Shown here piece by piece: positions 1 to 64,000 of a stretch of DNA of 64,000 nt (within the stretch, counting starts at the first letter, position 1; the number at the start of each line of letters is the position of its first letter). Under the pieces are notes generated by a model that was given only the letters and a program-made list of their open reading frames with translations, ran no database searches and was not told the origin of the DNA. A program made the position numbers and the translations under genes. The stretch comes from Deltaproteobacteria bacterium (GTDB lineage: Bacteria > Myxococcota_A > Polyangia > Polyangiales > Houyiibacteriaceae): the NCBI GenBank assembly GCA_034670305.1, contig JAXMNT010000013.1, positions 87,878-151,877 on the forward strand. Direction: 5' to 3'.

Positions 1-944
1 ACCACCTGCTCGTCGGGGTCTGGGCCGAACTCGAGGTCCAGCCAGCGTCCTGGGTCACCCTCCGGAGTGGCGCCCGCGTGGCCGGCGTGAGCGTGGGCGC
101 GCCGCCGGATCCGGCGTCGGGCAGCCCGTCCGTCGACCGCAACTTTGGTGCGGTCGTCGGGCGTGGATCGCTGACGTTTCGGCCGCACGACGCGCTGCGG
201 CTCCATGTCAACGTCGACCAAGGGTTTCGCGCACCCAACCTGGACGACCTGACGTCCAGGCAACAGGTGGGTCCCGGCTTTCAACTGGACAACCCGGGGC
301 TCGAACCCGAGCGCACGCTGACGACCGAAGTCGGTGTGCGGGTGCTGCACCCGGTGGTGCGGTTCGACGTGTGGGCGTTCGCCACGACCATCGACCGAGG
401 CATCCAGCGCGCGATTCGGGAAGGCGCGGTGTGTCCGCCGGAGACGCCTGGATGCGCGAGTTCGCGGACCACCTTCCAGCTCGTGAACGCCACCGAGCGC
501 TCCGTGCTGCTCGGCATGGAGGGCGGTCTCACGTTGGCGCTGCCGCGGGATGTTCGGGTGCGGGCCACCGCGAGCTACGCCTACGGCCAGGGGCCGGACC
601 TCAACGGTGGCCCCGAACGGCGTCCGCTCTCTCGCGTGCCTCCCCTTCAGGGAACACTCCAGCTGCGCTGGCGTCACCGCGCGACCGGACTCAGCCTTGG
701 AGGCGCGCTGCGATGGTCCGACGCGCAGGGGCGCCTGGCCGTCGCCGACGCGAGCGACCCCCGCATTCCACTCGGCGGCACGCCGGGCTATGCGGTCATC
801 GACCTGCGCGCGGGCTGGCGGTTCCGCAACGACCTCGCTCTGAGCCTCGTCTTCGAGAACGTCGCGGACGCCGCCTACCGCATCCACGGAAGCAGCATCA
901 ATGGTCCTGGCCGCGGGGTGATGCTCTGGCTGCGCGCGGGCTGA
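1..944 (+). CDS. TonB-dependent outer-membrane receptor, C-terminal part (5' end lies before the window)
   Basis: GFRAPNLDDL, NPGLEPE, ENVADAAY and GPGR motifs typical of TBDR barrel C-termini; amphipathic beta pattern; frame open from window start. Confidence 0.9.
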   Translation, partial: HLLVGVWAELEVQPASWVTLRSGARVAGVSVGAPPDPASGSPSVDRNFGAVVGRGSLTFRPHDALRLHVNVDQGFRAPNLDDLTSRQQVGPGFQLDNPGLEPERTLTTEVGVRVLHPVVRFDVWAFATTIDRGIQRAIREGAVCPPETPGCASSRTTFQLVNATERSVLLGMEGGLTLALPRDVRVRATASYAYGQGPDLNGGPERRPLSRVPPLQGTLQLRWRHRATGLSLGGALRWSDAQGRLAVADASDPRIPLGGTPGYAVIDLRAGWRFRNDLALSLVFENVADAAYRIHGSSINGPGRGVMLWLRAG

Positions 945-1061
945 GGGGTCTCCTCGAGGTGGGTCACGTGGGCGCTCGGCTCTCCAACCAGCGGAAGCTG
1001 CGTGGAACCTACGCCGAGACTTGCAGCCATCCACTTCCGTCATGGGGTTGCCCGGCGGCGC

Positions 1062-1940
1062 ATGTGGGGCAACAACCTCGAGGTGAGTACGTTCGACGAA
1101 CTGGTGGGGCGGCTGCCTCGGCCCGAGGAGGTGGACGCGGCGGTGCACCCGCGGGTGCTGACCTTGCCGGCGGACGACGGGGATGCGTTCGACTTCGCGT
1201 TCGTCGCGTGGCGTGATCCGGGCGGCGCCAAAGCGCTGCACGAAGCGCTCGGCCCAATCGTGGAAGCGACACTCCTCGCCGAACTCTCCAACCCGGAACC
1301 GGGCCCGGAGCGATTGAACGCGCTGCACTTCGTCTCGGTCGAACCCATCGACGAACTGCAACGGGCACTGCAGGCGTTCGGGTTCGTGCGGAGCGAGCCG
1401 TCGAGCGAACTGGCCGCATGCATCCGCGGCGAAGCCTCCGCCTGTGGGCTGGCGGTGCCGGACGCGTTCGGGAGTGTCTGGACTGCGACCGTGGGTGGTG
1501 TCGATGCGTCCGCCATCACCGAGGAGTTGGCCAAGTTCGAGTGGCCGGCGTTCGGGGTGCAACCGGGCGCGCTGGCGCGGCTGCTCGGCACGACGATCGA
1601 CGCGCCGCCGACGCCGCTCGGGCTCGACCAGGTGGAAGCAAAACTCGTCGACCGCACGCCCGGTGTGGTTCGGTGGATCGAGCCCCGGGCGTTCCTCGCG
1701 CTCTGCGACTTCGTCGCGGTGGTGTTGGCGCGGGCGTTCGAGAAGACCGTGCAATGGGCGCCAAGCGACACCGACGAAGACGGGTTCGTCTCTCCGCCGC
1801 TCGTGCGGATGAAGGGAACCGAGGGTTGGGTGCACCTGCCGCTCGGCCTGCACGTGCTGCGCTGGTGCGTGATGCCGCTCTTGCCGGGCGAAGAGGTCCC
1901 TCCGCTGAGCCACTGGGCCGAAGATCAAAGCCGGGTCTAG
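1062..1940 (+). CDS. Hypothetical protein
   Basis: Long ORF with protein-like composition and GC3 bias; start uncertain (1002 GTG or 1062 ATG). Confidence 0.7.
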   Translation: MWGNNLEVSTFDELVGRLPRPEEVDAAVHPRVLTLPADDGDAFDFAFVAWRDPGGAKALHEALGPIVEATLLAELSNPEPGPERLNALHFVSVEPIDELQRALQAFGFVRSEPSSELAACIRGEASACGLAVPDAFGSVWTATVGGVDASAITEELAKFEWPAFGVQPGALARLLGTTIDAPPTPLGLDQVEAKLVDRTPGVVRWIEPRAFLALCDFVAVVLARAFEKTVQWAPSDTDEDGFVSPPLVRMKGTEGWVHLPLGLHVLRWCVMPLLPGEEVPPLSHWAEDQSRV

Positions 1941-1991
1941 GAGTCTGCGGGTCGGGATCGCTTGGGGTCGCAAGCGCGCTATGCTCCCGCT

Positions 1992-2213
1992 GTGTCGTAC
2001 GACTTCGTTCCCGATGTGCGCGATGGATTGACGCGGGCCGAGCGGGTGATCCTCTGGCAGCTCCACGAACTGCAGAAGGAACTGGGGGGTGAGGAGGGGT
2101 TTGCCGAAGCGCGGCACGTGCCCACCGCCATGCTCTACGGCCGCGTCGTCGAACACGTGAACCTCTCGGTGCAAGCGTTTCAGCGCATCCTCCAGCGACT
2201 GACCGGGCATTGA
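1992..2213 (+). CDS. Small protein resembling the GyrA/ParC N-terminal (winged-helix) segment
   Basis: VPDVRDGLTRAERVILWQLHEL resembles GyrA LPDVRDGLKPVxRRILxxM; 73 aa; stop overlaps the next ORF. Confidence 0.7.
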   Translation: MSYDFVPDVRDGLTRAERVILWQLHELQKELGGEEGFAEARHVPTAMLYGRVVEHVNLSVQAFQRILQRLTGH

Positions 2214-2989
2214 GCGATCGCGCGACGTGTTGTGCGCAGTGTCGCTGGGTCGGGCACGGCTCGGGGTGCCCGTTCGATCCCGAACATCAGGTGTTCGACG
2301 TCGACGACCCCCATCTGCTCGAACGGGTCTGGTCGGCGAAGCCCACGGACATGCCCATCTGGTCGGTGGTCGTGCTCTGTGGGGTGATGGCGTTGTTCGG
2401 AGCCGTGGCGAGGCATCCGATCGCGATCGTGGCGATCTACGTCGGGGCGCTCGTGCTGCTGGTGGTGGCGATTCGAGCGCGGCGACGCGGGGTCCTGCGC
2501 CCGGCCGCTGCGTTGCCCACACGAACCGACGACGACCAGCGCCTCACGGGCGTCGCGTCGGGAGACCCGAGCACGATCGGGCCGTTTCTGGGCGCGTTGG
2601 CGGGGCTCGTGGTGTTCGAATCCGAAGCTGGCGTCACCATGGTTCACGGCACGACACCGAACGGGTTTTGCGTCGATGGGCCCGACGGGGCGGCCGTGGC
2701 CGTTCCGCCGGGTCCGGTCTGGATCGACGGTGGCGAACGGCATCTGCTCTCCCAGGCAGAGATCGCGGACATCCGAAGCTCGCTCGAGCCCACGGCCCGC
2801 TTGGGCACAGGTCTGCCGGCGCGCCGAGGGTTCTGCCGTCTCATCCGGCCAGGCGACACGATCGAGGTCCACGGAACACTCGAACGTGTCCCGACCCAGG
2901 ATGACAAGGCGTATCGGGAGAACGCCGGTGGCGCGCGGGAACCGGTCGAGTCCGTGGTGCGGCTGCGGATCGTGTCGCTCCGGCCCTGA
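2210..2989 (+). CDS. Membrane protein, hypothetical (N-terminal Cys/His cluster, 2 TM helices)
   Basis: CAQC...CPFDPEH at the N-terminus, two hydrophobic helices, C-terminal RPGDTIEVHG..YRE. Confidence 0.6.
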   Translation: MSDRATCCAQCRWVGHGSGCPFDPEHQVFDVDDPHLLERVWSAKPTDMPIWSVVVLCGVMALFGAVARHPIAIVAIYVGALVLLVVAIRARRRGVLRPAAALPTRTDDDQRLTGVASGDPSTIGPFLGALAGLVVFESEAGVTMVHGTTPNGFCVDGPDGAAVAVPPGPVWIDGGERHLLSQAEIADIRSSLEPTARLGTGLPARRGFCRLIRPGDTIEVHGTLERVPTQDDKAYRENAGGAREPVESVVRLRIVSLRP

Positions 2990-3070
2990 CGAAGGGCCGC
3001 TTGCACGCGGGTGGACTGGTTGCAGACCCTGTGTCTTGTTCGAGTCGGGAGAACGGATAGACTCGCGCGC

Positions 3071-3982
3071 ATGTCTCAGCGCGCCGCTTCCTTGCTGCTT
3101 GTCACGTTCCTCCTCGCCTGCGGCGACTCGTCCGCCGACGTGGACGCTGGCGACGGGGTCGACGCCGCCACGGACACCGGCGGCTCGGTGGATGCGGACG
3201 ATGGCGTCGACGCGCCGAGACCGCCTCCGTTCGTGGGACCCACCGGCGGCACAGACGGCTGCGGAGAAGCGGCACCCGAAGCCGGCACGTTCATGATCGA
3301 CGTGGCCGGCGAGACCCGGGAGTACATCCTGGCGTACTCGGGCGACTACGACGCGAGCACCCCCGTCCCGCTCATCTTCGCGTTCCATGGACTCGGCGAC
3401 TCGGCGACCAACTTCCGGAACCTGCGGTTCGAGGACGTCTCCGGCGGCATCACCGTGTACCTGAACGGCACGCCGCAGGAGTCGCTGGCCAACGCGCGCG
3501 GCTGGGTGCTCGATGTCGCCGGCAAGGACGTCGACTTGTTCGACGCGGTGCTGGCCGAGATCAGCGCGTCGATGTGTGTCGACCGCGCGCGGGTCTTCTC
3601 GACTGGCTTCAGCTACGGCGGCTTCTTCACCAACGTGCTCGGCTGCGCCCGCGGCGATCTCATCCGCGCGGTGGCGCCGGTCTCCGGCGGCGGCAACGCC
3701 AGCGGATGCGTCGGCCAGGCGGCCGTGGTCGCCATTCACGGCACCTCCGACACGGTCGTGCCTTCCACCGTCGGACGCGGCGGCTTCACCCGCTGGCTCT
3801 TCCGCAACGGGTGCAGCGGGGAGAGCGAGCCGGACGGCGAGCGCTGCCGGCGCAACCTGAACTGCGACGACGGCTACCCGGCGATGTGGTGCGAACACGA
3901 CGGAGACCATGTGTACCCGCCGTGGGTCCGCGGCGAGATCTGGCGCTTCTTCGAAGCCCTCCCCGAGAACCCGGGCACCTGA
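3071..3982 (+). CDS. Alpha/beta-hydrolase lipoprotein (CE1 / PHB-depolymerase / feruloyl-esterase-like)
   Basis: Lipobox LLAC, FHGLG oxyanion motif, GFSYGG nucleophile, HGTSD, DH catalytic His. Confidence 0.85.
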   Translation: MSQRAASLLLVTFLLACGDSSADVDAGDGVDAATDTGGSVDADDGVDAPRPPPFVGPTGGTDGCGEAAPEAGTFMIDVAGETREYILAYSGDYDASTPVPLIFAFHGLGDSATNFRNLRFEDVSGGITVYLNGTPQESLANARGWVLDVAGKDVDLFDAVLAEISASMCVDRARVFSTGFSYGGFFTNVLGCARGDLIRAVAPVSGGGNASGCVGQAAVVAIHGTSDTVVPSTVGRGGFTRWLFRNGCSGESEPDGERCRRNLNCDDGYPAMWCEHDGDHVYPPWVRGEIWRFFEALPENPGT

Positions 3983-4079
3983 ACGGCGGGGCCAGCGTCC
4001 CCATGCCCGGTGAACGCGAACGCCCGGATCGGCCGTCTGGTCAGACGACCCATCAGATGTCGTCCGATCGGATCTCCGG

Positions 4080-4688
4080 TCAGCCACCGCCGAGTTCGGC
4101 TTCTTTGGCCGTCGCGCGCTTGAACGCTGGGCGGCTGGTACAGCGCTCCACGTACGCCGCGATCGGACCCTCGTTCGGCTCGATGCCGAACAGCACGCCC
4201 CACCGCAAGGTCGATCCCATCATCACGTCGGCGGCGGTGAACTGGTCGCCGGCCAAGTATTCGGTCGCATCCACGGCGGCGCGCGCGGTCGCCATCGCAT
4301 CGGCCAGGCTTCCCCAGGCCAGCCGACTGCTCGACTCCTTCCAATCGAAGAAGTGTTCGCAGTACGCCGGCTCGAGCACGCCCACCGAGTAGAAGAGCCA
4401 ACGCAGGTAGGCCGCGCGGTGCGGACTGTCGAACGCGGGTGCCAGCGTGCCCATCGCGTACTTGTCCGCGAGGTAACAACAGATGGCGGCCCGCTCGCTG
4501 ATCGGCACCCCGTCATCCACGACGACCGGCACTTTTCCAAGTCCGTTGAGCGCCATGTGGGGGTCGGCTTTGTGTTCGGCCTTCTCCATGTCGAGCAGGT
4601 GGATCTCATAGGGCCGGCCGAGCTCTTCGAGCATCCACAGTCCCACGAACGAACGGGTCTTCACCGCATGGTGCAACGTCAATGTCAT
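4080..4688 (-). CDS. Glutathione S-transferase
   Basis: GKVPV, ISERAAICCYL, GDQFTAAD, SRPAF motifs. Confidence 0.93.
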   Translation of the reverse strand: MTLTLHHAVKTRSFVGLWMLEELGRPYEIHLLDMEKAEHKADPHMALNGLGKVPVVVDDGVPISERAAICCYLADKYAMGTLAPAFDSPHRAAYLRWLFYSVGVLEPAYCEHFFDWKESSSRLAWGSLADAMATARAAVDATEYLAGDQFTAADVMMGSTLRWGVLFGIEPNEGPIAAYVERCTSRPAFKRATAKEAELGGG

Positions 4689-4719
4689 GCCGCGAACCCT
4701 AGCCCACGGGTGTGACACT

Positions 4720-6597
4720 TCAGGTGCCGGCGCGGTGGATGTATGCGAGCACCGCCGCGAGCACCATCTCACTCGACGTGGCGACCCCGAACAGCTGCAG
4801 CGCGTGATCCGGATAGACAATGCACGCGGTCCCCGAGATCACACTCAGGATCGCGATCCAGGCGATCCAGCGGAGGAGCACCACCGAGCCCACGAACAGG
4901 GCGGCCGCGAGCACGAAGCAATCGGTCGCGAACACCTGGGCGACGTCTGGTTCGATCTGAAAGAACTCGAGGCCCACGAACACCGACAGCCGGTGCAACA
5001 GCATCACCCCCATCATCGCCAGGAGCATGAACACCGCCTGGCGGTTGAACGTGCTCACCCACAAACGTTTGCGAAGCACGACGGTGCCGCCGATCATGAT
5101 GAGGGTCGACACAATCGGTATGGCGAGCATGTGGGTGATCGTCACGTCGTCTTGGTCGAGGACGAAGCTGTAGGCCCCGATCGCGATCCCGACGAGCGAC
5201 AACCCGAAGAGCGCGAACGCCCGCGAACCGGACGCCACCCTCGGGTCGTGCTCCCGTGCGAGGCGCTCCAGTTCGGCCTGTCGTTCACGCTGGGACTGGA
5301 GCAGTCCTTCGAGTTCTCGAAGGGTGTCGAGGGCCAGGGTGTTGTCGGGCCACTGGGCGATGGACTGTTCGAGGCCGAACTGGGCCGCGGCGAGGTGCTG
5401 GTCGACCTCGCGCCGCGCATCGACGTCGAGCGCCTCCTCCGTTTCGAGCAGCCGAGACGCCTGTTCGAAACGCAGGCCCGCTTCGGTCGCCAGCGCGGCC
5501 GCGTCGCGGTGCCGCACGAACGCCTTCACCGCATCCCGGAACGCACCCACGTCCGCAGGGCGCGCGTCCGGGTCGACGTGGCAGGCCTGGTTCGCGAGAC
5601 GGGCCAGCTCGCCCGGCACCTCTTCGTCGAACTCGAACGGCTTCGACTGCCGCGCGCTCAACAGGGCCGCGATGGCGGTCTGCGCGTCGTGCCGGGGTCG
5701 ACCGGTCAGGACCTCATGCAACACCGCGCCGAGCAGGTACACGTCGGTGCGCTCGTCGATGCGCCCACCGCCCACCATCTCGGGGGCCATGTAGTTCGGG
5801 GTGCCGCAGAGTCGGGTTTCGGTCTCTCCCACCAAACCTGCGACGCCCCAATCGGCGAGGTACACGTCGCCAAACTTCCCGATGAGCACGTTCTCCGGCT
5901 TGATGTCTCGGTGCACGACGCCGTGCTGGTGCGCGAAGCGCAGCGCCTGGCACACCTGCAAGACGATCTGCAGGTGCCCGAGCAGGCGGTTGTCGGGCTC
6001 CCCGTCCCAGCCCTCCCACCCCTCGTGGGCGGGATCCTGGAGCAGGGCATCCCAGGTGCTCCCCTCGATGCGTTTCATCACCAACGCGGGGCGGCCCGCT
6101 TCGTCGAGCCCGATGGAGTGCACGGGGACGATGGCCGGATGTTCGAGTCGACCGGTGACGCGACCTTCCACGAGCAGCGCGTCGCGCGCGGACTCGGGGG
6201 CACCGTCTTTGGTGGTCTTCACGGCGACTTCTCGGCCGAGCGAATGCTGCTTCGCGAGGAGCACCCGCCCCATGCCGCCCTCCCCGATCAGTCCTGTCAC
6301 CTCGAGATCGGCGGAGGCGCCTCGCGGTGCCGCAGGCGGACTCATCGAGCCGCGCAGGTCGAGCGAGAGACGGGGCAACGGCCGTTGCGTCTGGGTGGCC
6401 GCGGGCTCGACGTCGGCCGGGAGCGTCAGGTCCGCGGAAGCTGCCGGATCGGCCCCTGGCGCGGCCGGCCGGACCACGGACTGCGGCGGTAGGATCGTGG
6501 CGCCCGGTGGCAAGAGCGCCGTGTCCGCGGCCCCGAGCGCGTGGAGCTGGGCCTGCAGACGCTCCACTCCGTCGGGCACATCCTCCATCGACGCCAT
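4720..6597 (-). CDS. Hanks-type Ser/Thr protein kinase with C-terminal multi-pass membrane domain
   Basis: GEGGMG, VAVK, HRDIKPEN, DWG, GTPNYMAPE; about 5 hydrophobic helices at the C-terminus. Confidence 0.92.
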   Translation of the reverse strand: MASMEDVPDGVERLQAQLHALGAADTALLPPGATILPPQSVVRPAAPGADPAASADLTLPADVEPAATQTQRPLPRLSLDLRGSMSPPAAPRGASADLEVTGLIGEGGMGRVLLAKQHSLGREVAVKTTKDGAPESARDALLVEGRVTGRLEHPAIVPVHSIGLDEAGRPALVMKRIEGSTWDALLQDPAHEGWEGWDGEPDNRLLGHLQIVLQVCQALRFAHQHGVVHRDIKPENVLIGKFGDVYLADWGVAGLVGETETRLCGTPNYMAPEMVGGGRIDERTDVYLLGAVLHEVLTGRPRHDAQTAIAALLSARQSKPFEFDEEVPGELARLANQACHVDPDARPADVGAFRDAVKAFVRHRDAAALATEAGLRFEQASRLLETEEALDVDARREVDQHLAAAQFGLEQSIAQWPDNTLALDTLRELEGLLQSQRERQAELERLAREHDPRVASGSRAFALFGLSLVGIAIGAYSFVLDQDDVTITHMLAIPIVSTLIMIGGTVVLRKRLWVSTFNRQAVFMLLAMMGVMLLHRLSVFVGLEFFQIEPDVAQVFATDCFVLAAALFVGSVVLLRWIAWIAILSVISGTACIVYPDHALQLFGVATSSEMVLAAVLAYIHRAGT

Positions 6598-6703
6598 GCT
6601 CGCCCATCGGGCCCGCGACGTACACCGGATCGACTCCGAGAACGGCCTCGGATCTCTGGAAAACCCCGAGCGATGTCACTCAGCCTTGATACGGTAGCGG
6701 CCC

Positions 6704-9700
6704 TTGGATCGCCCCGCGAACAGTCCGCCGACCGGCCCGCTGCATCAAGTGCAGCGGAGGCTCCAGGCCGAGGAGCTCATTCGATTGCGTCGGCCGGACG
6801 AGCAGCGGCGGTACGTGGCGAGTCAGCGGGCGGGCCGCATCGATCCGAACCCACATCAAATCGACGCGGTGGTGTTCGCACTCCGCCGCATTCCGGAGGG
6901 TGGCTGCATTCTCGCGGACGAGGTCGGACTCGGAAAGACGATCGAAGCCGGGCTGGTGATCGCCCAGATGCTCGCCGAGGGCGCGCGGCGGATCCTGCTC
7001 ATCACGCCGAAGCCGCTGGTCGGCCAGTGGCGCGAAGAACTCTACGCGCTCTTCGACATCGTGGTGCGCGAAGGCAAAGCGGAGCGGAACGCGTTCGACG
7101 GAGACGGAGTGTTCCTGGTCGGGCGTGAGTCGGCCGGCACCAAGACCATGTCCGGTCTTCTGGAGCACAGCGCGCCGTTCGACTTGTGCGTGGTGGACGA
7201 AGCGCACGAGCTCTTCGCGGGCATCTACAAACGGTACGCCGCGGACGGGTCCTACAAAGACGACGCAGGCCACGCGAAGGTGGCGCACCGAGTGCGGGAA
7301 GTGCTCGGCGCGACGCCGGTGCTGCTCTTGACCGCGACGCCTATCCAGAACTCCCTCGCCGAACTCTGGGGACTGATCCAGTACGTCGATCCCTCCGGCA
7401 CGTTGCTGGGCGACCTCCCGACCTTTCGAGAGCTCTTCACCGGCCAGGACGACCGCTCCCTCGCGCCGGGTGCGGACCACGAGCTGCGCCGGCGGGTGCA
7501 GCGGGTCGTGCAACGCACGCTCCGCCGGCAAGCGCAGGAGTTCATGGAGCAGCCGTTCGTGGGCCGGCGCGCGCGCACGTTCGAATACAAGATGACCGAG
7601 GAAGAGAAGGTCATCTACGACGACGTGACCCGGTACTTGCTCAGCCCGAACCTGCAGGCGTTCCGCGGCACGCACCGCAGCCTTCTGCTGCTCGGGTTTC
7701 ACCGGCGCATGGCGTCGAGCAAAGCCGCGCTCGCGCGCAGCCTGAAGAATGTCGAGAACCGGCTTCAGCGCATGCTCACCGCGGCGCAGGCCGGGCGGTT
7801 CGACGAGGGGGAAGAGACCGCCCGCGTGTTCGTCGACGACCTCGATGGCGACGACGAGATCGTGCTCGCGCTCAGCGCCGAGTCGGAGGACGAAGGCAAG
7901 GTCGACCCCGAAGCGGTGCGGCTCGAACTCGAGCGGGTGACCGACCTGCGCGCCCGCACCGAAGCGCTCGCGGTGGACAGCAAAGCCCAGGCGTTGATCC
8001 AGGCAGTCCGGGCGGTGCTCGAACGGGGCCAGTCGTCCAAAGGCGGTCCGGCGGCGGGGTCGGGCAAACTCGTGCTCTTCACCGAGTCCCTCACCACCCA
8101 GGACTACCTGCGGGACCTGCTGGTGGAGTCCGGGCTCGTGACCGAAGGCGAGATCACCCTCTTCCGCGGGGACAACCGCGGGGCCCGCGCCAAAGAAGCG
8201 CTCGCGCGGTGGGAAAAGGAAGTCGAGACCGCCGCCGGCACCACGCCGCCGAGCCGAGACACCGCGACGCGACTCGCGCTGGTGCACGAGTTCCGAACGC
8301 GCAGCCGGGTGTTCATCTCGACCGAAGCCGGCGCCAAGGGTCTGAACTTGCAGTTCTGCGACACGCTCGTGAACTACGACCTGCCGTGGAACCCGCAGCG
8401 GATCGAACAGCGCATCGGGCGATGTCACCGGTACGGACAGACCCGCGACGTCACGGTCATCAACTTCCTCGCGAGCGACAACGAAGCGCAACAGCTCACC
8501 TACGAGATCCTCAGCCGCAAGCTCGAGCTCTTCGGCACCGTGCTCGGCGCGTCCGACGTCATTCTCCACCAGCCGAGTGGCGAGACGAGCGAGTCGGTCC
8601 TCTCCTCGCTCTCGACCGACTTCGAGAAGCAGCTCGGCGCCATCTACCGGCGTGCGCGCTCGCTCGAGGAGATCACCGCGGAGCTCCGCAAGTTGCGCGA
8701 CGAGACCGAAGCGAAGCGCACCAGCTTCGAAGCCGAGCACGCGCGCACCTCGCAGCTGATTCAGAGCCGATTCGACGAGTCGGTGCGCTCCGCGTTCCGG
8801 AAGATCGCCGAGCAGACCCCGGTGGAACTCGCCGCGCTCGACCGCGACCTCGAAGCGGTGCTGAACGCGTTCCTGAACGCGGTGGGCGCGCCGCACGAAC
8901 GAGAAGAAGCCGCCGGCGCGGTGCGGTATCGAATCGGTGCCTGCGCGGCCCTTCCCGGCGCGCTCCGGGAAGGCACCGACGTGTGGATCGGCCAACCCAA
9001 GGCAGCCCACCGGCCACCAGCCCTGCACCTGGCGCATCCATTGGTGCGCGCCGCCATCGACGAGGCGCGCGAGGCCACCCAGAGCACGCAGCACGTGGAG
9101 CTCGCCGCGTCGGAGTCGGGCCCGCTCGCAGGCGCGCGCGGTTGGGTGCGGGTCTCGAAGGTCCGCCGCGACGGACTCGAGCCGGTCGAACAACTCGTCG
9201 CGGTGGGCACCCGCTTTGTGGGCGATGCGGTGGAGCCACTCGACCCGGAGACGATCGACGCACTCCTCTCGGGTGAGCTGCGCTCCGTCGCGGGGGACGC
9301 CGCGACCGACGCCCCCTCCGAGGCCCTTGAAGACGCGCTCGAAGAAGCGATGTTCCTGGCAGAGGCGGATCTCGAAGCCGCGGAGGCGACCCACTTCGAA
9401 GAGCGGCTGGAACGGCTGGAGCGTTTTGTCGAAGACCGGCTGCTCGTGCTCTCGCGACGCCAGCACGAGCTGACCAAACAACGCACCGAAGCCGAACATG
9501 CACGGGAGGCGGCCCTCGCACCGGCCACCCGCGAGCGGGCCGAGGAACGACTGCGGCGGGTTGCCGAACGTTTGGAGCAGATCGAGGTGGAGGTCGACCG
9601 GCTGCGGCGCCGGGAAGACGAGCGGTACACCGCGCTGAAAGAGGCGCTCTACCTCCGACGGTTCGCACCGCCCACCATCGAGACGCTGTTCGAGATGTCC

Positions 9701-9718
9701 TGGAGGGCCGCGCCGTGA
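6704..9718 (+). CDS. SNF2/RapA-family helicase-like ATPase with C-terminal coiled coil
   Basis: LADEVGLGKT, VDEAH, LTATPIQNS, STEAGAKGLNLQ, DLPWNPQRIEQRIGRCHRYGQ. Confidence 0.93.
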   Translation: MDRPANSPPTGPLHQVQRRLQAEELIRLRRPDEQRRYVASQRAGRIDPNPHQIDAVVFALRRIPEGGCILADEVGLGKTIEAGLVIAQMLAEGARRILLITPKPLVGQWREELYALFDIVVREGKAERNAFDGDGVFLVGRESAGTKTMSGLLEHSAPFDLCVVDEAHELFAGIYKRYAADGSYKDDAGHAKVAHRVREVLGATPVLLLTATPIQNSLAELWGLIQYVDPSGTLLGDLPTFRELFTGQDDRSLAPGADHELRRRVQRVVQRTLRRQAQEFMEQPFVGRRARTFEYKMTEEEKVIYDDVTRYLLSPNLQAFRGTHRSLLLLGFHRRMASSKAALARSLKNVENRLQRMLTAAQAGRFDEGEETARVFVDDLDGDDEIVLALSAESEDEGKVDPEAVRLELERVTDLRARTEALAVDSKAQALIQAVRAVLERGQSSKGGPAAGSGKLVLFTESLTTQDYLRDLLVESGLVTEGEITLFRGDNRGARAKEALARWEKEVETAAGTTPPSRDTATRLALVHEFRTRSRVFISTEAGAKGLNLQFCDTLVNYDLPWNPQRIEQRIGRCHRYGQTRDVTVINFLASDNEAQQLTYEILSRKLELFGTVLGASDVILHQPSGETSESVLSSLSTDFEKQLGAIYRRARSLEEITAELRKLRDETEAKRTSFEAEHARTSQLIQSRFDESVRSAFRKIAEQTPVELAALDRDLEAVLNAFLNAVGAPHEREEAAGAVRYRIGACAALPGALREGTDVWIGQPKAAHRPPALHLAHPLVRAAIDEAREATQSTQHVELAASESGPLAGARGWVRVSKVRRDGLEPVEQLVAVGTRFVGDAVEPLDPETIDALLSGELRSVAGDAATDAPSEALEDALEEAMFLAEADLEAAEATHFEERLERLERFVEDRLLVLSRRQHELTKQRTEAEHAREAALAPATRERAEERLRRVAERLEQIEVEVDRLRRREDERYTALKEALYLRRFAPPTIETLFEMSWRAAP

Positions 9719-10962
9719 CCCTCAAGGTCCTTCACACCGCGGACTGGCACCTGGGACGCGCGTTCCCCTCGTTCGACCGCGCGGACGCGGAGACGCTCTC
9801 GCGCGCGCGTTTCGAAGTCGTGGAGCGGATCTTCGGGCTCGCGAAGCGCCACCAGGTCGACGCGGTGTTGTGTGCGGGCGACCTCTTCGACGAACCGCGG
9901 CCGGACCGCGCCTGGTACCACCGCCTGGCGCAGATCCTGAAGACCCACGGCACGGGCGTGCCGGTCGTCTTGTTGCCGGGCAACCACGATCCGCTGGTGC
10001 CGGGAAGCGTCTGGCATCCGGACCACGAGATGCGCCGGCTGCTCCCACCCTTCGCCCACGTGGTCGATCGCGGCGACTTCGAGCTTGCGCTCGGCGACCA
10101 CGCGGTCGTGCTGGCCCGCCCGTGTACGAGCAAGTCCGGGCAGCGGGACAACGCGCTCGCGCTGCCGGACCGCGCGCCGGGCGACGAGCGCATCCGCATC
10201 GGCATGGCGCACGGATCGAGCTTCGACGAGCGCGGGTGGGAGACCAACTTCCCCATCGCGAAGGACGCCGCCATCCGCCGCGGGCTCGACTACCTCGCGA
10301 TCGGCGACACCCACACGTTCCGGGAGGTGCCCCCCGACGCGGAGGTCCCCACCGTCTATCCAAGCGCGCCGGAGGCGACCAACTTCGGCGAGAAGGGCAC
10401 CGGGTTCGTCGCGTCCGTCTTCTTCAAGCGGCATGGCCGGCGGGCGATCGTCCGCAAGGAGCGGGTGGCGCGTTGGCGGTGGCGGCACGAGCGGATCACG
10501 TCGATCGAAGCGCTGCGCACCCTGGCCTCGGAAGAGCTCGCGCACACGGTGCTGCGGCTCGAGCTGGCGATGACCGCCAATGCGGCCGAGCACGACGAAG
10601 TGGACGCCATCGTGCTGGCGCTCAAGGGCAACGAAGCGGCGCACGGACGCGCTGGGGTGCTGCAACTTCAACTCGCAGAGATGGAGCTGCGCACCGACGA
10701 CATCGAACGCTACTTCGAAGGGCTCCCGGATGTGTTGCGCGCGACGGCGTCCAAGCTGCGCGAGCTCGAACAGGGCGAGTTCCCGACCCGCGCCCGCCGC
10801 GCGCTCTACCACCTGTACCGCCTCACCCGGGGCCTCGGCGACGGTGCGCGCGACGCCGACGCACCTGGACACGACGCGCCCGGACACGACGCGCCCGGAC
10901 ACGACGCGCCCGGACACGACGCGCCCGCCACCGAGTCCAATGGATCGGAGAGCGACGCGTGA
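9715..10962 (+). CDS. Mre11/SbcD-like metallophosphoesterase (DNA repair exonuclease)
   Basis: HTADWHLG, AGDLFD, PGNHD, AHGS, GDTH; GTGA overlaps with both neighbours. Confidence 0.92.
   Translation: MTLKVLHTADWHLGRAFPSFDRADAETLSRARFEVVERIFGLAKRHQVDAVLCAGDLFDEPRPDRAWYHRLAQILKTHGTGVPVVLLPGNHDPLVPGSVWHPDHEMRRLLPPFAHVVDRGDFELALGDHAVVLARPCTSKSGQRDNALALPDRAPGDERIRIGMAHGSSFDERGWETNFPIAKDAAIRRGLDYLAIGDTHTFREVPPDAEVPTVYPSAPEATNFGEKGTGFVASVFFKRHGRRAIVRKERVARWRWRHERITSIEALRTLASEELAHTVLRLELAMTANAAEHDEVDAIVLALKGNEAAHGRAGVLQLQLAEMELRTDDIERYFEGLPDVLRATASKLRELEQGEFPTRARRALYHLYRLTRGLGDGARDADAPGHDAPGHDAPGHDAPGHDAPATESNGSESDA
10861..10926 (+). repeat. 15-bp coding tandem repeat (APGHD, about 4 copies) in the SbcD-like tail
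   Basis: gcgcccggacacgac repeated in frame. Confidence 0.85.
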
Positions 10963-13900
10963 AGCTGATCAAGCTCACCTGCTCCGATTTCGCGCGCATC
11001 GCGTACGCGTCGGTGCCGCTCGGTCCCGGACTGAACGTGCTCTACGGGCCGAACGACCTCGGCAAGTCGACGCTCGCCAAGGCACTCCGGGCGGTGCTTC
11101 TGTTGCCGCACACATCCCGCGCGATCGAAGCATGGACCCCATGGAACCGGGAGGCCTCGCCGTGGGTGGAGCTCACCTTCCGTGGCGACGACGGTCGCGT
11201 GTGGCGCGTGCGCAAGGAGTACGCGCGAAGCGGCGGCACCTCGCTGCTGACCGCGAGCACCGACGGAGAGACCTTCACCGAAGAGGCCAAAGGCCGCCAT
11301 GTGGACGGAGTGCTTCGCGAACTCTTGCGTTGGGGCATTCCGGGACCGGGCGGCAAGGGCAGTCCGCGCGGCATGCCCCAGAGTTTTCTCGCGCAGGCGT
11401 TGCTCGGGGAACAAGGCGACGCGGCGCTCGCGCTCGCAGCCTCACTTACCGGCGACGCGGACGAGAGCGGGCGCGATCGCCTCACAGAAGCCCTCGAAGC
11501 GCTGGCCGTCGACGAGCGGTTTCGGTCGGTGCTCGACGCTGCGGACCAGAAGGTGTCTCTGGCGTACAGTCCGAGTGGCAAGCCGAGCAGCGCGCGGCAA
11601 TCGCCGTTTCGAGTCGCCAAGGACGAGGTGCTCGAAGCGCGGCGGGCGCTCGAAATCGCGACCGAGGCACTCGACCGGACCACCGACGCGACTCGGCAAG
11701 GCAGCCTGCTCGAGGCCGACCTGCTCGCGGCGACCGATGCCCGAGACGAACTTCGACGGAGGCTCTCGGCGGCACGGACGCGCGCGGACGTGGCAGCCGC
11801 CCGGGCGAGGGCGGCGGAGGTGCATGCAGACCGCGCCGCGCAACTCGAACGGGTCCAAGCTGCCCGGGCGCGCGCCGAGACGAGCGCTCTCGAAAAGCAG
11901 GAAGCGGAGTCCGGCGCGACCGAGGCGGCGTTGGCGCTGGAGCGGGCACGCGCCGAAGAGGCGACCCAGCTGGCGCACCTGGCGAGCGCGCGCGACGTGC
12001 TGCGGACCGCGGGCGCGGACGACCCACAGAGCGCGCGCAGCCAAGCGCGTGCGTCGCTGGAACGCGAACTCGGGGCGGCACGCCGGGCCCGCGATGAAGC
12101 GCGAGAAGCCGCCCGATCGCTCGCGACGCTGACCGCGGCGCGCGAGGCGCTGGCGCAACACGAAACCAACGTCGGTGCACTCGGCGCGCGGCACGCTTCC
12201 GAGCAGGCGGAACTCGAGCGGGTGGTGGCCGAGTTGCGCGACTCCAAGATCGCGCTGGCCGACCTCGCCGTGCACGACGCAGAGGCGGCGCTGGCATCGG
12301 TGGCATCAGACGAAGCGGCCATCGCGGAGCTCCGCGCCGATGCGGAACGCCAGGAGACACAAGCCACCGAACTCGAGGCCGAACTCGAGGCACTGCCGAG
12401 CGACGCGGCCCTCGCGGCACTTGCGTCGTTGCACGACGAGCTTCGATTCGCTCGCGAGGTTCTGAACGTGGGTCTGTCGGTGGCGCTGAGGAAACCGGCC
12501 GGCGTGACCTTGGATGCGCAAACCGACGACGCCGCATGCGTGGTGGATCTGAGCACCGAGCAGGTCGAGCTCGAAGCGAACCGCACCGTCTCCATCAAAG
12601 CGTCTCTCGCGACTGGTGAGCCCGTGCTCGAGCTGCGGGTGTTCGCGGGTGCTGCGGATGCACGGGCCCGCGCCGCCGAGCTCGAGGCGCGCTGGCAAGA
12701 CGAACAAGCGGTGCTCGGCGGCGTGGAACTCAGCGCATGTCGGCAATCGCGTGCGTCGCTCGCCGCGTCGATCGAAACGCATCGTCGGGACGCCGCGCAC
12801 GCGCGAGAGCGCGCGACCGAGACCGCCGCGCGACTGGGATCGAAGCGGGATGCGGAGCAGGCGCTTGCCCAGCGACGCGCGGAGCGGGAGGCGCTGGGAT
12901 CCTCCCCGAGTGCGTTCGAAGGCGCCCAAGACCGCGGCGCACTGATCCGCGAACGGGACGCGCTGCAGGAGGACGTGGCCAAGCGCCGCGCGGCGGTGGA
13001 TGCCCTCGCCGAGCGCCTGGCCGAGCTCGCTGCGCGCACCGCGGGGCTGAAGGCCGCCGCCGAAGCGGCTGCGCACGGCGCCACCGCTGGGGCGGAGACG
13101 CTGCCCTCCCGGGAGGCGGAGGTGCGGACGCTCGAGTCGCGCTTGGAGGACGCGCAACAAGAAGGGGACCGGACGCTCCAGCAAGCAGAGCACGCGGTGG
13201 ATGTGGCCCGGACGAAGGCCGCCGAGGCGACCACTGCACGCCAAGGAGCGGAGGCTGCGGTGGAGGCGGCGCGGGATCGGCTGGCGCAGGCCCGCACCGA
13301 AGCGGCCGCCGCGGCGGGCGCACTGGAGAACCTGGACGAGACCGCGGCAGAGGCCGCGATGCAGGAGGCCATCCAGACACTCGATGCTCGAACGCGTGCG
13401 CTCGAAGCCCTGCCCGCAGGCGGGTCGGTCGAGTCCCTCGAAGCCGAACTGAGCGCCGCGGAGATCCGACTTCGGGAAGCCGAAGCCGCCGCACAGAAAC
13501 ACGAGGGTCGGCTCGAAGAGGTTGGAGGCGTCGTGGCGGAGGAACGGCACCGGGTGGCCGAAGCCGCCTACGACGCGGCACTCGAACGACGTCAAGACGT
13601 GGAGACGGAGTTCGGCGCGTGGAAGTTGCTGGCCGACACGTTGCGCGAGGCGGAGCGCGATGTGGGCCACCACCTCGGCGAGAGCCTCTCCGGTCCCGTC
13701 TCGCAAGAGATGCGGCGGCTGCTCGACCGAGTCGACGCGACCACCCAGTACGAAGGGCTGTCCCTCGATGCGGATCTGGGCGGGGTCGGGGTGCGGCTCG
13801 GAGGCGAAGTTCGGTCGTTCACCCAGCTCTCGGTCGGTACCCAGGAGCAGATCGCCGCACTCTTCCGCCTGAGCATCGCCACGCACCTCGGCACGCCGAT

Positions 13901-14117
13901 CGTGCTGGACGACCACCTGACCCACACCGACCCCGTGCGGGTGCGGTGGTTCCGAGATCTGCTGCGGGCCGAAGCCCACCGAACCCAGATCGTGGTGCTC
14001 ACCTGCCACCCGCTCGACTACCTGGACGAGGCGGATCTGCCGGAAGAAGGCCGCCCCTTCCGAGACCGCGCCGCAGGGCTCGTGCGGGCCGTCGACCTCA
14101 CTCAGATCATCGAGTGA
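10959..14117 (+). CDS. SMC/Rad50-like (SbcC/YhaN-type) coiled-coil ABC ATPase
   Basis: Real start is GTG 10959 (VKLIKL); Walker A GPNDLGKST, long Ala/Glu/Arg coiled coils, signature LSVGTQEQ, Walker B IVLDD, H-loop LTCH. Confidence 0.92.
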   Translation: MKLIKLTCSDFARIAYASVPLGPGLNVLYGPNDLGKSTLAKALRAVLLLPHTSRAIEAWTPWNREASPWVELTFRGDDGRVWRVRKEYARSGGTSLLTASTDGETFTEEAKGRHVDGVLRELLRWGIPGPGGKGSPRGMPQSFLAQALLGEQGDAALALAASLTGDADESGRDRLTEALEALAVDERFRSVLDAADQKVSLAYSPSGKPSSARQSPFRVAKDEVLEARRALEIATEALDRTTDATRQGSLLEADLLAATDARDELRRRLSAARTRADVAAARARAAEVHADRAAQLERVQAARARAETSALEKQEAESGATEAALALERARAEEATQLAHLASARDVLRTAGADDPQSARSQARASLERELGAARRARDEAREAARSLATLTAAREALAQHETNVGALGARHASEQAELERVVAELRDSKIALADLAVHDAEAALASVASDEAAIAELRADAERQETQATELEAELEALPSDAALAALASLHDELRFAREVLNVGLSVALRKPAGVTLDAQTDDAACVVDLSTEQVELEANRTVSIKASLATGEPVLELRVFAGAADARARAAELEARWQDEQAVLGGVELSACRQSRASLAASIETHRRDAAHARERATETAARLGSKRDAEQALAQRRAEREALGSSPSAFEGAQDRGALIRERDALQEDVAKRRAAVDALAERLAELAARTAGLKAAAEAAAHGATAGAETLPSREAEVRTLESRLEDAQQEGDRTLQQAEHAVDVARTKAAEATTARQGAEAAVEAARDRLAQARTEAAAAAGALENLDETAAEAAMQEAIQTLDARTRALEALPAGGSVESLEAELSAAEIRLREAEAAAQKHEGRLEEVGGVVAEERHRVAEAAYDAALERRQDVETEFGAWKLLADTLREAERDVGHHLGESLSGPVSQEMRRLLDRVDATTQYEGLSLDADLGGVGVRLGGEVRSFTQLSVGTQEQIAALFRLSIATHLGTPIVLDDHLTHTDPVRVRWFRDLLRAEAHRTQIVVLTCHPLDYLDEADLPEEGRPFRDRAAGLVRAVDLTQIIE

Positions 14118-14180
14118 TCCGGCGCCGCGTCCCCCGATGGGCCACTCGACTCGCGTCGAGTGCGGCCCACGAGTTCGTGA

Positions 14181-16493
14181 TCAGCGCGAGACGGACAGGT
14201 TGTAGACGCCCTGGGTGCAGGTGGTCACGGGCATCACCCGCCGCACCCGAATGAGGACTGTGGACGGCCACGACACGAGGTGGGGACCGGTGTACGCGTT
14301 GATGCCGGAGGATGCGTCGTCGACGAAGGTGTACGAGACGATGTCCGTCGCGGCGCCCGTCGCCACCGGAGCCGTGGTTCCGGTGCAGTTCGTGAAGACA
14401 TCGAAGCGGAAGTTGGGTGCGCTGGGCCCCGTGAGGCTGAGCTGAATGTTTCCGTTGACCGGCCCGCGGGACGTGCTCGGGAAGTTCACCGTGAACCATG
14501 CTTCGGATCCGTCGGCAATCACGCCGGTCGTCGAGGCGGCCCCACCCGCGGCGATCGTGCCGAGCGGACTCGCGGCGGCGCAGACCGGGCTGCCCGCGGT
14601 TCCGGCCGAACACTCACAGCCATCGGAGTAGGTGCCGTTCACGTCGAACTGACCCGCGTTGCACTCGAACGAGCACATGCCGGCAGCGCACATGTAGTTG
14701 GTCGCGCCCGGTGCAGCCGGGCAGAGCGCGGCGCCGGTTCCGTCGTCCGGCGTGCCGTCGCAATCGTCGTCGAGCAGGTTGCAGGACTCGAGCACGGGCG
14801 CACCAGGGGTGCACATGTTCGGGACGCCGCCCGAACATCGCTGCACGGTGCGGCTGCACTCGCCGACGCCGCACGTCACGGTGTCGGCCGCGTCGTCCAG
14901 ATCACGGCACATGCCCGGCATCATGCCGGTGCAGGTGCCGGCCACTGGGGCTTGGCAGGTGTTGTTGCAGTCGATCTGGAGTGGGCCCGTCGGCTGCATG
15001 GGGCACTGGGTCGCCGGCGAGATGCAGGCGCGCGCGCCGTTGCAGGTGGCCACGGTGTCGGTGACGTCCTGGCGCGAGAAGCACGTGTCGGTGCCGCCAG
15101 AGAAGCCGCTGTAGTACCCGCTGCAGGAGTAGCCGAGACATTCGTTGTCGATGTCGGCCGTCGGGGGCACCGGTGCACAGGAGCCTTCGAGGCCGGGCAG
15201 GTCGCACGCCTCGCAGGTGCCGCTGCACATGGAGTTGCAGCACCGGCCGTCGACGCAGAACAGGTCGGACTGACAGTCGGGGGTGCGTCCGCAGATACCG
15301 CCCGGGGGCCGGTCGGGGACGCAGAAGCCACCTTCGCAGTGGGCCGCGTCGATGCACTCGCCGTCGCCGATGCAGCTGGTCGGGCAATCCGGCTCCATCT
15401 GATCGCTCGTGCCATCACAGAAGACCGGGTCGTAGGGCGCGCAGTTCAACGCTTCGACGGAGCTGGTACAGGCCGAGTCGTCCTCGATGCCTTCGATGGT
15501 CTCGCACCGGAACTCTGCGTTGCATTGGGTCTCCCCTCGGGTGCCCTGGCAGGTCTCGGCGTCGTCGCAGAGCGTGGTCGGCATGCCGCCGCCCGGGCAG
15601 TCCGCCGTCTCGAAGCAGCAGGTGCCGCCCGAACAACAGAACCCGTTGTCGCAGTGCCCGGCGCTGCAGTCGGAATCTTCGTCGCACATGCCGCCGTCCG
15701 GCACGTCGGGCTCGCACAGGCCGCCGTCGCAGTGCGCCGGTTCGATGCAGAGCGCGTCGGAGTCCACGCCCTCGTCACTGCAGCTCGCAGCACAGGTGGT
15801 GCCCATCTCGCCGCCCTCGGCGCAGGTGAAGAGCATGCAATCGACGACGTCTCCGTCCGCGCACATCGCATCCGTGCAGGTCGCCCCGCTGACGCCGGTG
15901 TAGGTGCCGTCGCCGTCGTCGTCGCATCGCCCGGACACGCAATCGGTGGGGGGATCATCAACGGAACCGTCGCAGTCCTCGTCGATGCCGTTGCAGATCT
16001 CCATCATCGCTGGGTTGCGGAGAGGATCTTCGTCGTCGCAGTCGGGTCCGAGACATCCGATGCCCTGACCGTGTTCGTCTTCGTCCTCGTCGATGCAGCA
16101 CGGACCACCCGAGGGAATGCAAATGGGGTTGCCGTCCGTGCCAGCCGTCAGGTCGACCACGCAGTTGAAGCCGGTCGGACAGTTCGGGATGTCTGGGTTG
16201 CATGAAACGACGCATGCTTGCTCGCCACTGCTGAGCGTCGCGCAGAAGTTGCTCGCCCCACACTCGACGTGTTCGGTGCAGGTCTCACAGAGTCCGACCG
16301 TTTCGAACCCGGCGTCCGAGCCGGCGTCGGGGTCGGGCGGGGTGTCGGGCGGACCGGCGTCGGGGAGGCCGCTGTCGCCGAGCCCAGCGTCTTCGCCTTC
16401 ACCGGCATCCCCTTCGGGGGGGCTTACGCCGCCAGCGCACCCGGCCAAGAGCAAGATACCCGCGAGTGCGACCCGAACACCATTCATGGACAC
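14181..16493 (-). CDS. Cys-rich myxobacterial surface lipoprotein with MopE-like putative metal-binding repeats
   Basis: Lipobox LAGC; two E.CN..D.DCDG..DD motifs; many CC/CxxC disulfide modules. Confidence 0.85.
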   Translation of the reverse strand: MSMNGVRVALAGILLLAGCAGGVSPPEGDAGEGEDAGLGDSGLPDAGPPDTPPDPDAGSDAGFETVGLCETCTEHVECGASNFCATLSSGEQACVVSCNPDIPNCPTGFNCVVDLTAGTDGNPICIPSGGPCCIDEDEDEHGQGIGCLGPDCDDEDPLRNPAMMEICNGIDEDCDGSVDDPPTDCVSGRCDDDGDGTYTGVSGATCTDAMCADGDVVDCMLFTCAEGGEMGTTCAASCSDEGVDSDALCIEPAHCDGGLCEPDVPDGGMCDEDSDCSAGHCDNGFCCSGGTCCFETADCPGGGMPTTLCDDAETCQGTRGETQCNAEFRCETIEGIEDDSACTSSVEALNCAPYDPVFCDGTSDQMEPDCPTSCIGDGECIDAAHCEGGFCVPDRPPGGICGRTPDCQSDLFCVDGRCCNSMCSGTCEACDLPGLEGSCAPVPPTADIDNECLGYSCSGYYSGFSGGTDTCFSRQDVTDTVATCNGARACISPATQCPMQPTGPLQIDCNNTCQAPVAGTCTGMMPGMCRDLDDAADTVTCGVGECSRTVQRCSGGVPNMCTPGAPVLESCNLLDDDCDGTPDDGTGAALCPAAPGATNYMCAAGMCSFECNAGQFDVNGTYSDGCECSAGTAGSPVCAAASPLGTIAAGGAASTTGVIADGSEAWFTVNFPSTSRGPVNGNIQLSLTGPSAPNFRFDVFTNCTGTTAPVATGAATDIVSYTFVDDASSGINAYTGPHLVSWPSTVLIRVRRVMPVTTCTQGVYNLSVSR

Positions 16494-16638
16494 GAGTGTA
16501 GCTGGGTTTGACCCCTTCGCGGAAGGGGACCCCCTCGATCCTCGTGTTCACCGGGGTGTGGCGAGGCTGGCCACGCACGAGACCCCGTGGAATCCCACCG
16601 GAAAGCGACGCTTGCCCACCCCCGAAAAACTGCCCGGG

Positions 16639-18093
16639 CTATCGAAGCACGTGGGTCAACGGCATGGGGGACTCGTCGAGTCGCGGAGGATCGAGCGGCT
16701 CGATGCGGCTTCGGCGATCGAGCGGCAGCAGGATCAACTCCCAACCCCGCACCGAGCTGGCGACGACGAGCAAGTGGGGAAGATCGGCACCGAGCTCCAG
16801 CAGCGCGATGTCGGAGATGCGGAGCGTGCCCGGCACATCCACGAGCGGAACCCGTTCGAACGTCCACCGGCCCCGCTGTGCCAAGAGCAGGACGGTGTCC
16901 CGCGTCGCCAACACGAGGTCGGCCAGACCATCGGGCGCGGTCGCATCGCCATGGGGCACGTCGGCCGCGATCACCGAGACGATGGCCGTCGGCGCCTCGA
17001 TCGGCACCACCGCGCCCATGTCGTTGGACGTCAGCAGATTCAAGGTGTCTCCGTAGACGAAGACCTCGTTGGCCCCGTCGCCCGTGAGATCCCCGGCGCC
17101 CACGCCCCGGCTTCCCGCCACTGCGATCGTGCCGAGCGCCGTTCCGTCTGCGGCCACGCGCCGCACCGACGCGCCATCGACCACGATCCACTCCTGCTCT
17201 CCGTCGCCGTCCAGGTCGGCCCGCACCACGCCTGCGCCGTCGTTGCCGACCCGCACCCGCGCGCGGCGCGAGGGCGAAGCACCGCCGGCAAAAAGCCAGA
17301 CCTCGCTCGGCCGGCGCCCGAACCCGTCGGCCCAGTGGACGGCGGCGAAGGCCCCCTCCACGACGCTCAATCCCGTCGCTGCGATGCTCGCCAAGCTGTT
17401 CGGTGCCCCGAACCCACCGCCCGCCACGCCGGGAAGGAGATGGAGCGTGCCCCCCTCGGGCCCGCCTTCGGCGCCGATCTTCGCGGCGCCAAACACCAAG
17501 TCGGCGACGCCATCGCCGGTGACGTCTGCAAACGCCGGCGGCGCGGGCCGGGCCGCGACACGATCGGTGGGGCGGGCGGAGACCAGTCGAACCGGCTTCA
17601 CATCCACCCCGAGCCCGACGATGGACACGTTCCGTCCGTGGGCCACCGCGATCTCGGGACGCAGGTCACCCGTCAACTGCCCCGTCGTCAACCGCGCGCT
17701 CTCCCCAGGCGGCACCCCGCCCGGCACCGACTCCAACAAGACATGCCACATCGCCGCCGCCCGATCCGCGGGCCCTGGATCGGTCTCGGCTTCGGCTTCG
17801 GCTTCGGTTTCGGCTTCGGCTTCGGATTCGGATTCGGATTCGGCGTCGGCTTCGGCTTCGGCTTCGGATTCGGCTTCGGCTTCGGATTCGGATTCGGATT
17901 CGGCTTCGGCTTCGGCTTCGGTGTGGGCTTCGGCTTCGGCTTCGGCTTCGGTGCCGGCTTCGCCGTCGACCACGTCCTCGCCCATCGGCAGCACGCCGGC
18001 CGCCAGGCCCACCCCAACCAGCACGCCCCAAATCGCGATCAGGATGCCGAGGCCACGCAACCCGGCCACTGCCTTCGCCTTCGCGTTCGTCAT
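16639..18093 (-). CDS. Membrane-anchored FG-GAP/VCBS repeat beta-propeller protein with acidic linker
   Basis: Start ATG 18093 overlaps the upstream stop; N-terminal [29 protein letters not shown] repeats. Confidence 0.8.
17786..17962. repeat. Hexamer tract (TCGGCT/TCGGAT) encoding the EAEA/ESES linker
   Basis: Directly visible; in frame in the FG-GAP gene. Confidence 0.9.
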
Positions 18094-18986
18094 CGCTTGC
18101 GCTTCTTCCGCTTCTTCTTCTTGCGCGTGCCCGCGACGCCCGCCCGGGGTGGCTCGGCCTGACAGGGATCGACACCAAAGAACTTCACCATGCGCTCGTA
18201 CAGTTCTGGATGGCGGTCCGCCAGCTTTCTCGGACGTTCGAAGAAGACTTCCACCGAGACCGCGAAGAGCTCCGCCCGGTTCGTGCCTGCATAGTCGCGC
18301 AGCACCGAACGTCCTTTGCGGACCCGAAGCAGCTCTTCTTTGACCGTCTCGTCCCACCCGGATTGGTCGGAGACGTCGGGGACGCCATCGGCGTATCCGT
18401 CCATCAAGTCGAGCACATGCGCCCACTCGTGGATGGAGACGTTGTGCCCATCGGTGTCCGACTTCCATCCCCGGCGCAGCGACTTCGAGCTGAAGATGAT
18501 CGGGCCTTGACGGTGCACCATGCCAAGGATGTTGCCCTTGCCATGGCCGCCGTAGTCGTCGTCGAACGAGTCGGGGTAGATCAGGATCGATCGCCGCGCG
18601 GGCAGCTCCGCATCGTCGAGGTGATGGACCAGCACCGCAGCACCTGCGACCGCCAGCACTCGAATCTCGTCGTCGAGCGTGCCGCCGACCGCTTCAAAGT
18701 CGTACTCCGCGAGCAACAGCTGCACCCGGTGGGCGAACTTCGCCTGTCCGGCGTCGTCGAGCAGCCGGTAGAAGCGGATGCGCTCGAGTGCCTCCCGCGC
18801 TTCGGAGGAGAGCGGTGTTCGGCGACCCACCCACCTGCGGTACGGGCGCCTCGAGACGGCGACGGCGTAGATCAGCGCGACGCCGATGCCGACGAACACC
18901 GCGCCCATCGAACCGCGCTCGATCCCCAACCAGGCGAGGCCGAGGGCGAGCGCCACCGCCACGCTGAGATGCACCGCCAGCCGCAT
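18090..18986 (-). CDS. MtfA-like (peptidase M90) zinc metallopeptidase with 2 N-terminal TM helices
   Basis: DGHNVSIHEWAHVLD..DG.ADGVP, YAGTNRAELFAVSVEVFFERP, HPELY. Confidence 0.88.
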   Translation of the reverse strand: MRLAVHLSVAVALALGLAWLGIERGSMGAVFVGIGVALIYAVAVSRRPYRRWVGRRTPLSSEAREALERIRFYRLLDDAGQAKFAHRVQLLLAEYDFEAVGGTLDDEIRVLAVAGAAVLVHHLDDAELPARRSILIYPDSFDDDYGGHGKGNILGMVHRQGPIIFSSKSLRRGWKSDTDGHNVSIHEWAHVLDLMDGYADGVPDVSDQSGWDETVKEELLRVRKGRSVLRDYAGTNRAELFAVSVEVFFERPRKLADRHPELYERMVKFFGVDPCQAEPPRAGVAGTRKKKKRKKRKR

Positions 18987-19011
18987 GGTTCAGAGCCCGT
19001 GAGGGCCTGAG

Positions 19012-19566
19012 CTACCCCGCCGACGGATGGCAGTGGTTGCAGGTGTAGTTCTCGATGCCGAGCAACGTGCCCATGGTCGGGGTCACCCGGTCGCGCATGA
19101 AAGTCACCATGTCCGGGAAGATGCGCTCCATGTTCTCCCACGCTGGGGTGCCTGGCTGCGGAACACGGTACTGGTTCGCGGCGGGCATGGCGTACTCGAC
19201 GTCTGCGCCGTCGGCGCCGTGACAGGTCTGGCATCCGTAGGACGCTGGCGACCAGCGTTCGGCGTCGTGCTCGCCGAAGACCTCTTTCATGATCGGCAGC
19301 ACCTTGCCGACCATGTACCACTCGCGATCTTCGTGGCTCATCTCCGCCCACGGAGTGTCCGGACCGGAGATGCCGATGCTCTCGATCGCGCCGTGGTGGG
19401 ACTCGACCACCGGGGCTTCGTCGTCGCCCCAGTCGTCGTCGAATCCGAGCTCGTCTTCGCTCCCGCCTGCCGTTCCGTCACCCGTGCCGCCGGTGGTCTG
19501 GGTGTCGTTGCCGTCGCCTCCACACGAGAAGACGAGGAGAAAGGAGAGAAAGGCCGCGGTTCGCAT
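19012..19566 (-). CDS. Di-heme c-type cytochrome lipoprotein
   Basis: Lipobox VFSC; CQTCH and CNHCH heme-binding motifs. Confidence 0.8.
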   Translation of the reverse strand: MRTAAFLSFLLVFSCGGDGNDTQTTGGTGDGTAGGSEDELGFDDDWGDDEAPVVESHHGAIESIGISGPDTPWAEMSHEDREWYMVGKVLPIMKEVFGEHDAERWSPASYGCQTCHGADGADVEYAMPAANQYRVPQPGTPAWENMERIFPDMVTFMRDRVTPTMGTLLGIENYTCNHCHPSAG

Positions 19567-19732
19567 GCCCGGAAGCATACACGCGTCCGATTCCTCAGCG
19601 GAACGATGTTGGAGGTCGATGGACCTGGAGCTTGTGGTGGCCTCGCCGTCGCGAAACACACGGCGTCCACGACGCGGGCAAGGGCACGGGCAAGGGCAAC
19701 GGCAAGGGAGCAGGTCGCTTTTCAGCGACCTG

Positions 19733-22700
19733 CTAGGAGGACGGCGGGGGGGGCGGGTCGCTCGTCTCGCGCATGAGCGACGCATCGGTGAACGCCCGGA
19801 ACCCATCGGCATCCCCGGCCTCTGCGGCCATGCGGGCCGCGTCCTCGTACTGAAGACGCGCTTCGGTGGAGCGGCGCATCGCCTCGTACACCCGGCCCAG
19901 GTTGGCCGCGGCACGCGCTTCGAGCGCGGGCGCGTCGGCGTCTTCCGCAAGCTTGCGCGCGCCCTTCGCGTGCTCCTCCGCCGCCTCGAAGTCGCCGGTG
20001 ACTTCGAGGGCGTGGGCCAGGCGCAGCTGGCTCGTCGCGCGGACGAGCGACGACGCACCCATCTCCGTCTGGACTTCGAGGGCCCGTCGGAAGGCGTTGG
20101 ACGCCGCGGTGGCATCTCCGCCCTGCAGGCGGAGGTCCCCGAGCGCGACCTGAAGCGCGCCCTCGACCTCCGGCTCGACGCCAGCGCAGATCTCCAGCGC
20201 CTGCCCGTAGTGGCGCATCGCGTCCCGGTTTCGATCCCGCAGGCTCGCGATGGTGCCCAGCACCAAGTGCATGCGGGCCCGCGCCGAATCGTACGGATTG
20301 GTCAGGTCGAGCACCTCGCGCACCACTCCGTCCGCGTGCGCGAGCTCGCCGGTCTTCGCGAGCGCGAGCCCGAGCTTCCGGCTGAAGGTCACCGTGGCGG
20401 TGTCCATGACGGTGTCGCCGCTCTCGAGGGTCTCGCGACGCGCCAGTTCGACCGCCCGCTGAAAAGCGAGGACCGCGGTCGCGGGATCGCCGCGCGTCAT
20501 GGCGACGTCGCCCATGCGCTCGAGCGTCATCAGCGTGCGCATCGGTTCGTCCGCGCGGTACGCGTGTTCCGCGCGGACTTCGAGCGGCGCGCTGCGCTCG
20601 GAGTACGCCGCGAGGATCTTGGTGTGGAGATCTTTTCGAGCCGCCGCTGGAATGAAGGCCTCCACCAACTCGGCGACGAAGCGGTGCCCCGCTTCGATCG
20701 TGGTCCCGGTGATCTGGACCAGGTTCGACTCGCGCAACTCTTCCAGCCCCTCGACGTCGCGCGCCGCAGCGACTTCGCGGAAGAGGCCGAGATCGCAGCG
20801 ACCGCCGAAGGCGGAGATGACCTGGAGCGCGCGCTGCGCCCGCAACGTGAGCCGCTCGACCCGCTGCGCGACGGCATCGGCCAGACGTGGCGGGAGGGTG
20901 GGATCCAGCGTCAGCGTGTCGTGTTCGCGGATCTGATCCAGGTAGAGCGGGAGGAGCCGACGGCCGACGGCCTCCGGGGCGCCTTCGACCGGAGGTTCAC
21001 CGAGGACCTCCGACGCCTGTTCGAGCGTGAGTCCGAGAAGTGCGACCTGGTCGGTGACGTCGGTGTGGCCGTGTAGATCCGCCGTCAACAGAAGCACGGA
21101 GTCCCGGTCGAGCGCATCGGGGAGCCGGTCGATCACCTCGCGGGTGAGGCCGTCGCACCGGGAGTAGTCGTCGATCATCAACACGACCCGCTCGACCTGT
21201 TCGCGGCTGCTCGCGATGCGCACCGCGGTGGCGAGCGCTTCACACACGGCGCCGGCGCGCGAAGGGTGTTCGCTGCCGATGAGCCCCTTCGGCTCGCCGA
21301 GTTCACTGAGCCCCGCCCGCGTCATCGGATCCGCGAACATGCCCGCGTCGCGCGCGACCGCGGAGAGTTCGTCCTCCGCGACCTGGAGCAGGCCCGCGAC
21401 GATGGTGCGAATCGGTGTGTAGGGAACCGGCGCGTAGAACGGAAGCGGCCCGGCGCCCGCCACGAGGTCCCCCGCCTCCGCAAACCGGCCCGCGGCTTCG
21501 TGCATCAAGCGCGTCTTGCCGACGCCGTGTTCGCCCACGATCTCGGCTCGGAGGAAACGTCCGGTGGCCTCGCGGCGGAGCGCGTCGAGACGGGCGAGTT
21601 CTTCGTCGCGTCCCACCAAGGGACCCCGGTCATCGGTCGGTGGGTAGAAGGATCGGATCGGCTTCTTCGGTGTCGGCGAAGTCGGACGCCGAGAGTCGTC
21701 TCCGATGCGCGTGCCGCAGGAACCGCAGAACTTCATGTTCGTGGGGTTCGTCGCACTGCAGGCGGGACAGGTCCGGGTCGTGCCGTCGCGGTTGGCGGCG
21801 AGCGCGTCCGCAGCCCGGCGCAGCTCCGCGGCCATCTCGGCGGCGGATTGGTATCGATCGTCGGCGCGTTTCGCGAGCGCCTTGATCGCGATGTCCGCCA
21901 AGACGTCCGGAACGCCGCGGTGCGGCGCGGTGACGCGGGGATCCGGAATCGGGTCGTTGATGTGCCGGAGCACGACCTTGGTCGGCGTCTCCGCTTCAAA
22001 GGGCAGCTCGTCCGTGAGCAGCTCGTAGAGCACGACGCCGACCGCGTAGAGATCGCCGCGGCCGTCGATGGTCTCGCCTTTGCCCTGCTCCGGCGACATG
22101 TAGTCGGGCGTGCCACACACGAGCCCGGGGCGGGTGATCGAGGTCCCGCCACCGCCCACGATGGTGGCCAGGCCGAAGTCCACCACCTTCACCAGGTCTT
22201 GCCCGGTGCGGAGCTTGCGAACGATGACGTTCTCGGGCTTCAGGTCTCGGTGAACGATGTCGAGCGCGTGCGCTTCGCCAAGCGCGTCGAGCATGCCGAC
22301 CAGCACCGAGCAGATGCGGGGGAACGGGAGGGGCCCTTCCTCGTGCATCACCATCGCCAGGTCCTTGCCGCGCAAGAACTCCATCGCGAGGTACAGGATG
22401 CCGTCGTCGGTTCGGCCGAAGTCGATGACGCTGACGCTGTTGGGATGGTTCAGGCGGCTGGAGGCACGCGCTTCGGTGTAGAAGCGCGCCACGGTCTGTT
22501 CGTCGCCCAGCAGGTGGGGGTGAATGACCTTGATCGCGACGGTGCGCCCAAGCGTGGTCTGCTCGGCGCGGTAGACCCGCCCCATGCCGCCGACGCCGAC
22601 GATCTCCTGGAGCACGTAGTTGCCGCCGATGACCCGGCCGACGAGGGGGTCGGCGTTGCCCGAGGAGCCCTCGGAGAACAGAGCGGCGCCACAGGTGGCA

Positions 22701-22771
22701 CAGAAGCGGTCGTCGGACTGCGCCGCCGCCCCGCACTGATGGCAAACTCGCACGGCCGGAGAATACCCCAA
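19733..22771 (-). CDS. Zinc ribbon / Ser-Thr kinase / zinc ribbon / AAA ATPase / TPR multidomain protein
   Basis: CHQC..CATC; GVGGMG, HRDLKPEN, DFG, GTPDYMSPE; CPAC..CGSC; LVGR..E..GEHGVGKT; TPR-like C-terminus. Confidence 0.9.
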   Translation of the reverse strand: MGYSPAVRVCHQCGAAAQSDDRFCATCGAALFSEGSSGNADPLVGRVIGGNYVLQEIVGVGGMGRVYRAEQTTLGRTVAIKVIHPHLLGDEQTVARFYTEARASSRLNHPNSVSVIDFGRTDDGILYLAMEFLRGKDLAMVMHEEGPLPFPRICSVLVGMLDALGEAHALDIVHRDLKPENVIVRKLRTGQDLVKVVDFGLATIVGGGGTSITRPGLVCGTPDYMSPEQGKGETIDGRGDLYAVGVVLYELLTDELPFEAETPTKVVLRHINDPIPDPRVTAPHRGVPDVLADIAIKALAKRADDRYQSAAEMAAELRRAADALAANRDGTTRTCPACSATNPTNMKFCGSCGTRIGDDSRRPTSPTPKKPIRSFYPPTDDRGPLVGRDEELARLDALRREATGRFLRAEIVGEHGVGKTRLMHEAAGRFAEAGDLVAGAGPLPFYAPVPYTPIRTIVAGLLQVAEDELSAVARDAGMFADPMTRAGLSELGEPKGLIGSEHPSRAGAVCEALATAVRIASSREQVERVVLMIDDYSRCDGLTREVIDRLPDALDRDSVLLLTADLHGHTDVTDQVALLGLTLEQASEVLGEPPVEGAPEAVGRRLLPLYLDQIREHDTLTLDPTLPPRLADAVAQRVERLTLRAQRALQVISAFGGRCDLGLFREVAAARDVEGLEELRESNLVQITGTTIEAGHRFVAELVEAFIPAAARKDLHTKILAAYSERSAPLEVRAEHAYRADEPMRTLMTLERMGDVAMTRGDPATAVLAFQRAVELARRETLESGDTVMDTATVTFSRKLGLALAKTGELAHADGVVREVLDLTNPYDSARARMHLVLGTIASLRDRNRDAMRHYGQALEICAGVEPEVEGALQVALGDLRLQGGDATAASNAFRRALEVQTEMGASSLVRATSQLRLAHALEVTGDFEAAEEHAKGARKLAEDADAPALEARAAANLGRVYEAMRRSTEARLQYEDAARMAAEAGDADGFRAFTDASLMRETSDPPPPPSS

Positions 22772-22837
22772 GAAGTCCGCGGGGGTAGGATGAGTTCCGT
22801 CGGTGGTCGTGCCTGCGTTCAGGGACGCCCCAGACCC

Positions 22838-24427
22838 CTACGGCCGGCCCACCCGTCGGGCGATTTGCGGGCCCAACCCCTCGAGCGCAGCGCCCCGGGC
22901 AGACGCCACCACCCGGCCCTCCGAAATCAGAAACGCCGCGGGCACCGGAGGCGCGCCAAACGCCGGTGGGGGCGTGGGGTCGAGGCGCAGATCGAAGGGC
23001 AAAGGGGTCGGCTGCGCCGCCAGGAACGCGTCCAGCGCCGACCGATCTTCGTCTACGGCGACGGCCACGATCCGCAGGCCCTCTCCGTGTTGCACCTGCA
23101 GTGCACGCATCACGTCGAGTTCTTCCCGGCACGGTGCACACCAGGATGCCCAGAACACGAGCAGCGTCGGGGTCTCTCCGTCGTGGACCGGGGCTTCGCC
23201 CCCCGACACGCGCACCGGTGCGTAGGTGGGGAGGTCGTCGCCGAGCCGAATCCGGTTCGGCGGCGCTTGCGGGCTGGGGGCGGGTTGGGGGTCCCCGAGT
23301 GCCGAGAGCCGCTGCCGCGTGACCCGCAGCCGGCCATGGGAGACCATGGCGACATACGCCACGCCATCGCGAACCCGGAGGTCCACGTGGACCGCACCGG
23401 TGGACCGGAGCACCGGCTTCGGGTCGGTCCGTTCGCCAGTCTCCGTCACGAGTTGGAGGACCCATCGCCGCCCGTCGGGCCGCAGCACCACTGCGTTCCC
23501 CGCGTCGGCGAGCTTGACCGAGAGGCGCGGATCGGAGTCGTGGGCCAGGTGGATCGGCGCCGCGAAGATTGGCGCGGCGGACGCCGGGTGGGTGCCGAAC
23601 GCGAGTTGCAGTGTGTGCCCCTGCTCGCTCCCGACCGCTGTGGACCAGCCCACCACCGTCTTCGATCCGCCTTCGCCCAGCAACGCGTCCACGCTCGGAC
23701 CCGGTTGCACCGGGTCCCCGAACGCACAGGGCGGTCGCTGCCATCCGTCCTGCGCAACGTGCCCGCGTTGGTCGAACGCCGTCGAGTCGCGGGCGGCGGA
23801 GAGCCAGCTCAGATCGTGGATCTCCATCGGGTCCCGGTCTCGGTAGACAAGCAGGGGCGGGCCCGATCGGGTGGCCGCCAAACCACTGCACAGGTCCAGC
23901 CGGTCGTCCGGGTCGTTCAGAGCGCGCCCCACCTGCGGGTCTCGCGTCAACAGCATGGGTGCCATGCCGGCGAACTGTCCGATCCATGCGGCAAAGACAT
24001 CTCCACCGCGGCGTCCCCAAGCGACCTGCTCGGTGCTGCGTGCACCATCCAGAACCACCGACGAGCCGAAGGTGTCGCCCCGCCGCACGTACACGCCGAC
24101 CACTTCGCCATCGTCCACCACCGCGTACAGCTGCGAGCCGCGCTGAATCATCGGGACCGGACCCCGCGCCTGCCGAGCGACGCGTGTGGGCGTGGTCCAG
24201 CCCGCTTCCTGATGCCGGATCATCCACGCCCCACCGCCTTGCAGGTACGACAGCCCCATCTCAGCGCCTTCGAACTCGATCCACCGAGGATGGGAGAGTT
24301 CGCCTTCGCCCGAAGCCGGCGGGTCGAACTCCTCGAAGGGCGGCGGGGCAGGCGCTTCTTCGTCGCCGCCGCATCCGAGCGTCATGCAAAGCGTCCAAAC
24401 CATCATCGAGAGCCGGCGCACGATCAT
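22838..24427 (-). CDS. Lipoprotein with C-terminal TlpA/thioredoxin domain
   Basis: Lipobox TLGC; FWASWCAPCREE. Confidence 0.8.
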   Translation of the reverse strand: MIVRRLSMMVWTLCMTLGCGGDEEAPAPPPFEEFDPPASGEGELSHPRWIEFEGAEMGLSYLQGGGAWMIRHQEAGWTTPTRVARQARGPVPMIQRGSQLYAVVDDGEVVGVYVRRGDTFGSSVVLDGARSTEQVAWGRRGGDVFAAWIGQFAGMAPMLLTRDPQVGRALNDPDDRLDLCSGLAATRSGPPLLVYRDRDPMEIHDLSWLSAARDSTAFDQRGHVAQDGWQRPPCAFGDPVQPGPSVDALLGEGGSKTVVGWSTAVGSEQGHTLQLAFGTHPASAAPIFAAPIHLAHDSDPRLSVKLADAGNAVVLRPDGRRWVLQLVTETGERTDPKPVLRSTGAVHVDLRVRDGVAYVAMVSHGRLRVTRQRLSALGDPQPAPSPQAPPNRIRLGDDLPTYAPVRVSGGEAPVHDGETPTLLVFWASWCAPCREELDVMRALQVQHGEGLRIVAVAVDEDRSALDAFLAAQPTPLPFDLRLDPTPPPAFGAPPVPAAFLISEGRVVASARGAALEGLGPQIARRVGRP

Positions 24428-24475
24428 GAAGGGCTGCGTACCACGCGATCACCGTGGCGGCGACTCGGCCGGGGC

Positions 24476-26602
24476 TCAGCTTCGGCGGGAGAGGAACCCT
24501 GCGAGGCCGCTCGACCGCTCGACCGTGTGGGTGATGCCGTGTCGGATCAGCGCTTCGGAGCCGACCAGCGTCACCGAACGACGGGCGCGGGTGATCGCCG
24601 TGTAGAGGATCTCGCGGGTCAGGAGCGGAATGGGCTCGCTCGGGAGCAGCACCGCCACCGCGTCGAACTCCGAGCCCTGCGCCTTGTGGATTGTGAGCGC
24701 GTGGGCGAGCTCGATCCGTTGACCGAGGGCCGCCACGGCGAACACCAGAAAGCGGCCGCCGCGCCGGAACACCGCGCAGCGCTCGGAGCCGCTGTGTCCG
24801 TCGCGATCCACCCAGACGACGATGCCCTGGTCTCCGTTGAAGAGCCCGCGGCCGTAGTCGTTGCGGGTCACGAGCACCGGCTCGCCCACGCCGATGCGCA
24901 CGTGGGCGGGCGCACCCTGCCGCTCGAGGTGGGTGCGGTGGAAGGTCGCGTTGACCGCGTCGGTGCCCGTGCTGCGCCCGCGGGTGAGGCAGAGCACCCG
25001 CCGCCGCGAGGCGTGTTCGAACGATCGATCGAGCCGAGCGCGCGCTTCGGCGTCGAAACCTTCGTCTGGGCGCCAACGGAGGCCGCGGCGAAAACTCTCG
25101 ATCGCCTCGTCGCTCGTGCCTCGGGACCACCCAGCGAGGAACGAATCGAGTTCGCCGGACCAGCGAACGACGCCGAGTGGGGGCACGGAAGCGGGAGCGG
25201 GCGCGGAAGCGGCAGCGGCAGCGGAAGCGGGAGCGGAATCCGAATCCGAAGCCGAATCCGAAGCCGAATCCGAAGCCGAAGCCGAATCCGAATCCGAAGC
25301 CGAATCCGAAGCCGAATCCGAAGCCGAAGCCGATGCCGAAGGCGAAGCCGAAGCCGAAGCCGAGGCCGAAGCCGATGCCGATGCCGATGCCGGTGCCGAG
25401 GCCAGGAGGGTATGGAGGGCTTCGTCGGCGTCGCCTCGGTCGATGGCGCGGGCGACGGTGAGGACGTGGCTGCCGGCGGGGTCGGAGGGGTCCATGCGGA
25501 AGCTCTCGGTCAGGCGGGCGACGCGGGGGGTGTCGGCGAGCACGTCGCAGAGGTCGCGGAAGGCGGCGCCGGCGTCGACGCTTGGGAGCTGTTGCGCGTC
25601 GCCCAGGAGGACGAGTCGCGCGTCTTCGGGCAACGCGCGCAGGAGGCGGTCGAGCATGGCCACGTCGATCATCGAACTCTCGTCGACGATCACCACGCGC
25701 TCCGAGAGCGGGTTGCGTTCGTGGTGACGGAAGCGTTGGGTGCTGGGGATGTAGCCGAGCAACCGGTGCAGCGTGCGGGCGGACCAGGCGCGGTCGGCGA
25801 CGCCCTCCCCGAAGCTCACGCCGGCGGATTCGATCGACTCGCGCATCCGGTCGGCGGCTTTTCCGGTTGGTGCGGTCAACGCGATGTCGCTCTGCGCGAC
25901 GCCGGCGGCGACGAGCACGCGCAGGATCGCGACCACGATCGAGGTCTTGCCCGAGCCGGGTTCGCCGCTGACCAAGGTGAGTCGGCCCGTACACGCCCGC
26001 TCCACCGCGGCGCGCTGTGCCTCCGAGAGCGCGTGCCCGCCGGCCGAGTCGAGGGTGCGCAAGGCGTCGGCGAGCCCAGGGAGTGGCGCATCGACCAGGC
26101 GCGACTCGACGTCCCGCGCCACCCGCGTCTCGAGCGCGTGGAGGCGCTGCGCGTACAGGTGGTCGTCCTCCACCAGCAATGGACGGTAGGCCCCGGGCCG
26201 GCCGATTGCAGGCGCGAACCGTTCCGGATCCGTGGCGACTTTCTCCGCCAGCGCTTCGAGCTCGAGCGGCAACTGAAGGTCTTCGAGATGCCGCCGCAAC
26301 GCGGGCCCTCGAAGCGGAAGTCGGGTCGACCCTCGGGCATGGGCGAGCCGGGCCGCAGTGACCAAACCTGCGAACTGCACCCGGTCGATCGACGCCGGGA
26401 GGAGACGCGCGAGCTCGACCCCGAGCGCCAGGTCCGCCTCGTCCAGATCCATGGACTGCGCCGCGAGCACGACCGCCTTGTCGAGCATCGGCCCTTCGAT
26501 GGCGGCCACGCCCGCGCCGCGCGGATCGGTCCAGTCTCGGGCTTCGTCGAGGCGATCGCCGTCGTCCAAGTCGGCGCCGCGCGCCTTGGGATCCGCCGTC
26601 AT
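24476..26602 (-). CDS. recD: Exodeoxyribonuclease V alpha subunit, with low-complexity insertion
   Basis: [67 protein letters not shown] overlap with recB. Confidence 0.93.
25186..25403. repeat. Bipartite hexamer tract inside recD
   Basis: (GCGGDA)n followed by (KCCGAA)n; encodes ASAS/DSAS in frame. Confidence 0.9.
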
Positions 26603-29600
26603 CGCGGCACCTCTTCGAGTGCGCCCGGCACCTCGAGCGGATAGCCCCACGGCGCGTCGGACTCTCGGAGTTCCCGCTCCCAGTCCACCACCTCGCTCCA
26701 CGTCGGTCGGCGCGCCACGATGCCGGAGTGGGCGCCTGGCGGCGCATCCATGCCGCGCAAGAACGCGTACACCAGCCCGCCGAAGCGCTGCTCGTACGCC
26801 GCCTCGCTGTCGATGCGCAGCCAACGAAGCACGCCGAGCGTGTAGAGCCTCGCCTGCACGGCGTAGTTGGCGTCGACGTGGGCATCGAGGGACGCCGCAT
26901 CGAAACGTGGCAGCCGGTCACTCTTCCAGTCGAGCCAGTAGTAGCGCTCACCGGTTCGGAAAATCGCGTCGACGAACCCGCGGATGACACCGCGTCCGAT
27001 CCGGTACGACATTCCGGGCGCTGCAGCGTCGGCCGATGTCCGAAGTCGCGGGTGCCAGGGTTCGGGCACAGGAAAGTGGAAGCTCATCTCCTTCACCACC
27101 GCGTCCAGCGACGCGAACCCGCCCGGCAGCACCACGGGCCCCTCGTGCACCGGCCGGCGCATCGATCCGAAGATCAGCGACTTGGCCGCGACCATGTGCT
27201 CCGCGTCGATCTTCTCTCGGTTCGCGTGGTGGGCGAATGTGCGCTCGACCTCGGGCCGCCCTCCCCAAGACTCCAGGTCGACCGCCTCGCGCAGGGTCCG
27301 GAAGCTGAGGTCCTCGAGCACCCCGTGCAGGAACACGCCCATGCTCGGGCCGCCAGGCAACTCGATGGCCGCGTCCTCCGTTTCCAGCAGCGCAGGTTCG
27401 ACGAGGTCCATCCGGTCGAGCGCGTCGTCGACGTCTTCGGCGAGCGGCGCCACGTACCCACCACCCCGCGACTTGAGGCGGCTGTAAGAGGTCAGCACGA
27501 ACCCGGCGTGGTCGCGCCGCAGCGCGGCGAACTGCGCGTCGGCCTCAGGCGGTGGCTCGAACGCGACGTCGGGCGGCGCCTCGGGCATCGCGCCCGACGC
27601 GACCCGAGGGGCGTCGCGCACCACGACCGGCTCCCAGCGCACCGGCCGACCGGCCCCCTGCCAGATCGGGAGCAAGTCGCGCAGCCGTTGGTCGAGTTGC
27701 ACGAGCGGGCCGGTGAGTTTCTCGAACCCGGCGGTGCCCGCTGGAAGCTCGGCGCCACCTGGAGGTTCGCCGCAATAGGGGACGTAGAGGCGGGCGCGGG
27801 CGCGCGTGAGCGCCACGTAGAGCAGACGCTGATCCTCCTGCCGTGCCTCGGCTTCGATCAGCGTCGCGATCGACGAGGGCACCGGCTGCAGCCAGGCTTC
27901 GCGCTGGCCGTCTCGGTGACACACGCTGGGCTCGAGCGTGTCGCCGCCGCCGCCGCGGGTGAACCCGCCCGCGATGAACACCACCGCGGCTTCGAGTCCC
28001 TTCGACCGATGTTTCGTGAGCACCTGGACCGCCGTCCGTTCCCCGTCGACGCGCAGGCCGCCTTCGCCCGCCATCGGTGCAGCGCGTCCTTCGATGAACG
28101 CTTCGAGCCGTGCCACCAAATCGGCGGCGTCGGCGCGCCCGCCCGATTCTTCCAGCAACACCTCGAGCACCTGACGGTAGGTCGCGAGCGAACGCTCCGA
28201 GGACTGACAGAAGAGCAGCCGGCGCGAGAGCCCACTCTCCTCGAGCAGCGCGCTCAGCAGCGCGAACCCATCGCCCTTGCGCGCGTGTTCTCGAAGCGCG
28301 TGCAGCCGCGTGACCAGCGGGTGCTGTGGTCCCACCGCGGCGGCCGCTTCGAGCGACTCGAGCCCGACCCCGAAGAAGGGCGTGAGCCAGGCCCGCAGCC
28401 GCGCAGAGGCGTCGTCGGGCTGCGCGACCGCCCGCAGCACGTCGAGCACGTCGCGGACTTCGTCGGTCTCGAAGAGTCCGTCTTGCCGATGCACGACGTG
28501 CGGGATGCCGGCGCGCCCGAGCGCCGCTGCCACCGGCTCCGCCTCGCGCGCGTTGCGGGTGAGTACGAACACGTCGCCGAACGTGATCGGCCGCATCGCC
28601 CCTGGGCGTCCGATGAGCAGCGGCTCGTCGACGATCGCGCGGATCTCCGTGGCGATCCGTTCGGCCAAGCCCTCCCGCACGGTGCCGACCCGCGGCGCCT
28701 CTTCGGGCGCCACCGGAGTCCAGAGCACGAGCGGCGGCGCGTCGTTTCCGTGCGCGTCGACCAACCGTGCGTCGGGGTGGCCGCAATGCACCCGACGGCC
28801 GTGCTGGATCGGGCCTTCGAAGAAGTCGTTCTCGAACACGTCGTTGAGCAGTTCGAGGAGCGGCTCGGTCGAGCGAAAGCTGGTGTCGAGCACCACCGGC
28901 GGTCGGCCGGCCTGCAGGGTGTCGCAAGCGCCGCGGTAGGTGTGCACGTCGGCGTTGCGAAAGCCGTAGATGGCCTGTTTCGGATCTCCGATGACGAACA
29001 GCCGCCCGCTTCCGGAATGGTCCGGGCCCGCGCTCTCGGCGGCGACGCGCGGATCGACGAAGAGCCGATGAAAGATGTCCCACTGGACCGAGTCCGTGTC
29101 CTGGAACTCATCCACCAGCGCGTGGCGGTACTGCTGTCTCAGGGCCCGCACAAGCGGCGGACCGGTGCGTTCGTCCATCAACACGTCGCGCACGCGGACC
29201 AACATGTCGTCGAAGTCGATCTCCCCGCGCCGGCGCTTCTCGTGATCGAGGCGCGTGCGAACCCGCGGCAGGAGTTCGTGCACCAGCACCCCGAACGGCG
29301 AGGTCGAGGCGTCCAGCAGCGACGCCACCCGGCCATGGAGTTCGGGCAGCGGTTCGAGGCGCGCCGGCAACCAGCGGCGCGCCGGCTCACCCCGAACGGC
29401 GTCCGTGCGGCCCCAGCGGTCGAGCGCCACGAGCGCGTTCAGGTCGTTGGCGTCCTTCTCGAAGGCGCGCGCGATCTTCCGCAGGCCCTCGAGTTGGTCG
29501 AGCACCCGAGCGGCCACGTCGCGCCGCGCGATGACGTCGCGCACCGCCGCCTCGTCGTCGAGATCGGCGGCGCGCAGCGTGCGCAAGACCGAACCGAACC

Positions 29601-30249
29601 GCGCGCGGTCCCACGCCGGCTGTGCGATGCCGCGCTCCGTGTGCCAACCGAAGAGCGCCCCTTCGAGTCGGGTGCCGTCCATGTCTTCGAGCACCCGGGT
29701 CACGACCCGCCGCAGCGGAGAGTCGGCGGCAAGCACCACACGGAGTTCGTCGCGGAACGCGCGGCCGAACACCCGCCGCGGCTCCACGAGCACATGGCGG
29801 ATCGGTTGTCGGGTGCGGAGCGCGTGTTCGCTGAGTACCCGCTGGCAGAATCCGTGGATGGTGAAGAGCGGCGCGCGGTCGAACTCGAGCACCGCTTCGG
29901 TGAGTCGAACGCGGGCCTCTTCACTCAAGCCGGCACGACGCGCCACCCCCGCCAACGTCGTCCGCACCCGGCTGCGCATCTCGCGGGTCGCCTTCTCGGT
30001 GAACGTCACCACCAAGATCTCGTCGAGCGGAGTGCCGCCGAGCACCAAGTCCGCGACCAGATGCTGGAGCGCGAACGTCTTGCCGGTCCCCGCCGACGCT
30101 TCGATCACCACGTGGCCATCGACCGGAATGGCGTCGAGCACCGCGGGCCGTGCGAACGCGAGTGGCAACGCGCCGGGCGCGAAGACCGGCGCCATGGAGC
30201 GACCACGCTCGGACGCCGAATCCGTCGACTTCGGAGCGTCGTCGGTCAC
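26599..30249 (-). CDS. recB: Exodeoxyribonuclease V beta subunit
   Basis: IEASAGTGKT, VVTFTEKAT, TIHGFC, VDEFQDTD, IGDPKQAIYGFR, HRSKGLE, LYVALTRAR, nuclease GFVD..LDWKS..QARLY. Confidence 0.94.
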   Translation of the reverse strand: MTDDAPKSTDSASERGRSMAPVFAPGALPLAFARPAVLDAIPVDGHVVIEASAGTGKTFALQHLVADLVLGGTPLDEILVVTFTEKATREMRSRVRTTLAGVARRAGLSEEARVRLTEAVLEFDRAPLFTIHGFCQRVLSEHALRTRQPIRHVLVEPRRVFGRAFRDELRVVLAADSPLRRVVTRVLEDMDGTRLEGALFGWHTERGIAQPAWDRARFGSVLRTLRAADLDDEAAVRDVIARRDVAARVLDQLEGLRKIARAFEKDANDLNALVALDRWGRTDAVRGEPARRWLPARLEPLPELHGRVASLLDASTSPFGVLVHELLPRVRTRLDHEKRRRGEIDFDDMLVRVRDVLMDERTGPPLVRALRQQYRHALVDEFQDTDSVQWDIFHRLFVDPRVAAESAGPDHSGSGRLFVIGDPKQAIYGFRNADVHTYRGACDTLQAGRPPVVLDTSFRSTEPLLELLNDVFENDFFEGPIQHGRRVHCGHPDARLVDAHGNDAPPLVLWTPVAPEEAPRVGTVREGLAERIATEIRAIVDEPLLIGRPGAMRPITFGDVFVLTRNAREAEPVAAALGRAGIPHVVHRQDGLFETDEVRDVLDVLRAVAQPDDASARLRAWLTPFFGVGLESLEAAAAVGPQHPLVTRLHALREHARKGDGFALLSALLEESGLSRRLLFCQSSERSLATYRQVLEVLLEESGGRADAADLVARLEAFIEGRAAPMAGEGGLRVDGERTAVQVLTKHRSKGLEAAVVFIAGGFTRGGGGDTLEPSVCHRDGQREAWLQPVPSSIATLIEAEARQEDQRLLYVALTRARARLYVPYCGEPPGGAELPAGTAGFEKLTGPLVQLDQRLRDLLPIWQGAGRPVRWEPVVVRDAPRVASGAMPEAPPDVAFEPPPEADAQFAALRRDHAGFVLTSYSRLKSRGGGYVAPLAEDVDDALDRMDLVEPALLETEDAAIELPGGPSMGVFLHGVLEDLSFRTLREAVDLESWGGRPEVERTFAHHANREKIDAEHMVAAKSLIFGSMRRPVHEGPVVLPGGFASLDAVVKEMSFHFPVPEPWHPRLRTSADAAAPGMSYRIGRGVIRGFVDAIFRTGERYYWLDWKSDRLPRFDAASLDAHVDANYAVQARLYTLGVLRWLRIDSEAAYEQRFGGLVYAFLRGMDAPPGAHSGIVARRPTWSEVVDWERELRESDAPWGYPLEVPGALEEVPR

Positions 30250-33200
30250 GGGTGACTCCAGCGGATGTAGGCCGAGAGCCGCCGCCGCACCATGTCGAGC
30301 GCGACGCCTTCTTCCGGCGCTGGATAGAGATGTTCGGTGCGCACGGGACCCCGCTCGAACGGCTCGGTCTCCCGCGCCCGCCGCACCCGTTCGATGGCCC
30401 GAGACAGGTCCGCGGGCGTGAGCGCGGTGAGGAGATCCGCGCCACCGTCCGGCCGCATGAACACCGCCTCGCACGGCAGGAAGTAGGCGTGCGGTCCATT
30501 CAGCAAGTCGCGCGTGAGCGACGTGAGAAAACCGCGTGCCTCCTCGGGATGCAGCGGACCGAAACGGCAGGAGGCGTCTTGAGCGGATTCGCCCCCGAAG
30601 AAGATGAGCCCACGGTGTCCATCGCGGGGCGCCGACTCACTCGCCACGAGCGCGACGTAGTCGAGCAGCGGGCCAAGACCCCGCCGGAGCCGCTCTCGCT
30701 TGAGGGCCACCCCGGGCTCGGCTTCCCGCGGCATCAACACGAGCGACGCCCGCCCCTGATCGACCAGCGTGTGGGTGTGCCCGACGATGCGCACCGTGCG
30801 CCCGTCGATGGTCAGCTCGATGGCCGAACGGACTTCGTCGGCTTCTTCGGCGCGCGGACTCGGACCGAAGCGGACGCGACGAGGCGGCATGGAAGCGCTC
30901 CGAGAAACGCTCTGTCGGTAGAGCCGTGCCCAGCCGCCGAGCATCGCGACGTCGTGGTCCGTGCGCTGCTCCGCCAGGACCCCGAGCGGCCAGCGACCGT
31001 GCGCTTGCAGTGGCCACACTGCGTCGGCGTAGCACTCCCGCGGCTGCCGGCGCTCCCGGAGCGCGCGCTCGAACGACTCCCGCAAACCGGTCGCCGCATC
31101 GAGCGGGTCGGGTCGAAACGGTTCGTCTTCGAGTCCGCGCACCCGCACGTCGGGCACGTCGTCGAGACGGAGCACCGAGCGTGCCCAGCCTTGGAGGGGG
31201 GACTCGAGAAAACGCCGGAGCGACGCCAGACTGACGTCTCGCACGACGGTCTCGTCGGCGGTCCCCGACCGGCCTGTGCGGCCAGGCGCTGTGGGGTCGA
31301 GTGCGGTGTGGCTGGGCATGGGCACGCTCTCGAAGCCCGGCCCAACCCTTGCCAGGCGCAGGTGTGCCGCAAGCGCCGGGCCCGCGTGGCGCTGCAAATC
31401 CGCGACCTGAACATCCCGCCCAAGCGCCGCGCGCCACACCGCGCCCGCTTCCCGCGCGCTCGCTTCCCCCAGCGCTTCGGTCAACGCGCCGTCCGGTCGA
31501 ACGTCTTCGTGCCGGCGGAGCGGAAACGTACGCACGAGCGGCCGGTCGTCTTCCACATACAGCGCGAGCAAGTCGAGCAACTGGCGCACGACCGGGCTCG
31601 GTTCGATGCCGTCGCCGGTCGTCGAGTCGCGCGCGACCCAGGACGCCACGAACCGATCGCGGGCGGACAGCAAGGTCTCGAGGAAGACGTACTTGTCGCG
31701 CTCCGACGGAGTCACGTCGCCGACGCGGCGTTTGCGACTGCGCAGGTCGAGCGGGTCGCGTCGCTCGCGGGTGGGGAATCGTCCTTCGCCCATCCCGAGC
31801 AGGTAGACGTGGCGGAACGGGATCGACCGCATCGGCGCCAGCGCGGACACGACCACGCCGTCGGCCAGGTACTCGCCCCTCGAACCGCCGAGCGCATCGA
31901 GTGCACCCCGAAGCAACTCGGTGGCCACGCGCACGCCCACCGGCAACTCGGGCTCACGGGTGTCGACCGCCGCGTCTCGCGGGTCGGACACGTAGGGATC
32001 GAGCCGCCGCGCGACCTCGAGGCAGCGGTCGAGTTCGCGTTCACCGCGGCTGTCGTCCGCACACAGGTAGGCGCGGAACATCGCCACGAAGAACTTCGAC
32101 CAGTCGCTGAGCGGCAGACGACGGTCGCGGGCGTAACGCGCATCGTTCGCGAGGCTGCGAAGGAGCAGCGCGAGCGTCGGTGTCAGGTCGTCTTCGTCGG
32201 CGTCGAGCGGCAGGTAGCGTTCGCCATCCAGCTCGAATGCGCGTTCGTCGTCCGCGCGTTCGCCCGTCATGAACGCGCCGAGCGTCAGTCGACGCACGCC
32301 TTGGTCCCAGCTCAGCAAATCGTGTTCGAGGTAGGTGCCCTCGTGGTCGCTCTGGTCGAGGCCGTGGAAGATCCCCAGTCGGTCGATGCAGTCGGTCCAG
32401 CGGCCGCGCACGTCCCCGTCCCGTCCGAGCCCGGGAATGCGCAGCGCGGGCTGCGAGAGAAACGAGAGGACGTCCGGTCGGCGGAACCGAGACAACAGCA
32501 ACTCGATGAGCGCGATCGCGCCCTGAGCCACCGTGCTCTCGGTGGCCAGTGGGAGGTCGACCACGTTGTGCGGCAAGGACTGCGCTTCCGCGAACACCGC
32601 CCCGATGTGCGGCAGGTACGTCGCGCGGGCATCGGGGTGCACGAAGACGGCGACGTCGTGAAAACGAAGCGTGTCGTCCGCCCGCACCTCGGCCCAGATC
32701 GACTCCGCAACGATCTCGACTTCTCGACGCACGCTCGGACACGCGAACGCCTCGATGCTTCCGTCGGCCTGCGCGGTCGCCGTTTCGGGGCGCGCCCGCC
32801 GATGGAGGATGTCGTCCTGCACCCGGCTCAGCAGGGTCGGTTCCACCGAGCCGCGGGCCTCGGTCTCCTCGAGCGGCGAAACGAACCGCGCATCGAAGTC
32901 GGCGCCGGTGAGCTCGTTGCACAGATGCACGTGCTCGCGGCCGGGTCGTCCCCACCAGGTCAGCGGTGCTGGGTCGTCGATGTGCGGTGCGACCGCCGGG
33001 TGCACCTCACCGTCGAGGTCTGCGCGGTCCGCCCGCAGCGGCAACCTCGCCCGCACGGACTTCTGGTGGCGCAGCTCCGAAGCGCTCGGCACATCCTCCC
33101 AGAACTCCATGCAGGGGTTGAGGACGTAGAGGTGGAGGTTCGTGGCACGCCCGAGTTCCGCGAACGCCCACAGGAAGACTCGGGCGACGTAGCTGAGTCC

Positions 33201-33842
33201 GAAGACATGCACATGGTCTGGCAGGCGGCCGGGTCTCGTGCCGCGACGCGCGATCCGCGAGAGCGCTTCGGGCAGCGAGAGGGCGGAGCCACGGGTCTCG
33301 AGGATCCGGCGCCACAGCGCCGACTGCCATCGTTCGACTGGATCGTCGGACGCCGCATTCGCGGGACGCGACCAGCGGTCGAGCAGCTCTGGGCGCGAGA
33401 ACGAGTAGCCCTCGAACAGGGTGGCGAGCCGTTGCGCCAGCTGGGCCCGCCGCACATCGACGGCCTCCCATGGGGCGCCCTCCTCACCCAGCTGTGCGGC
33501 CGGCAACGCGTAGTGCGCGAGCGGGCGCACCACCGGGTCCGAGAGCCACGCTTCGTCGAGCAGCGCCCGAAGCACCAGACGCTCCAGCCCGGCGCGCGTG
33601 AGCAGCCGACGGTCGAGTGCCCGCGCGATCCAGCGACCGACGAACCGTTCGAGCCGATGAAAGCGCATGTTGGCGCTCACCCCGACGTGCGCCGTGAGGG
33701 AGAGTTCCAGGTGCCGCTCCATGTTGCGGTTGGGCACCACGACGTGATCGGGCAACAAGGGATCCGTGCGCACCGCTTCGAGCGTCTCGGAGAGCGCGTC
33801 GCGCAGCGCCTCGGTACGGTTCGAATAGACCAACCGGATCAC
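30246..33842 (-). CDS. recC: Exodeoxyribonuclease V gamma subunit
   Basis: N-terminus IRLVYSNRTE.L, LNPC.EFWED, WGRPGRE, PMRSIPF..V.LLGM, FLETLLSAR; GTGA overlap with recB. Confidence 0.92.
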   Translation of the reverse strand: MIRLVYSNRTEALRDALSETLEAVRTDPLLPDHVVVPNRNMERHLELSLTAHVGVSANMRFHRLERFVGRWIARALDRRLLTRAGLERLVLRALLDEAWLSDPVVRPLAHYALPAAQLGEEGAPWEAVDVRRAQLAQRLATLFEGYSFSRPELLDRWSRPANAASDDPVERWQSALWRRILETRGSALSLPEALSRIARRGTRPGRLPDHVHVFGLSYVARVFLWAFAELGRATNLHLYVLNPCMEFWEDVPSASELRHQKSVRARLPLRADRADLDGEVHPAVAPHIDDPAPLTWWGRPGREHVHLCNELTGADFDARFVSPLEETEARGSVEPTLLSRVQDDILHRRARPETATAQADGSIEAFACPSVRREVEIVAESIWAEVRADDTLRFHDVAVFVHPDARATYLPHIGAVFAEAQSLPHNVVDLPLATESTVAQGAIALIELLLSRFRRPDVLSFLSQPALRIPGLGRDGDVRGRWTDCIDRLGIFHGLDQSDHEGTYLEHDLLSWDQGVRRLTLGAFMTGERADDERAFELDGERYLPLDADEDDLTPTLALLLRSLANDARYARDRRLPLSDWSKFFVAMFRAYLCADDSRGERELDRCLEVARRLDPYVSDPRDAAVDTREPELPVGVRVATELLRGALDALGGSRGEYLADGVVVSALAPMRSIPFRHVYLLGMGEGRFPTRERRDPLDLRSRKRRVGDVTPSERDKYVFLETLLSARDRFVASWVARDSTTGDGIEPSPVVRQLLDLLALYVEDDRPLVRTFPLRRHEDVRPDGALTEALGEASAREAGAVWRAALGRDVQVADLQRHAGPALAAHLRLARVGPGFESVPMPSHTALDPTAPGRTGRSGTADETVVRDVSLASLRRFLESPLQGWARSVLRLDDVPDVRVRGLEDEPFRPDPLDAATGLRESFERALRERRQPRECYADAVWPLQAHGRWPLGVLAEQRTDHDVAMLGGWARLYRQSVSRSASMPPRRVRFGPSPRAEEADEVRSAIELTIDGRTVRIVGHTHTLVDQGRASLVLMPREAEPGVALKRERLRRGLGPLLDYVALVASESAPRDGHRGLIFFGGESAQDASCRFGPLHPEEARGFLTSLTRDLLNGPHAYFLPCEAVFMRPDGGADLLTALTPADLSRAIERVRRARETEPFERGPVRTEHLYPAPEEGVALDMVRRRLSAYIRWSHP

Positions 33843-33977
33843 GGCCCACCCTACTTCGTTTCGGTGACCGGGCGCATGCTCGATCGCCCGCCCGTCTCGC
33901 GAAGCGAGCCAGGCCTCGAACAGCGCCAGCGAGCCAGGCCCGTAGCGGCAAGAAATATCGTGTGCTCTAGTTGGAGC

Positions 33978-34730
33978 GTGGCGTCTTCGACCGATCGCAG
34001 CTGGACCATCGCCGTCGTGTCGGCTGGCATCGCGACGTGGGCCGTGGTGGTCGCGGTGCCGGTTTGGGCGGGTGGCGCATCTTTCACGCCATCGCTGGCG
34101 CTCCTGGCGATGCCGCTCCTTCCGTTGTGGCTCGGCGGCTTCCCCGCACCCACCGCCGACCCCACGACCCCGCGACCGCGCTCGTGGCGCGCGCCGACGG
34201 TGTGGTGGTTGGTGGTCTTCCCCGCGACACTCGCGCTCGCTGCGTGGCTCGGCAAGGGGGTGGCCGCCGGTGAGACGTTGACCTTGCCGACGGTGGTGCT
34301 CGGAGCCGTCGCGCTCTTGGTCTTCGGAGGGCTGGCGCTCTCTGCGAGCACCCGCATCGAGCCCGCCGCCTCCGTCAAGTCGGAGACGCTCGGCGTGGTG
34401 TCGGGCGACCCCGCCGGTGCCCGGCGACGTCTCGCGCGCAAAGCGTTGCTCTTCACCGCCGCGATCGGTGCGTTCGCGATCGGCGTGATCGCGCCCTACG
34501 CCGACCGCCCCGCCTGGGTGAAGCACTGGGGAGATGCCGCAGGCGCCGCGAGCGTCTTCGCGGCAGTGGCCGCCGGGGCCATCGCGGTCGTGGTGATGAC
34601 CGGCTTCGCCGGACCCGCGACGCGTCGATCACGCAAACGGGTCACCCGCCGCCGCAGCCGAATCCGTGTCGCCCTGTCGCTCACGGTCGCCGTCACGGGC
34701 TGCGGCGTGTGGCTCTTGATGACGCGCTGA
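33978..34730 (+). CDS. Multi-pass membrane protein, hypothetical
   Basis: About 7 hydrophobic helices in the last 250 aa of the long + ORF; GTG start inferred. Confidence 0.7.
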   Translation: MASSTDRSWTIAVVSAGIATWAVVVAVPVWAGGASFTPSLALLAMPLLPLWLGGFPAPTADPTTPRPRSWRAPTVWWLVVFPATLALAAWLGKGVAAGETLTLPTVVLGAVALLVFGGLALSASTRIEPAASVKSETLGVVSGDPAGARRRLARKALLFTAAIGAFAIGVIAPYADRPAWVKHWGDAAGAASVFAAVAAGAIAVVVMTGFAGPATRRSRKRVTRRRSRIRVALSLTVAVTGCGVWLLMTR

Positions 34731-34818
34731 ACGCGTCCCATCCGAACGCGTCCCATCCGAACGCGTCCCATCCGAACGCGTCCCATCCGAACGCGTCCCA
34801 TCTGAACGCGTCGCATCC
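34729..34818. repeat. 15-bp tandem repeat, 6 copies, between convergent genes
   Basis: gaacgcgtcccatcc unit; last two copies each carry one substitution. Confidence 0.92.
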
Positions 34819-34851
34819 GAACGAACGCGGCAACGTTCGCTGCGGATCCGT

Positions 34852-35898
34852 CTAGACGGAGAGCGGCAGGTGCCGTTTGTCGTCGGTGGCCGCTGGCGTC
34901 GGAGGCAGTGGCGTTCCGTCTTGGGCGCGCCACTCGTCGAAGCTGGAGGCGCGGCGCACACACGCGATCGTGCAGGTGTCCTCGCAGCCCTTCGGCGTGT
35001 GGTACGCGCGTACCAGATCCGCGCGCGTGTACTCGAGGATCTGCAGACCCGGTTCGTTGCGTCGCTGCGAGCAGTACGAGACCACGCCCGCTTCGTCGAC
35101 GTAGAGGTAGCGCGCACCGGCACGGCACTTCCACGGCGCGCGACCGTCGCGGAGCATCTTCTGCTCCCAGCCCTCACCGAACTGGTGGAACACGCTCTTG
35201 TGACAGAGCAGGCGCATCTCTTCGTAGAACTCCGGGAGGATGTCGCCGATGAGCCCGGGGTCGATTTGTCCGACGTGGTCGTGGAGCAGACCCACCGTCA
35301 TGTAGAACCCGAGCGAGCGGATCTCGTCGATGAGCTCGCGGGTCTGCGCGGGTGGCGAACTTCCGAGCACCGCGTTGATGTTCACCTTGAACTTCGCGTG
35401 CTCTTGAAGACCCATGAGGCGCTTCTTGATCTTGCTCCAGCTCTTCTGACTCACATCGTTCGGCTCGATGTTGTCCACCGAGACCTGAAGCAGACTCAGA
35501 CCCGCCTCGTTCATCTGCTCGATGCGCCGCGGCGTGACGCCGTATGCGTTCGAGATCGAGGTGACGATCATGCCGTGGGAGACCGCGCGCGCGACCACCT
35601 CGTGCAGGTCCGGATGCAGGAAGGGTTCGCCGCCGGTGAGCGTGAGAATCAGCGTGCCGAGTTCGGCCAAGTGATCGATGCGATCGAAGAGCACCTGCTT
35701 CGGAACCGGATCGGAGAAGTCGTCGTACTCGTTGCAGTAGCCGCAGCTGAGGTTGCATCGCCGAGTCACGACGAGCTGCGTGAGCAGCGGGCTCTCTTTG
35801 CGGGCCATGGCCAGCGCAGCGCGCTTGAGGGTGGTCGCGGGTTGCGGCGGAAGGGAGCGGAGCAGGTCCGCGCCGGGGAGTCGATCGAGAATGGCCAT
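34852..35898 (-). CDS. Radical SAM enzyme with C-terminal auxiliary Cys cluster (twitch/SPASM-like)
   Basis: CNLSCGYC, TGGEPF, C..G..YLYVD..G...YC, CEDTCTIAC. Confidence 0.9.
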   Translation of the reverse strand: MAILDRLPGADLLRSLPPQPATTLKRAALAMARKESPLLTQLVVTRRCNLSCGYCNEYDDFSDPVPKQVLFDRIDHLAELGTLILTLTGGEPFLHPDLHEVVARAVSHGMIVTSISNAYGVTPRRIEQMNEAGLSLLQVSVDNIEPNDVSQKSWSKIKKRLMGLQEHAKFKVNINAVLGSSPPAQTRELIDEIRSLGFYMTVGLLHDHVGQIDPGLIGDILPEFYEEMRLLCHKSVFHQFGEGWEQKMLRDGRAPWKCRAGARYLYVDEAGVVSYCSQRRNEPGLQILEYTRADLVRAYHTPKGCEDTCTIACVRRASSFDEWRAQDGTPLPPTPAATDDKRHLPLSV

Positions 35899-36230
35899 GG
35901 GGTTCCTGAAGAGACGCGGCATCAAACGGCCGCAGGTCGAGCAGCCATCGCGAGGCAGCATCCGTGCCAGCGCGGTGATGGGTCGTCAAATCGGCCATCT
36001 CGTTACCAACGCGTCACGCTGCGTAACTTTCTGCGACGAAACGCCGCCCCGTCCGCCCCGTACACCCACGCGATGCATGACTTCTTCCAGTTTTCTGGCC
36101 ACTCGATGGCCACTGCAGTAGCCATGCAGGACCCTTCCGCCTCCATTTCCCCCGATCATCCCCACTCGTCCGTCGTGGGCGAAGCCGGTCCGATTCTTGC
36201 TGATTCGGCTGTCCCATGGAGGACCCCTCG

Positions 36231-37184
36231 ATGACTGAACCCCAACATCGGCTCCCTCCGTTCCGATCGCTGCTCAAGTCCACCGAGGTGGAAGACCCGA
36301 TCAACATCCTGGTGCACCGGCCGCTGGCGTACGCGTTCGTGTGGTCGATCTTCAAGACACCCCTCACGCCGAACGGCGTCACCTACCTGGCGATGGTCGC
36401 GGGCGTCGCGGCCGGCGCCTGTTTCTTCGTGGGCACCGCCGCCGCCATGGTGTGGGGCGGCATCCTGCTCTGGACGGCCGCGATTCTGGACGGAGCCGAC
36501 GGCATCCTGGCGCGCGCGAAGAACATGCAGTCGCAGTTCGGCCGCGCGCTGGATGGCGCCGCCGACATCGTCGTGGCGTGCGTCACCGTGTTCCCGGCCT
36601 TCGCCCACATGTACTGGGTGAACCAAGACCCGATGCAGCTCTGGCTGGCGATCCCCGCGGTGGGCCTGACGATCCTGCATCTGCCGATCTACGACTACTA
36701 CAAGGAGTCGTACCTCCGGATGACCCGGCTGGATCGGGGCGGCGAGGGAAGCGACGAAGCGGAGATCACTGCGCTGGCGGAGAAGTCCAAGAGCATGGGC
36801 TTCGTCGCGCACTTCACGATGACGCACGTGCTGCTTCCCTTCGTGCAGACGCAGGGTCGGCTCATCCGACTGCTCAACCCGCGCGCACTTCGCCAGGGCA
36901 TTTCGATCGACCGCGACGATCGGACGGTCGCGATCTACCGCAAGCACAACCTCTGGCCGATGCGGTTGTGGACCATCGTCTCCCTCGCGCCGCACAGCTA
37001 CATGATGGCGATCTGCGCGATGTTCGATCGACTCGACATCTACCTCTGGATCCGCCTGTTTGGCATGAACAGCGTCTTCGTGATCGCGGCCCTCTGGCAG
37101 CGTCGAGCCACCGCCGCGACCCTCGACGAGTTGAACGAACTCGGTGTCGTGCACACTGACGAGCCCGAACTCGCCGCCGCCTGA
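36231..37184 (+). CDS. CDP-alcohol phosphatidyltransferase family protein
   Basis: TPNGVT; signature DGADGILAR..G.ALDGAAD. Confidence 0.92.
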   Translation: MTEPQHRLPPFRSLLKSTEVEDPINILVHRPLAYAFVWSIFKTPLTPNGVTYLAMVAGVAAGACFFVGTAAAMVWGGILLWTAAILDGADGILARAKNMQSQFGRALDGAADIVVACVTVFPAFAHMYWVNQDPMQLWLAIPAVGLTILHLPIYDYYKESYLRMTRLDRGGEGSDEAEITALAEKSKSMGFVAHFTMTHVLLPFVQTQGRLIRLLNPRALRQGISIDRDDRTVAIYRKHNLWPMRLWTIVSLAPHSYMMAICAMFDRLDIYLWIRLFGMNSVFVIAALWQRRATAATLDELNELGVVHTDEPELAAA

Positions 37185-37396
37185 GATCGCACTACCTCTC
37201 GCTTCGGGAAACGCAGCGCAGGCCGCAGGTTGAGCACCCGGCGCGTACATGCCGCGAATCTCGCCCACTGAGCAGCAGTGACCCCGGTGTGAACTCTGGG
37301 ATCCGGTGTGACCCCATCACCACAGAGTAGTGCCTCTGCGGCACGGCACGGCTCGGTTGGATTCCGCTTCCCAACCCCCGGTGGTATAGCTCGGAC

Positions 37397-37900
37397 ATGT
37401 GCACGACACGACTGGGAGCGATGCTCGCGTTCGCATCATTGGGGCTGTTCGCGTGTGGTGACGACCCGCCCGGCGACGTCGAAGGAAACTACTCGTTGAC
37501 CATCACCAACGGCGCGAACGGCTGCATGACGGACAACTGGACGGAGGGCGAGTCGAGCTCTGGTACGCCGTTCGTCGTGACCCGAACCGACGCCTCGACG
37601 GTCGGCGTCGTCGAAGGACTCGCGGGCGTGTTTCTGCAGAGCTACGTCGGCACCAACCGTTTTCAGGGCGCGACGGCCGGCACGCGCATGAACTTGTTGG
37701 CGATCGGTACGACGCCCTACTCGATTCCGGGCTGCGCATTCACGATCGACGCCGAGGTCTCGGCCAACGTGTCCGGCGAGTTTCTCTCGGGCGAGATCGT
37801 CTACACCCCCAACACCGACGGTTCGGTCGCGTGCGGGCTCTTGAACTCCTGTGAGAACGTGCAGACGATCGCCGGGACCCGCCCGCCGCCCGGCTCCTGA
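37397..37900 (+). CDS. Small beta-rich lipoprotein
   Basis: Lipobox LFAC; stop overlaps the P450 start (TGATG); start approximate. Confidence 0.75.
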   Translation: MCTTRLGAMLAFASLGLFACGDDPPGDVEGNYSLTITNGANGCMTDNWTEGESSSGTPFVVTRTDASTVGVVEGLAGVFLQSYVGTNRFQGATAGTRMNLLAIGTTPYSIPGCAFTIDAEVSANVSGEFLSGEIVYTPNTDGSVACGLLNSCENVQTIAGTRPPPGS

Positions 37901-39315
37901 TGAACTGGCTCTCGCCGCTCCCACCCCGTGGTCAAGTTCCCAAGCTCCCGTTCCTCGGCCACGCGGTGGCGATGGCCCGCGACCCACTCCAACTGATCAC
38001 CCGGCTCGGGAGTGAAGGCGACGTCGTCCCGATCCAGCTCGGACGCTTGAAGGGGCATCTGGTCCTCCGGCCGGACCTGGTCGAACAGGTGCTCCGCTCG
38101 CGCATGAAGCTCTACTCCCGCGAGACGCGGGTCTATGTCGCGATGCGGGACTTCCTCGGCCGCGGCATCCTGACGTCCAATGGCGCCCACTGGCGCAAAC
38201 ACCGCCGCATCGTGCAGCCCGCGTTTCACAAACGCCGACTGACCTCGTTCGCGGGCGCAATGACCCGCATCGCGTCGCAACACCTCGACGGATGGCTCGC
38301 GCAGGACGGCCCGTTCGATGTGAGCGACGCCATGATGCATCTGTCGCTCGACATCGTGAGCGAGACGTTGTTCGGACTCACGCGCCAGCAAGACGGCCCC
38401 GCCCATGGGATCCAGACCACCCACAAAGACGCCCGCGCGATCGTCGAGGGGGTCGAAGAAGGCCAGGCGCATGCGCAGCGGGTCATCAGTGGGCTCTTCC
38501 GGATCCCGCTCGATGTGCCGACGCCGGCCAACCGACGGTTCCGCGCGCGCATGCGCCGCCTCGACGCGCTCGCGTACCGATTGATCGCGGACTGCCGGGC
38601 GCACCTCGAGCGTTCGCCCGACGAACCGCACGACCACGTCCTGGCGATGCTGGTCGAAGCCCGCGACGAGACGGGCGCACCGCTGCCCGACCCACAGATC
38701 CGCGACGAGCTGCTGACCCTGTTGTCCGCTGGCCACGAGACCACGTCGAACGCGTTGAGCTGGACGCTTTGGCTGCTCAGCGAGCACCCCTCGGTCGCCC
38801 GCACGCTCCACGCCGAAGTCGACGCAGTGCTCGAGGGCCGAGCGCCGACGATCGAAGACCTCGGCCAGCTGAAGTTCACCCGCGCCGTGATCGACGAATC
38901 CATGCGGCTGCGGCCGCCGGTCTGGTTGACCGGACGGATGGCCATCGAGGACCACGACATCGAAGGCCGCCACATCGCGAAAGACTCCGCGGTGCTCATC
39001 AGTCCGTGGGTCACCCAGCGCTCGCCGGCACTCTGGGACAACCCGCTGGGGTTCGACCCCGAGCGATGGCTCGAGCCGGCCGACCGGCACCCGTTCGCGT
39101 TCTTCCCGTTCGGCGGTGGCGCACGCAAGTGCATCGGAGAGGCGTTCGCGTACCTCGAAGCGACCTTGGTGCTCGCGATGATCGCGCAGCGCATGCGCCT
39201 GGATCTGGTGCCTGGTCATCCCGTGGTTCCGCAGCCGCAGATCACGCTCGGCTTCGAACACGGCCTGCTCATGCAGGCGACGGCACGCACGCCCGCCGCA
39301 CCAGGAACGGTGTAG
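37900..39315 (+). CDS. Cytochrome P450
   Basis: AGHETT, ESMR, FDPERW, FFPFGGGARKCIG. Confidence 0.96.
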   Translation: MNWLSPLPPRGQVPKLPFLGHAVAMARDPLQLITRLGSEGDVVPIQLGRLKGHLVLRPDLVEQVLRSRMKLYSRETRVYVAMRDFLGRGILTSNGAHWRKHRRIVQPAFHKRRLTSFAGAMTRIASQHLDGWLAQDGPFDVSDAMMHLSLDIVSETLFGLTRQQDGPAHGIQTTHKDARAIVEGVEEGQAHAQRVISGLFRIPLDVPTPANRRFRARMRRLDALAYRLIADCRAHLERSPDEPHDHVLAMLVEARDETGAPLPDPQIRDELLTLLSAGHETTSNALSWTLWLLSEHPSVARTLHAEVDAVLEGRAPTIEDLGQLKFTRAVIDESMRLRPPVWLTGRMAIEDHDIEGRHIAKDSAVLISPWVTQRSPALWDNPLGFDPERWLEPADRHPFAFFPFGGGARKCIGEAFAYLEATLVLAMIAQRMRLDLVPGHPVVPQPQITLGFEHGLLMQATARTPAAPGTV

Positions 39316-40005
39316 ATGTCGGACGACAAAGAAGCGCGAATCGTCGCCGCGCGGTTGCGGCTGAAGGAGCGGTTCGAAGCCAAGAGTTTGGCCACCCCTT
39401 CCCAGAGCGACCCGAGGCCCAAAGGAAGTGGCCCGCAGAACCGGCACGGCATGCCGCAGCTTCCACCCGGGCAGGTGATCGCCAAGGGGTGGCCGGTGCT
39501 GGACCTCGGTCGCAAACCGATCGTCCGACCGGAGGACTGGAAGCTCACGATCGACGGCGCCTGCCTGCACCCAACCGAACTCGATTGGGAGACGTTCATG
39601 TCGCTGCCGCAGTCCGACGACGTCAGCGACTTTCATTGCGTGACGACGTGGTCGAAGTTCGACGTGCCGTGGCGCGGCGTCCGGTTCTCCGAACTGATGG
39701 CGCTGGTGTCGCCCGACGATGGCGCCACCCACGCGATGTGCCACGCCTACGACGGGTACACGACGAACGTGTCGCTGGCCGAAGCGATGAAACCCGACGT
39801 GCTGCTCGTCCACCACGCGCTCGGAGAGCCGCTGCCCATCGAACATGGCGGGCCGATCCGCATGATCACCCCGCAGCTCTACGCGTGGAAAGGCGCGAAG
39901 TGGATCTCCCGCATCGAACTGATGACGGAAGACCGCGCTGGATTCTGGGAAGAGCGCGGCTACTCGATGACCGCCCATCCTTGGCGGGACGACCGCTACT
40001 CCTAG
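39316..40005 (+). CDS. Sulfite-oxidase/MsrP-like molybdopterin oxidoreductase (YuiH-like, no signal peptide)
   Basis: LPPGQ, DFHCVTTWS, EHGGP.R...P.LYAWKGAKW, GFWEERGY. Confidence 0.92.
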   Translation: MSDDKEARIVAARLRLKERFEAKSLATPSQSDPRPKGSGPQNRHGMPQLPPGQVIAKGWPVLDLGRKPIVRPEDWKLTIDGACLHPTELDWETFMSLPQSDDVSDFHCVTTWSKFDVPWRGVRFSELMALVSPDDGATHAMCHAYDGYTTNVSLAEAMKPDVLLVHHALGEPLPIEHGGPIRMITPQLYAWKGAKWISRIELMTEDRAGFWEERGYSMTAHPWRDDRYS

Positions 40006-40038
40006 GTTTTGCGGCAACTAGCCAGCGCCACTGCACCC

Positions 40039-40272
40039 GTGACCTCCCACGCCGCCGCCGAGATCCTTTCGATCGCACCGACCGCCGAAGGCCGGGTGCA
40101 CGCCCGATTGCGCCTCGTATGCGGCTGCGTGTTCGAAGGCGCGATCGCTTCAGACCGCGTGCTCGATGTGCATGACGCCCACGGCGGTGCGACTCGAATC
40201 GCCGCCGGCAAGTACCGGTGCCCGCTCGATCATCCGGTCGGGCACCGCGCGACGGCGGACGGGACGCCGTGA
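40039..40272 (+). CDS. Small Cys/His protein, possibly metal-binding
   Basis: LVCGC and YRCPLDH; GTGA overlap with the next gene. Confidence 0.6.
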   Translation: MTSHAAAEILSIAPTAEGRVHARLRLVCGCVFEGAIASDRVLDVHDAHGGATRIAAGKYRCPLDHPVGHRATADGTP

Positions 40273-42443
40273 CCAGCGAGCTCGCCAAACCGCGCACGCT
40301 TCTCCCGACGCCTTGGTTCTCGACCGGCGAATGGTCCAAGTCCACGACGGCAGCGGCGTGCCTGCTGGCGGCGTGCGGCGTGATCGGGGTGTTCGCGAGC
40401 TACGCGCGCGAGCTCAGTGGGCAGTGGTCGGTGCCGCTCGACGACACGTTCATCCACTTCCAATACGCGCGCTCCATCGCGGAAGGCCACCCGTTCGCGT
40501 ACCACGCGGGGCAGCCGCCTTCGTCCGGCGCCTCGTCGATCGCGTGGGCGGTGCTGCTCTCCATTCCGTACGCGCTCGGTGCCAAGGGGGCGGCGCTCTT
40601 GTGGGCGGACTGGATCCTCTCCGCCTTCGCGATCGGCGGCCTGCTGTTTCTCGCCCGTCGAGTCGGGGATCTGTCGACGACCAACCACCCCGAGGTGTGG
40701 CGAACCCGCGCGTGGGGACCGGTGGTATTGCTCGCCTGGGGGTGGCTCGGCTGGCACGCGTCCTCCGGCATGGAGGTCGCGCTCACCGCATGTGTGGTGA
40801 TGGGCGTGTGGTGGACGCTCCTCGGCTGGCTCGGTGCGCCCGGCGGTCGAACGCGCGGACGGGCGTGGCGGGCGGCGGCGCTCGGCGGTGTGCTGCCCTT
40901 CGTACGTCCCGAGCTCGCGCCGATGTCGGCCGCCATCGGGTTCGCGCTCTTCGTCTGGCCTCCGCACGCATGGAGAGCGACTCGGTCGGGATCACTCGCG
41001 CGCGTGCACTCCTGGATGCGCCGGGCGTTGCCCGCGGGCGTCGCAGTGATCGGCGTCGTCTGCGTGCCGCTGTTCTGGTGGGCGATGACTGGCAGCGCGC
41101 GCACGAACGGTGCGACCAACAAACTCATCTTCGCATTGCCCTACCTCGACGCAGAGCGGCTCGAACACTGGGGTGGTCTGAACGCGACCAAGCTGTGGGA
41201 CTACCTGAGCGGGACCGGCGACACGTCGTTCCTGCCGCCTTACGCGGTGCCGATGCTCCTCGCAGTCGGCGCCATCTACGCGTGGCGGGTGCGCCGAGGG
41301 GTGTGGCTCCCGCTCGCCGCGACGTGCGCGACCATTCTCGCGACCACCACCTCCACCCACTTCGACAGCCACCGATTCCGCTACATGGTGCCGCTCTTGC
41401 CACCGCTGTTGATCCTCGCCGTGCACGGCGCCTGGTGGCTCGGCGCACGGTTCGCGTCGACCCGCGCGCGTTTGCACCACACCGCCGCACACGCGCTCGG
41501 CGACCTCGTCGCGTTCGCGTTCTGCGCAGCGCTCGCCTGGACGACCTGGCCCGAAGCGCGCAGCCACTTCGGACGGGCCGCCGCCGAGATCGTGCAGCAG
41601 CACCACGCGATGGCCCGCGAACTCCGAGGACTGCCGGACGACGCGATCGTCGCGATCAACGACGCAGGCGTACTCGCGTACGAAGGCGGCCACCCGACCT
41701 TCGACGTGGTGGGGCTCACGACCAACCACGCGACCACCTACTACATGGACGGCGGCGGCTCCGAACACGAGATGTTCGAGAGCCTCGAACCCGCAGACCG
41801 CCCCACCCACTTCGTCGTCTATCCGCGCTGGTGGCGCGCGCGGCACTTCCTCGGCCGGCGGCTCGCGTCGTTCCAAGTGCCGGAGCCGACCGCGATTGTG
41901 GGTGGCGCCGAGATGACGCTCTTCGAGTCCAGCTTCGACGGACTCGACCGCGGCGACGCGCCGAGAACGGTGGCCTTCCGCGGGGAAGGCGGTGCGCTGC
42001 ACGGGCTGCGTCGCATCGACTCCATCGACGTGGCGGACACACTCGACGAACGCCGCCACGGATACCGCGCCGAGCCCTGGCGCTGGGTCGACAACATTCT
42101 GGTCACCGAACCGGCCGCCGAGGGACTGCTGCGGGATGGAGGCCGAACCGTGCTGCAGCGAGAGTGGTTTCGCATCGGCGGCACGCCTGGTCGCGCGCTG
42201 ACGCTGGTGCTCCGGGGCCGCGCCTCGGAGGGTGGGGGACTTCGGCTGTACGTGCGGAGCGAGGGCGCGCCGGACGCCCACCGTGGCGCGCCGATCGCCA
42301 CGGTGGAGACCGAACCCGGACCACAGATGCAGGAGTGGCTCTTCGTCGTGCCCGAAGACCAAGTCGCGCGCGAGAACGAGTTCGTCGTCGAACGAACCGG
42401 TCCGCCGATCACCAGCCTTCACTGGTGGAGCTACGGCCCATGA
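40269..42443 (+). CDS. GT-C-fold membrane glycosyltransferase-like protein
   Basis: PLDDTFIHFQYAR after the first TM, SGME, RPE, FRY..P, DAG.LAY..D.VGL. Confidence 0.8.
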   Translation: MTSELAKPRTLLPTPWFSTGEWSKSTTAAACLLAACGVIGVFASYARELSGQWSVPLDDTFIHFQYARSIAEGHPFAYHAGQPPSSGASSIAWAVLLSIPYALGAKGAALLWADWILSAFAIGGLLFLARRVGDLSTTNHPEVWRTRAWGPVVLLAWGWLGWHASSGMEVALTACVVMGVWWTLLGWLGAPGGRTRGRAWRAAALGGVLPFVRPELAPMSAAIGFALFVWPPHAWRATRSGSLARVHSWMRRALPAGVAVIGVVCVPLFWWAMTGSARTNGATNKLIFALPYLDAERLEHWGGLNATKLWDYLSGTGDTSFLPPYAVPMLLAVGAIYAWRVRRGVWLPLAATCATILATTTSTHFDSHRFRYMVPLLPPLLILAVHGAWWLGARFASTRARLHHTAAHALGDLVAFAFCAALAWTTWPEARSHFGRAAAEIVQQHHAMARELRGLPDDAIVAINDAGVLAYEGGHPTFDVVGLTTNHATTYYMDGGGSEHEMFESLEPADRPTHFVVYPRWWRARHFLGRRLASFQVPEPTAIVGGAEMTLFESSFDGLDRGDAPRTVAFRGEGGALHGLRRIDSIDVADTLDERRHGYRAEPWRWVDNILVTEPAAEGLLRDGGRTVLQREWFRIGGTPGRALTLVLRGRASEGGGLRLYVRSEGAPDAHRGAPIATVETEPGPQMQEWLFVVPEDQVARENEFVVERTGPPITSLHWWSYGP

Positions 42444-42513
42444 ACCGGCGCGTGGAGCTACGGCCCGCACACCGCTGCGCGACGCGGCCCAGTCGGGACG
42501 GGCTCGGGTTGGC

Positions 42514-43323
42514 TCACTGAGTCCAGTCGCGCGCGGTGTCGATCGCCACCTCGAACGCCGCCGGCAACTCCCCGACAACGACTGAGAGTCCGATGAGCGC
42601 CGCGGCGAGACCGACCGCCGCACGCAGTGGCATGCCGGCGAAGAACACCGGGACCTGCGGCACGCTGCGCGCGACCAGACCCAGGCCCGCCTCCACCACG
42701 ACGATGCTGACGGCCGCGGGCGCTGCGATGGACGCCGCGAACGCGAGCGCCGAGCCGGTGAGCCGCGCGGCACCCCAGACGATCTCGTCCGCGCGCGCGG
42801 CCAGATCGATGCTGCCGGGCGGTGCGACCACCAGCCCTTCCGCGAACGCGGCCAGCGCGAACCGGTGGCCTCCAAGCGAGACGAACACCGCGATGCCCAT
42901 CAGCAAATAGAGGTCGCCGAGTGGGCTCGTGCGTTCGCCGGTGGGCGGCGCGATGACCTCGGCCAGACTCGCGCCGCGCCAGGTGTCGGTCAGGCGTCCG
43001 GCCCAGTCGAGCGCGTAGAACGGGACCGCCGTCGCGACGGCGAAGAGTGTGCCGACCATCGCTTCACGCAGCACCCACACCGCGAACGTGACGCCGTGCG
43101 TGGCCTCGAGGGCTTCGGGATCGATGCGTCCCATGCACAGCGGCGCGAAGGCAAACGTCAGCGCGACCACCACGCCCGACCGGATCACCACCGGGGTCTT
43201 GGCCAACATCAGCCAAGGAGCGAACAACGTGAGCGGCGCCACCCTGGCCGCGACGAGTGCACCCGCGGAGAGCCAGCGTTCGACGTTCGCCCATCCGCCG
43301 AGCCATTCGACCAGAACCTCCAC
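42514..43323 (-). CDS. fliR: FliR/SctT export-gate protein
   Basis: ARV....APW, E..VG......P..A...AG...D...G, GGH, GLVARSVPQV.VF...P. Confidence 0.9.
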   Translation of the reverse strand: MEVLVEWLGGWANVERWLSAGALVAARVAPLTLFAPWLMLAKTPVVIRSGVVVALTFAFAPLCMGRIDPEALEATHGVTFAVWVLREAMVGTLFAVATAVPFYALDWAGRLTDTWRGASLAEVIAPPTGERTSPLGDLYLLMGIAVFVSLGGHRFALAAFAEGLVVAPPGSIDLAARADEIVWGAARLTGSALAFAASIAAPAAVSIVVVEAGLGLVARSVPQVPVFFAGMPLRAAVGLAAALIGLSVVVGELPAAFEVAIDTARDWTQ

Positions 43324-43336
43324 GCCTCGAGACGGC

Positions 43337-43606
43337 CTAGTGGACGAGCTCGGGGATGGCCATCCAGAGCGAGTCCGTGAATCGGATCAGCTGCCCGCCC
43401 ATCCATCCACCACCGACCACGAGCGCGATGCCCACGGCGACCAGCTTCGGAACGAAGCTCAAGGTCTGCTCTTGGATCTGCGTGACCGCTTGCATGAGCC
43501 CCACGATCAGCCCGACGGCCAGGGACACGAGGAGCGCCGGCGCGCTGACCAGCAGCACCAGGTAGAGTGTCTCGGCGGTCAGGCGGGTGAGTTCGGCGTC
43601 GTCCAC
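43337..43606 (-). CDS. fliQ: FliQ/SctS export-gate protein
   Basis: VGLIVGLMQAVTQIQEQTLSFVPK. Confidence 0.95.
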   Translation of the reverse strand: MDDAELTRLTAETLYLVLLVSAPALLVSLAVGLIVGLMQAVTQIQEQTLSFVPKLVAVGIALVVGGGWMGGQLIRFTDSLWMAIPELVH

Positions 43607-43623
43607 GGAGGCAACCTACCTGC

Positions 43624-43920
43624 TCAGCGCAGAAAACGGACCAGAAAGAAGACCGCGGTCCCGAGCACCCCAGCAGCGAGCAACGTCACGACCCAGCCCA
43701 TCGGTCCGCTCATGCCACCCGTCGACGCATGCTTCGGCGACGGGTTGGACGAGCCAGCCGCGCCAAGGTCGATCTGAACGCTGCCCCCTGCTCCGGTGCC
43801 GGCGGTGGCGGGCGGTTTGGGCTCGTGCAGCCCATCGAGCCCGAGCTCCTGGAGCGAATCGCCGTCCCACATCGCGGTGGGCTCGTCCGCCGCGTGCATC
43901 GAGTCGTCGTCGTGGCTCAC
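43624..43920 (-). CDS. Small tail-anchored acidic protein
   Basis: Acidic N-terminus (DEPTAMWD), single C-terminal TM followed by RFLR; GTG start inferred. Confidence 0.6.
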   Translation of the reverse strand: MSHDDDSMHAADEPTAMWDGDSLQELGLDGLHEPKPPATAGTGAGGSVQIDLGAAGSSNPSPKHASTGGMSGPMGWVVTLLAAGVLGTAVFFLVRFLR

Positions 43921-43990
43921 GCCCGGATGATTGCAGAACACGGGCGCGCGGGCCAGACCGGGCTCGGGGGCAGCCGTCCCCCGATTGGGA

Positions 43991-45613
<1,623 letters not shown>

Positions 45614-45693
45614 TCGGAGGGGCCACCACTATACCCGATCTTTGCCCAACGGGCGCCCCGATCGGGATGCATCCTGGATCGGGTCCGTGCTCC

Positions 45694-47172
45694 TTAGAGC
45701 AATCCCATCAGGTGATCTTTGATCCCCTGTCGGGTTTCTTCATCGGGCGCTGCGCTCAAGGCGCGCTCCCACATCTCGACCGCTTTGTGTTTGAACCCCG
45801 CGCGCTGGTACAGGACCGCCAAGTTCTTCAGGGCCGAGAAATTGCGGGACTGGAGGTCGACGGCGGTTTCCAGCTCGTGGATCGCTTCGAAGACGTCGTC
45901 CCGGCGGCCGCAGAGCAGGCCGAGGTGGTAGTGCAGCTGGAACGAGAGCGGGTCGACGGCGATGCCCCGGCGAAGTTGCTCGATCGCCCCGTCCAAATCC
46001 CCATCGCGGTACGCCTGCATGCCGGATTCGAGGATGTCGCTCGCCTCCTGGCTGAGAAGATCATCGGTGTTCGGCACTTCGCTGGTCCGGCCCTCGAGCG
46101 CACGCTCGACGTGGGCCAGGACGTCGCCGATCTTGAACGGCTTCTCGAGGAACGCCTCGACCCCGTAGGAACTCTTCAGATCCTCGGCCACACGCCACCC
46201 GCGGTAGATCGCGCTGACCATGATGATCGGGATGTGCCCGTACCGCTTGCTGCCTTTGATCCGTCGGCAGATGTCGAACCCGTGGACCTCGGGCAGCATC
46301 GCGTCGAGCAAGATCACGTCGGGCGCCTCGTCTCGGACCTTCTGCAGCGCTTCGAGCCCCTTCGAAGCCTCGACGACCAGGTAGCCCTTCTGAGTCATGA
46401 CCCGGACCAGCAGCCGGCGGATGTCGTCCTCGTCATCGACCACGAGGATCTTGGGCTTCTCCGGCCGCTCTCTCGGTGCGCGCGGGAGGGGCGCCACCTG
46501 CGAGCCAAACGGTTCGTGCGCGCTGCCGCTGCTTCTCGAACCGCTGGTTCGGGCGGCGAGGTCGTCGATGCCGAGCTCGTCTTCTGGCGGCGGTGGAATG
46601 CTCGGGTCACGCACGATGCCTGCCGGTTCGCTCTGCCGTGCCGGCGCCGTCGAAGGCGCAGGCCCCTGACGCTCGAGTCCCAGCGACGCCAGGTACTCCG
46701 GCGGCACCTCGGCTCCGATGTAGTGCGCTTCCCCCCGCTCGCCGAGCCGGTACGCCTCGCGGATCACCGTGACGAGCGTGTGGTGGAGCGCGACGTACGG
46801 GAACACTCGGCGGCCGGTGACGAACTCGATCTCGTCGATGACCCGCCGGTCGGCGGGGTCGGCCATCGCGAGGAAGATCCGGTCCTCCTTCACGAGGATC
46901 GGCAAGATCAAGTGCTGCCGGGCGATCTCTTCCGGGATCAGCTCGAGGTTCTCGAGCGGGATGACCACCTGAGCCAGATCGATGCCCGGCAGACCGTGCT
47001 GCTCGGAGAGGGCCTTGAGCAGATCCTTGCCGGCGACCTTGCCGCTCTTCTCGGCGGTCGACGCCAAGCGGCTGCCGAGCCGCTGCTGGTCGGCCAGGAG
47101 CGAGTCCAGCTCCTCCTGCGACACGAGGCGCTGCTTCAGGAGGATCTTACCGAGCTTCTTCTTCTCACCCAT
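45694..47172 (-). CDS. MshEN/GspE-N - receiver - TPR response regulator
   Basis: KLGKILLKQ..LLADQ, LAMADP; ILVVDDE, LLDAMLP, KPF; TPR C-terminus. Confidence 0.88.
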   Translation of the reverse strand: MGEKKKLGKILLKQRLVSQEELDSLLADQQRLGSRLASTAEKSGKVAGKDLLKALSEQHGLPGIDLAQVVIPLENLELIPEEIARQHLILPILVKEDRIFLAMADPADRRVIDEIEFVTGRRVFPYVALHHTLVTVIREAYRLGERGEAHYIGAEVPPEYLASLGLERQGPAPSTAPARQSEPAGIVRDPSIPPPPEDELGIDDLAARTSGSRSSGSAHEPFGSQVAPLPRAPRERPEKPKILVVDDEDDIRRLLVRVMTQKGYLVVEASKGLEALQKVRDEAPDVILLDAMLPEVHGFDICRRIKGSKRYGHIPIIMVSAIYRGWRVAEDLKSSYGVEAFLEKPFKIGDVLAHVERALEGRTSEVPNTDDLLSQEASDILESGMQAYRDGDLDGAIEQLRRGIAVDPLSFQLHYHLGLLCGRRDDVFEAIHELETAVDLQSRNFSALKNLAVLYQRAGFKHKAVEMWERALSAAPDEETRQGIKDHLMGLL

Positions 47173-47450
47173 GGGAGATTGTCGGGAGAACCCCGTGCGT
47201 GGGAGGTCGCGAGAGAGATCGCGCGATACAGCCGACGGAGGAGGTGCGCACCGGTTGGCGAGCATAGCCGGGCCGGTGCCGCCGAACCAAGAACGGAATG
47301 ATCCTCCGCGCCGGTTCGGCCTACAAAGCTACCGTGTCGCAGCGAAATTCCGTGGCTGCCCGCCTTCGTCCGAGCGTCGCGGACATCGACCCGAGAATTT
47401 CGAGGGGACCGCAGCCTTGACGCCCCCGCCCCCCGGGGTATTCGACGGCC

Positions 47451-47945
47451 ATGAAGTACCGGGTGACGATCGAAGGCGAAGAACACGAAGTCGTGGTGCA
47501 GCATCTCCCGAGCGGCGCCATCGAAGTTCAGCTGGACGGCGCACCGTGGCCTGGCGAGGTGCGGGCCATCGCCGGTGGTGTGAGCTTGAAGATCGGTCAC
47601 GAGGTCATCGAGGTGCTCGCGGGCGGCCCGCCCGAGCGGCTCGACTTGGCAGCGGGATCCCTCCGTTCCTCGGCGGTCGTGGAGGGCGCTCGCAGCGCCG
47701 GGCGGAAAAAGCGCGCAAGCGGTGGTGCTTCGAGCAACGAACTGCGCGCCCCGATGCCGGGTCGCATCGTGAAGATTCTCGTGCAATCGGGCGCCACGGT
47801 GGAACCCGGAGACGCGCTCGTGGTCATCGAAGCCATGAAGATGGAGAACGAGTTGCGTGCCGAACGCGCCGGCGAGATCGCGGCCATCGAGGTGAAGGAG
47901 GGCCAGAACGTCGAGGGCAACGCCGTTCTGCTGCGCTTCGCATGA
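47451..47945 (+). CDS. Biotin carboxyl carrier protein
   Basis: APMPG, EAMKMENE. Confidence 0.93.
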   Translation: MKYRVTIEGEEHEVVVQHLPSGAIEVQLDGAPWPGEVRAIAGGVSLKIGHEVIEVLAGGPPERLDLAAGSLRSSAVVEGARSAGRKKRASGGASSNELRAPMPGRIVKILVQSGATVEPGDALVVIEAMKMENELRAERAGEIAAIEVKEGQNVEGNAVLLRFA

Positions 47946-49471
47946 AGCCCGATGCGACCCGCATGCACCCAAATGCGATCCGCATAGACAACGCGCGCTT
48001 CTGGAGCCGCCTCTCGGTTCAAGGCGCGGTGCTGCTGTGCCTCGGGTGCAACCCGCAGCCGGCCGTGGAGGCATCGCACGCTTCCGCGCCGACCGAACGA
48101 CGGCGGGCACCGGACTGGCTGGCGCACCTGCCGACCTGCGCGATGAGCGAAGTCCACCGGCCGCGCGGCACCCACATCGAATACCCGCAGCCCGGCCTCC
48201 CGGCGCTCGTGCCTCGAGGCGGCCGGCTCTCCACCCGAGTCCGCGTGGCCGCACCGCTCACCCCACCCCCCGGCATCCAACAAGAGGCGGCGTTGGCGGG
48301 TTGGCGCGCCGTATTGCTCGGCCGCGGTCACGTGCTCGACCAAGCGGAGCACCGCTACGCCCTGCGGGTCGCCGACGTGCGCCCGGACGGCACCGACTCG
48401 CTCGTGTACCGCGCGAACATCGACGTGCCGCCGTGGGTGGCGCCGGGCACCTACAGCCTCGAACTCGAAGCGCCCGGGTCGACCCCAGCGGTCGCGGTCG
48501 CATCCGTGCGCGTGCACGCGGCGGGGGCACCACCGGTCCTGCGGGTTTTGCCGCCGGAGTTCGCGGAAGGTGTGCAAACGCAGGACGAACTCGCCGCGCG
48601 GCTCGACGGTCTGCGCGACGACGGGGTGGAGATCGATGCCTACCTGGTGGGCCCGGCGACCAAGGCCCGCCTGGGCCGACTGCTCACCCGCCCCACCCTC
48701 GTGGCCGGTGTGCCGTGGCTCGACACCGAGCGGCGCGGCGCGCTGATCCGGATCGACGAAGACGCGTACCTTCGGCTCGGCGGGTGCGACGATCCCTTCG
48801 TGTCGTTCGAGTCCGCCGTCGCCGTGCTGGAGCGGGCCGGCCGCGCGGCGACCGAGATCTTGGAGCCAGTGGTCGACTGGTCCGCTGGGCGGTGGGACGC
48901 ACAAACGTTCCATTCCGGCGCCGAACGGACCGTACGCGTCGTGATCGAGGAAGGCGTGGCGCTCGAGTTTCTAGGCGCGACCGTCGAAGGCTGGTTTCCC
49001 GCTGTCCCCCCACGCCCCTCCGCCCACCGCCCGAGTCTGGTGGCCCTGGTCGCCGTCGCGCCCGGAACGCCGCTTCGGGTTCAGCGGTTGGAGTCTGAGT
49101 CGGCACAGGTCGCGATCGAAGGCCCGAGCACGTTGACGAGCGAATCGGTCGGGCGGTTCGTGGCGGCGGGGGACAGCGGGTTCGACCCGACCGTCACCGT
49201 GTGGAGCTGGGAAGAGGACGGCGCCGCCTATCAAGAAGGGCCGGCCGCTTCCTTCGGCTTCAAGTGGCTGGGGCCGGCGGAGGTCTTTGTCGTGGCCATC
49301 GACCCGAGTGGCCGGGCCGCCCGCGCGTCCAGATCCCTCGAGGTCCAGACCACCCGCCGAAACGGCTGCTCGGTGTCCGGCCCAGGCTCCGCCAGGTCCA
49401 GAAGCCCCCTCCCGTACGCGGGAATGTTGTTCGGAGCGGCGGTTCTTTGCAGAATCGTGTGGAAGCGCTAG
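47942..49471 (+). CDS. Hypothetical exported protein with MYXO-CTERM-like tail
   Basis: ATGA overlap with the BCCP stop; signal-like LLCLGC; C-terminal GCSV..hydrophobic..KR. Confidence 0.6.
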   Translation: MKPDATRMHPNAIRIDNARFWSRLSVQGAVLLCLGCNPQPAVEASHASAPTERRRAPDWLAHLPTCAMSEVHRPRGTHIEYPQPGLPALVPRGGRLSTRVRVAAPLTPPPGIQQEAALAGWRAVLLGRGHVLDQAEHRYALRVADVRPDGTDSLVYRANIDVPPWVAPGTYSLELEAPGSTPAVAVASVRVHAAGAPPVLRVLPPEFAEGVQTQDELAARLDGLRDDGVEIDAYLVGPATKARLGRLLTRPTLVAGVPWLDTERRGALIRIDEDAYLRLGGCDDPFVSFESAVAVLERAGRAATEILEPVVDWSAGRWDAQTFHSGAERTVRVVIEEGVALEFLGATVEGWFPAVPPRPSAHRPSLVALVAVAPGTPLRVQRLESESAQVAIEGPSTLTSESVGRFVAAGDSGFDPTVTVWSWEEDGAAYQEGPAASFGFKWLGPAEVFVVAIDPSGRAARASRSLEVQTTRRNGCSVSGPGSARSRSPLPYAGMLFGAAVLCRIVWKR

Positions 49472-49634
49472 CTAGAAGCGTGAAATCCCGTTTGGCGGGA
49501 ATGCGTCCCCTCGATCCAGCGGTTGGCTCCCTCAGTTTGCCCGCCCCTCGATCGAATGGTGCTCGGTCTCGAATCCCAGTGGCTTCCAGAATCGCAGTGC
49601 TCGATCCAGAATCGCAGTCCCACCCAGGTACTCC

Positions 49635-50159
49635 ATGATCTTCCCCCGCTCCTCCGCATTCGCGACCCTCTTTGCCCTCAGTCTGGGCGTGACCTCCGGG
49701 CTCAGCGGTGGATGCACCACGAACATTCCCAATACGACGGTCGAAGACACCGCCGAGAACCGGGAGATCGTCGCGTTCCTCGAGGAGTACCGGCACGCGC
49801 TCGAAGAGCGGAACGTCGCCCGACTGCTGGAGTTCGCCTCCCCGCGCTACCTGGACGACGTCGGCACGATCGGCACCGACGACGACCTCGACTTCAACAC
49901 CCTGCGCGAGAAACTCGCGAAGTGGCGCGACCGCGTTCACGACGTCCGGTACGAGATCAAGTACCACCGCGTGACCTTTGACCAGAGCCGCATCTACGTG
50001 GAGTTCCGGTACCACGCGAGTTTCCTCGTCACGACCGTCGAAGGCGAAGAGCGCTGGGTGCGTCGCCTGAACGACCACCGGCTCATCCTGACCCGTGAAG
50101 ACGAACGCGAAGGCCACGAGCCGGAAGAGGGTCGCTTCTTCATCCTCTCGGGCATGTAG
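49635..50159 (+). CDS. Lipoprotein, probable NTF2-like fold
   Basis: Lipobox SGGC; helix then beta pattern (YRHALEERN..L..ASPRY.D), ends ILSGM. Confidence 0.75.
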   Translation: MIFPRSSAFATLFALSLGVTSGLSGGCTTNIPNTTVEDTAENREIVAFLEEYRHALEERNVARLLEFASPRYLDDVGTIGTDDDLDFNTLREKLAKWRDRVHDVRYEIKYHRVTFDQSRIYVEFRYHASFLVTTVEGEERWVRRLNDHRLILTREDEREGHEPEEGRFFILSGM

Positions 50160-51323
50160 TTGGGTCGGGCCCCCACCCCACGCCTCCCTCGCTGGGCAGG
50201 CCGCGGCGTCCTGTGGGTCCTGGCGATCGCGCTCGCCTGGGGCCTTGTACCCCGCGACCCGGCGCTCGCCGATCGGCACCACACCGTTCGGTCGGGTCAG
50301 ACCATCGCCGCCATCGCGCGGCGCTACCGGATCGACGTTGACGAGTTGCTCGCCGCGAACCGGCTGAGGCGCTCGTCCACGCTGCGCCCCGGTATGAACC
50401 TGCGGGTCCCCGACCGCGGCGAGATCTACGCCCGACCGGGCGACACCCTCGCGCGGCTGGCTCGACGCCACGACGTGAGTGTCTCGGAGCTCCGCCGCTT
50501 GAACCGGCTTCGCAGCGGTCGCCTGCGCGCCTACCAACGTCTGATCCTCCCGACCTACCTGCCGCCTCAAGAAGAAGCGCGCGACTGGGGTCCGCCCGCC
50601 GATCCTGGGGTGGTCACGTTGATTCGGCGGCGCGGCCACGACGAGCCGGTGCAAGTGCGGCTCGTCGATGAAGGCGGCCGGGTGCTGCGCGAGTCCCTGC
50701 CGATCCTCGGCAGCGTGCTCCGCCGCCAAGACGACGACCCCGTCCGCGATCCGAACCCGCGCCTCGCCCTGCTGCTCGCGCGTCTCAGCGACGCGTTCGG
50801 TGGCCGCCCGATCACGGTCGTCAGTGGATGGCGGGCCGCCCGCGGCTACACCCGCGCCACAAGCCGCCACACCCAAGGACGCGCCGCCGACATCAAGATC
50901 CAAGGCGTCGGCAACCGCACGCTGTGGGAGACCTGCCGCCGACTCGGCGGCGTCGGGTGCGGCTACTACCCCCGCAGCACCTTCGTGCACGTCGACGCGC
51001 GGCTCGCCCGCACCCAGTGGGTCGACTGGTCCCGCCCAGGCAGCCGCCCGCGCTACGGCACCTTGCGCGGACCGACCAACGCCCGCCGCCGCCGCTCGAT
51101 GTCCCGCCCCCGCATGGCCGGAGAAGTCGCGCTCGCCTATTCGATTCTCGAACCCGACGGAACGATCACCGAGGTCGTCGACGAACCCGGCTCGGACGAC
51201 GAAGACGACAACGAAGCGGACGCGAGCGAGAGCGGCGAAGAAGGCGAAGACGAAGCCGAAGACGACGTCAGCCCCTGGGAAGACATCATCCTCCCCTTCC
51301 GCCGCACCCTCCGCGAACTCTGA
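50160..51323 (+). CDS. Two LysM domains plus DUF882/peptidase M15 cell-wall peptidase
   Basis: [45 protein letters not shown]; acidic tail. Confidence 0.88.
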
Positions 51324-51325
51324 CG

Positions 51326-51627
51326 CGGCTTCGGGGTCGGCGTCGGCGTCGGCGTCGGCATCGGCTTCGGCTTCGGCTTCGGCTTCGGCTTCGGCTTCGG
51401 CTTCGGCTTCGGATTCGGATTCGGATTCGGCATTGGCTTCCGCATCGGGGTCGGGGTCGGATTCGGATTCGGCATCGGCATCGGCATCGGCATCGGCATC
51501 GGGGTCGGATTCGGATTCGGATTCGGCTACCGCGACCGCTTCCGCTTCCGCCACCGCTACCGCTACCGCGACCGCTACCGCGACCGCTACCGCTACCGCT
51601 ACCGCTCCCTGCTCCCCGCTCCCGCTT
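51326..51627. repeat. Intergenic bipartite hexamer tract
   Basis: (GGCTTC/GGATTC/GGCATC)n then (ACCGCT/TCCGCT)n. Confidence 0.92.
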
Positions 51628-51676
51628 CCACGCCGCTGTTCCCCGCGAGGCGGCGATCCATGCAAACATCCCCGCC

Positions 51677-53035
51677 ATGACGCGCGTGTTGGTGGTCGAC
51701 GACGAGGAGAACATCCGCCTCGTCTTGAAGACCTTGCTACGGAAACACGGGTACGAACCCTCGGTGGCCGCGAGCGCGGAAGAGGCGCTCGAACTCGTAG
51801 ACGACGTGGAGCCCGACTTCATCATCGCCGACGTGCGCATGCCCGGCATGACCGGCATCGAGATGGTCGCGGAGCTGACGCGCCGAAAGAGTTCTGCCGT
51901 CACCATCGTCATGAGCGCCTACGGCTCGGTCGAGCTCGCGCTCGAGGCCATGAAAGCGGGCGCGTACGACTACATCAGCAAGCCGTTCAAGCAGGACGAG
52001 GTCTTGCTCGCTCTGCGCAAAGCCGAAGAGCGCGAGTCCCTCAAACAAGAGAACGCGCGGCTCCGCAAACGGGTCCGCGAGCAGTCCTCCTTCGGCACGA
52101 TGATCGGCAGCTCCCCGGCGATGCAGGACGTGTTCCGCACCATCGAGAAGGTCGCCGGCTACACCACCACGGTGCTCGTCCAGGGCGAGAGCGGCACCGG
52201 CAAAGAGCTCGTCGCCCGGGCGCTCCACGATCGATCGACGCGGGCCAAACAACCCTTCGTCGCGATCAACTGCGGGGCCATTCCTGGCAACCTGCTCGAG
52301 AGCGAACTCTTCGGCCACAAACGCGGCGCCTTCACCGACGCCCACGCAGACAAGAAGGGCCTCTTCGAGAGCGCCGACGGCGGCACCCTGTTCCTGGACG
52401 AGCTCGGTGAACTCCCCCTCGCGCTTCAAGTGAAGCTCCTGCGCGTCTTGCAAGAGAGCAGCGTGCGCCCGCTCGGCGGCACCAAGGACATCAAGGTCGA
52501 CGTGCGCGTCGTGGCCGCGACGGTCCGGGTGCTCTCCGACGAAGTCGAGAGCGGCAACTTCCGCGAAGACCTCTACTACCGCCTGAACGTCTTGCAGGTC
52601 GACGTGCCTCCCCTGCGCGAACGCAAAGAAGACATCCCGCTCCTCATCGAACACTTCCTCGAGCGGAACAACGAACGCCTCGGCACGAAGATCCGCGGCA
52701 TCGCCGACAAGACCCGCAAGCTCCTTCTCGCCCACCACTGGCCGGGCAACGTGCGCGAACTCGAGAACATCATCGAACGCGCCGCGGTGCTCGCGGAGAC
52801 GGACGTCCTCCAAGTCGAAGACCTGCCCGAGCGCATGCGCGAACCCACCGACCCCTCCCGCCTCTTCCTCGCGAGCGGCGAGCTCTCGATCAAGAAGATG
52901 CAGCGCTTCATGGAGCGCACCCTCATCGCCCGCGCCCTCGAAGAGACCGGCGGCAACCGAACCGCCGCCTCCAAACTCCTCGAAATCAGCCACCGCGCCC
53001 TGCTCTACAAGATCAAAGACTACGGCCTGAAGTAG
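51677..53035 (+). CDS. NtrC-family sigma-54-dependent response regulator
   Basis: REC (VVDDE, ADVRMP, KPF), [29 protein letters not shown]; real start ATG 51677. Confidence 0.95.
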
Positions 53036-53043
53036 CCCCCCCG

Positions 53044-53250
53044 GCGGTCGGCAGCGGCATCGGCAGCAGCATCGGCTTCGGCCTCGGCTTCGGATTCGGC
53101 ATCGGCATCGGCATCGGCACCGGCATCGGCTTCGGCGTCGGCGTCGGCGTCGGCGTCGGCTTCGGCATCGGCATCGGCTTCGGCTTCGGCTTCGGCATCG
53201 GCACTTCGGCCTCGGCACTTCGGCTTCGGCTTCGGATTCGGCTTCGGCGT
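53044..53250. repeat. Intergenic hexamer tract (GGCATC/GGCTTC/GGCGTC)
   Basis: Directly visible, between convergent genes. Confidence 0.9.
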
Positions 53251-53278
53251 CAGCCTCTGTTTCGGCTCCGCGTCGCTC

Positions 53279-54985
53279 TCAAAGGCACGTCGGGTTCACG
53301 CAGTAGCCGGCCGAACACGCATATCCAACCGCGCACATCGCAGTCGTCTCGCACACCGGCTGGCACGTCTGAGTCTCTGGCTCGCACGCGAGTCCGCCGG
53401 GCCATCGGTCGGTGACCTCAGCGCGCTCGTTGGCACTCTCGCAACCATCGGTGCACGGGCTGCCCACGTTCACTTCGCCCGGCGGGCCCTCGACCACCCG
53501 AGCCAAGCACTGAACCTGGATCCATCCGCCATGGACCGAGCGCCCCCCGCCGTCCGAAGAACGAAACTGCACCCGTTGGGGTCTGGTGGGAGGACACGCC
53601 ATGAGGAGGTCGCTGCCCGGCGCCGGCATGTCGGAACCTTCGTAGAACCATCCGTCTCCCGGCTCATCGAAACGCAGCTGCTGGACCCGGCAGACTTCGC
53701 GGCTCGTGCCATCGTACCCAACCTGCGTCCGGACCCGCGTCCAGCCCGTGAGCTGCGAACACCGAGTCACGGGCCCGTCGGACGGCAACGTCTCGGTCAC
53801 CTCGCAGGCCACGAGGCCATCCGATCCGACGTTCACCGGTCGGGCGAGGCACGTGCTCACGAGCGCGTGCGAGATGCGCGAGAGGATGTGCTCCACGGCG
53901 TCCGAGTAGTCCTCCGCACAGACGCTCTGGACCACGGCACCCGCGCCACGTGCTTCGAGCGCGCGCGCCGCCTCCACGATTCGTCGCGGCGGAAACGCGA
54001 GGCCGGTTCCGGGACGGTCGCAAGAAGGACGCAGCCGGGAGGTCATCCCTGGGTCGATCACTTGCTGCATGTCCGGATGGGTGAGCAGCGCGTCCCAGTC
54101 GATCGCAAACGAGAGATCGGGGTTCGCTCGCTCTGGAACGCCAGCGACCGCCGCGAAGAAGAACCGGCTCGCGTCGGGGCGCACCGCCAGCATCCCGTCC
54201 ACCCACCGTTCGACGGGCTGGAGGGCACCCGGGTAGAAGGGACACCGCAGGTTGAAGTCGCCCGTGTAGCGTTCCGAGTCCAAGTCGAGAAGTTCCGGGT
54301 CGCGCACCGAACAGTCGTCTTCATCGGTCAGCATCCAGACGACGAGCAATGAGGTGGGGCGTAGGAACCCCTCGTTCATTCCGTCTCCGTGGCCACGCCC
54401 CGATAGGAAGGCGATGGGAGAATCGTCGCGCGTGACCGCCTTGAGCGAAGCCTCCAACGGCTGCTCCACCGAACATCCGTCCGTACCCATGGCGGCGACA
54501 CAGTTCACCTCGGACGCGAACGCCGAGGGGTCGCCCCCGTCCGCGGGGCGGAACTCGAGGAACGAGGGGTAGCTCGCCATGCAGCCGGGGATGCCGACGT
54601 TGCCACTCGTCCGCAACACTCCGTCGTCCCCCGTGCCCAAGTCGCACGTCGCGAGCAAGTGGTCGCCTGTCCCCATGTCGGTCGACACCACCCCGACGTG
54701 CAGGCTGTCGATGGGTCGCACCTCGGGGGTGCCGTCCCCATCCACGTCACCGCTCGCAAGTCGGTAGACGATCCGCGGGATCTCTGCAGCCAACAACCCC
54801 TGCTCCTGTCCCATCGATCCGGAGTTGTCGATGACGAAGAGCAGGTCCACCTCCTCCACTGCGTCGGTCTGAACACCGATCACGGGGGTGAGAAGCACAC
54901 ACGGGTGGATCGGAACGAAGTCACGCTCGCCGCATGCCAGAACGCACACGGCGAGCGCGATGGATCGGTGGAGACCCGTCTTCAC
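53279..54985 (-). CDS. Cys-rich vWA (MIDAS) lipoprotein, CglB-like, paralogue 1
   Basis: Lipobox [25 protein letters not shown]. Confidence 0.85.
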
Positions 54986-56343
54986 CCGGTGGGTCCATCT
55001 TCGGTCGGGATCTCGACGTCGACCAGACACTCGACCCGCACGACGGTGCCGAACGGTGGCACGGCGTCTTCGGTGTACGCGACCGATTCGCAGGTGGCGT
55101 CGCTGGTGTCGTAGAACCAGCCAGTGTCGACTCCGCGCGGCGACTGCGCGACCACGCACACTTCACGGCCGTCGGCGTCGATGCCGTACACGGAGCGCGC
55201 TGGAAGTGCCGCGCACGACATGCCCTCGGGCAGCGTCTCGCGCAGCTCGCATTGCACGGCGCCGTTGTCGTCGGGGGTGAGCGGGCGGGTCGCACACACG
55301 GAGTCGACGCGGCTGCCAATGCGCGCGGCGAGCTCCACGATGGCCGGCTGGAAACTCTCGGCGCAGATGCTGCTCACCAGCGCACCGTCGATGCGGCTCG
55401 CCAGCTCGACGTAGCGCCGGCCCGGTGCGGCTTGCCCGCGGGCGTTCTCACACGCCGGTCGCAGTCCGAGGTCGTTCTCGGTCGTGAGCTCGTAGTCCAT
55501 CTCGCCGCTGGCGAGAATGTCCGCGGGTGAAGCGCCGCTCAAGCTTTCGGGCAGTCCGACGAGCGCAGCAAAGAGGAACTGGTCTTCGCTGCGGCCGGCC
55601 CGCAACGAAGCGAGCAAGCCGTCGATGGGCATCAAGAGTCCGGGCTCCCGCACGCAGCGTTGGTTGAGCTCGACGCCGGTCTCGGTGCCGCCGAAGAACC
55701 CCACCGGATCCTCGAGCGAGCAGTCTTCTTCATCCGAGAGCACGACGACGGCGAGCAGCGCATCGGCGCGCGGGAAGTCGTCTTCTTGATCGAGCGCAGC
55801 CACGGCGGCTGCCAAGGGTTGCTCGAGTCCGCACCCGGCGATGCCGACCTCCGCCACGCATCCGACGGCGGCCGAGAACGCGGCGGCATCGTCGCCCGCT
55901 TCGAACTCGAGCACCGGACCCGATCCGCACGCGCTGACCAACGCGCCATCTTTGCCGCGGTACTCGTTCGCCGCGCAGCGGGTGCCGACGCGGCGGGTGT
56001 CGACCGTGGCACCCCCAGTCCCGAGGTCCGTGGTCACGATGGCGATGCGCAGGGACTCGACCGCGTTCCACTGAGGCATGCCCGAGTCGTCGAGGGGCGG
56101 ATTGGTGAGCGCTTCGACGAGGAGCGGAATTTCTCGACGCAGACTCTCTTGTTCTTCGTCCATCGATCCGGAGTCGTCGATGACGAAGAGCACGTCGACG
56201 TTCGCGGTGCCCTCACCGCCCACCTCACGCTCGAAGAAGCGACTCGTGTGCGGGTTGATCGGTCCGATGCGGCGCTCGTTGCAACCCGCGATCGCGACAC
56301 CCAGCACCAAGCCCAAGACCCACCACGAACGACCCTTCGACAT
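54982..56343 (-). CDS. Cys-rich vWA (MIDAS) lipoprotein, CglB-like, paralogue 2
   Basis: Lipobox IAGC; VDVLFVIDDSGSM; LSDEEDCS. Confidence 0.85.
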   Translation of the reverse strand: MSKGRSWWVLGLVLGVAIAGCNERRIGPINPHTSRFFEREVGGEGTANVDVLFVIDDSGSMDEEQESLRREIPLLVEALTNPPLDDSGMPQWNAVESLRIAIVTTDLGTGGATVDTRRVGTRCAANEYRGKDGALVSACGSGPVLEFEAGDDAAAFSAAVGCVAEVGIAGCGLEQPLAAAVAALDQEDDFPRADALLAVVVLSDEEDCSLEDPVGFFGGTETGVELNQRCVREPGLLMPIDGLLASLRAGRSEDQFLFAALVGLPESLSGASPADILASGEMDYELTTENDLGLRPACENARGQAAPGRRYVELASRIDGALVSSICAESFQPAIVELAARIGSRVDSVCATRPLTPDDNGAVQCELRETLPEGMSCAALPARSVYGIDADGREVCVVAQSPRGVDTGWFYDTSDATCESVAYTEDAVPPFGTVVRVECLVDVEIPTEDGPTG

Positions 56344-56549
56344 CTCCCACATCCCTTCGTTCGGAAGACAGAGGTCTCCCGCCCTGGCGCCGAGGACATC
56401 CCGGCACCCATGCCCCGAGCGCTGGTCTGAACGCGCCTCGTCTCCGAGTTCCACGCTCCGCCATGCCGCTGGGCTTCGAAGGTGTGTCGATCACGGCCGG
56501 GTAGATTTCCAAAGCGGGCCGAAAAAAAATCCGAGGCCGGAGGCGCGGG

Positions 56550-56926
56550 GAAGCGGAAGCGGGAGCGGGAGCGGGAGCGGGGGCGGGAGCGGAAGCGGTG
56601 GCGGTAGCGGTAGCGGAAGCGGTAGCGGAAGCGGTAGCGGTGGCGGGAGCGGAAGCGGTGGCGGTGGCGGTAGCGGTAGCGGTAGCGGGAGCGGTCGGTA
56701 GCCGAACCCGAAGCCGATCCCGAAGCCGACCCCGAAGCCGACCCCGAAGCCGAACCCGAAGCCGACCCCGAATCCGAATCAGAACCCGAATCCGACCCCG
56801 AAGCCGAACCCGAAGCCGATCCCGAAGCCGATCCCGAAGCCGAACCCGAAGCCGATCCCGAAGCCGATCCCGAAGCCGATCCCGAAGCCGATCCCGAAGC
56901 CGATCCCGAAGCCGATCCCGAACCCG
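56550..56926. repeat. Intergenic bipartite hexamer tract
   Basis: (GCGGAA/GCGGTA/GCGGGA)n then (CCGAAG/CCGATC)n. Confidence 0.92.
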
Positions 56927-57050
56927 CCCCCGAGTGGGACCGCCGCGATCGCGACGTCGTGCGCTGTTCCTCCCGCCAACCACGTTGACGTCGGGGCGGT
57001 CCCGCACGGGCTTCGGGTCAGAATCATTCAGCTTTTGCGCTTCCGCCCCC

Positions 57051-57066
57051 TGGCATGGCGCTGGCA
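57051..57066 (+). promoter_or_regulatory. Possible sigma-54 -24/-12 promoter for vWA paralogue 3
   Basis: TGGCATG-N4-TGGCA, correct GG..GC spacing, one mismatch in the -12 element. Confidence 0.35.
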
Positions 57067-57205
57067 TCTCTGGCCACACGAGGATTGATCCAACCCCCCT
57101 GGGAAGGCTATTCTCCCGCGGCTTGCAGGTTCATCCCGCCAGTCGCGCTCGTTGCGCCGGCTGCCCGAACCCACCGCACCTCACTTGCTACAGGACGTAT
57201 TCATC

Positions 57206-58948
57206 GTGTCGACCCTTCCCGCCCCCCTTCGCACCACCCTCGCAGCCACGCTGCTCACGGGCCTCGCGCTTGGTGGTTGTAGCGACCGCGAGCTTCGCCC
57301 GCTGAACCCCTGCACGGTCTCCGGCGTCGCCGAGAGTGTGAAGGTCGACAACATCGAGAACGTCGACCTGCTCTTCATGATCGACAACTCGAACTCGATG
57401 TCGCAGGAGCAGGCCTCGCTGCAGAACGAGATTCCGCGGCTCGTCCGCGTGCTCGCCTCCGGCGACACCGACGAAGACGGCACCCAGGACTTCCCGCCGG
57501 TGCGCAGCCTGCACGTCGGCGTCGTCTCGTCCGACATGGGCACGGGCGGCTTCCTCGTCCCGACCTGCAGCGAATCCAACTTCGGCGACGACGGCATCCT
57601 CCGCACCAGCGGCAACGTCGCCATCCCCGGCTGCATGGCGAGCTACCCCTCGTTCCTCGAGTTCCGCCCGGCGGACGGGGGCGACCCCTCGGCCTTCGCG
57701 TCGGAAGTGAACTGTGTCGCCGGCATGGGCACCAACGGCTGCGGCTTCGAGCAGCAGCTGGACGCCATCCTCAAGGCGGTCACGCCGAGCTCCTCCGCGA
57801 TCACGTTCCACAGCGGCACCGTCGGCCACGCCGACGTCGAGAACTCGGGTTTCCTCCGCCAGGACTCGCTCCTCGCGGTCCTTCTGGTCACGGATGAGGA
57901 CGACTGCTCCGCTTCCGAGCCGGAGCTCTTCAACCCGTCGAGCACCCGCTTCAGCGGCGACCTCAACCTTCGCTGCTTCCAGTTCCAGGACGTCGCCGTC
58001 CACCCGGTCGAGCGCTGGGTCAACGGCATGCTCGCGACCCGCCCGGACCGAGACCTCCTCGTGTTCGCGGCCATCGCCGGCATCCCCGAAGCGGTCAACC
58101 CGGTCTCCGGCACCGCGACTGACTGGGCCGGCATTCTCGCGCACCCGGACATGCAGGAGATGATCGACCCCGGCATGTCGACCCGCCTGCGTCCCTCCTG
58201 TGACCGGCCCGGCACCGGCTTGGCCTTCCCGCCGCGCCGCATCGTGACCGCCGCGCAAATGCTCGAAGCCGGTGGCGCCAACGCCATCGTGCAGACCATC
58301 TGTCAGGACAGCTTCACGGGCGCGATTCAGACCATCATCAACAAGATCGCGGACGTTCTCGGCGGCACCTGCCTGCCGCGTTCGCTCAACCGCGATGCGA
58401 CCGGCCTCGTGAACTGCGACGTCGTCGAAGTCCTCCCGGCCACGGGCGACGTCACCGGATGTGAGCAGGTCGCCGGCCGCGTGTACCTCCGCGACGAAGT
58501 CGACGAAGCGGGCAGCACCCACCAGGTCTGTCAGGTCACCCAGCTCATGCTCGGTGAAGGCGGCGACGGCTGGTTCTACGAGAGCGTCGACGAGCCCGCG
58601 CCCGGCAGCGACATCGCCATGCGTTGCCCGCCCGAGCGTCCCCAGCGCATCGCCTTCACGAGCCCGCCGGCCACCGGCACGACCGTCCGCCTCGAGTGCC
58701 TCCAGACGGTCACCGCCTCCGATGGCATGGTCGACGTGGGTTCGCCCTGTTCGGCCGACTGCAGTTTGGCCAACGGCCGCCGTGAGATCATGGAGCGTTG
58801 GCCGGGACTGCTCGCCTGCGAGCCCGTCTCCCAGACCTGTCAGCCCCAGTGCGCCGGCACCGAGCAGTGCGCCGGCGGCTACGTCTGCGCCGACCTCGAC
58901 GGCGACGGCTCGCAGTTCTGCGTGAACCCGACCTGCGCCATGAACTAG
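57206..58948 (+). CDS. Cys-rich vWA (MIDAS) lipoprotein, CglB-like, paralogue 3
   Basis: Lipobox [25 protein letters not shown]; strongly C-ending codons. Confidence 0.88.
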
Positions 58949-58971
58949 ACCGACTCGGTCGACCTCGACAC

Positions 58972-59004
58972 GACGCCCCTGCGCAACCTGCGCGGGGGCG
59001 TTTT
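58972..59004 (+). terminator. Intrinsic terminator
   Basis: gacgcccctgcgca-acc-tgcgcgggggcgtt stem-loop followed by T-run. Confidence 0.75.
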
Positions 59005-59019
59005 GCGTTGCGGCAGTCG

Positions 59020-59380
59020 GCTCTCGGGATCGGCTTCGGGATCGGCTTCGGGATCGGCGTCGGCGTCGGCTTCGGATTCGGCTTCGGCTTCGGATTCGGG
59101 ATCGGCTTCGGGATCGGCTTCGGCGTCGGCTTCGGATTCGGATTCGGCGTCGGCGTCGGCGTCGGCTTCGGATTCGGGATCGGCAGCAACAGCGCCAGAC
59201 ACAGCAACAGAGCCAGACACAGCAACAGCGCCAGACTCAGCAACAGACTCAGCAACAGAGCCAGACACAGCAACAGAGCCAGACACAGCAACAGAGCCAG
59301 ACACAGCAACAGAGCCAGACACAGACAGCAACAGACACAGCAACAGGGCCAGACTCAGCAACAGAGCCAGACTCAGCAAC
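59020..59380. repeat. Composite tract: hexamers (GGCTTC/GGGATC) then 18-mer CAGCAACAGAGCCAGACA repeats
   Basis: Directly visible; class switch near 59184. Confidence 0.9.
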
Positions 59381-59436
59381 CCGCAACGCAACCGACTGAC
59401 AGGTGACTTCCCGCAGGGCGCGTTAGGCTCCCCCGC

Positions 59437-60831
59437 ATGCGTTGGTCGACGGTGGTGTGGATGGGTCTCTGTGTGGTCGGCTGTGGCGGGGACGACGTTC
59501 CGCCGGCCGATGCGTCCACCGATCTCGGCGCGCCTGTCGATGCGGCGCGCGACGGCTCCGTGGACGGAGCGTCGGAGGATGCGCCGGCCCAGGACGCCGT
59601 CGGCCTGGACGCGCTGGTGGCTGACGCGCCCGCGGACGCGGTGACCGAAGACGCGCCGGCGCCGGACGCCGGCCCCGAGCCGACGACGGTGATCGCGCCG
59701 GTGCCAGGCGAGGTGACCCTCATTCAGATCAACTTGCCGGGCACGTTTCAACTCGGAGAAGCGGGCATCGTTGTCGGACCGGACGGGACGATGCTGCTGA
59801 TGGACGTCGGCAACTCGAGCCACGACGACGACGTGCTCGCGTTGATTCGCGCGCTCAACGAGACTTGGATCACGCCCGCGCGCGGCTTCCCTCCACGCGA
59901 CCCGCGCGAGGTGGAGTGGGTGGTGCTGAGCCATTTTCACGCGGACCACATCGGCGGTTTCGCGGATCTGATGGGCGGCATCGACGTCACGCGCGGCGTC
60001 GTGCACCGCGGCTTCACGGACCTTGGCAGCGGCGTCACGGAGAACGACTACGAGGAAGTCTGCGATCTGGTGCGCGGGGAACTCGCCGCCTTCGACTTCC
60101 CCCTCTGCACCGCGGCCGAGGCTCCACCCTGCAATGCGGACGACTGGAGCGAGACCTACCCGGCGGTGAACTGCGATGGGCTCCTGGCGGGCGACCTCGA
60201 GGTCGCGCTCGACGACGGACCGAGCACCATCACACTCGGAGACGGCGCGGTGATGCGGTTCGTCGGCGCCAGCGCGCACATGTCCACGGGCACCGCCGTG
60301 GTCGCCAGTGCCCCGTTTGCGACCGACGACAACGACTTCGAGAACGCGCGCAGTCTGGTCGCGCTCGTGGAGTACGGCCGGTTTCGATACCACTGGGGCG
60401 GCGACCTGATGGGCGACGGCCCCGACATCGAAGGCCACCTCGTCGCCACTTCCGGCGGTCCCTTCTACGGCCCGCTCGGTATGGACGTCACCCACGCCCA
60501 CCACCACGTGCGGCGGACCAGTTCCAACGCAACGTTCGTGAATGCGATGGCGCCGCTCGATGGCCTGAGCCGAAACGTGGTCGGCGGGATCAACGGCGGC
60601 CACGTCGGCTCGCCACACCTCGACGTGCTGCAGCGCTGGGGCGACTCGGACCGGCTCGGCGCGGGCGCGATCTGGATCACCCAGAGCGCGCCGGGCGGCG
60701 ACGACCACCCCGCGCTCATCGACGCGGACGCGAACGTGATCGTACAGACGATCGGGGCCGGCACCGGCTACCGGGTCCAGGCCGCGCGAGATGCCGCGCC
60801 GATGTCCCGGACCTTCTCGACGGTCCGGTAA
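59437..60831 (+). CDS. Metallo-beta-lactamase-fold (ComEC-like) lipoprotein
   Basis: Lipobox VVGC; L.DVG, SHFHADHIGG, ENARS, GGD, AHHH. Confidence 0.85.
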   Translation: MRWSTVVWMGLCVVGCGGDDVPPADASTDLGAPVDAARDGSVDGASEDAPAQDAVGLDALVADAPADAVTEDAPAPDAGPEPTTVIAPVPGEVTLIQINLPGTFQLGEAGIVVGPDGTMLLMDVGNSSHDDDVLALIRALNETWITPARGFPPRDPREVEWVVLSHFHADHIGGFADLMGGIDVTRGVVHRGFTDLGSGVTENDYEEVCDLVRGELAAFDFPLCTAAEAPPCNADDWSETYPAVNCDGLLAGDLEVALDDGPSTITLGDGAVMRFVGASAHMSTGTAVVASAPFATDDNDFENARSLVALVEYGRFRYHWGGDLMGDGPDIEGHLVATSGGPFYGPLGMDVTHAHHHVRRTSSNATFVNAMAPLDGLSRNVVGGINGGHVGSPHLDVLQRWGDSDRLGAGAIWITQSAPGGDDHPALIDADANVIVQTIGAGTGYRVQAARDAAPMSRTFSTVR

Positions 60832-60835
60832 GCCC

Positions 60836-61200
60836 GGCCGAAGCCGAAGCCGAAGCCGAGGCCGAAGCCGAGGCCGAAGCCGAAGCCGAAGCCGACGCCG
60901 AAGCCGAGGCCGAAGCCGACGCCGAGTCCGAAGCCGAGGCCGACGCCGACGCCGAAGCCGAGGCCGAAGCCGAAGCCGAAGCCCACGAACTGAGCGGCAG
61001 AGTCAGCGGCAGAGTCAGCGGCCGGGACAGCGGCAGGGACAGCGGCAGGGACAGCGGCAGGGACAGCGGCAGGGACAGCGGCAGGGACAGCGGCAGAGAC
61101 AGCGGCAGAGACAGCGGCAGGGACAGCGGCAGAGACAGCGGCAGAGACAGCGGCAGGGACAGCGGCAGAGACAGCGGCAGAGTCCGCGGCGGAGTCAGCG
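60836..61200. repeat. Composite tract: (GCCGAA/GCCGAG)n then 12-mer GGCAGRGACAGC repeats
   Basis: Directly visible, between convergent genes. Confidence 0.9.
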
Positions 61201-61213
61201 GGCTCTCGCTTGT

Positions 61214-62707
61214 TCAACCGCCCCCACGCGAACGGCCGAGTCCACGCTTCTCCAAGAGCCGGTACAACGTCACCTTGTTCACGCCTGCCCGCGCCGCCGC
61301 CTCTTTCACGCGTCCGCCACAGCGCCCGAGCAGGTCTTCGAGGTAGCGGCGCTCGAGGGGGTCGAGCCACCGCTCGCGCATCTCGGCGAGGGTGGGCTCG
61401 CGCGCAGGCACGGGCGCGGGGGGTTGGCGCGTGGTCGATCGAACCAGGTGGTTCGGCAGATGGCCCGGTTCGATGCGCGCGCCGGCCGCCATGATGACCG
61501 CGTGTTCGATCGCGTTCTTGAGTTCGCGCACGTTGCCCGGCCAGTCGTGCGCAAGCAGCACCGCGATGGTGGCGGGGGAGAGGTCGTAACTCGTGGTGCC
61601 GTGGCGTTCGCTCGACTGCTTGAGGAACACCCGCGCCATCACCTCGAGGTTGTCTTCTTTGTAAGCGCGCAGCGGCGGGAGCTCCATCGTCATCACGCTG
61701 AGCCGGTAGTAGAGGTCCGCCCGGAAGGTGCCCTCGCGCATCATCGCCGGCAGATCCCGGTTGGTCGCGCACACGAGACGCACGTCGACGTGGAGCGGCG
61801 CCTCGTTGCTGCCGAGCGGCTGGACTTCCCCGTCTTCCACCGCGCGCAAGACCTTGGCTTGCAATGGCACCGGCAGCTCGCCGAGCTCGTCCAGGAAGAG
61901 CGTACCGCCGTCGGCCTTCTTGAACTCGCCGAGTTTGTCCGCGCTCGCACCAGTGAACGCGCCCTTGCGGTGACCGAAGAGCACGCTCTCGAGCAGGGTC
62001 TCTGGAATGGCGGCGCAGTTCACGGACACGAACGGCTTCGTAGACCGCGCGCTGTTGAAGTGGATCGCGTGCGCCACGAGCTCCTTGCCGGTCCCGCTCT
62101 CGCCATGCACGAGCACCGGGGCGTTCGTGGCCGCGACGCGCTCCATGCGGGACTCGACCTCGAGCCACGCGGACGAGAGGCCCTTGATCAAGAACGGCCG
62201 GCCGCTCCCCTTCTGGCTCGCCCGGTAGAGCTGCGCGCGGCGGAGGAACTTGGTCGACGCCTCCGCGATGGACTCGAGGGCGGCCAGTGTCTCTTGGTCA
62301 AACGCGTGCTTCCGCTGCGAAGAGACGTTGAGCACGCCGATCGCCCGCCCCTGGTACCGGATGGGCACCGCAGCGATCGAGAGCACCTCGAAGAAGTACG
62401 GGGCGTAGTGCGGGTCGCTCGGCGCGTCGTGGCAGAGGTAGGACTCGTTGGCGTCGTAGACGAACGCCGCGACGCCGTTCATCGATCCATCCGCGCGGCG
62501 AAGCGGCACGATCTCATCCGGAAGTGTGACGGTCACCCCGCGCACGACGTGGAAGTGAATCGCCAGACCGTCCTCTTCTTCGTCCCACAGCAGCACCGCC
62601 CCGTGGCGCGCGCCGGTCTGTTCGAGCGCCAGTTCGACGATGCGCCGCTCAAGCGACTCGACATCGGAGGCATCGTGGAGCGCGGTGTCGAGAGGAGTTG
62701 CACTCAT
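61214..62707 (-). CDS. GAF-domain sigma-54 enhancer-binding protein (Fis-type HTH)
   Basis: N-terminal GAF (SIAAVPI..GRAIGVLNV), [25 protein letters not shown]. Confidence 0.93.
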   Translation of the reverse strand: MSATPLDTALHDASDVESLERRIVELALEQTGARHGAVLLWDEEEDGLAIHFHVVRGVTVTLPDEIVPLRRADGSMNGVAAFVYDANESYLCHDAPSDPHYAPYFFEVLSIAAVPIRYQGRAIGVLNVSSQRKHAFDQETLAALESIAEASTKFLRRAQLYRASQKGSGRPFLIKGLSSAWLEVESRMERVAATNAPVLVHGESGTGKELVAHAIHFNSARSTKPFVSVNCAAIPETLLESVLFGHRKGAFTGASADKLGEFKKADGGTLFLDELGELPVPLQAKVLRAVEDGEVQPLGSNEAPLHVDVRLVCATNRDLPAMMREGTFRADLYYRLSVMTMELPPLRAYKEDNLEVMARVFLKQSSERHGTTSYDLSPATIAVLLAHDWPGNVRELKNAIEHAVIMAAGARIEPGHLPNHLVRSTTRQPPAPVPAREPTLAEMRERWLDPLERRYLEDLLGRCGGRVKEAAARAGVNKVTLYRLLEKRGLGRSRGGG

Positions 62708-62753
62708 ACAACTATGTTGTACTGGATTCGTTAGAAGTTGTCATCTAGCAACT
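62707..62753. promoter_or_regulatory. Two palindromes, candidate activator binding sites
   Basis: TACAAC-tat-GTTGTA (62707-62721) and AGTTG-N8-CAACT (62736-62753) in an AT-rich spacer. Confidence 0.5.
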
Positions 62754-62794
62754 CATGCGAACCAAAAAGGCAACAATTACAAGGTGCAGCGGGT

Positions 62795-62810
62795 TGGCAC
62801 CGACCTTGCT
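62795..62810 (+). promoter_or_regulatory. Sigma-54 -24/-12 promoter
   Basis: TGGCAC-N5-TTGCT, near-perfect consensus; AGAGGA RBS downstream. Confidence 0.85.
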
Positions 62811-62864
62811 CTATGGGGTTGCATCACCGACAAGCGCCTTCATCGGCCTACATCAGAGGACACC

Positions 62865-63617
62865 ATGTTTCGCACCTTCACCGCCCTTCTCTTCGCCTTC
62901 TCCGCACTCTCCGGCTGCGCCTTCGAACCTGCGGGCGAGGGCTCCGAGTCCGCGCTCAGCGGCCGCCCCTACTTCGAGGTCTTCGAGGCCACGAACGGCG
63001 ACCACTACTTCAACCTGAAGGCGGCCAACCACCGCGTCATCCTCAGCTCCGAGGGTTACAGCACGCGCCAGTCCGCCCTCAACGGCGTGCTCAGCGTCAT
63101 GGACCACGGCGCGCAGGAAGCGAACTTCGACCTCTGGGAAGCCAGCAACGGCGAGTTCTACTTCACGCTCCAGGCCCGCAACGGCGCGGTCATCGGAACG
63201 AGCGAGACCTACGTCAGCGCCTCCAACGCGCGCCGCGGCGTCCAGACGGTGACCCGCAACGTCGACGAGTACCTCGACTTCCTCGCGAACCGCACCGGCG
63301 CCCGCTTCGACATCTTCCAGGGCGCGGACGACCGCTTCTACTTCAACCTGCACGCCGCGAACGGCGAGATCGTCCTCTCCTCGCAGGGCTACACCACCGA
63401 GTCCGCCGCGCTCAGCGCCACCTTCTCGGTCGCCGACAACGGCATCGACCAGAACCGCTACGAAGTGAACGAAGCCGCCGACGGCTCCTACTACTTCAAC
63501 CTCAAGGCCCGCAACGGCCGCGTCATCGGAACGAGCGAGACGTACAGCACCGCGTCCAACGCCCGCCGCGGCTGCGACGGAGTCATCGCCCTGCTCCCGA
63601 ACGTCGAGCTGCTCTAA
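62865..63617 (+). CDS. Lipoprotein with four DUF1508 (YegP-like) repeats
   Basis: Lipobox LSGC; four copies of YF.L.A.NG.VI..SE.Y; internal DNA duplication. Confidence 0.9.
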   Translation: MFRTFTALLFAFSALSGCAFEPAGEGSESALSGRPYFEVFEATNGDHYFNLKAANHRVILSSEGYSTRQSALNGVLSVMDHGAQEANFDLWEASNGEFYFTLQARNGAVIGTSETYVSASNARRGVQTVTRNVDEYLDFLANRTGARFDIFQGADDRFYFNLHAANGEIVLSSQGYTTESAALSATFSVADNGIDQNRYEVNEAADGSYYFNLKARNGRVIGTSETYSTASNARRGCDGVIALLPNVELL

Positions 63618-63661
63618 AGCCCGACCCGGTTCGACAGAACGGCCGCTCGTCGGTGGCCCCC

Positions 63662-63702
63662 GCGAAACGCCCCGAAGGACCCACGTCCTCCGGGGCGTTC
63701 GC
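63662..63702 (+). terminator. GC-rich hairpin after the YegP-like gene
   Basis: aacgccccgaaggac / gtcctccggggcgtt inverted repeat; weak U-tract. Confidence 0.5.
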
Positions 63703-63738
63703 ACGTTTGGAGGGAGGCTCGGGGAGAGCGGTTGCGAG

Positions 63739-64000
63739 GCGCGGACGCGGACCCGGACCCGGAAGCGGACGCGGACCCGGAAGCGGACGCGGAAGCGGAC
63801 GCGGAAGCGGGCGCGGAAGCGGTAGCTGTAGCTGAGGCTGTCCCTGTCTCTGCCGCTGCCGCTGTCTCTGCCGCTGCCGCTGTCTCTGCCGCTGTCTCTG
63901 CCGCTGTCTCTGCCGCTGTCTCTGCCGCTGTCTCTGCCGCTGTCTCTGCCGCTGTCTCTGCCGCTGTCTCTGCCGCTGTCTCTGCCGCTGTCTCTGCCGC
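63739..64000. repeat. Composite tract: (GCGGAM)n then 12-mer GCTGTCTCTGCC repeats, running off the window end
   Basis: Directly visible. Confidence 0.9.

Follow-up and report, generated by a model that had tools for sequence, protein, structure and literature searches.

A conserved three-gene cassette of an SNF2-family ATPase, an Mre11/SbcD-type nuclease and a Rad50/SMC-fold ATPase, with a possible role against foreign DNA

Layout of the locus

The window, which is the whole stretch of 64,000 nucleotides analysed here, holds three forward-strand genes in the order SNF2, nuclease, SMC-like ATPase, spanning positions 6704-14117 (7.4 kb). The first open reading frame (6704..9718, predicted start TTG at 6704) encodes a SNF2-family ATPase of 1004 aa, recognised by Pfam. 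It is followed by the gene of an Mre11/SbcD-type metallophosphoesterase nuclease (9715..10962, 415 aa), assigned by Pfam and TIGR00619, and by that of a Rad50/SMC-fold ABC ATPase (10959..14117, 1052 aa), assigned by Pfam and a structural model. The original prediction described the trio as coupled by GTGA overlaps, and both the SNF2/nuclease and the nuclease/ATPase start/stop overlaps are present in the sequence.

As was also claimed, the flanking genes are oppositely oriented, with a Ser/Thr kinase gene (4720-6597, reverse strand) next to the SNF2 gene and the gene of a MopE-motif protein (14181-16493, reverse strand) next to the SMC-like ATPase gene. The genes of RecD, RecB and RecC occupy 24476-34526 on the reverse strand of the same window, so the earlier remark that RecBCD lies about 10 kb away is correct. 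Neither a methylase, whose absence had been pointed out before, nor a BREX gene is found near the cassette in the window, and its neighbours there are ordinary genes with no defence gene among them. We found no promoter-like site at the window cassette, and terminator-like sites are no more frequent than expected from shuffling.

Features of the three proteins

The SNF2 protein matches the Pfam domains SNF2-rel_dom (74.5 bits) and Helicase_C (56.8 bits) and belongs to the RapA/DrmD/BrxHII type. It is conserved over its full length, with a mean column identity of 58% in an alignment of 27 orthologues (A3), in which the motifs GLGKT, DEAH, TATP and QRIGRxHRYGQ are invariant. Its best PADLOC match is DrmD (PDLC02619, 428 bits), and the BrxHII model scores 137 bits. 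The protein falls short of every NCBIfam equivalog cut-off: it reaches 432.8 bits against 950 for DISARM_DrmD_b (NF038318), 241.7 against 610 for NF038317, 52.6 against 1500 for the ZorD model NF041790 and 131.2 against 576 for the RapA model PRK04914. Its closest relatives are the defence-linked SNF2 families.

The C-terminal region of this protein (residues 645-1004; 8636..9715, forward strand) was modelled with AlphaFold2 (pLDDT 89.4). The predicted fold starts with a long helix, continues into a beta domain and a coiled-coil hairpin of two helices, and closes with a strand. At E≤1e-3, Foldseek matches the model to four PDB entries only, all of RapA, with 8spg at 5e-5. According to one study, a C-terminal beta domain with a two-helix insert is found in BrxHII/RapA, which the SNF2 C-terminus resembles, and BrxHII-type proteins carry an N-terminal Tudor domain (PMC12839542). 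The Tudor domain is missing here, since only ~45 residues precede the Q motif, and in this respect the protein also differs from RapA with its N-terminal tandem Tudor domains. A wide VIA-align search with the C-terminal model returned generic helical hairpins only and was discarded.

The nuclease matches Pfam Metallophos (66.4 bits). Against the SbcD equivalog TIGR00619 it scores 65.5 bits, below the cut-off of 77.65, over residues 3-93 of 415 only, and a search of the whole genome repeated this result. Matches to SbcD/Mre11 structures in the PDB cover residues 3-95. The metal ligands D10/H12, D56, N90/H91, H166 and D198/H200 are invariant among 18 sequences (alignment A1), and the motifs DxH, GD, GNHD, H166 and GDTH are unchanged among the orthologues. 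Motif V thus reads GDTH, unlike the GHxH of Mre11. No PADLOC model matches the nuclease. In this genome the protein also carries a tail of DAPGH repeats, encoded by a 15-nt tandem repeat (10836..10925, forward strand), which its orthologues lack.

The SMC-like ATPase matches Pfam AAA_23 (27.3 bits), with SMC_N below threshold. Its full-length model (pLDDT 76.4) shows a split ABC head and antiparallel coiled-coil arms of ~290 residues. Foldseek matches this model to Smc5/6 (4e-22), Rad50 (7zr1, 1e-16), condensin, JetC (9qe0) and MukB, over an E range of 4e-22 to 1e-13, and with the head only it finds Rad50. Among PADLOC models, LmuB matches at 29.1 bits over N-terminal residues 16-109 only. In the ESM-Atlas, AAA_23 and AAA_27 are found in the clusters nearest to it, the latter on 32-85% of members, which we take as a lead only; Pfam AAA_27 (PF13514) does not match the protein at E≤0.01, and in a search of its own genome this profile finds a different gene.

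The original prediction held that all catalytic motifs are intact and that the ATPase has no hook, and each claim stands in part. The motifs of the SNF2 protein and the nuclease are intact, as are Walker A, the Q-loop and the signature motif of the ATPase, whereas its Walker B reads an invariant LDD and its H-loop position is H or R. ABC ATPases usually carry a catalytic Glu where the LDD has its Asp. Meanwhile, neither CxxC nor a conserved Cys pair is present, but the apex is filled by a predicted six-strand beta domain (residues 506-562; 12474..12644, forward strand; block pLDDT ~78-87), seen as strands in the model and as a conserved block in alignment A2. The conserved apex block includes D523, G564 and W579. 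The beta domain takes the position held by the zinc hook in Rad50 and by the hinge in SMC proteins.

Linkage, spread and neighbourhoods of the cassette

The comparison covered 80 related loci, drawn from six phyla or more. The SNF2 gene lies upstream of the nuclease gene in 77/80 and the SMC-like ATPase gene downstream in 78/80; where there is room to assess, the counts are 77/78 and 78/79, which bears out the linkage of SNF2 to the nuclease/SMC pair that the original prediction presupposed in other genomes. Three further genomes (L096-L098) also carry the trio, at a nuclease identity of 36-44%. The nuclease-to-SMC junction is mostly an overlap of -4 or -1 (n=68); between SNF2 and the nuclease, the gap has a median of ~20 nt (n=65). 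By script, 57/80 loci show the same order and overlaps with three full-length ORFs, the others being mostly at contig ends or affected by the start/stop heuristics of the script. No fourth gene is conserved at the cassette loci, where the largest flank cluster has 10 proteins at 8/81 loci. In genus g14 the nuclease-SMC pair is retained and SNF2 persists only as a remnant, so some lineages can do without the motor. Two proteins give no ground for a Rosetta-stone claim: the apparent nuclease-SMC fusion P0137 (1338 aa) looks like frameshift read-through, and P0177 has no SNF2 similarity.

The trio is conserved as one unit. It is extremely improbable that the genes are chance neighbours or non-functional relics, although a minority of copies (L026, L070, L073, L084) is broken. 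An IS21 insertion and split or lost genes also occur among the loci. Against the relic reading stand the linkage of SNF2 and SMC, the recurrent order and junctions, mean column identities of 58%, 60% and 40% in the three alignments across phyla, and the invariant catalytic residues.

The cassette is rare, patchy and phylogenetically scattered. The nuclease is carried by 11/41 relatives and by 6/301 genomes sampled in the phylum, and even within genera its distribution is patchy, a point that the original prediction had proposed to check. The nuclease tree requires 16 phylum changes against a minimum of 5 and contains starred cross-phylum nestings. The trio moves between distant bacteria as a unit. 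On the other hand, a MopE-motif protein, Lon and SIR2 recur as neighbours within the family of the window, which suggests partly vertical descent there.

An alternative reading is that the trio is cargo of mobile elements, processing the replication or recombination intermediates of the element itself or fighting rival elements rather than serving the host. At L021 the cassette adjoins conjugation genes, those of the relaxase TrwC and the coupling protein TrwB; L043, L051 and L076 have transposase or integrase genes in their vicinity, and distant nuclease-ATPase pairs occur on conjugative plasmids of Rhizobium, Vitreoscilla and Rhizorhabdus, at ~30% identity and without SNF2. However, such hallmarks are missing at most loci, and no orthologue was found on phage or plasmid records in the collections searched. 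The window copy bears no marks of a genomic island: it has neither a tRNA gene nor bounding repeats, and its G+C matches the surroundings. We regard the cargo reading as improbable. PHROGs gave family-level helicase and SbcD N-terminal matches only.

To describe the defence context, we counted strong PADLOC matches (E≤1e-30, non-kinase) within two genes of the cassette; these HMM matches are domain-level. PD-T4-6 Ser/Thr kinase matches were excluded, since genomes of this group are rich in such kinases (4 in the 112 random control proteins), and an RtcR-like match (L032) and a PycC-like cyclase (L046) were excluded as generic. Strong matches occur at 18/58 loci and in 29/224 neighbours, covering BREX, Avs2, AbiE, R-M and HerA, compared with 2/28 random windows and 2/112 proteins from the genome of the window. 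The enrichment of defence genes beside the cassette, which the original prediction had proposed to check, is seen (Fisher p=0.015 for loci, p=0.0005 for proteins), but these p-values overstate it, given a control of one genome and loci that are related and not independent.

Part of this context suggests an add-on effector for modification-based systems, chiefly BREX, in which the trio would supply a missing nuclease and work only with a methylation-dependent neighbour. BREX components adjoin 4/58 loci: BrxF/BrxC/PglXI at L016, PglZ-BrxD-BrxHI directly upstream on the same strand at L024, BrxA at L053 and BrxF/BrxC at L069. Moreover, a type II R-M pair adjoins L048, a methylase adjoins L071, a Dam-like methylase lies within L045, and the SNF2 protein has the BrxHII/RapA architecture. 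The probability of this reading is low, as BREX genes are missing from the two-gene neighbourhood of 54/58 loci, the window shows no such partner, and flank genes are not conserved. DrmA/B/C, PglZ and BrxC are not conserved neighbours of the cassette, and no full-length DrmA/B/C match was found among the 224 neighbours of the 58 loci.

A further alternative is an accessory DNA-repair machine, an SbcCD/SbcEF-like processor of ends or hairpins on the bacterium's own chromosome, in which SNF2, by analogy, might clear RNA polymerase, nucleoid proteins or end-bound proteins. Archaeal HerA-NurA-Mre11-Rad50 and eukaryotic MRN working with Fun30/INO80 offer parallels. The nuclease and the ATPase come from repair-type families, the SNF2 C-terminus resembles the housekeeping protein RapA, RecBCD lies nearby in the window, and 40/58 loci have no strong defence neighbour. 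By TIGR models, the genome of the window holds neither canonical SbcD nor SbcC, which would fit a repair role there. Yet the rarity and patchiness of the cassette, the cross-phylum nestings of its nuclease, the decayed or IS-interrupted copies and the enrichment of defence neighbours over the control all speak against it. Of the genomes that carry the nuclease orthologue, 2/7 have canonical SbcD, compared with 9/34 of those that lack it, and since the two are not complementary, we reject the cassette as a replacement of SbcCD. Taken together, we find the repair reading unlikely, though deserving of serious weight.

Relation to known systems and proposed function

The three-gene cassette appears to be undescribed, as the trio was not found in PADLOC systems, NCBIfam equivalogs or the literature searched. 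The earlier claim that no named system matches it holds: PADLOC has nothing for the nuclease, a weak N-terminal match for the SMC-like protein and a family-level, DrmD-like match for SNF2. The pair is close to SbcCD/Mre11-Rad50, where the nuclease gene directly precedes, and is translationally coupled to, that of an ABC ATPase with a long coiled coil. In the N-terminal part the nuclease resembles SbcD/Mre11, and the ATPase resembles Rad50/SMC in its head and overall fold. Several features set the cassette apart from SbcCD. Its nuclease stays under the SbcD cut-off, and the SbcC model TIGR00618 does not match its ATPase in NCBIfam or genome searches. The ATPase has a beta apex in place of the zinc hook and LDD rather than D-E in Walker B, and the cassette includes SNF2 as an obligatorily linked third gene and is rare and patchy in its spread. 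SbcF-SbcE (YhaO-YhaN) is likewise a hook-less, SbcCD-like nuclease-ATPase pair; two-gene AAA_23/AAA_27 pairs lack SNF2, and AAA_27 does not match the cassette ATPase, a tentative distinction from B. subtilis SbcF-SbcE drawn through family models. In a profile search, full-length relatives fall from at least 364 bits to at most 210 bits, and this drop marks a distinct subfamily.

Among defence systems, the SNF2 core is nearest to the DrmD models of DISARM (428-433 bits), whereas DrmA, DrmB (DUF1998), DrmC (PLD) and the methylase are absent from the window flanks. In contrast to BREX type 3, the SNF2 protein has no room for a Tudor domain, and whereas BrxHII is encoded alongside BrxF, BrxC, PglXI, PglZ and BrxA, BREX genes adjoin only the four loci named above. 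Zorya type I differs in that ZorABC is absent from the window flanks and the ZorD cut-off is missed. Lamassu and Wadjet also couple a long-armed SMC-fold ATPase to a nuclease, and JetC is among the structural matches, but the cassette has an Mre11-type nuclease and an added SNF2 motor and lacks LmuA/LmuC and JetA/B/D. No Jet model is among the PADLOC matches listed (for SNF2, the best 25 of 43) or among the window neighbours. By analogy, it is plausible that these systems and the cassette share a logic of sensing DNA ends or topology. The closest analogy in logic may be the archaeal HerA-NurA-Mre11-Rad50 operon, in which the genes of Mre11 and Rad50 stand together with that of a motor ATPase and serve the processing of ends. 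There the motor is the hexameric HerA, with the NurA nuclease, rather than SNF2, and the operon is housekeeping and widespread in archaea.

Based on these relationships, we speculate that the SMC-like ATPase dimerises, uses ATP to clamp onto DNA and recognises hairpins or free ends, as its homology to Rad50/SbcC would imply. The nuclease may dock on the ATPase heads and cut at the recognised ends or hairpins, as is typical of its family, while the SNF2 dsDNA translocase could feed DNA to the nuclease or strip end-protecting proteins. The SMC-like heads may have no motor activity of their own because of the LDD Walker B and the variable H-loop, and SNF2 might supply it.

The role is most likely restriction of phage or plasmid DNA rather than core chromosome repair. 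With roughly even confidence, we favour a mobile nuclease machine that senses DNA ends or hairpins, joined to a dsDNA translocase and acting against foreign DNA. Somewhat more tentatively, it may be a new anti-phage or anti-plasmid system, a mobile trio in which a hook-less Rad50-like clamp, dimerising through a new beta apex domain, would detect ends or hairpins of invading DNA and pass them to an Mre11-type nuclease, with an SNF2 motor providing access or processivity.

Both Mre11-Rad50-type pairs and SNF2 motors play central parts in DNA repair and in several immune systems, and within the reach of our searches their fixed union is undescribed in bacteria. Both the beta apex and the LDD in Walker B are relevant to how dimerisation and signalling can work in SMC-like proteins that have no hook or hinge. 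The compact, self-contained cassette of 7.4 kb is directly testable in laboratory strains. As a repair system, it would offer a bacterial model for remodeller-type motors that aid end resection. As a defence system, it would represent a new effector logic of end-sensing clamp, cutter and translocase, and the anti-phage or anti-plasmid trio would be a bacterial counterpart of eukaryotic MRN with SNF2 remodellers, mobile between phyla.

The locus and the conservation of the trio

The trio is a real, conserved and horizontally mobile three-gene cassette. In the window (G+C about 70%), whose contig belongs to a 96%-complete genome of 7.9 Mb, the first ORF (6704-9718, + strand) encodes an SNF2 ATPase of 1004 aa with the Pfam domains SNF2-rel_dom and Helicase_C. 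The second (9715-10962, +) encodes a nuclease of 415 aa, assigned by Pfam to the calcineurin-like metallophosphoesterases, and the third (10959-14117, +) an SMC-like ATPase of 1052 aa, whose Pfam match to AAA_23 reaches the threshold and whose SMC_N match stays below it. The original prediction described three GTGA-joined genes with opposite-strand flanks, and the ORFs, junction sequences and neighbours bear this out. At both junctions the downstream start overlaps the preceding stop within GTGA, and a Ser/Thr kinase on one side and a MopE-motif protein on the other are opposite in strand.

The predicted RecBCD is present nearby as a RecD, RecB, RecC operon (24476-34526, - strand). Long + strand ORFs overlie recD-recB-recC (e.g. 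21266-26644, 1792 aa); they have no Pfam match and are probably high-G+C shadow ORFs. We also notice a 1012-aa protein (19733-22771, -) whose domains (zinc ribbons, Ser/Thr kinase, AAA_16 ATPase, TPR repeats) make up a STAND-like signalling architecture.

The supposed linkage of SNF2 to the nuclease-SMC pair holds in other genomes. A profile-guided scan with one genome per species gave 256 nuclease relatives, and the best 80 of the 256 loci were kept, with titles from Myxococcota, Acidobacteriota, Planctomycetota, Pseudomonadales/Azotimanducaceae, Spirochaetia and Verrucomicrobiae. Among these best 80, tblastn placed SNF2 upstream of the nuclease in 77 and the SMC gene downstream in 78. Two of the three SNF2 misses have less than 300 nt of upstream sequence, and the third (L057) carries an FG-GAP protein in SNF2's place. 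As for the SMC misses, L012 ends at a contig end, and L045, from an Azotimanducaceae genome, truly has no SMC gene and carries a D12-class (Dam-like) adenine methylase (9033-9977) between SNF2 and nuclease. A scripted check found three full-length ORFs in 57/80 loci, the other 23 being mostly cut by contig ends or by the script's start/stop heuristic. Individual loci are interrupted or decayed: IS21 (L060) or a TetR gene (L030) lies between SNF2 and nuclease, SNF2 is split in L026 and L070, the SMC gene is broken in L084, and L073, from a Verrucomicrobiae bin, is an all-fragment copy. Three further genomes keep the full trio at just 36-44% nuclease identity. The flanks of the different loci share no conserved gene.

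When 1.84 billion representatives were searched with a profile, 531 proteins scored E<=1e-30. The scores of full-length matches drop from at least 364 bits to at most 210 bits, so the family forms a small, distinct subfamily.

Architecture of the three proteins

The cassette joins an Mre11/Rad50-like nuclease-ATPase pair to an SNF2 motor of its own, of RapA/DrmD type, and the apex domain of its ATPase is new. The SNF2 protein aligns end to end across 27 orthologues (mean column identity 58%), and every helicase motif is invariant. Its core is closest to the DISARM DrmD models (428 bits in PADLOC), with an NCBIfam score of 432.8 bits that lies far under the DrmD equivalog cut-off of 950 bits. 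The last 360 residues are predicted (pLDDT 89.4) to form a long helix followed by a beta domain, a hairpin of two helices and a closing strand. When this model was compared with the PDB by Foldseek at E<=1e-3, four RapA entries were matched and nothing else. The same architecture is described for the C-terminus of BrxHII and RapA in PMC12839542. In contrast to BrxHII and RapA, which carry an N-terminal Tudor domain, the cassette SNF2 has no room for one.

The first ~90 residues of the nuclease match SbcD/Mre11 models and solved structures. Across 18 orthologues (60% mean column identity), all metal-ligand positions are invariant and a C-terminal helix, ARRALYHLYRL, is conserved; this helix may be the ATPase-binding element. 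A 15-nt tandem repeat (10836-10925) gives the window's nuclease an acidic tail of four to five DAPGH units, which is absent from all 17 other aligned orthologues.

The SMC-like ATPase has no PDB relative by sequence search, and Foldseek places it in the SMC/Rad50 superfamily, with Rad50 as the head-only matches. The claim of a hook-less SMC with intact motifs stands in part. Across 24 orthologues (40% mean column identity) CxxC is absent, and the lysine of Walker A, the glutamine of the Q-loop and the LSVGTxEQ signature are invariant, but the invariant Walker B reads LDD and either H or R occupies the H-loop position. A comparable D-D Walker B occurs in RecF. In the full-length model (pLDDT 76.4) the head is split and there are two helical arms of ~290 residues, with six beta strands at the apex (residues 506-562) that fall on a conserved block of the alignment. 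A Kofleriaceae/Haliangiales-centred clade (L014, L019, L022-L024, L033, L038, L039, L041, L071) has a longer protein of about 1283-1304 aa, compared with about 1050-1110 aa elsewhere, an extra ~230 residues.

Distribution and neighbourhood

The distribution is patchy, as envisaged at the outset. The nuclease occurs at E<=1e-30 in 11/41 close relatives, with genera split 1/2, and at E<=1e-60 in 6/301 sampled genomes of the phylum. In a maximum-likelihood tree of 81 nucleases, phylum labels change 16 times against a minimum of 5, a count to be read with the possibility that bins are mislabelled and that 'proteobacterium' titles conceal Myxococcota. Among the supported nestings, two Acidobacteriota fall within a Myxococcota clade, and one Myxococcales and one Vicinamibacteria sequence form a near-identical pair.

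The defence role that the original prediction named as one possibility is in line with the surroundings of the cassette. Two called genes on each side were scanned with PADLOC at 58 loci (224 proteins; gene calls made in this analysis), leaving Ser/Thr kinases and two generic matches out of the counts. Matches at E<=1e-30 were found at 18/58 loci and in 29/224 proteins. As a control, 28 random four-gene windows of the window's own genome gave matches in 2/28 windows and 2/112 proteins (Fisher's test: loci, p=0.015; proteins, p=0.0005; the single-genome control, the relatedness among loci and the use of our own gene calls weaken the comparison). BREX parts adjoin four cassettes: PglZ-BrxD-BrxHI lies directly upstream on the same strand in L024 (3-7020; BrxHI 1179 bits), and BrxF/BrxC (L016, 1492-6211; L069, 14439-15427) and BrxA (L053, 2367-2975) are directly beside it. 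The remaining loci carry Avs2 (L026), AbiE/AbiL (L060, L061, L082), type II R-M (L048), a methylase with a WYL protein (L071), HerA with a DruE-like protein (L058), PD-Lambda-2 (L080), Hhe/PDC-S37-like helicase-nucleases (L021, L038), a Ppl-like ATPase (L047) or PDC candidates (L014, L022, L045). In the window itself, PADLOC matched nothing in the flank genes except the generic kinase.

Some relatives occur as pairs. In two genomes of a genus from the window's family, the nuclease-SMC pair (L093, 9515-13398 in G013; L094, 6396-11463 in G024; 42-44% identity) has no intact SNF2, and L094 retains a 112-residue SNF2 remnant. Both pairs adjoin SIR2 and Lon genes. A nuclease relative at 34% identity also stands in a pair alone, and plasmid records contain only pairs of ~30% identity without SNF2. 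One distant two-gene nuclease/ATPase pair (L092, record 108444-115146) is on the conjugative plasmid pSWIT02 of Rhizorhabdus wittichii RW1; it is flanked, as annotated, by an 'Abi family protein' and a DUF1814/regulator pair, which is a defence-like setting for SNF2-less relatives.

Relation to known systems and proposed role

In the searches made, the trio matched no described system, as expected: PADLOC 2.0 has no model matching the nuclease, no NCBIfam equivalog cut-off is reached by the cassette proteins, and full-text searches on the protein families concerned and on defence found no paper on the trio.

Canonical SbcD, over its cut-off, is present in 2/7 genomes with a strong nuclease orthologue versus 9/34 others, so the cassette does not simply replace SbcCD. 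A putative role in accessory repair would fit the window's own genome, in which the genome search found neither SbcD nor SbcC over the TIGR cut-offs; we regard this role as possible but rather unlikely. Contig C53 of the same genome holds another gene with a Pfam AAA_27 match of 28.8 bits (listed sites C53:5702-6247 and C9:67229-67372), which may encode a second SbcE-like ATPase.

Most probably the cassette encodes a machine that processes DNA ends or hairpins, as predicted from its parts. Over accessory repair we favor a putative role against foreign DNA, to which we give roughly an even chance.
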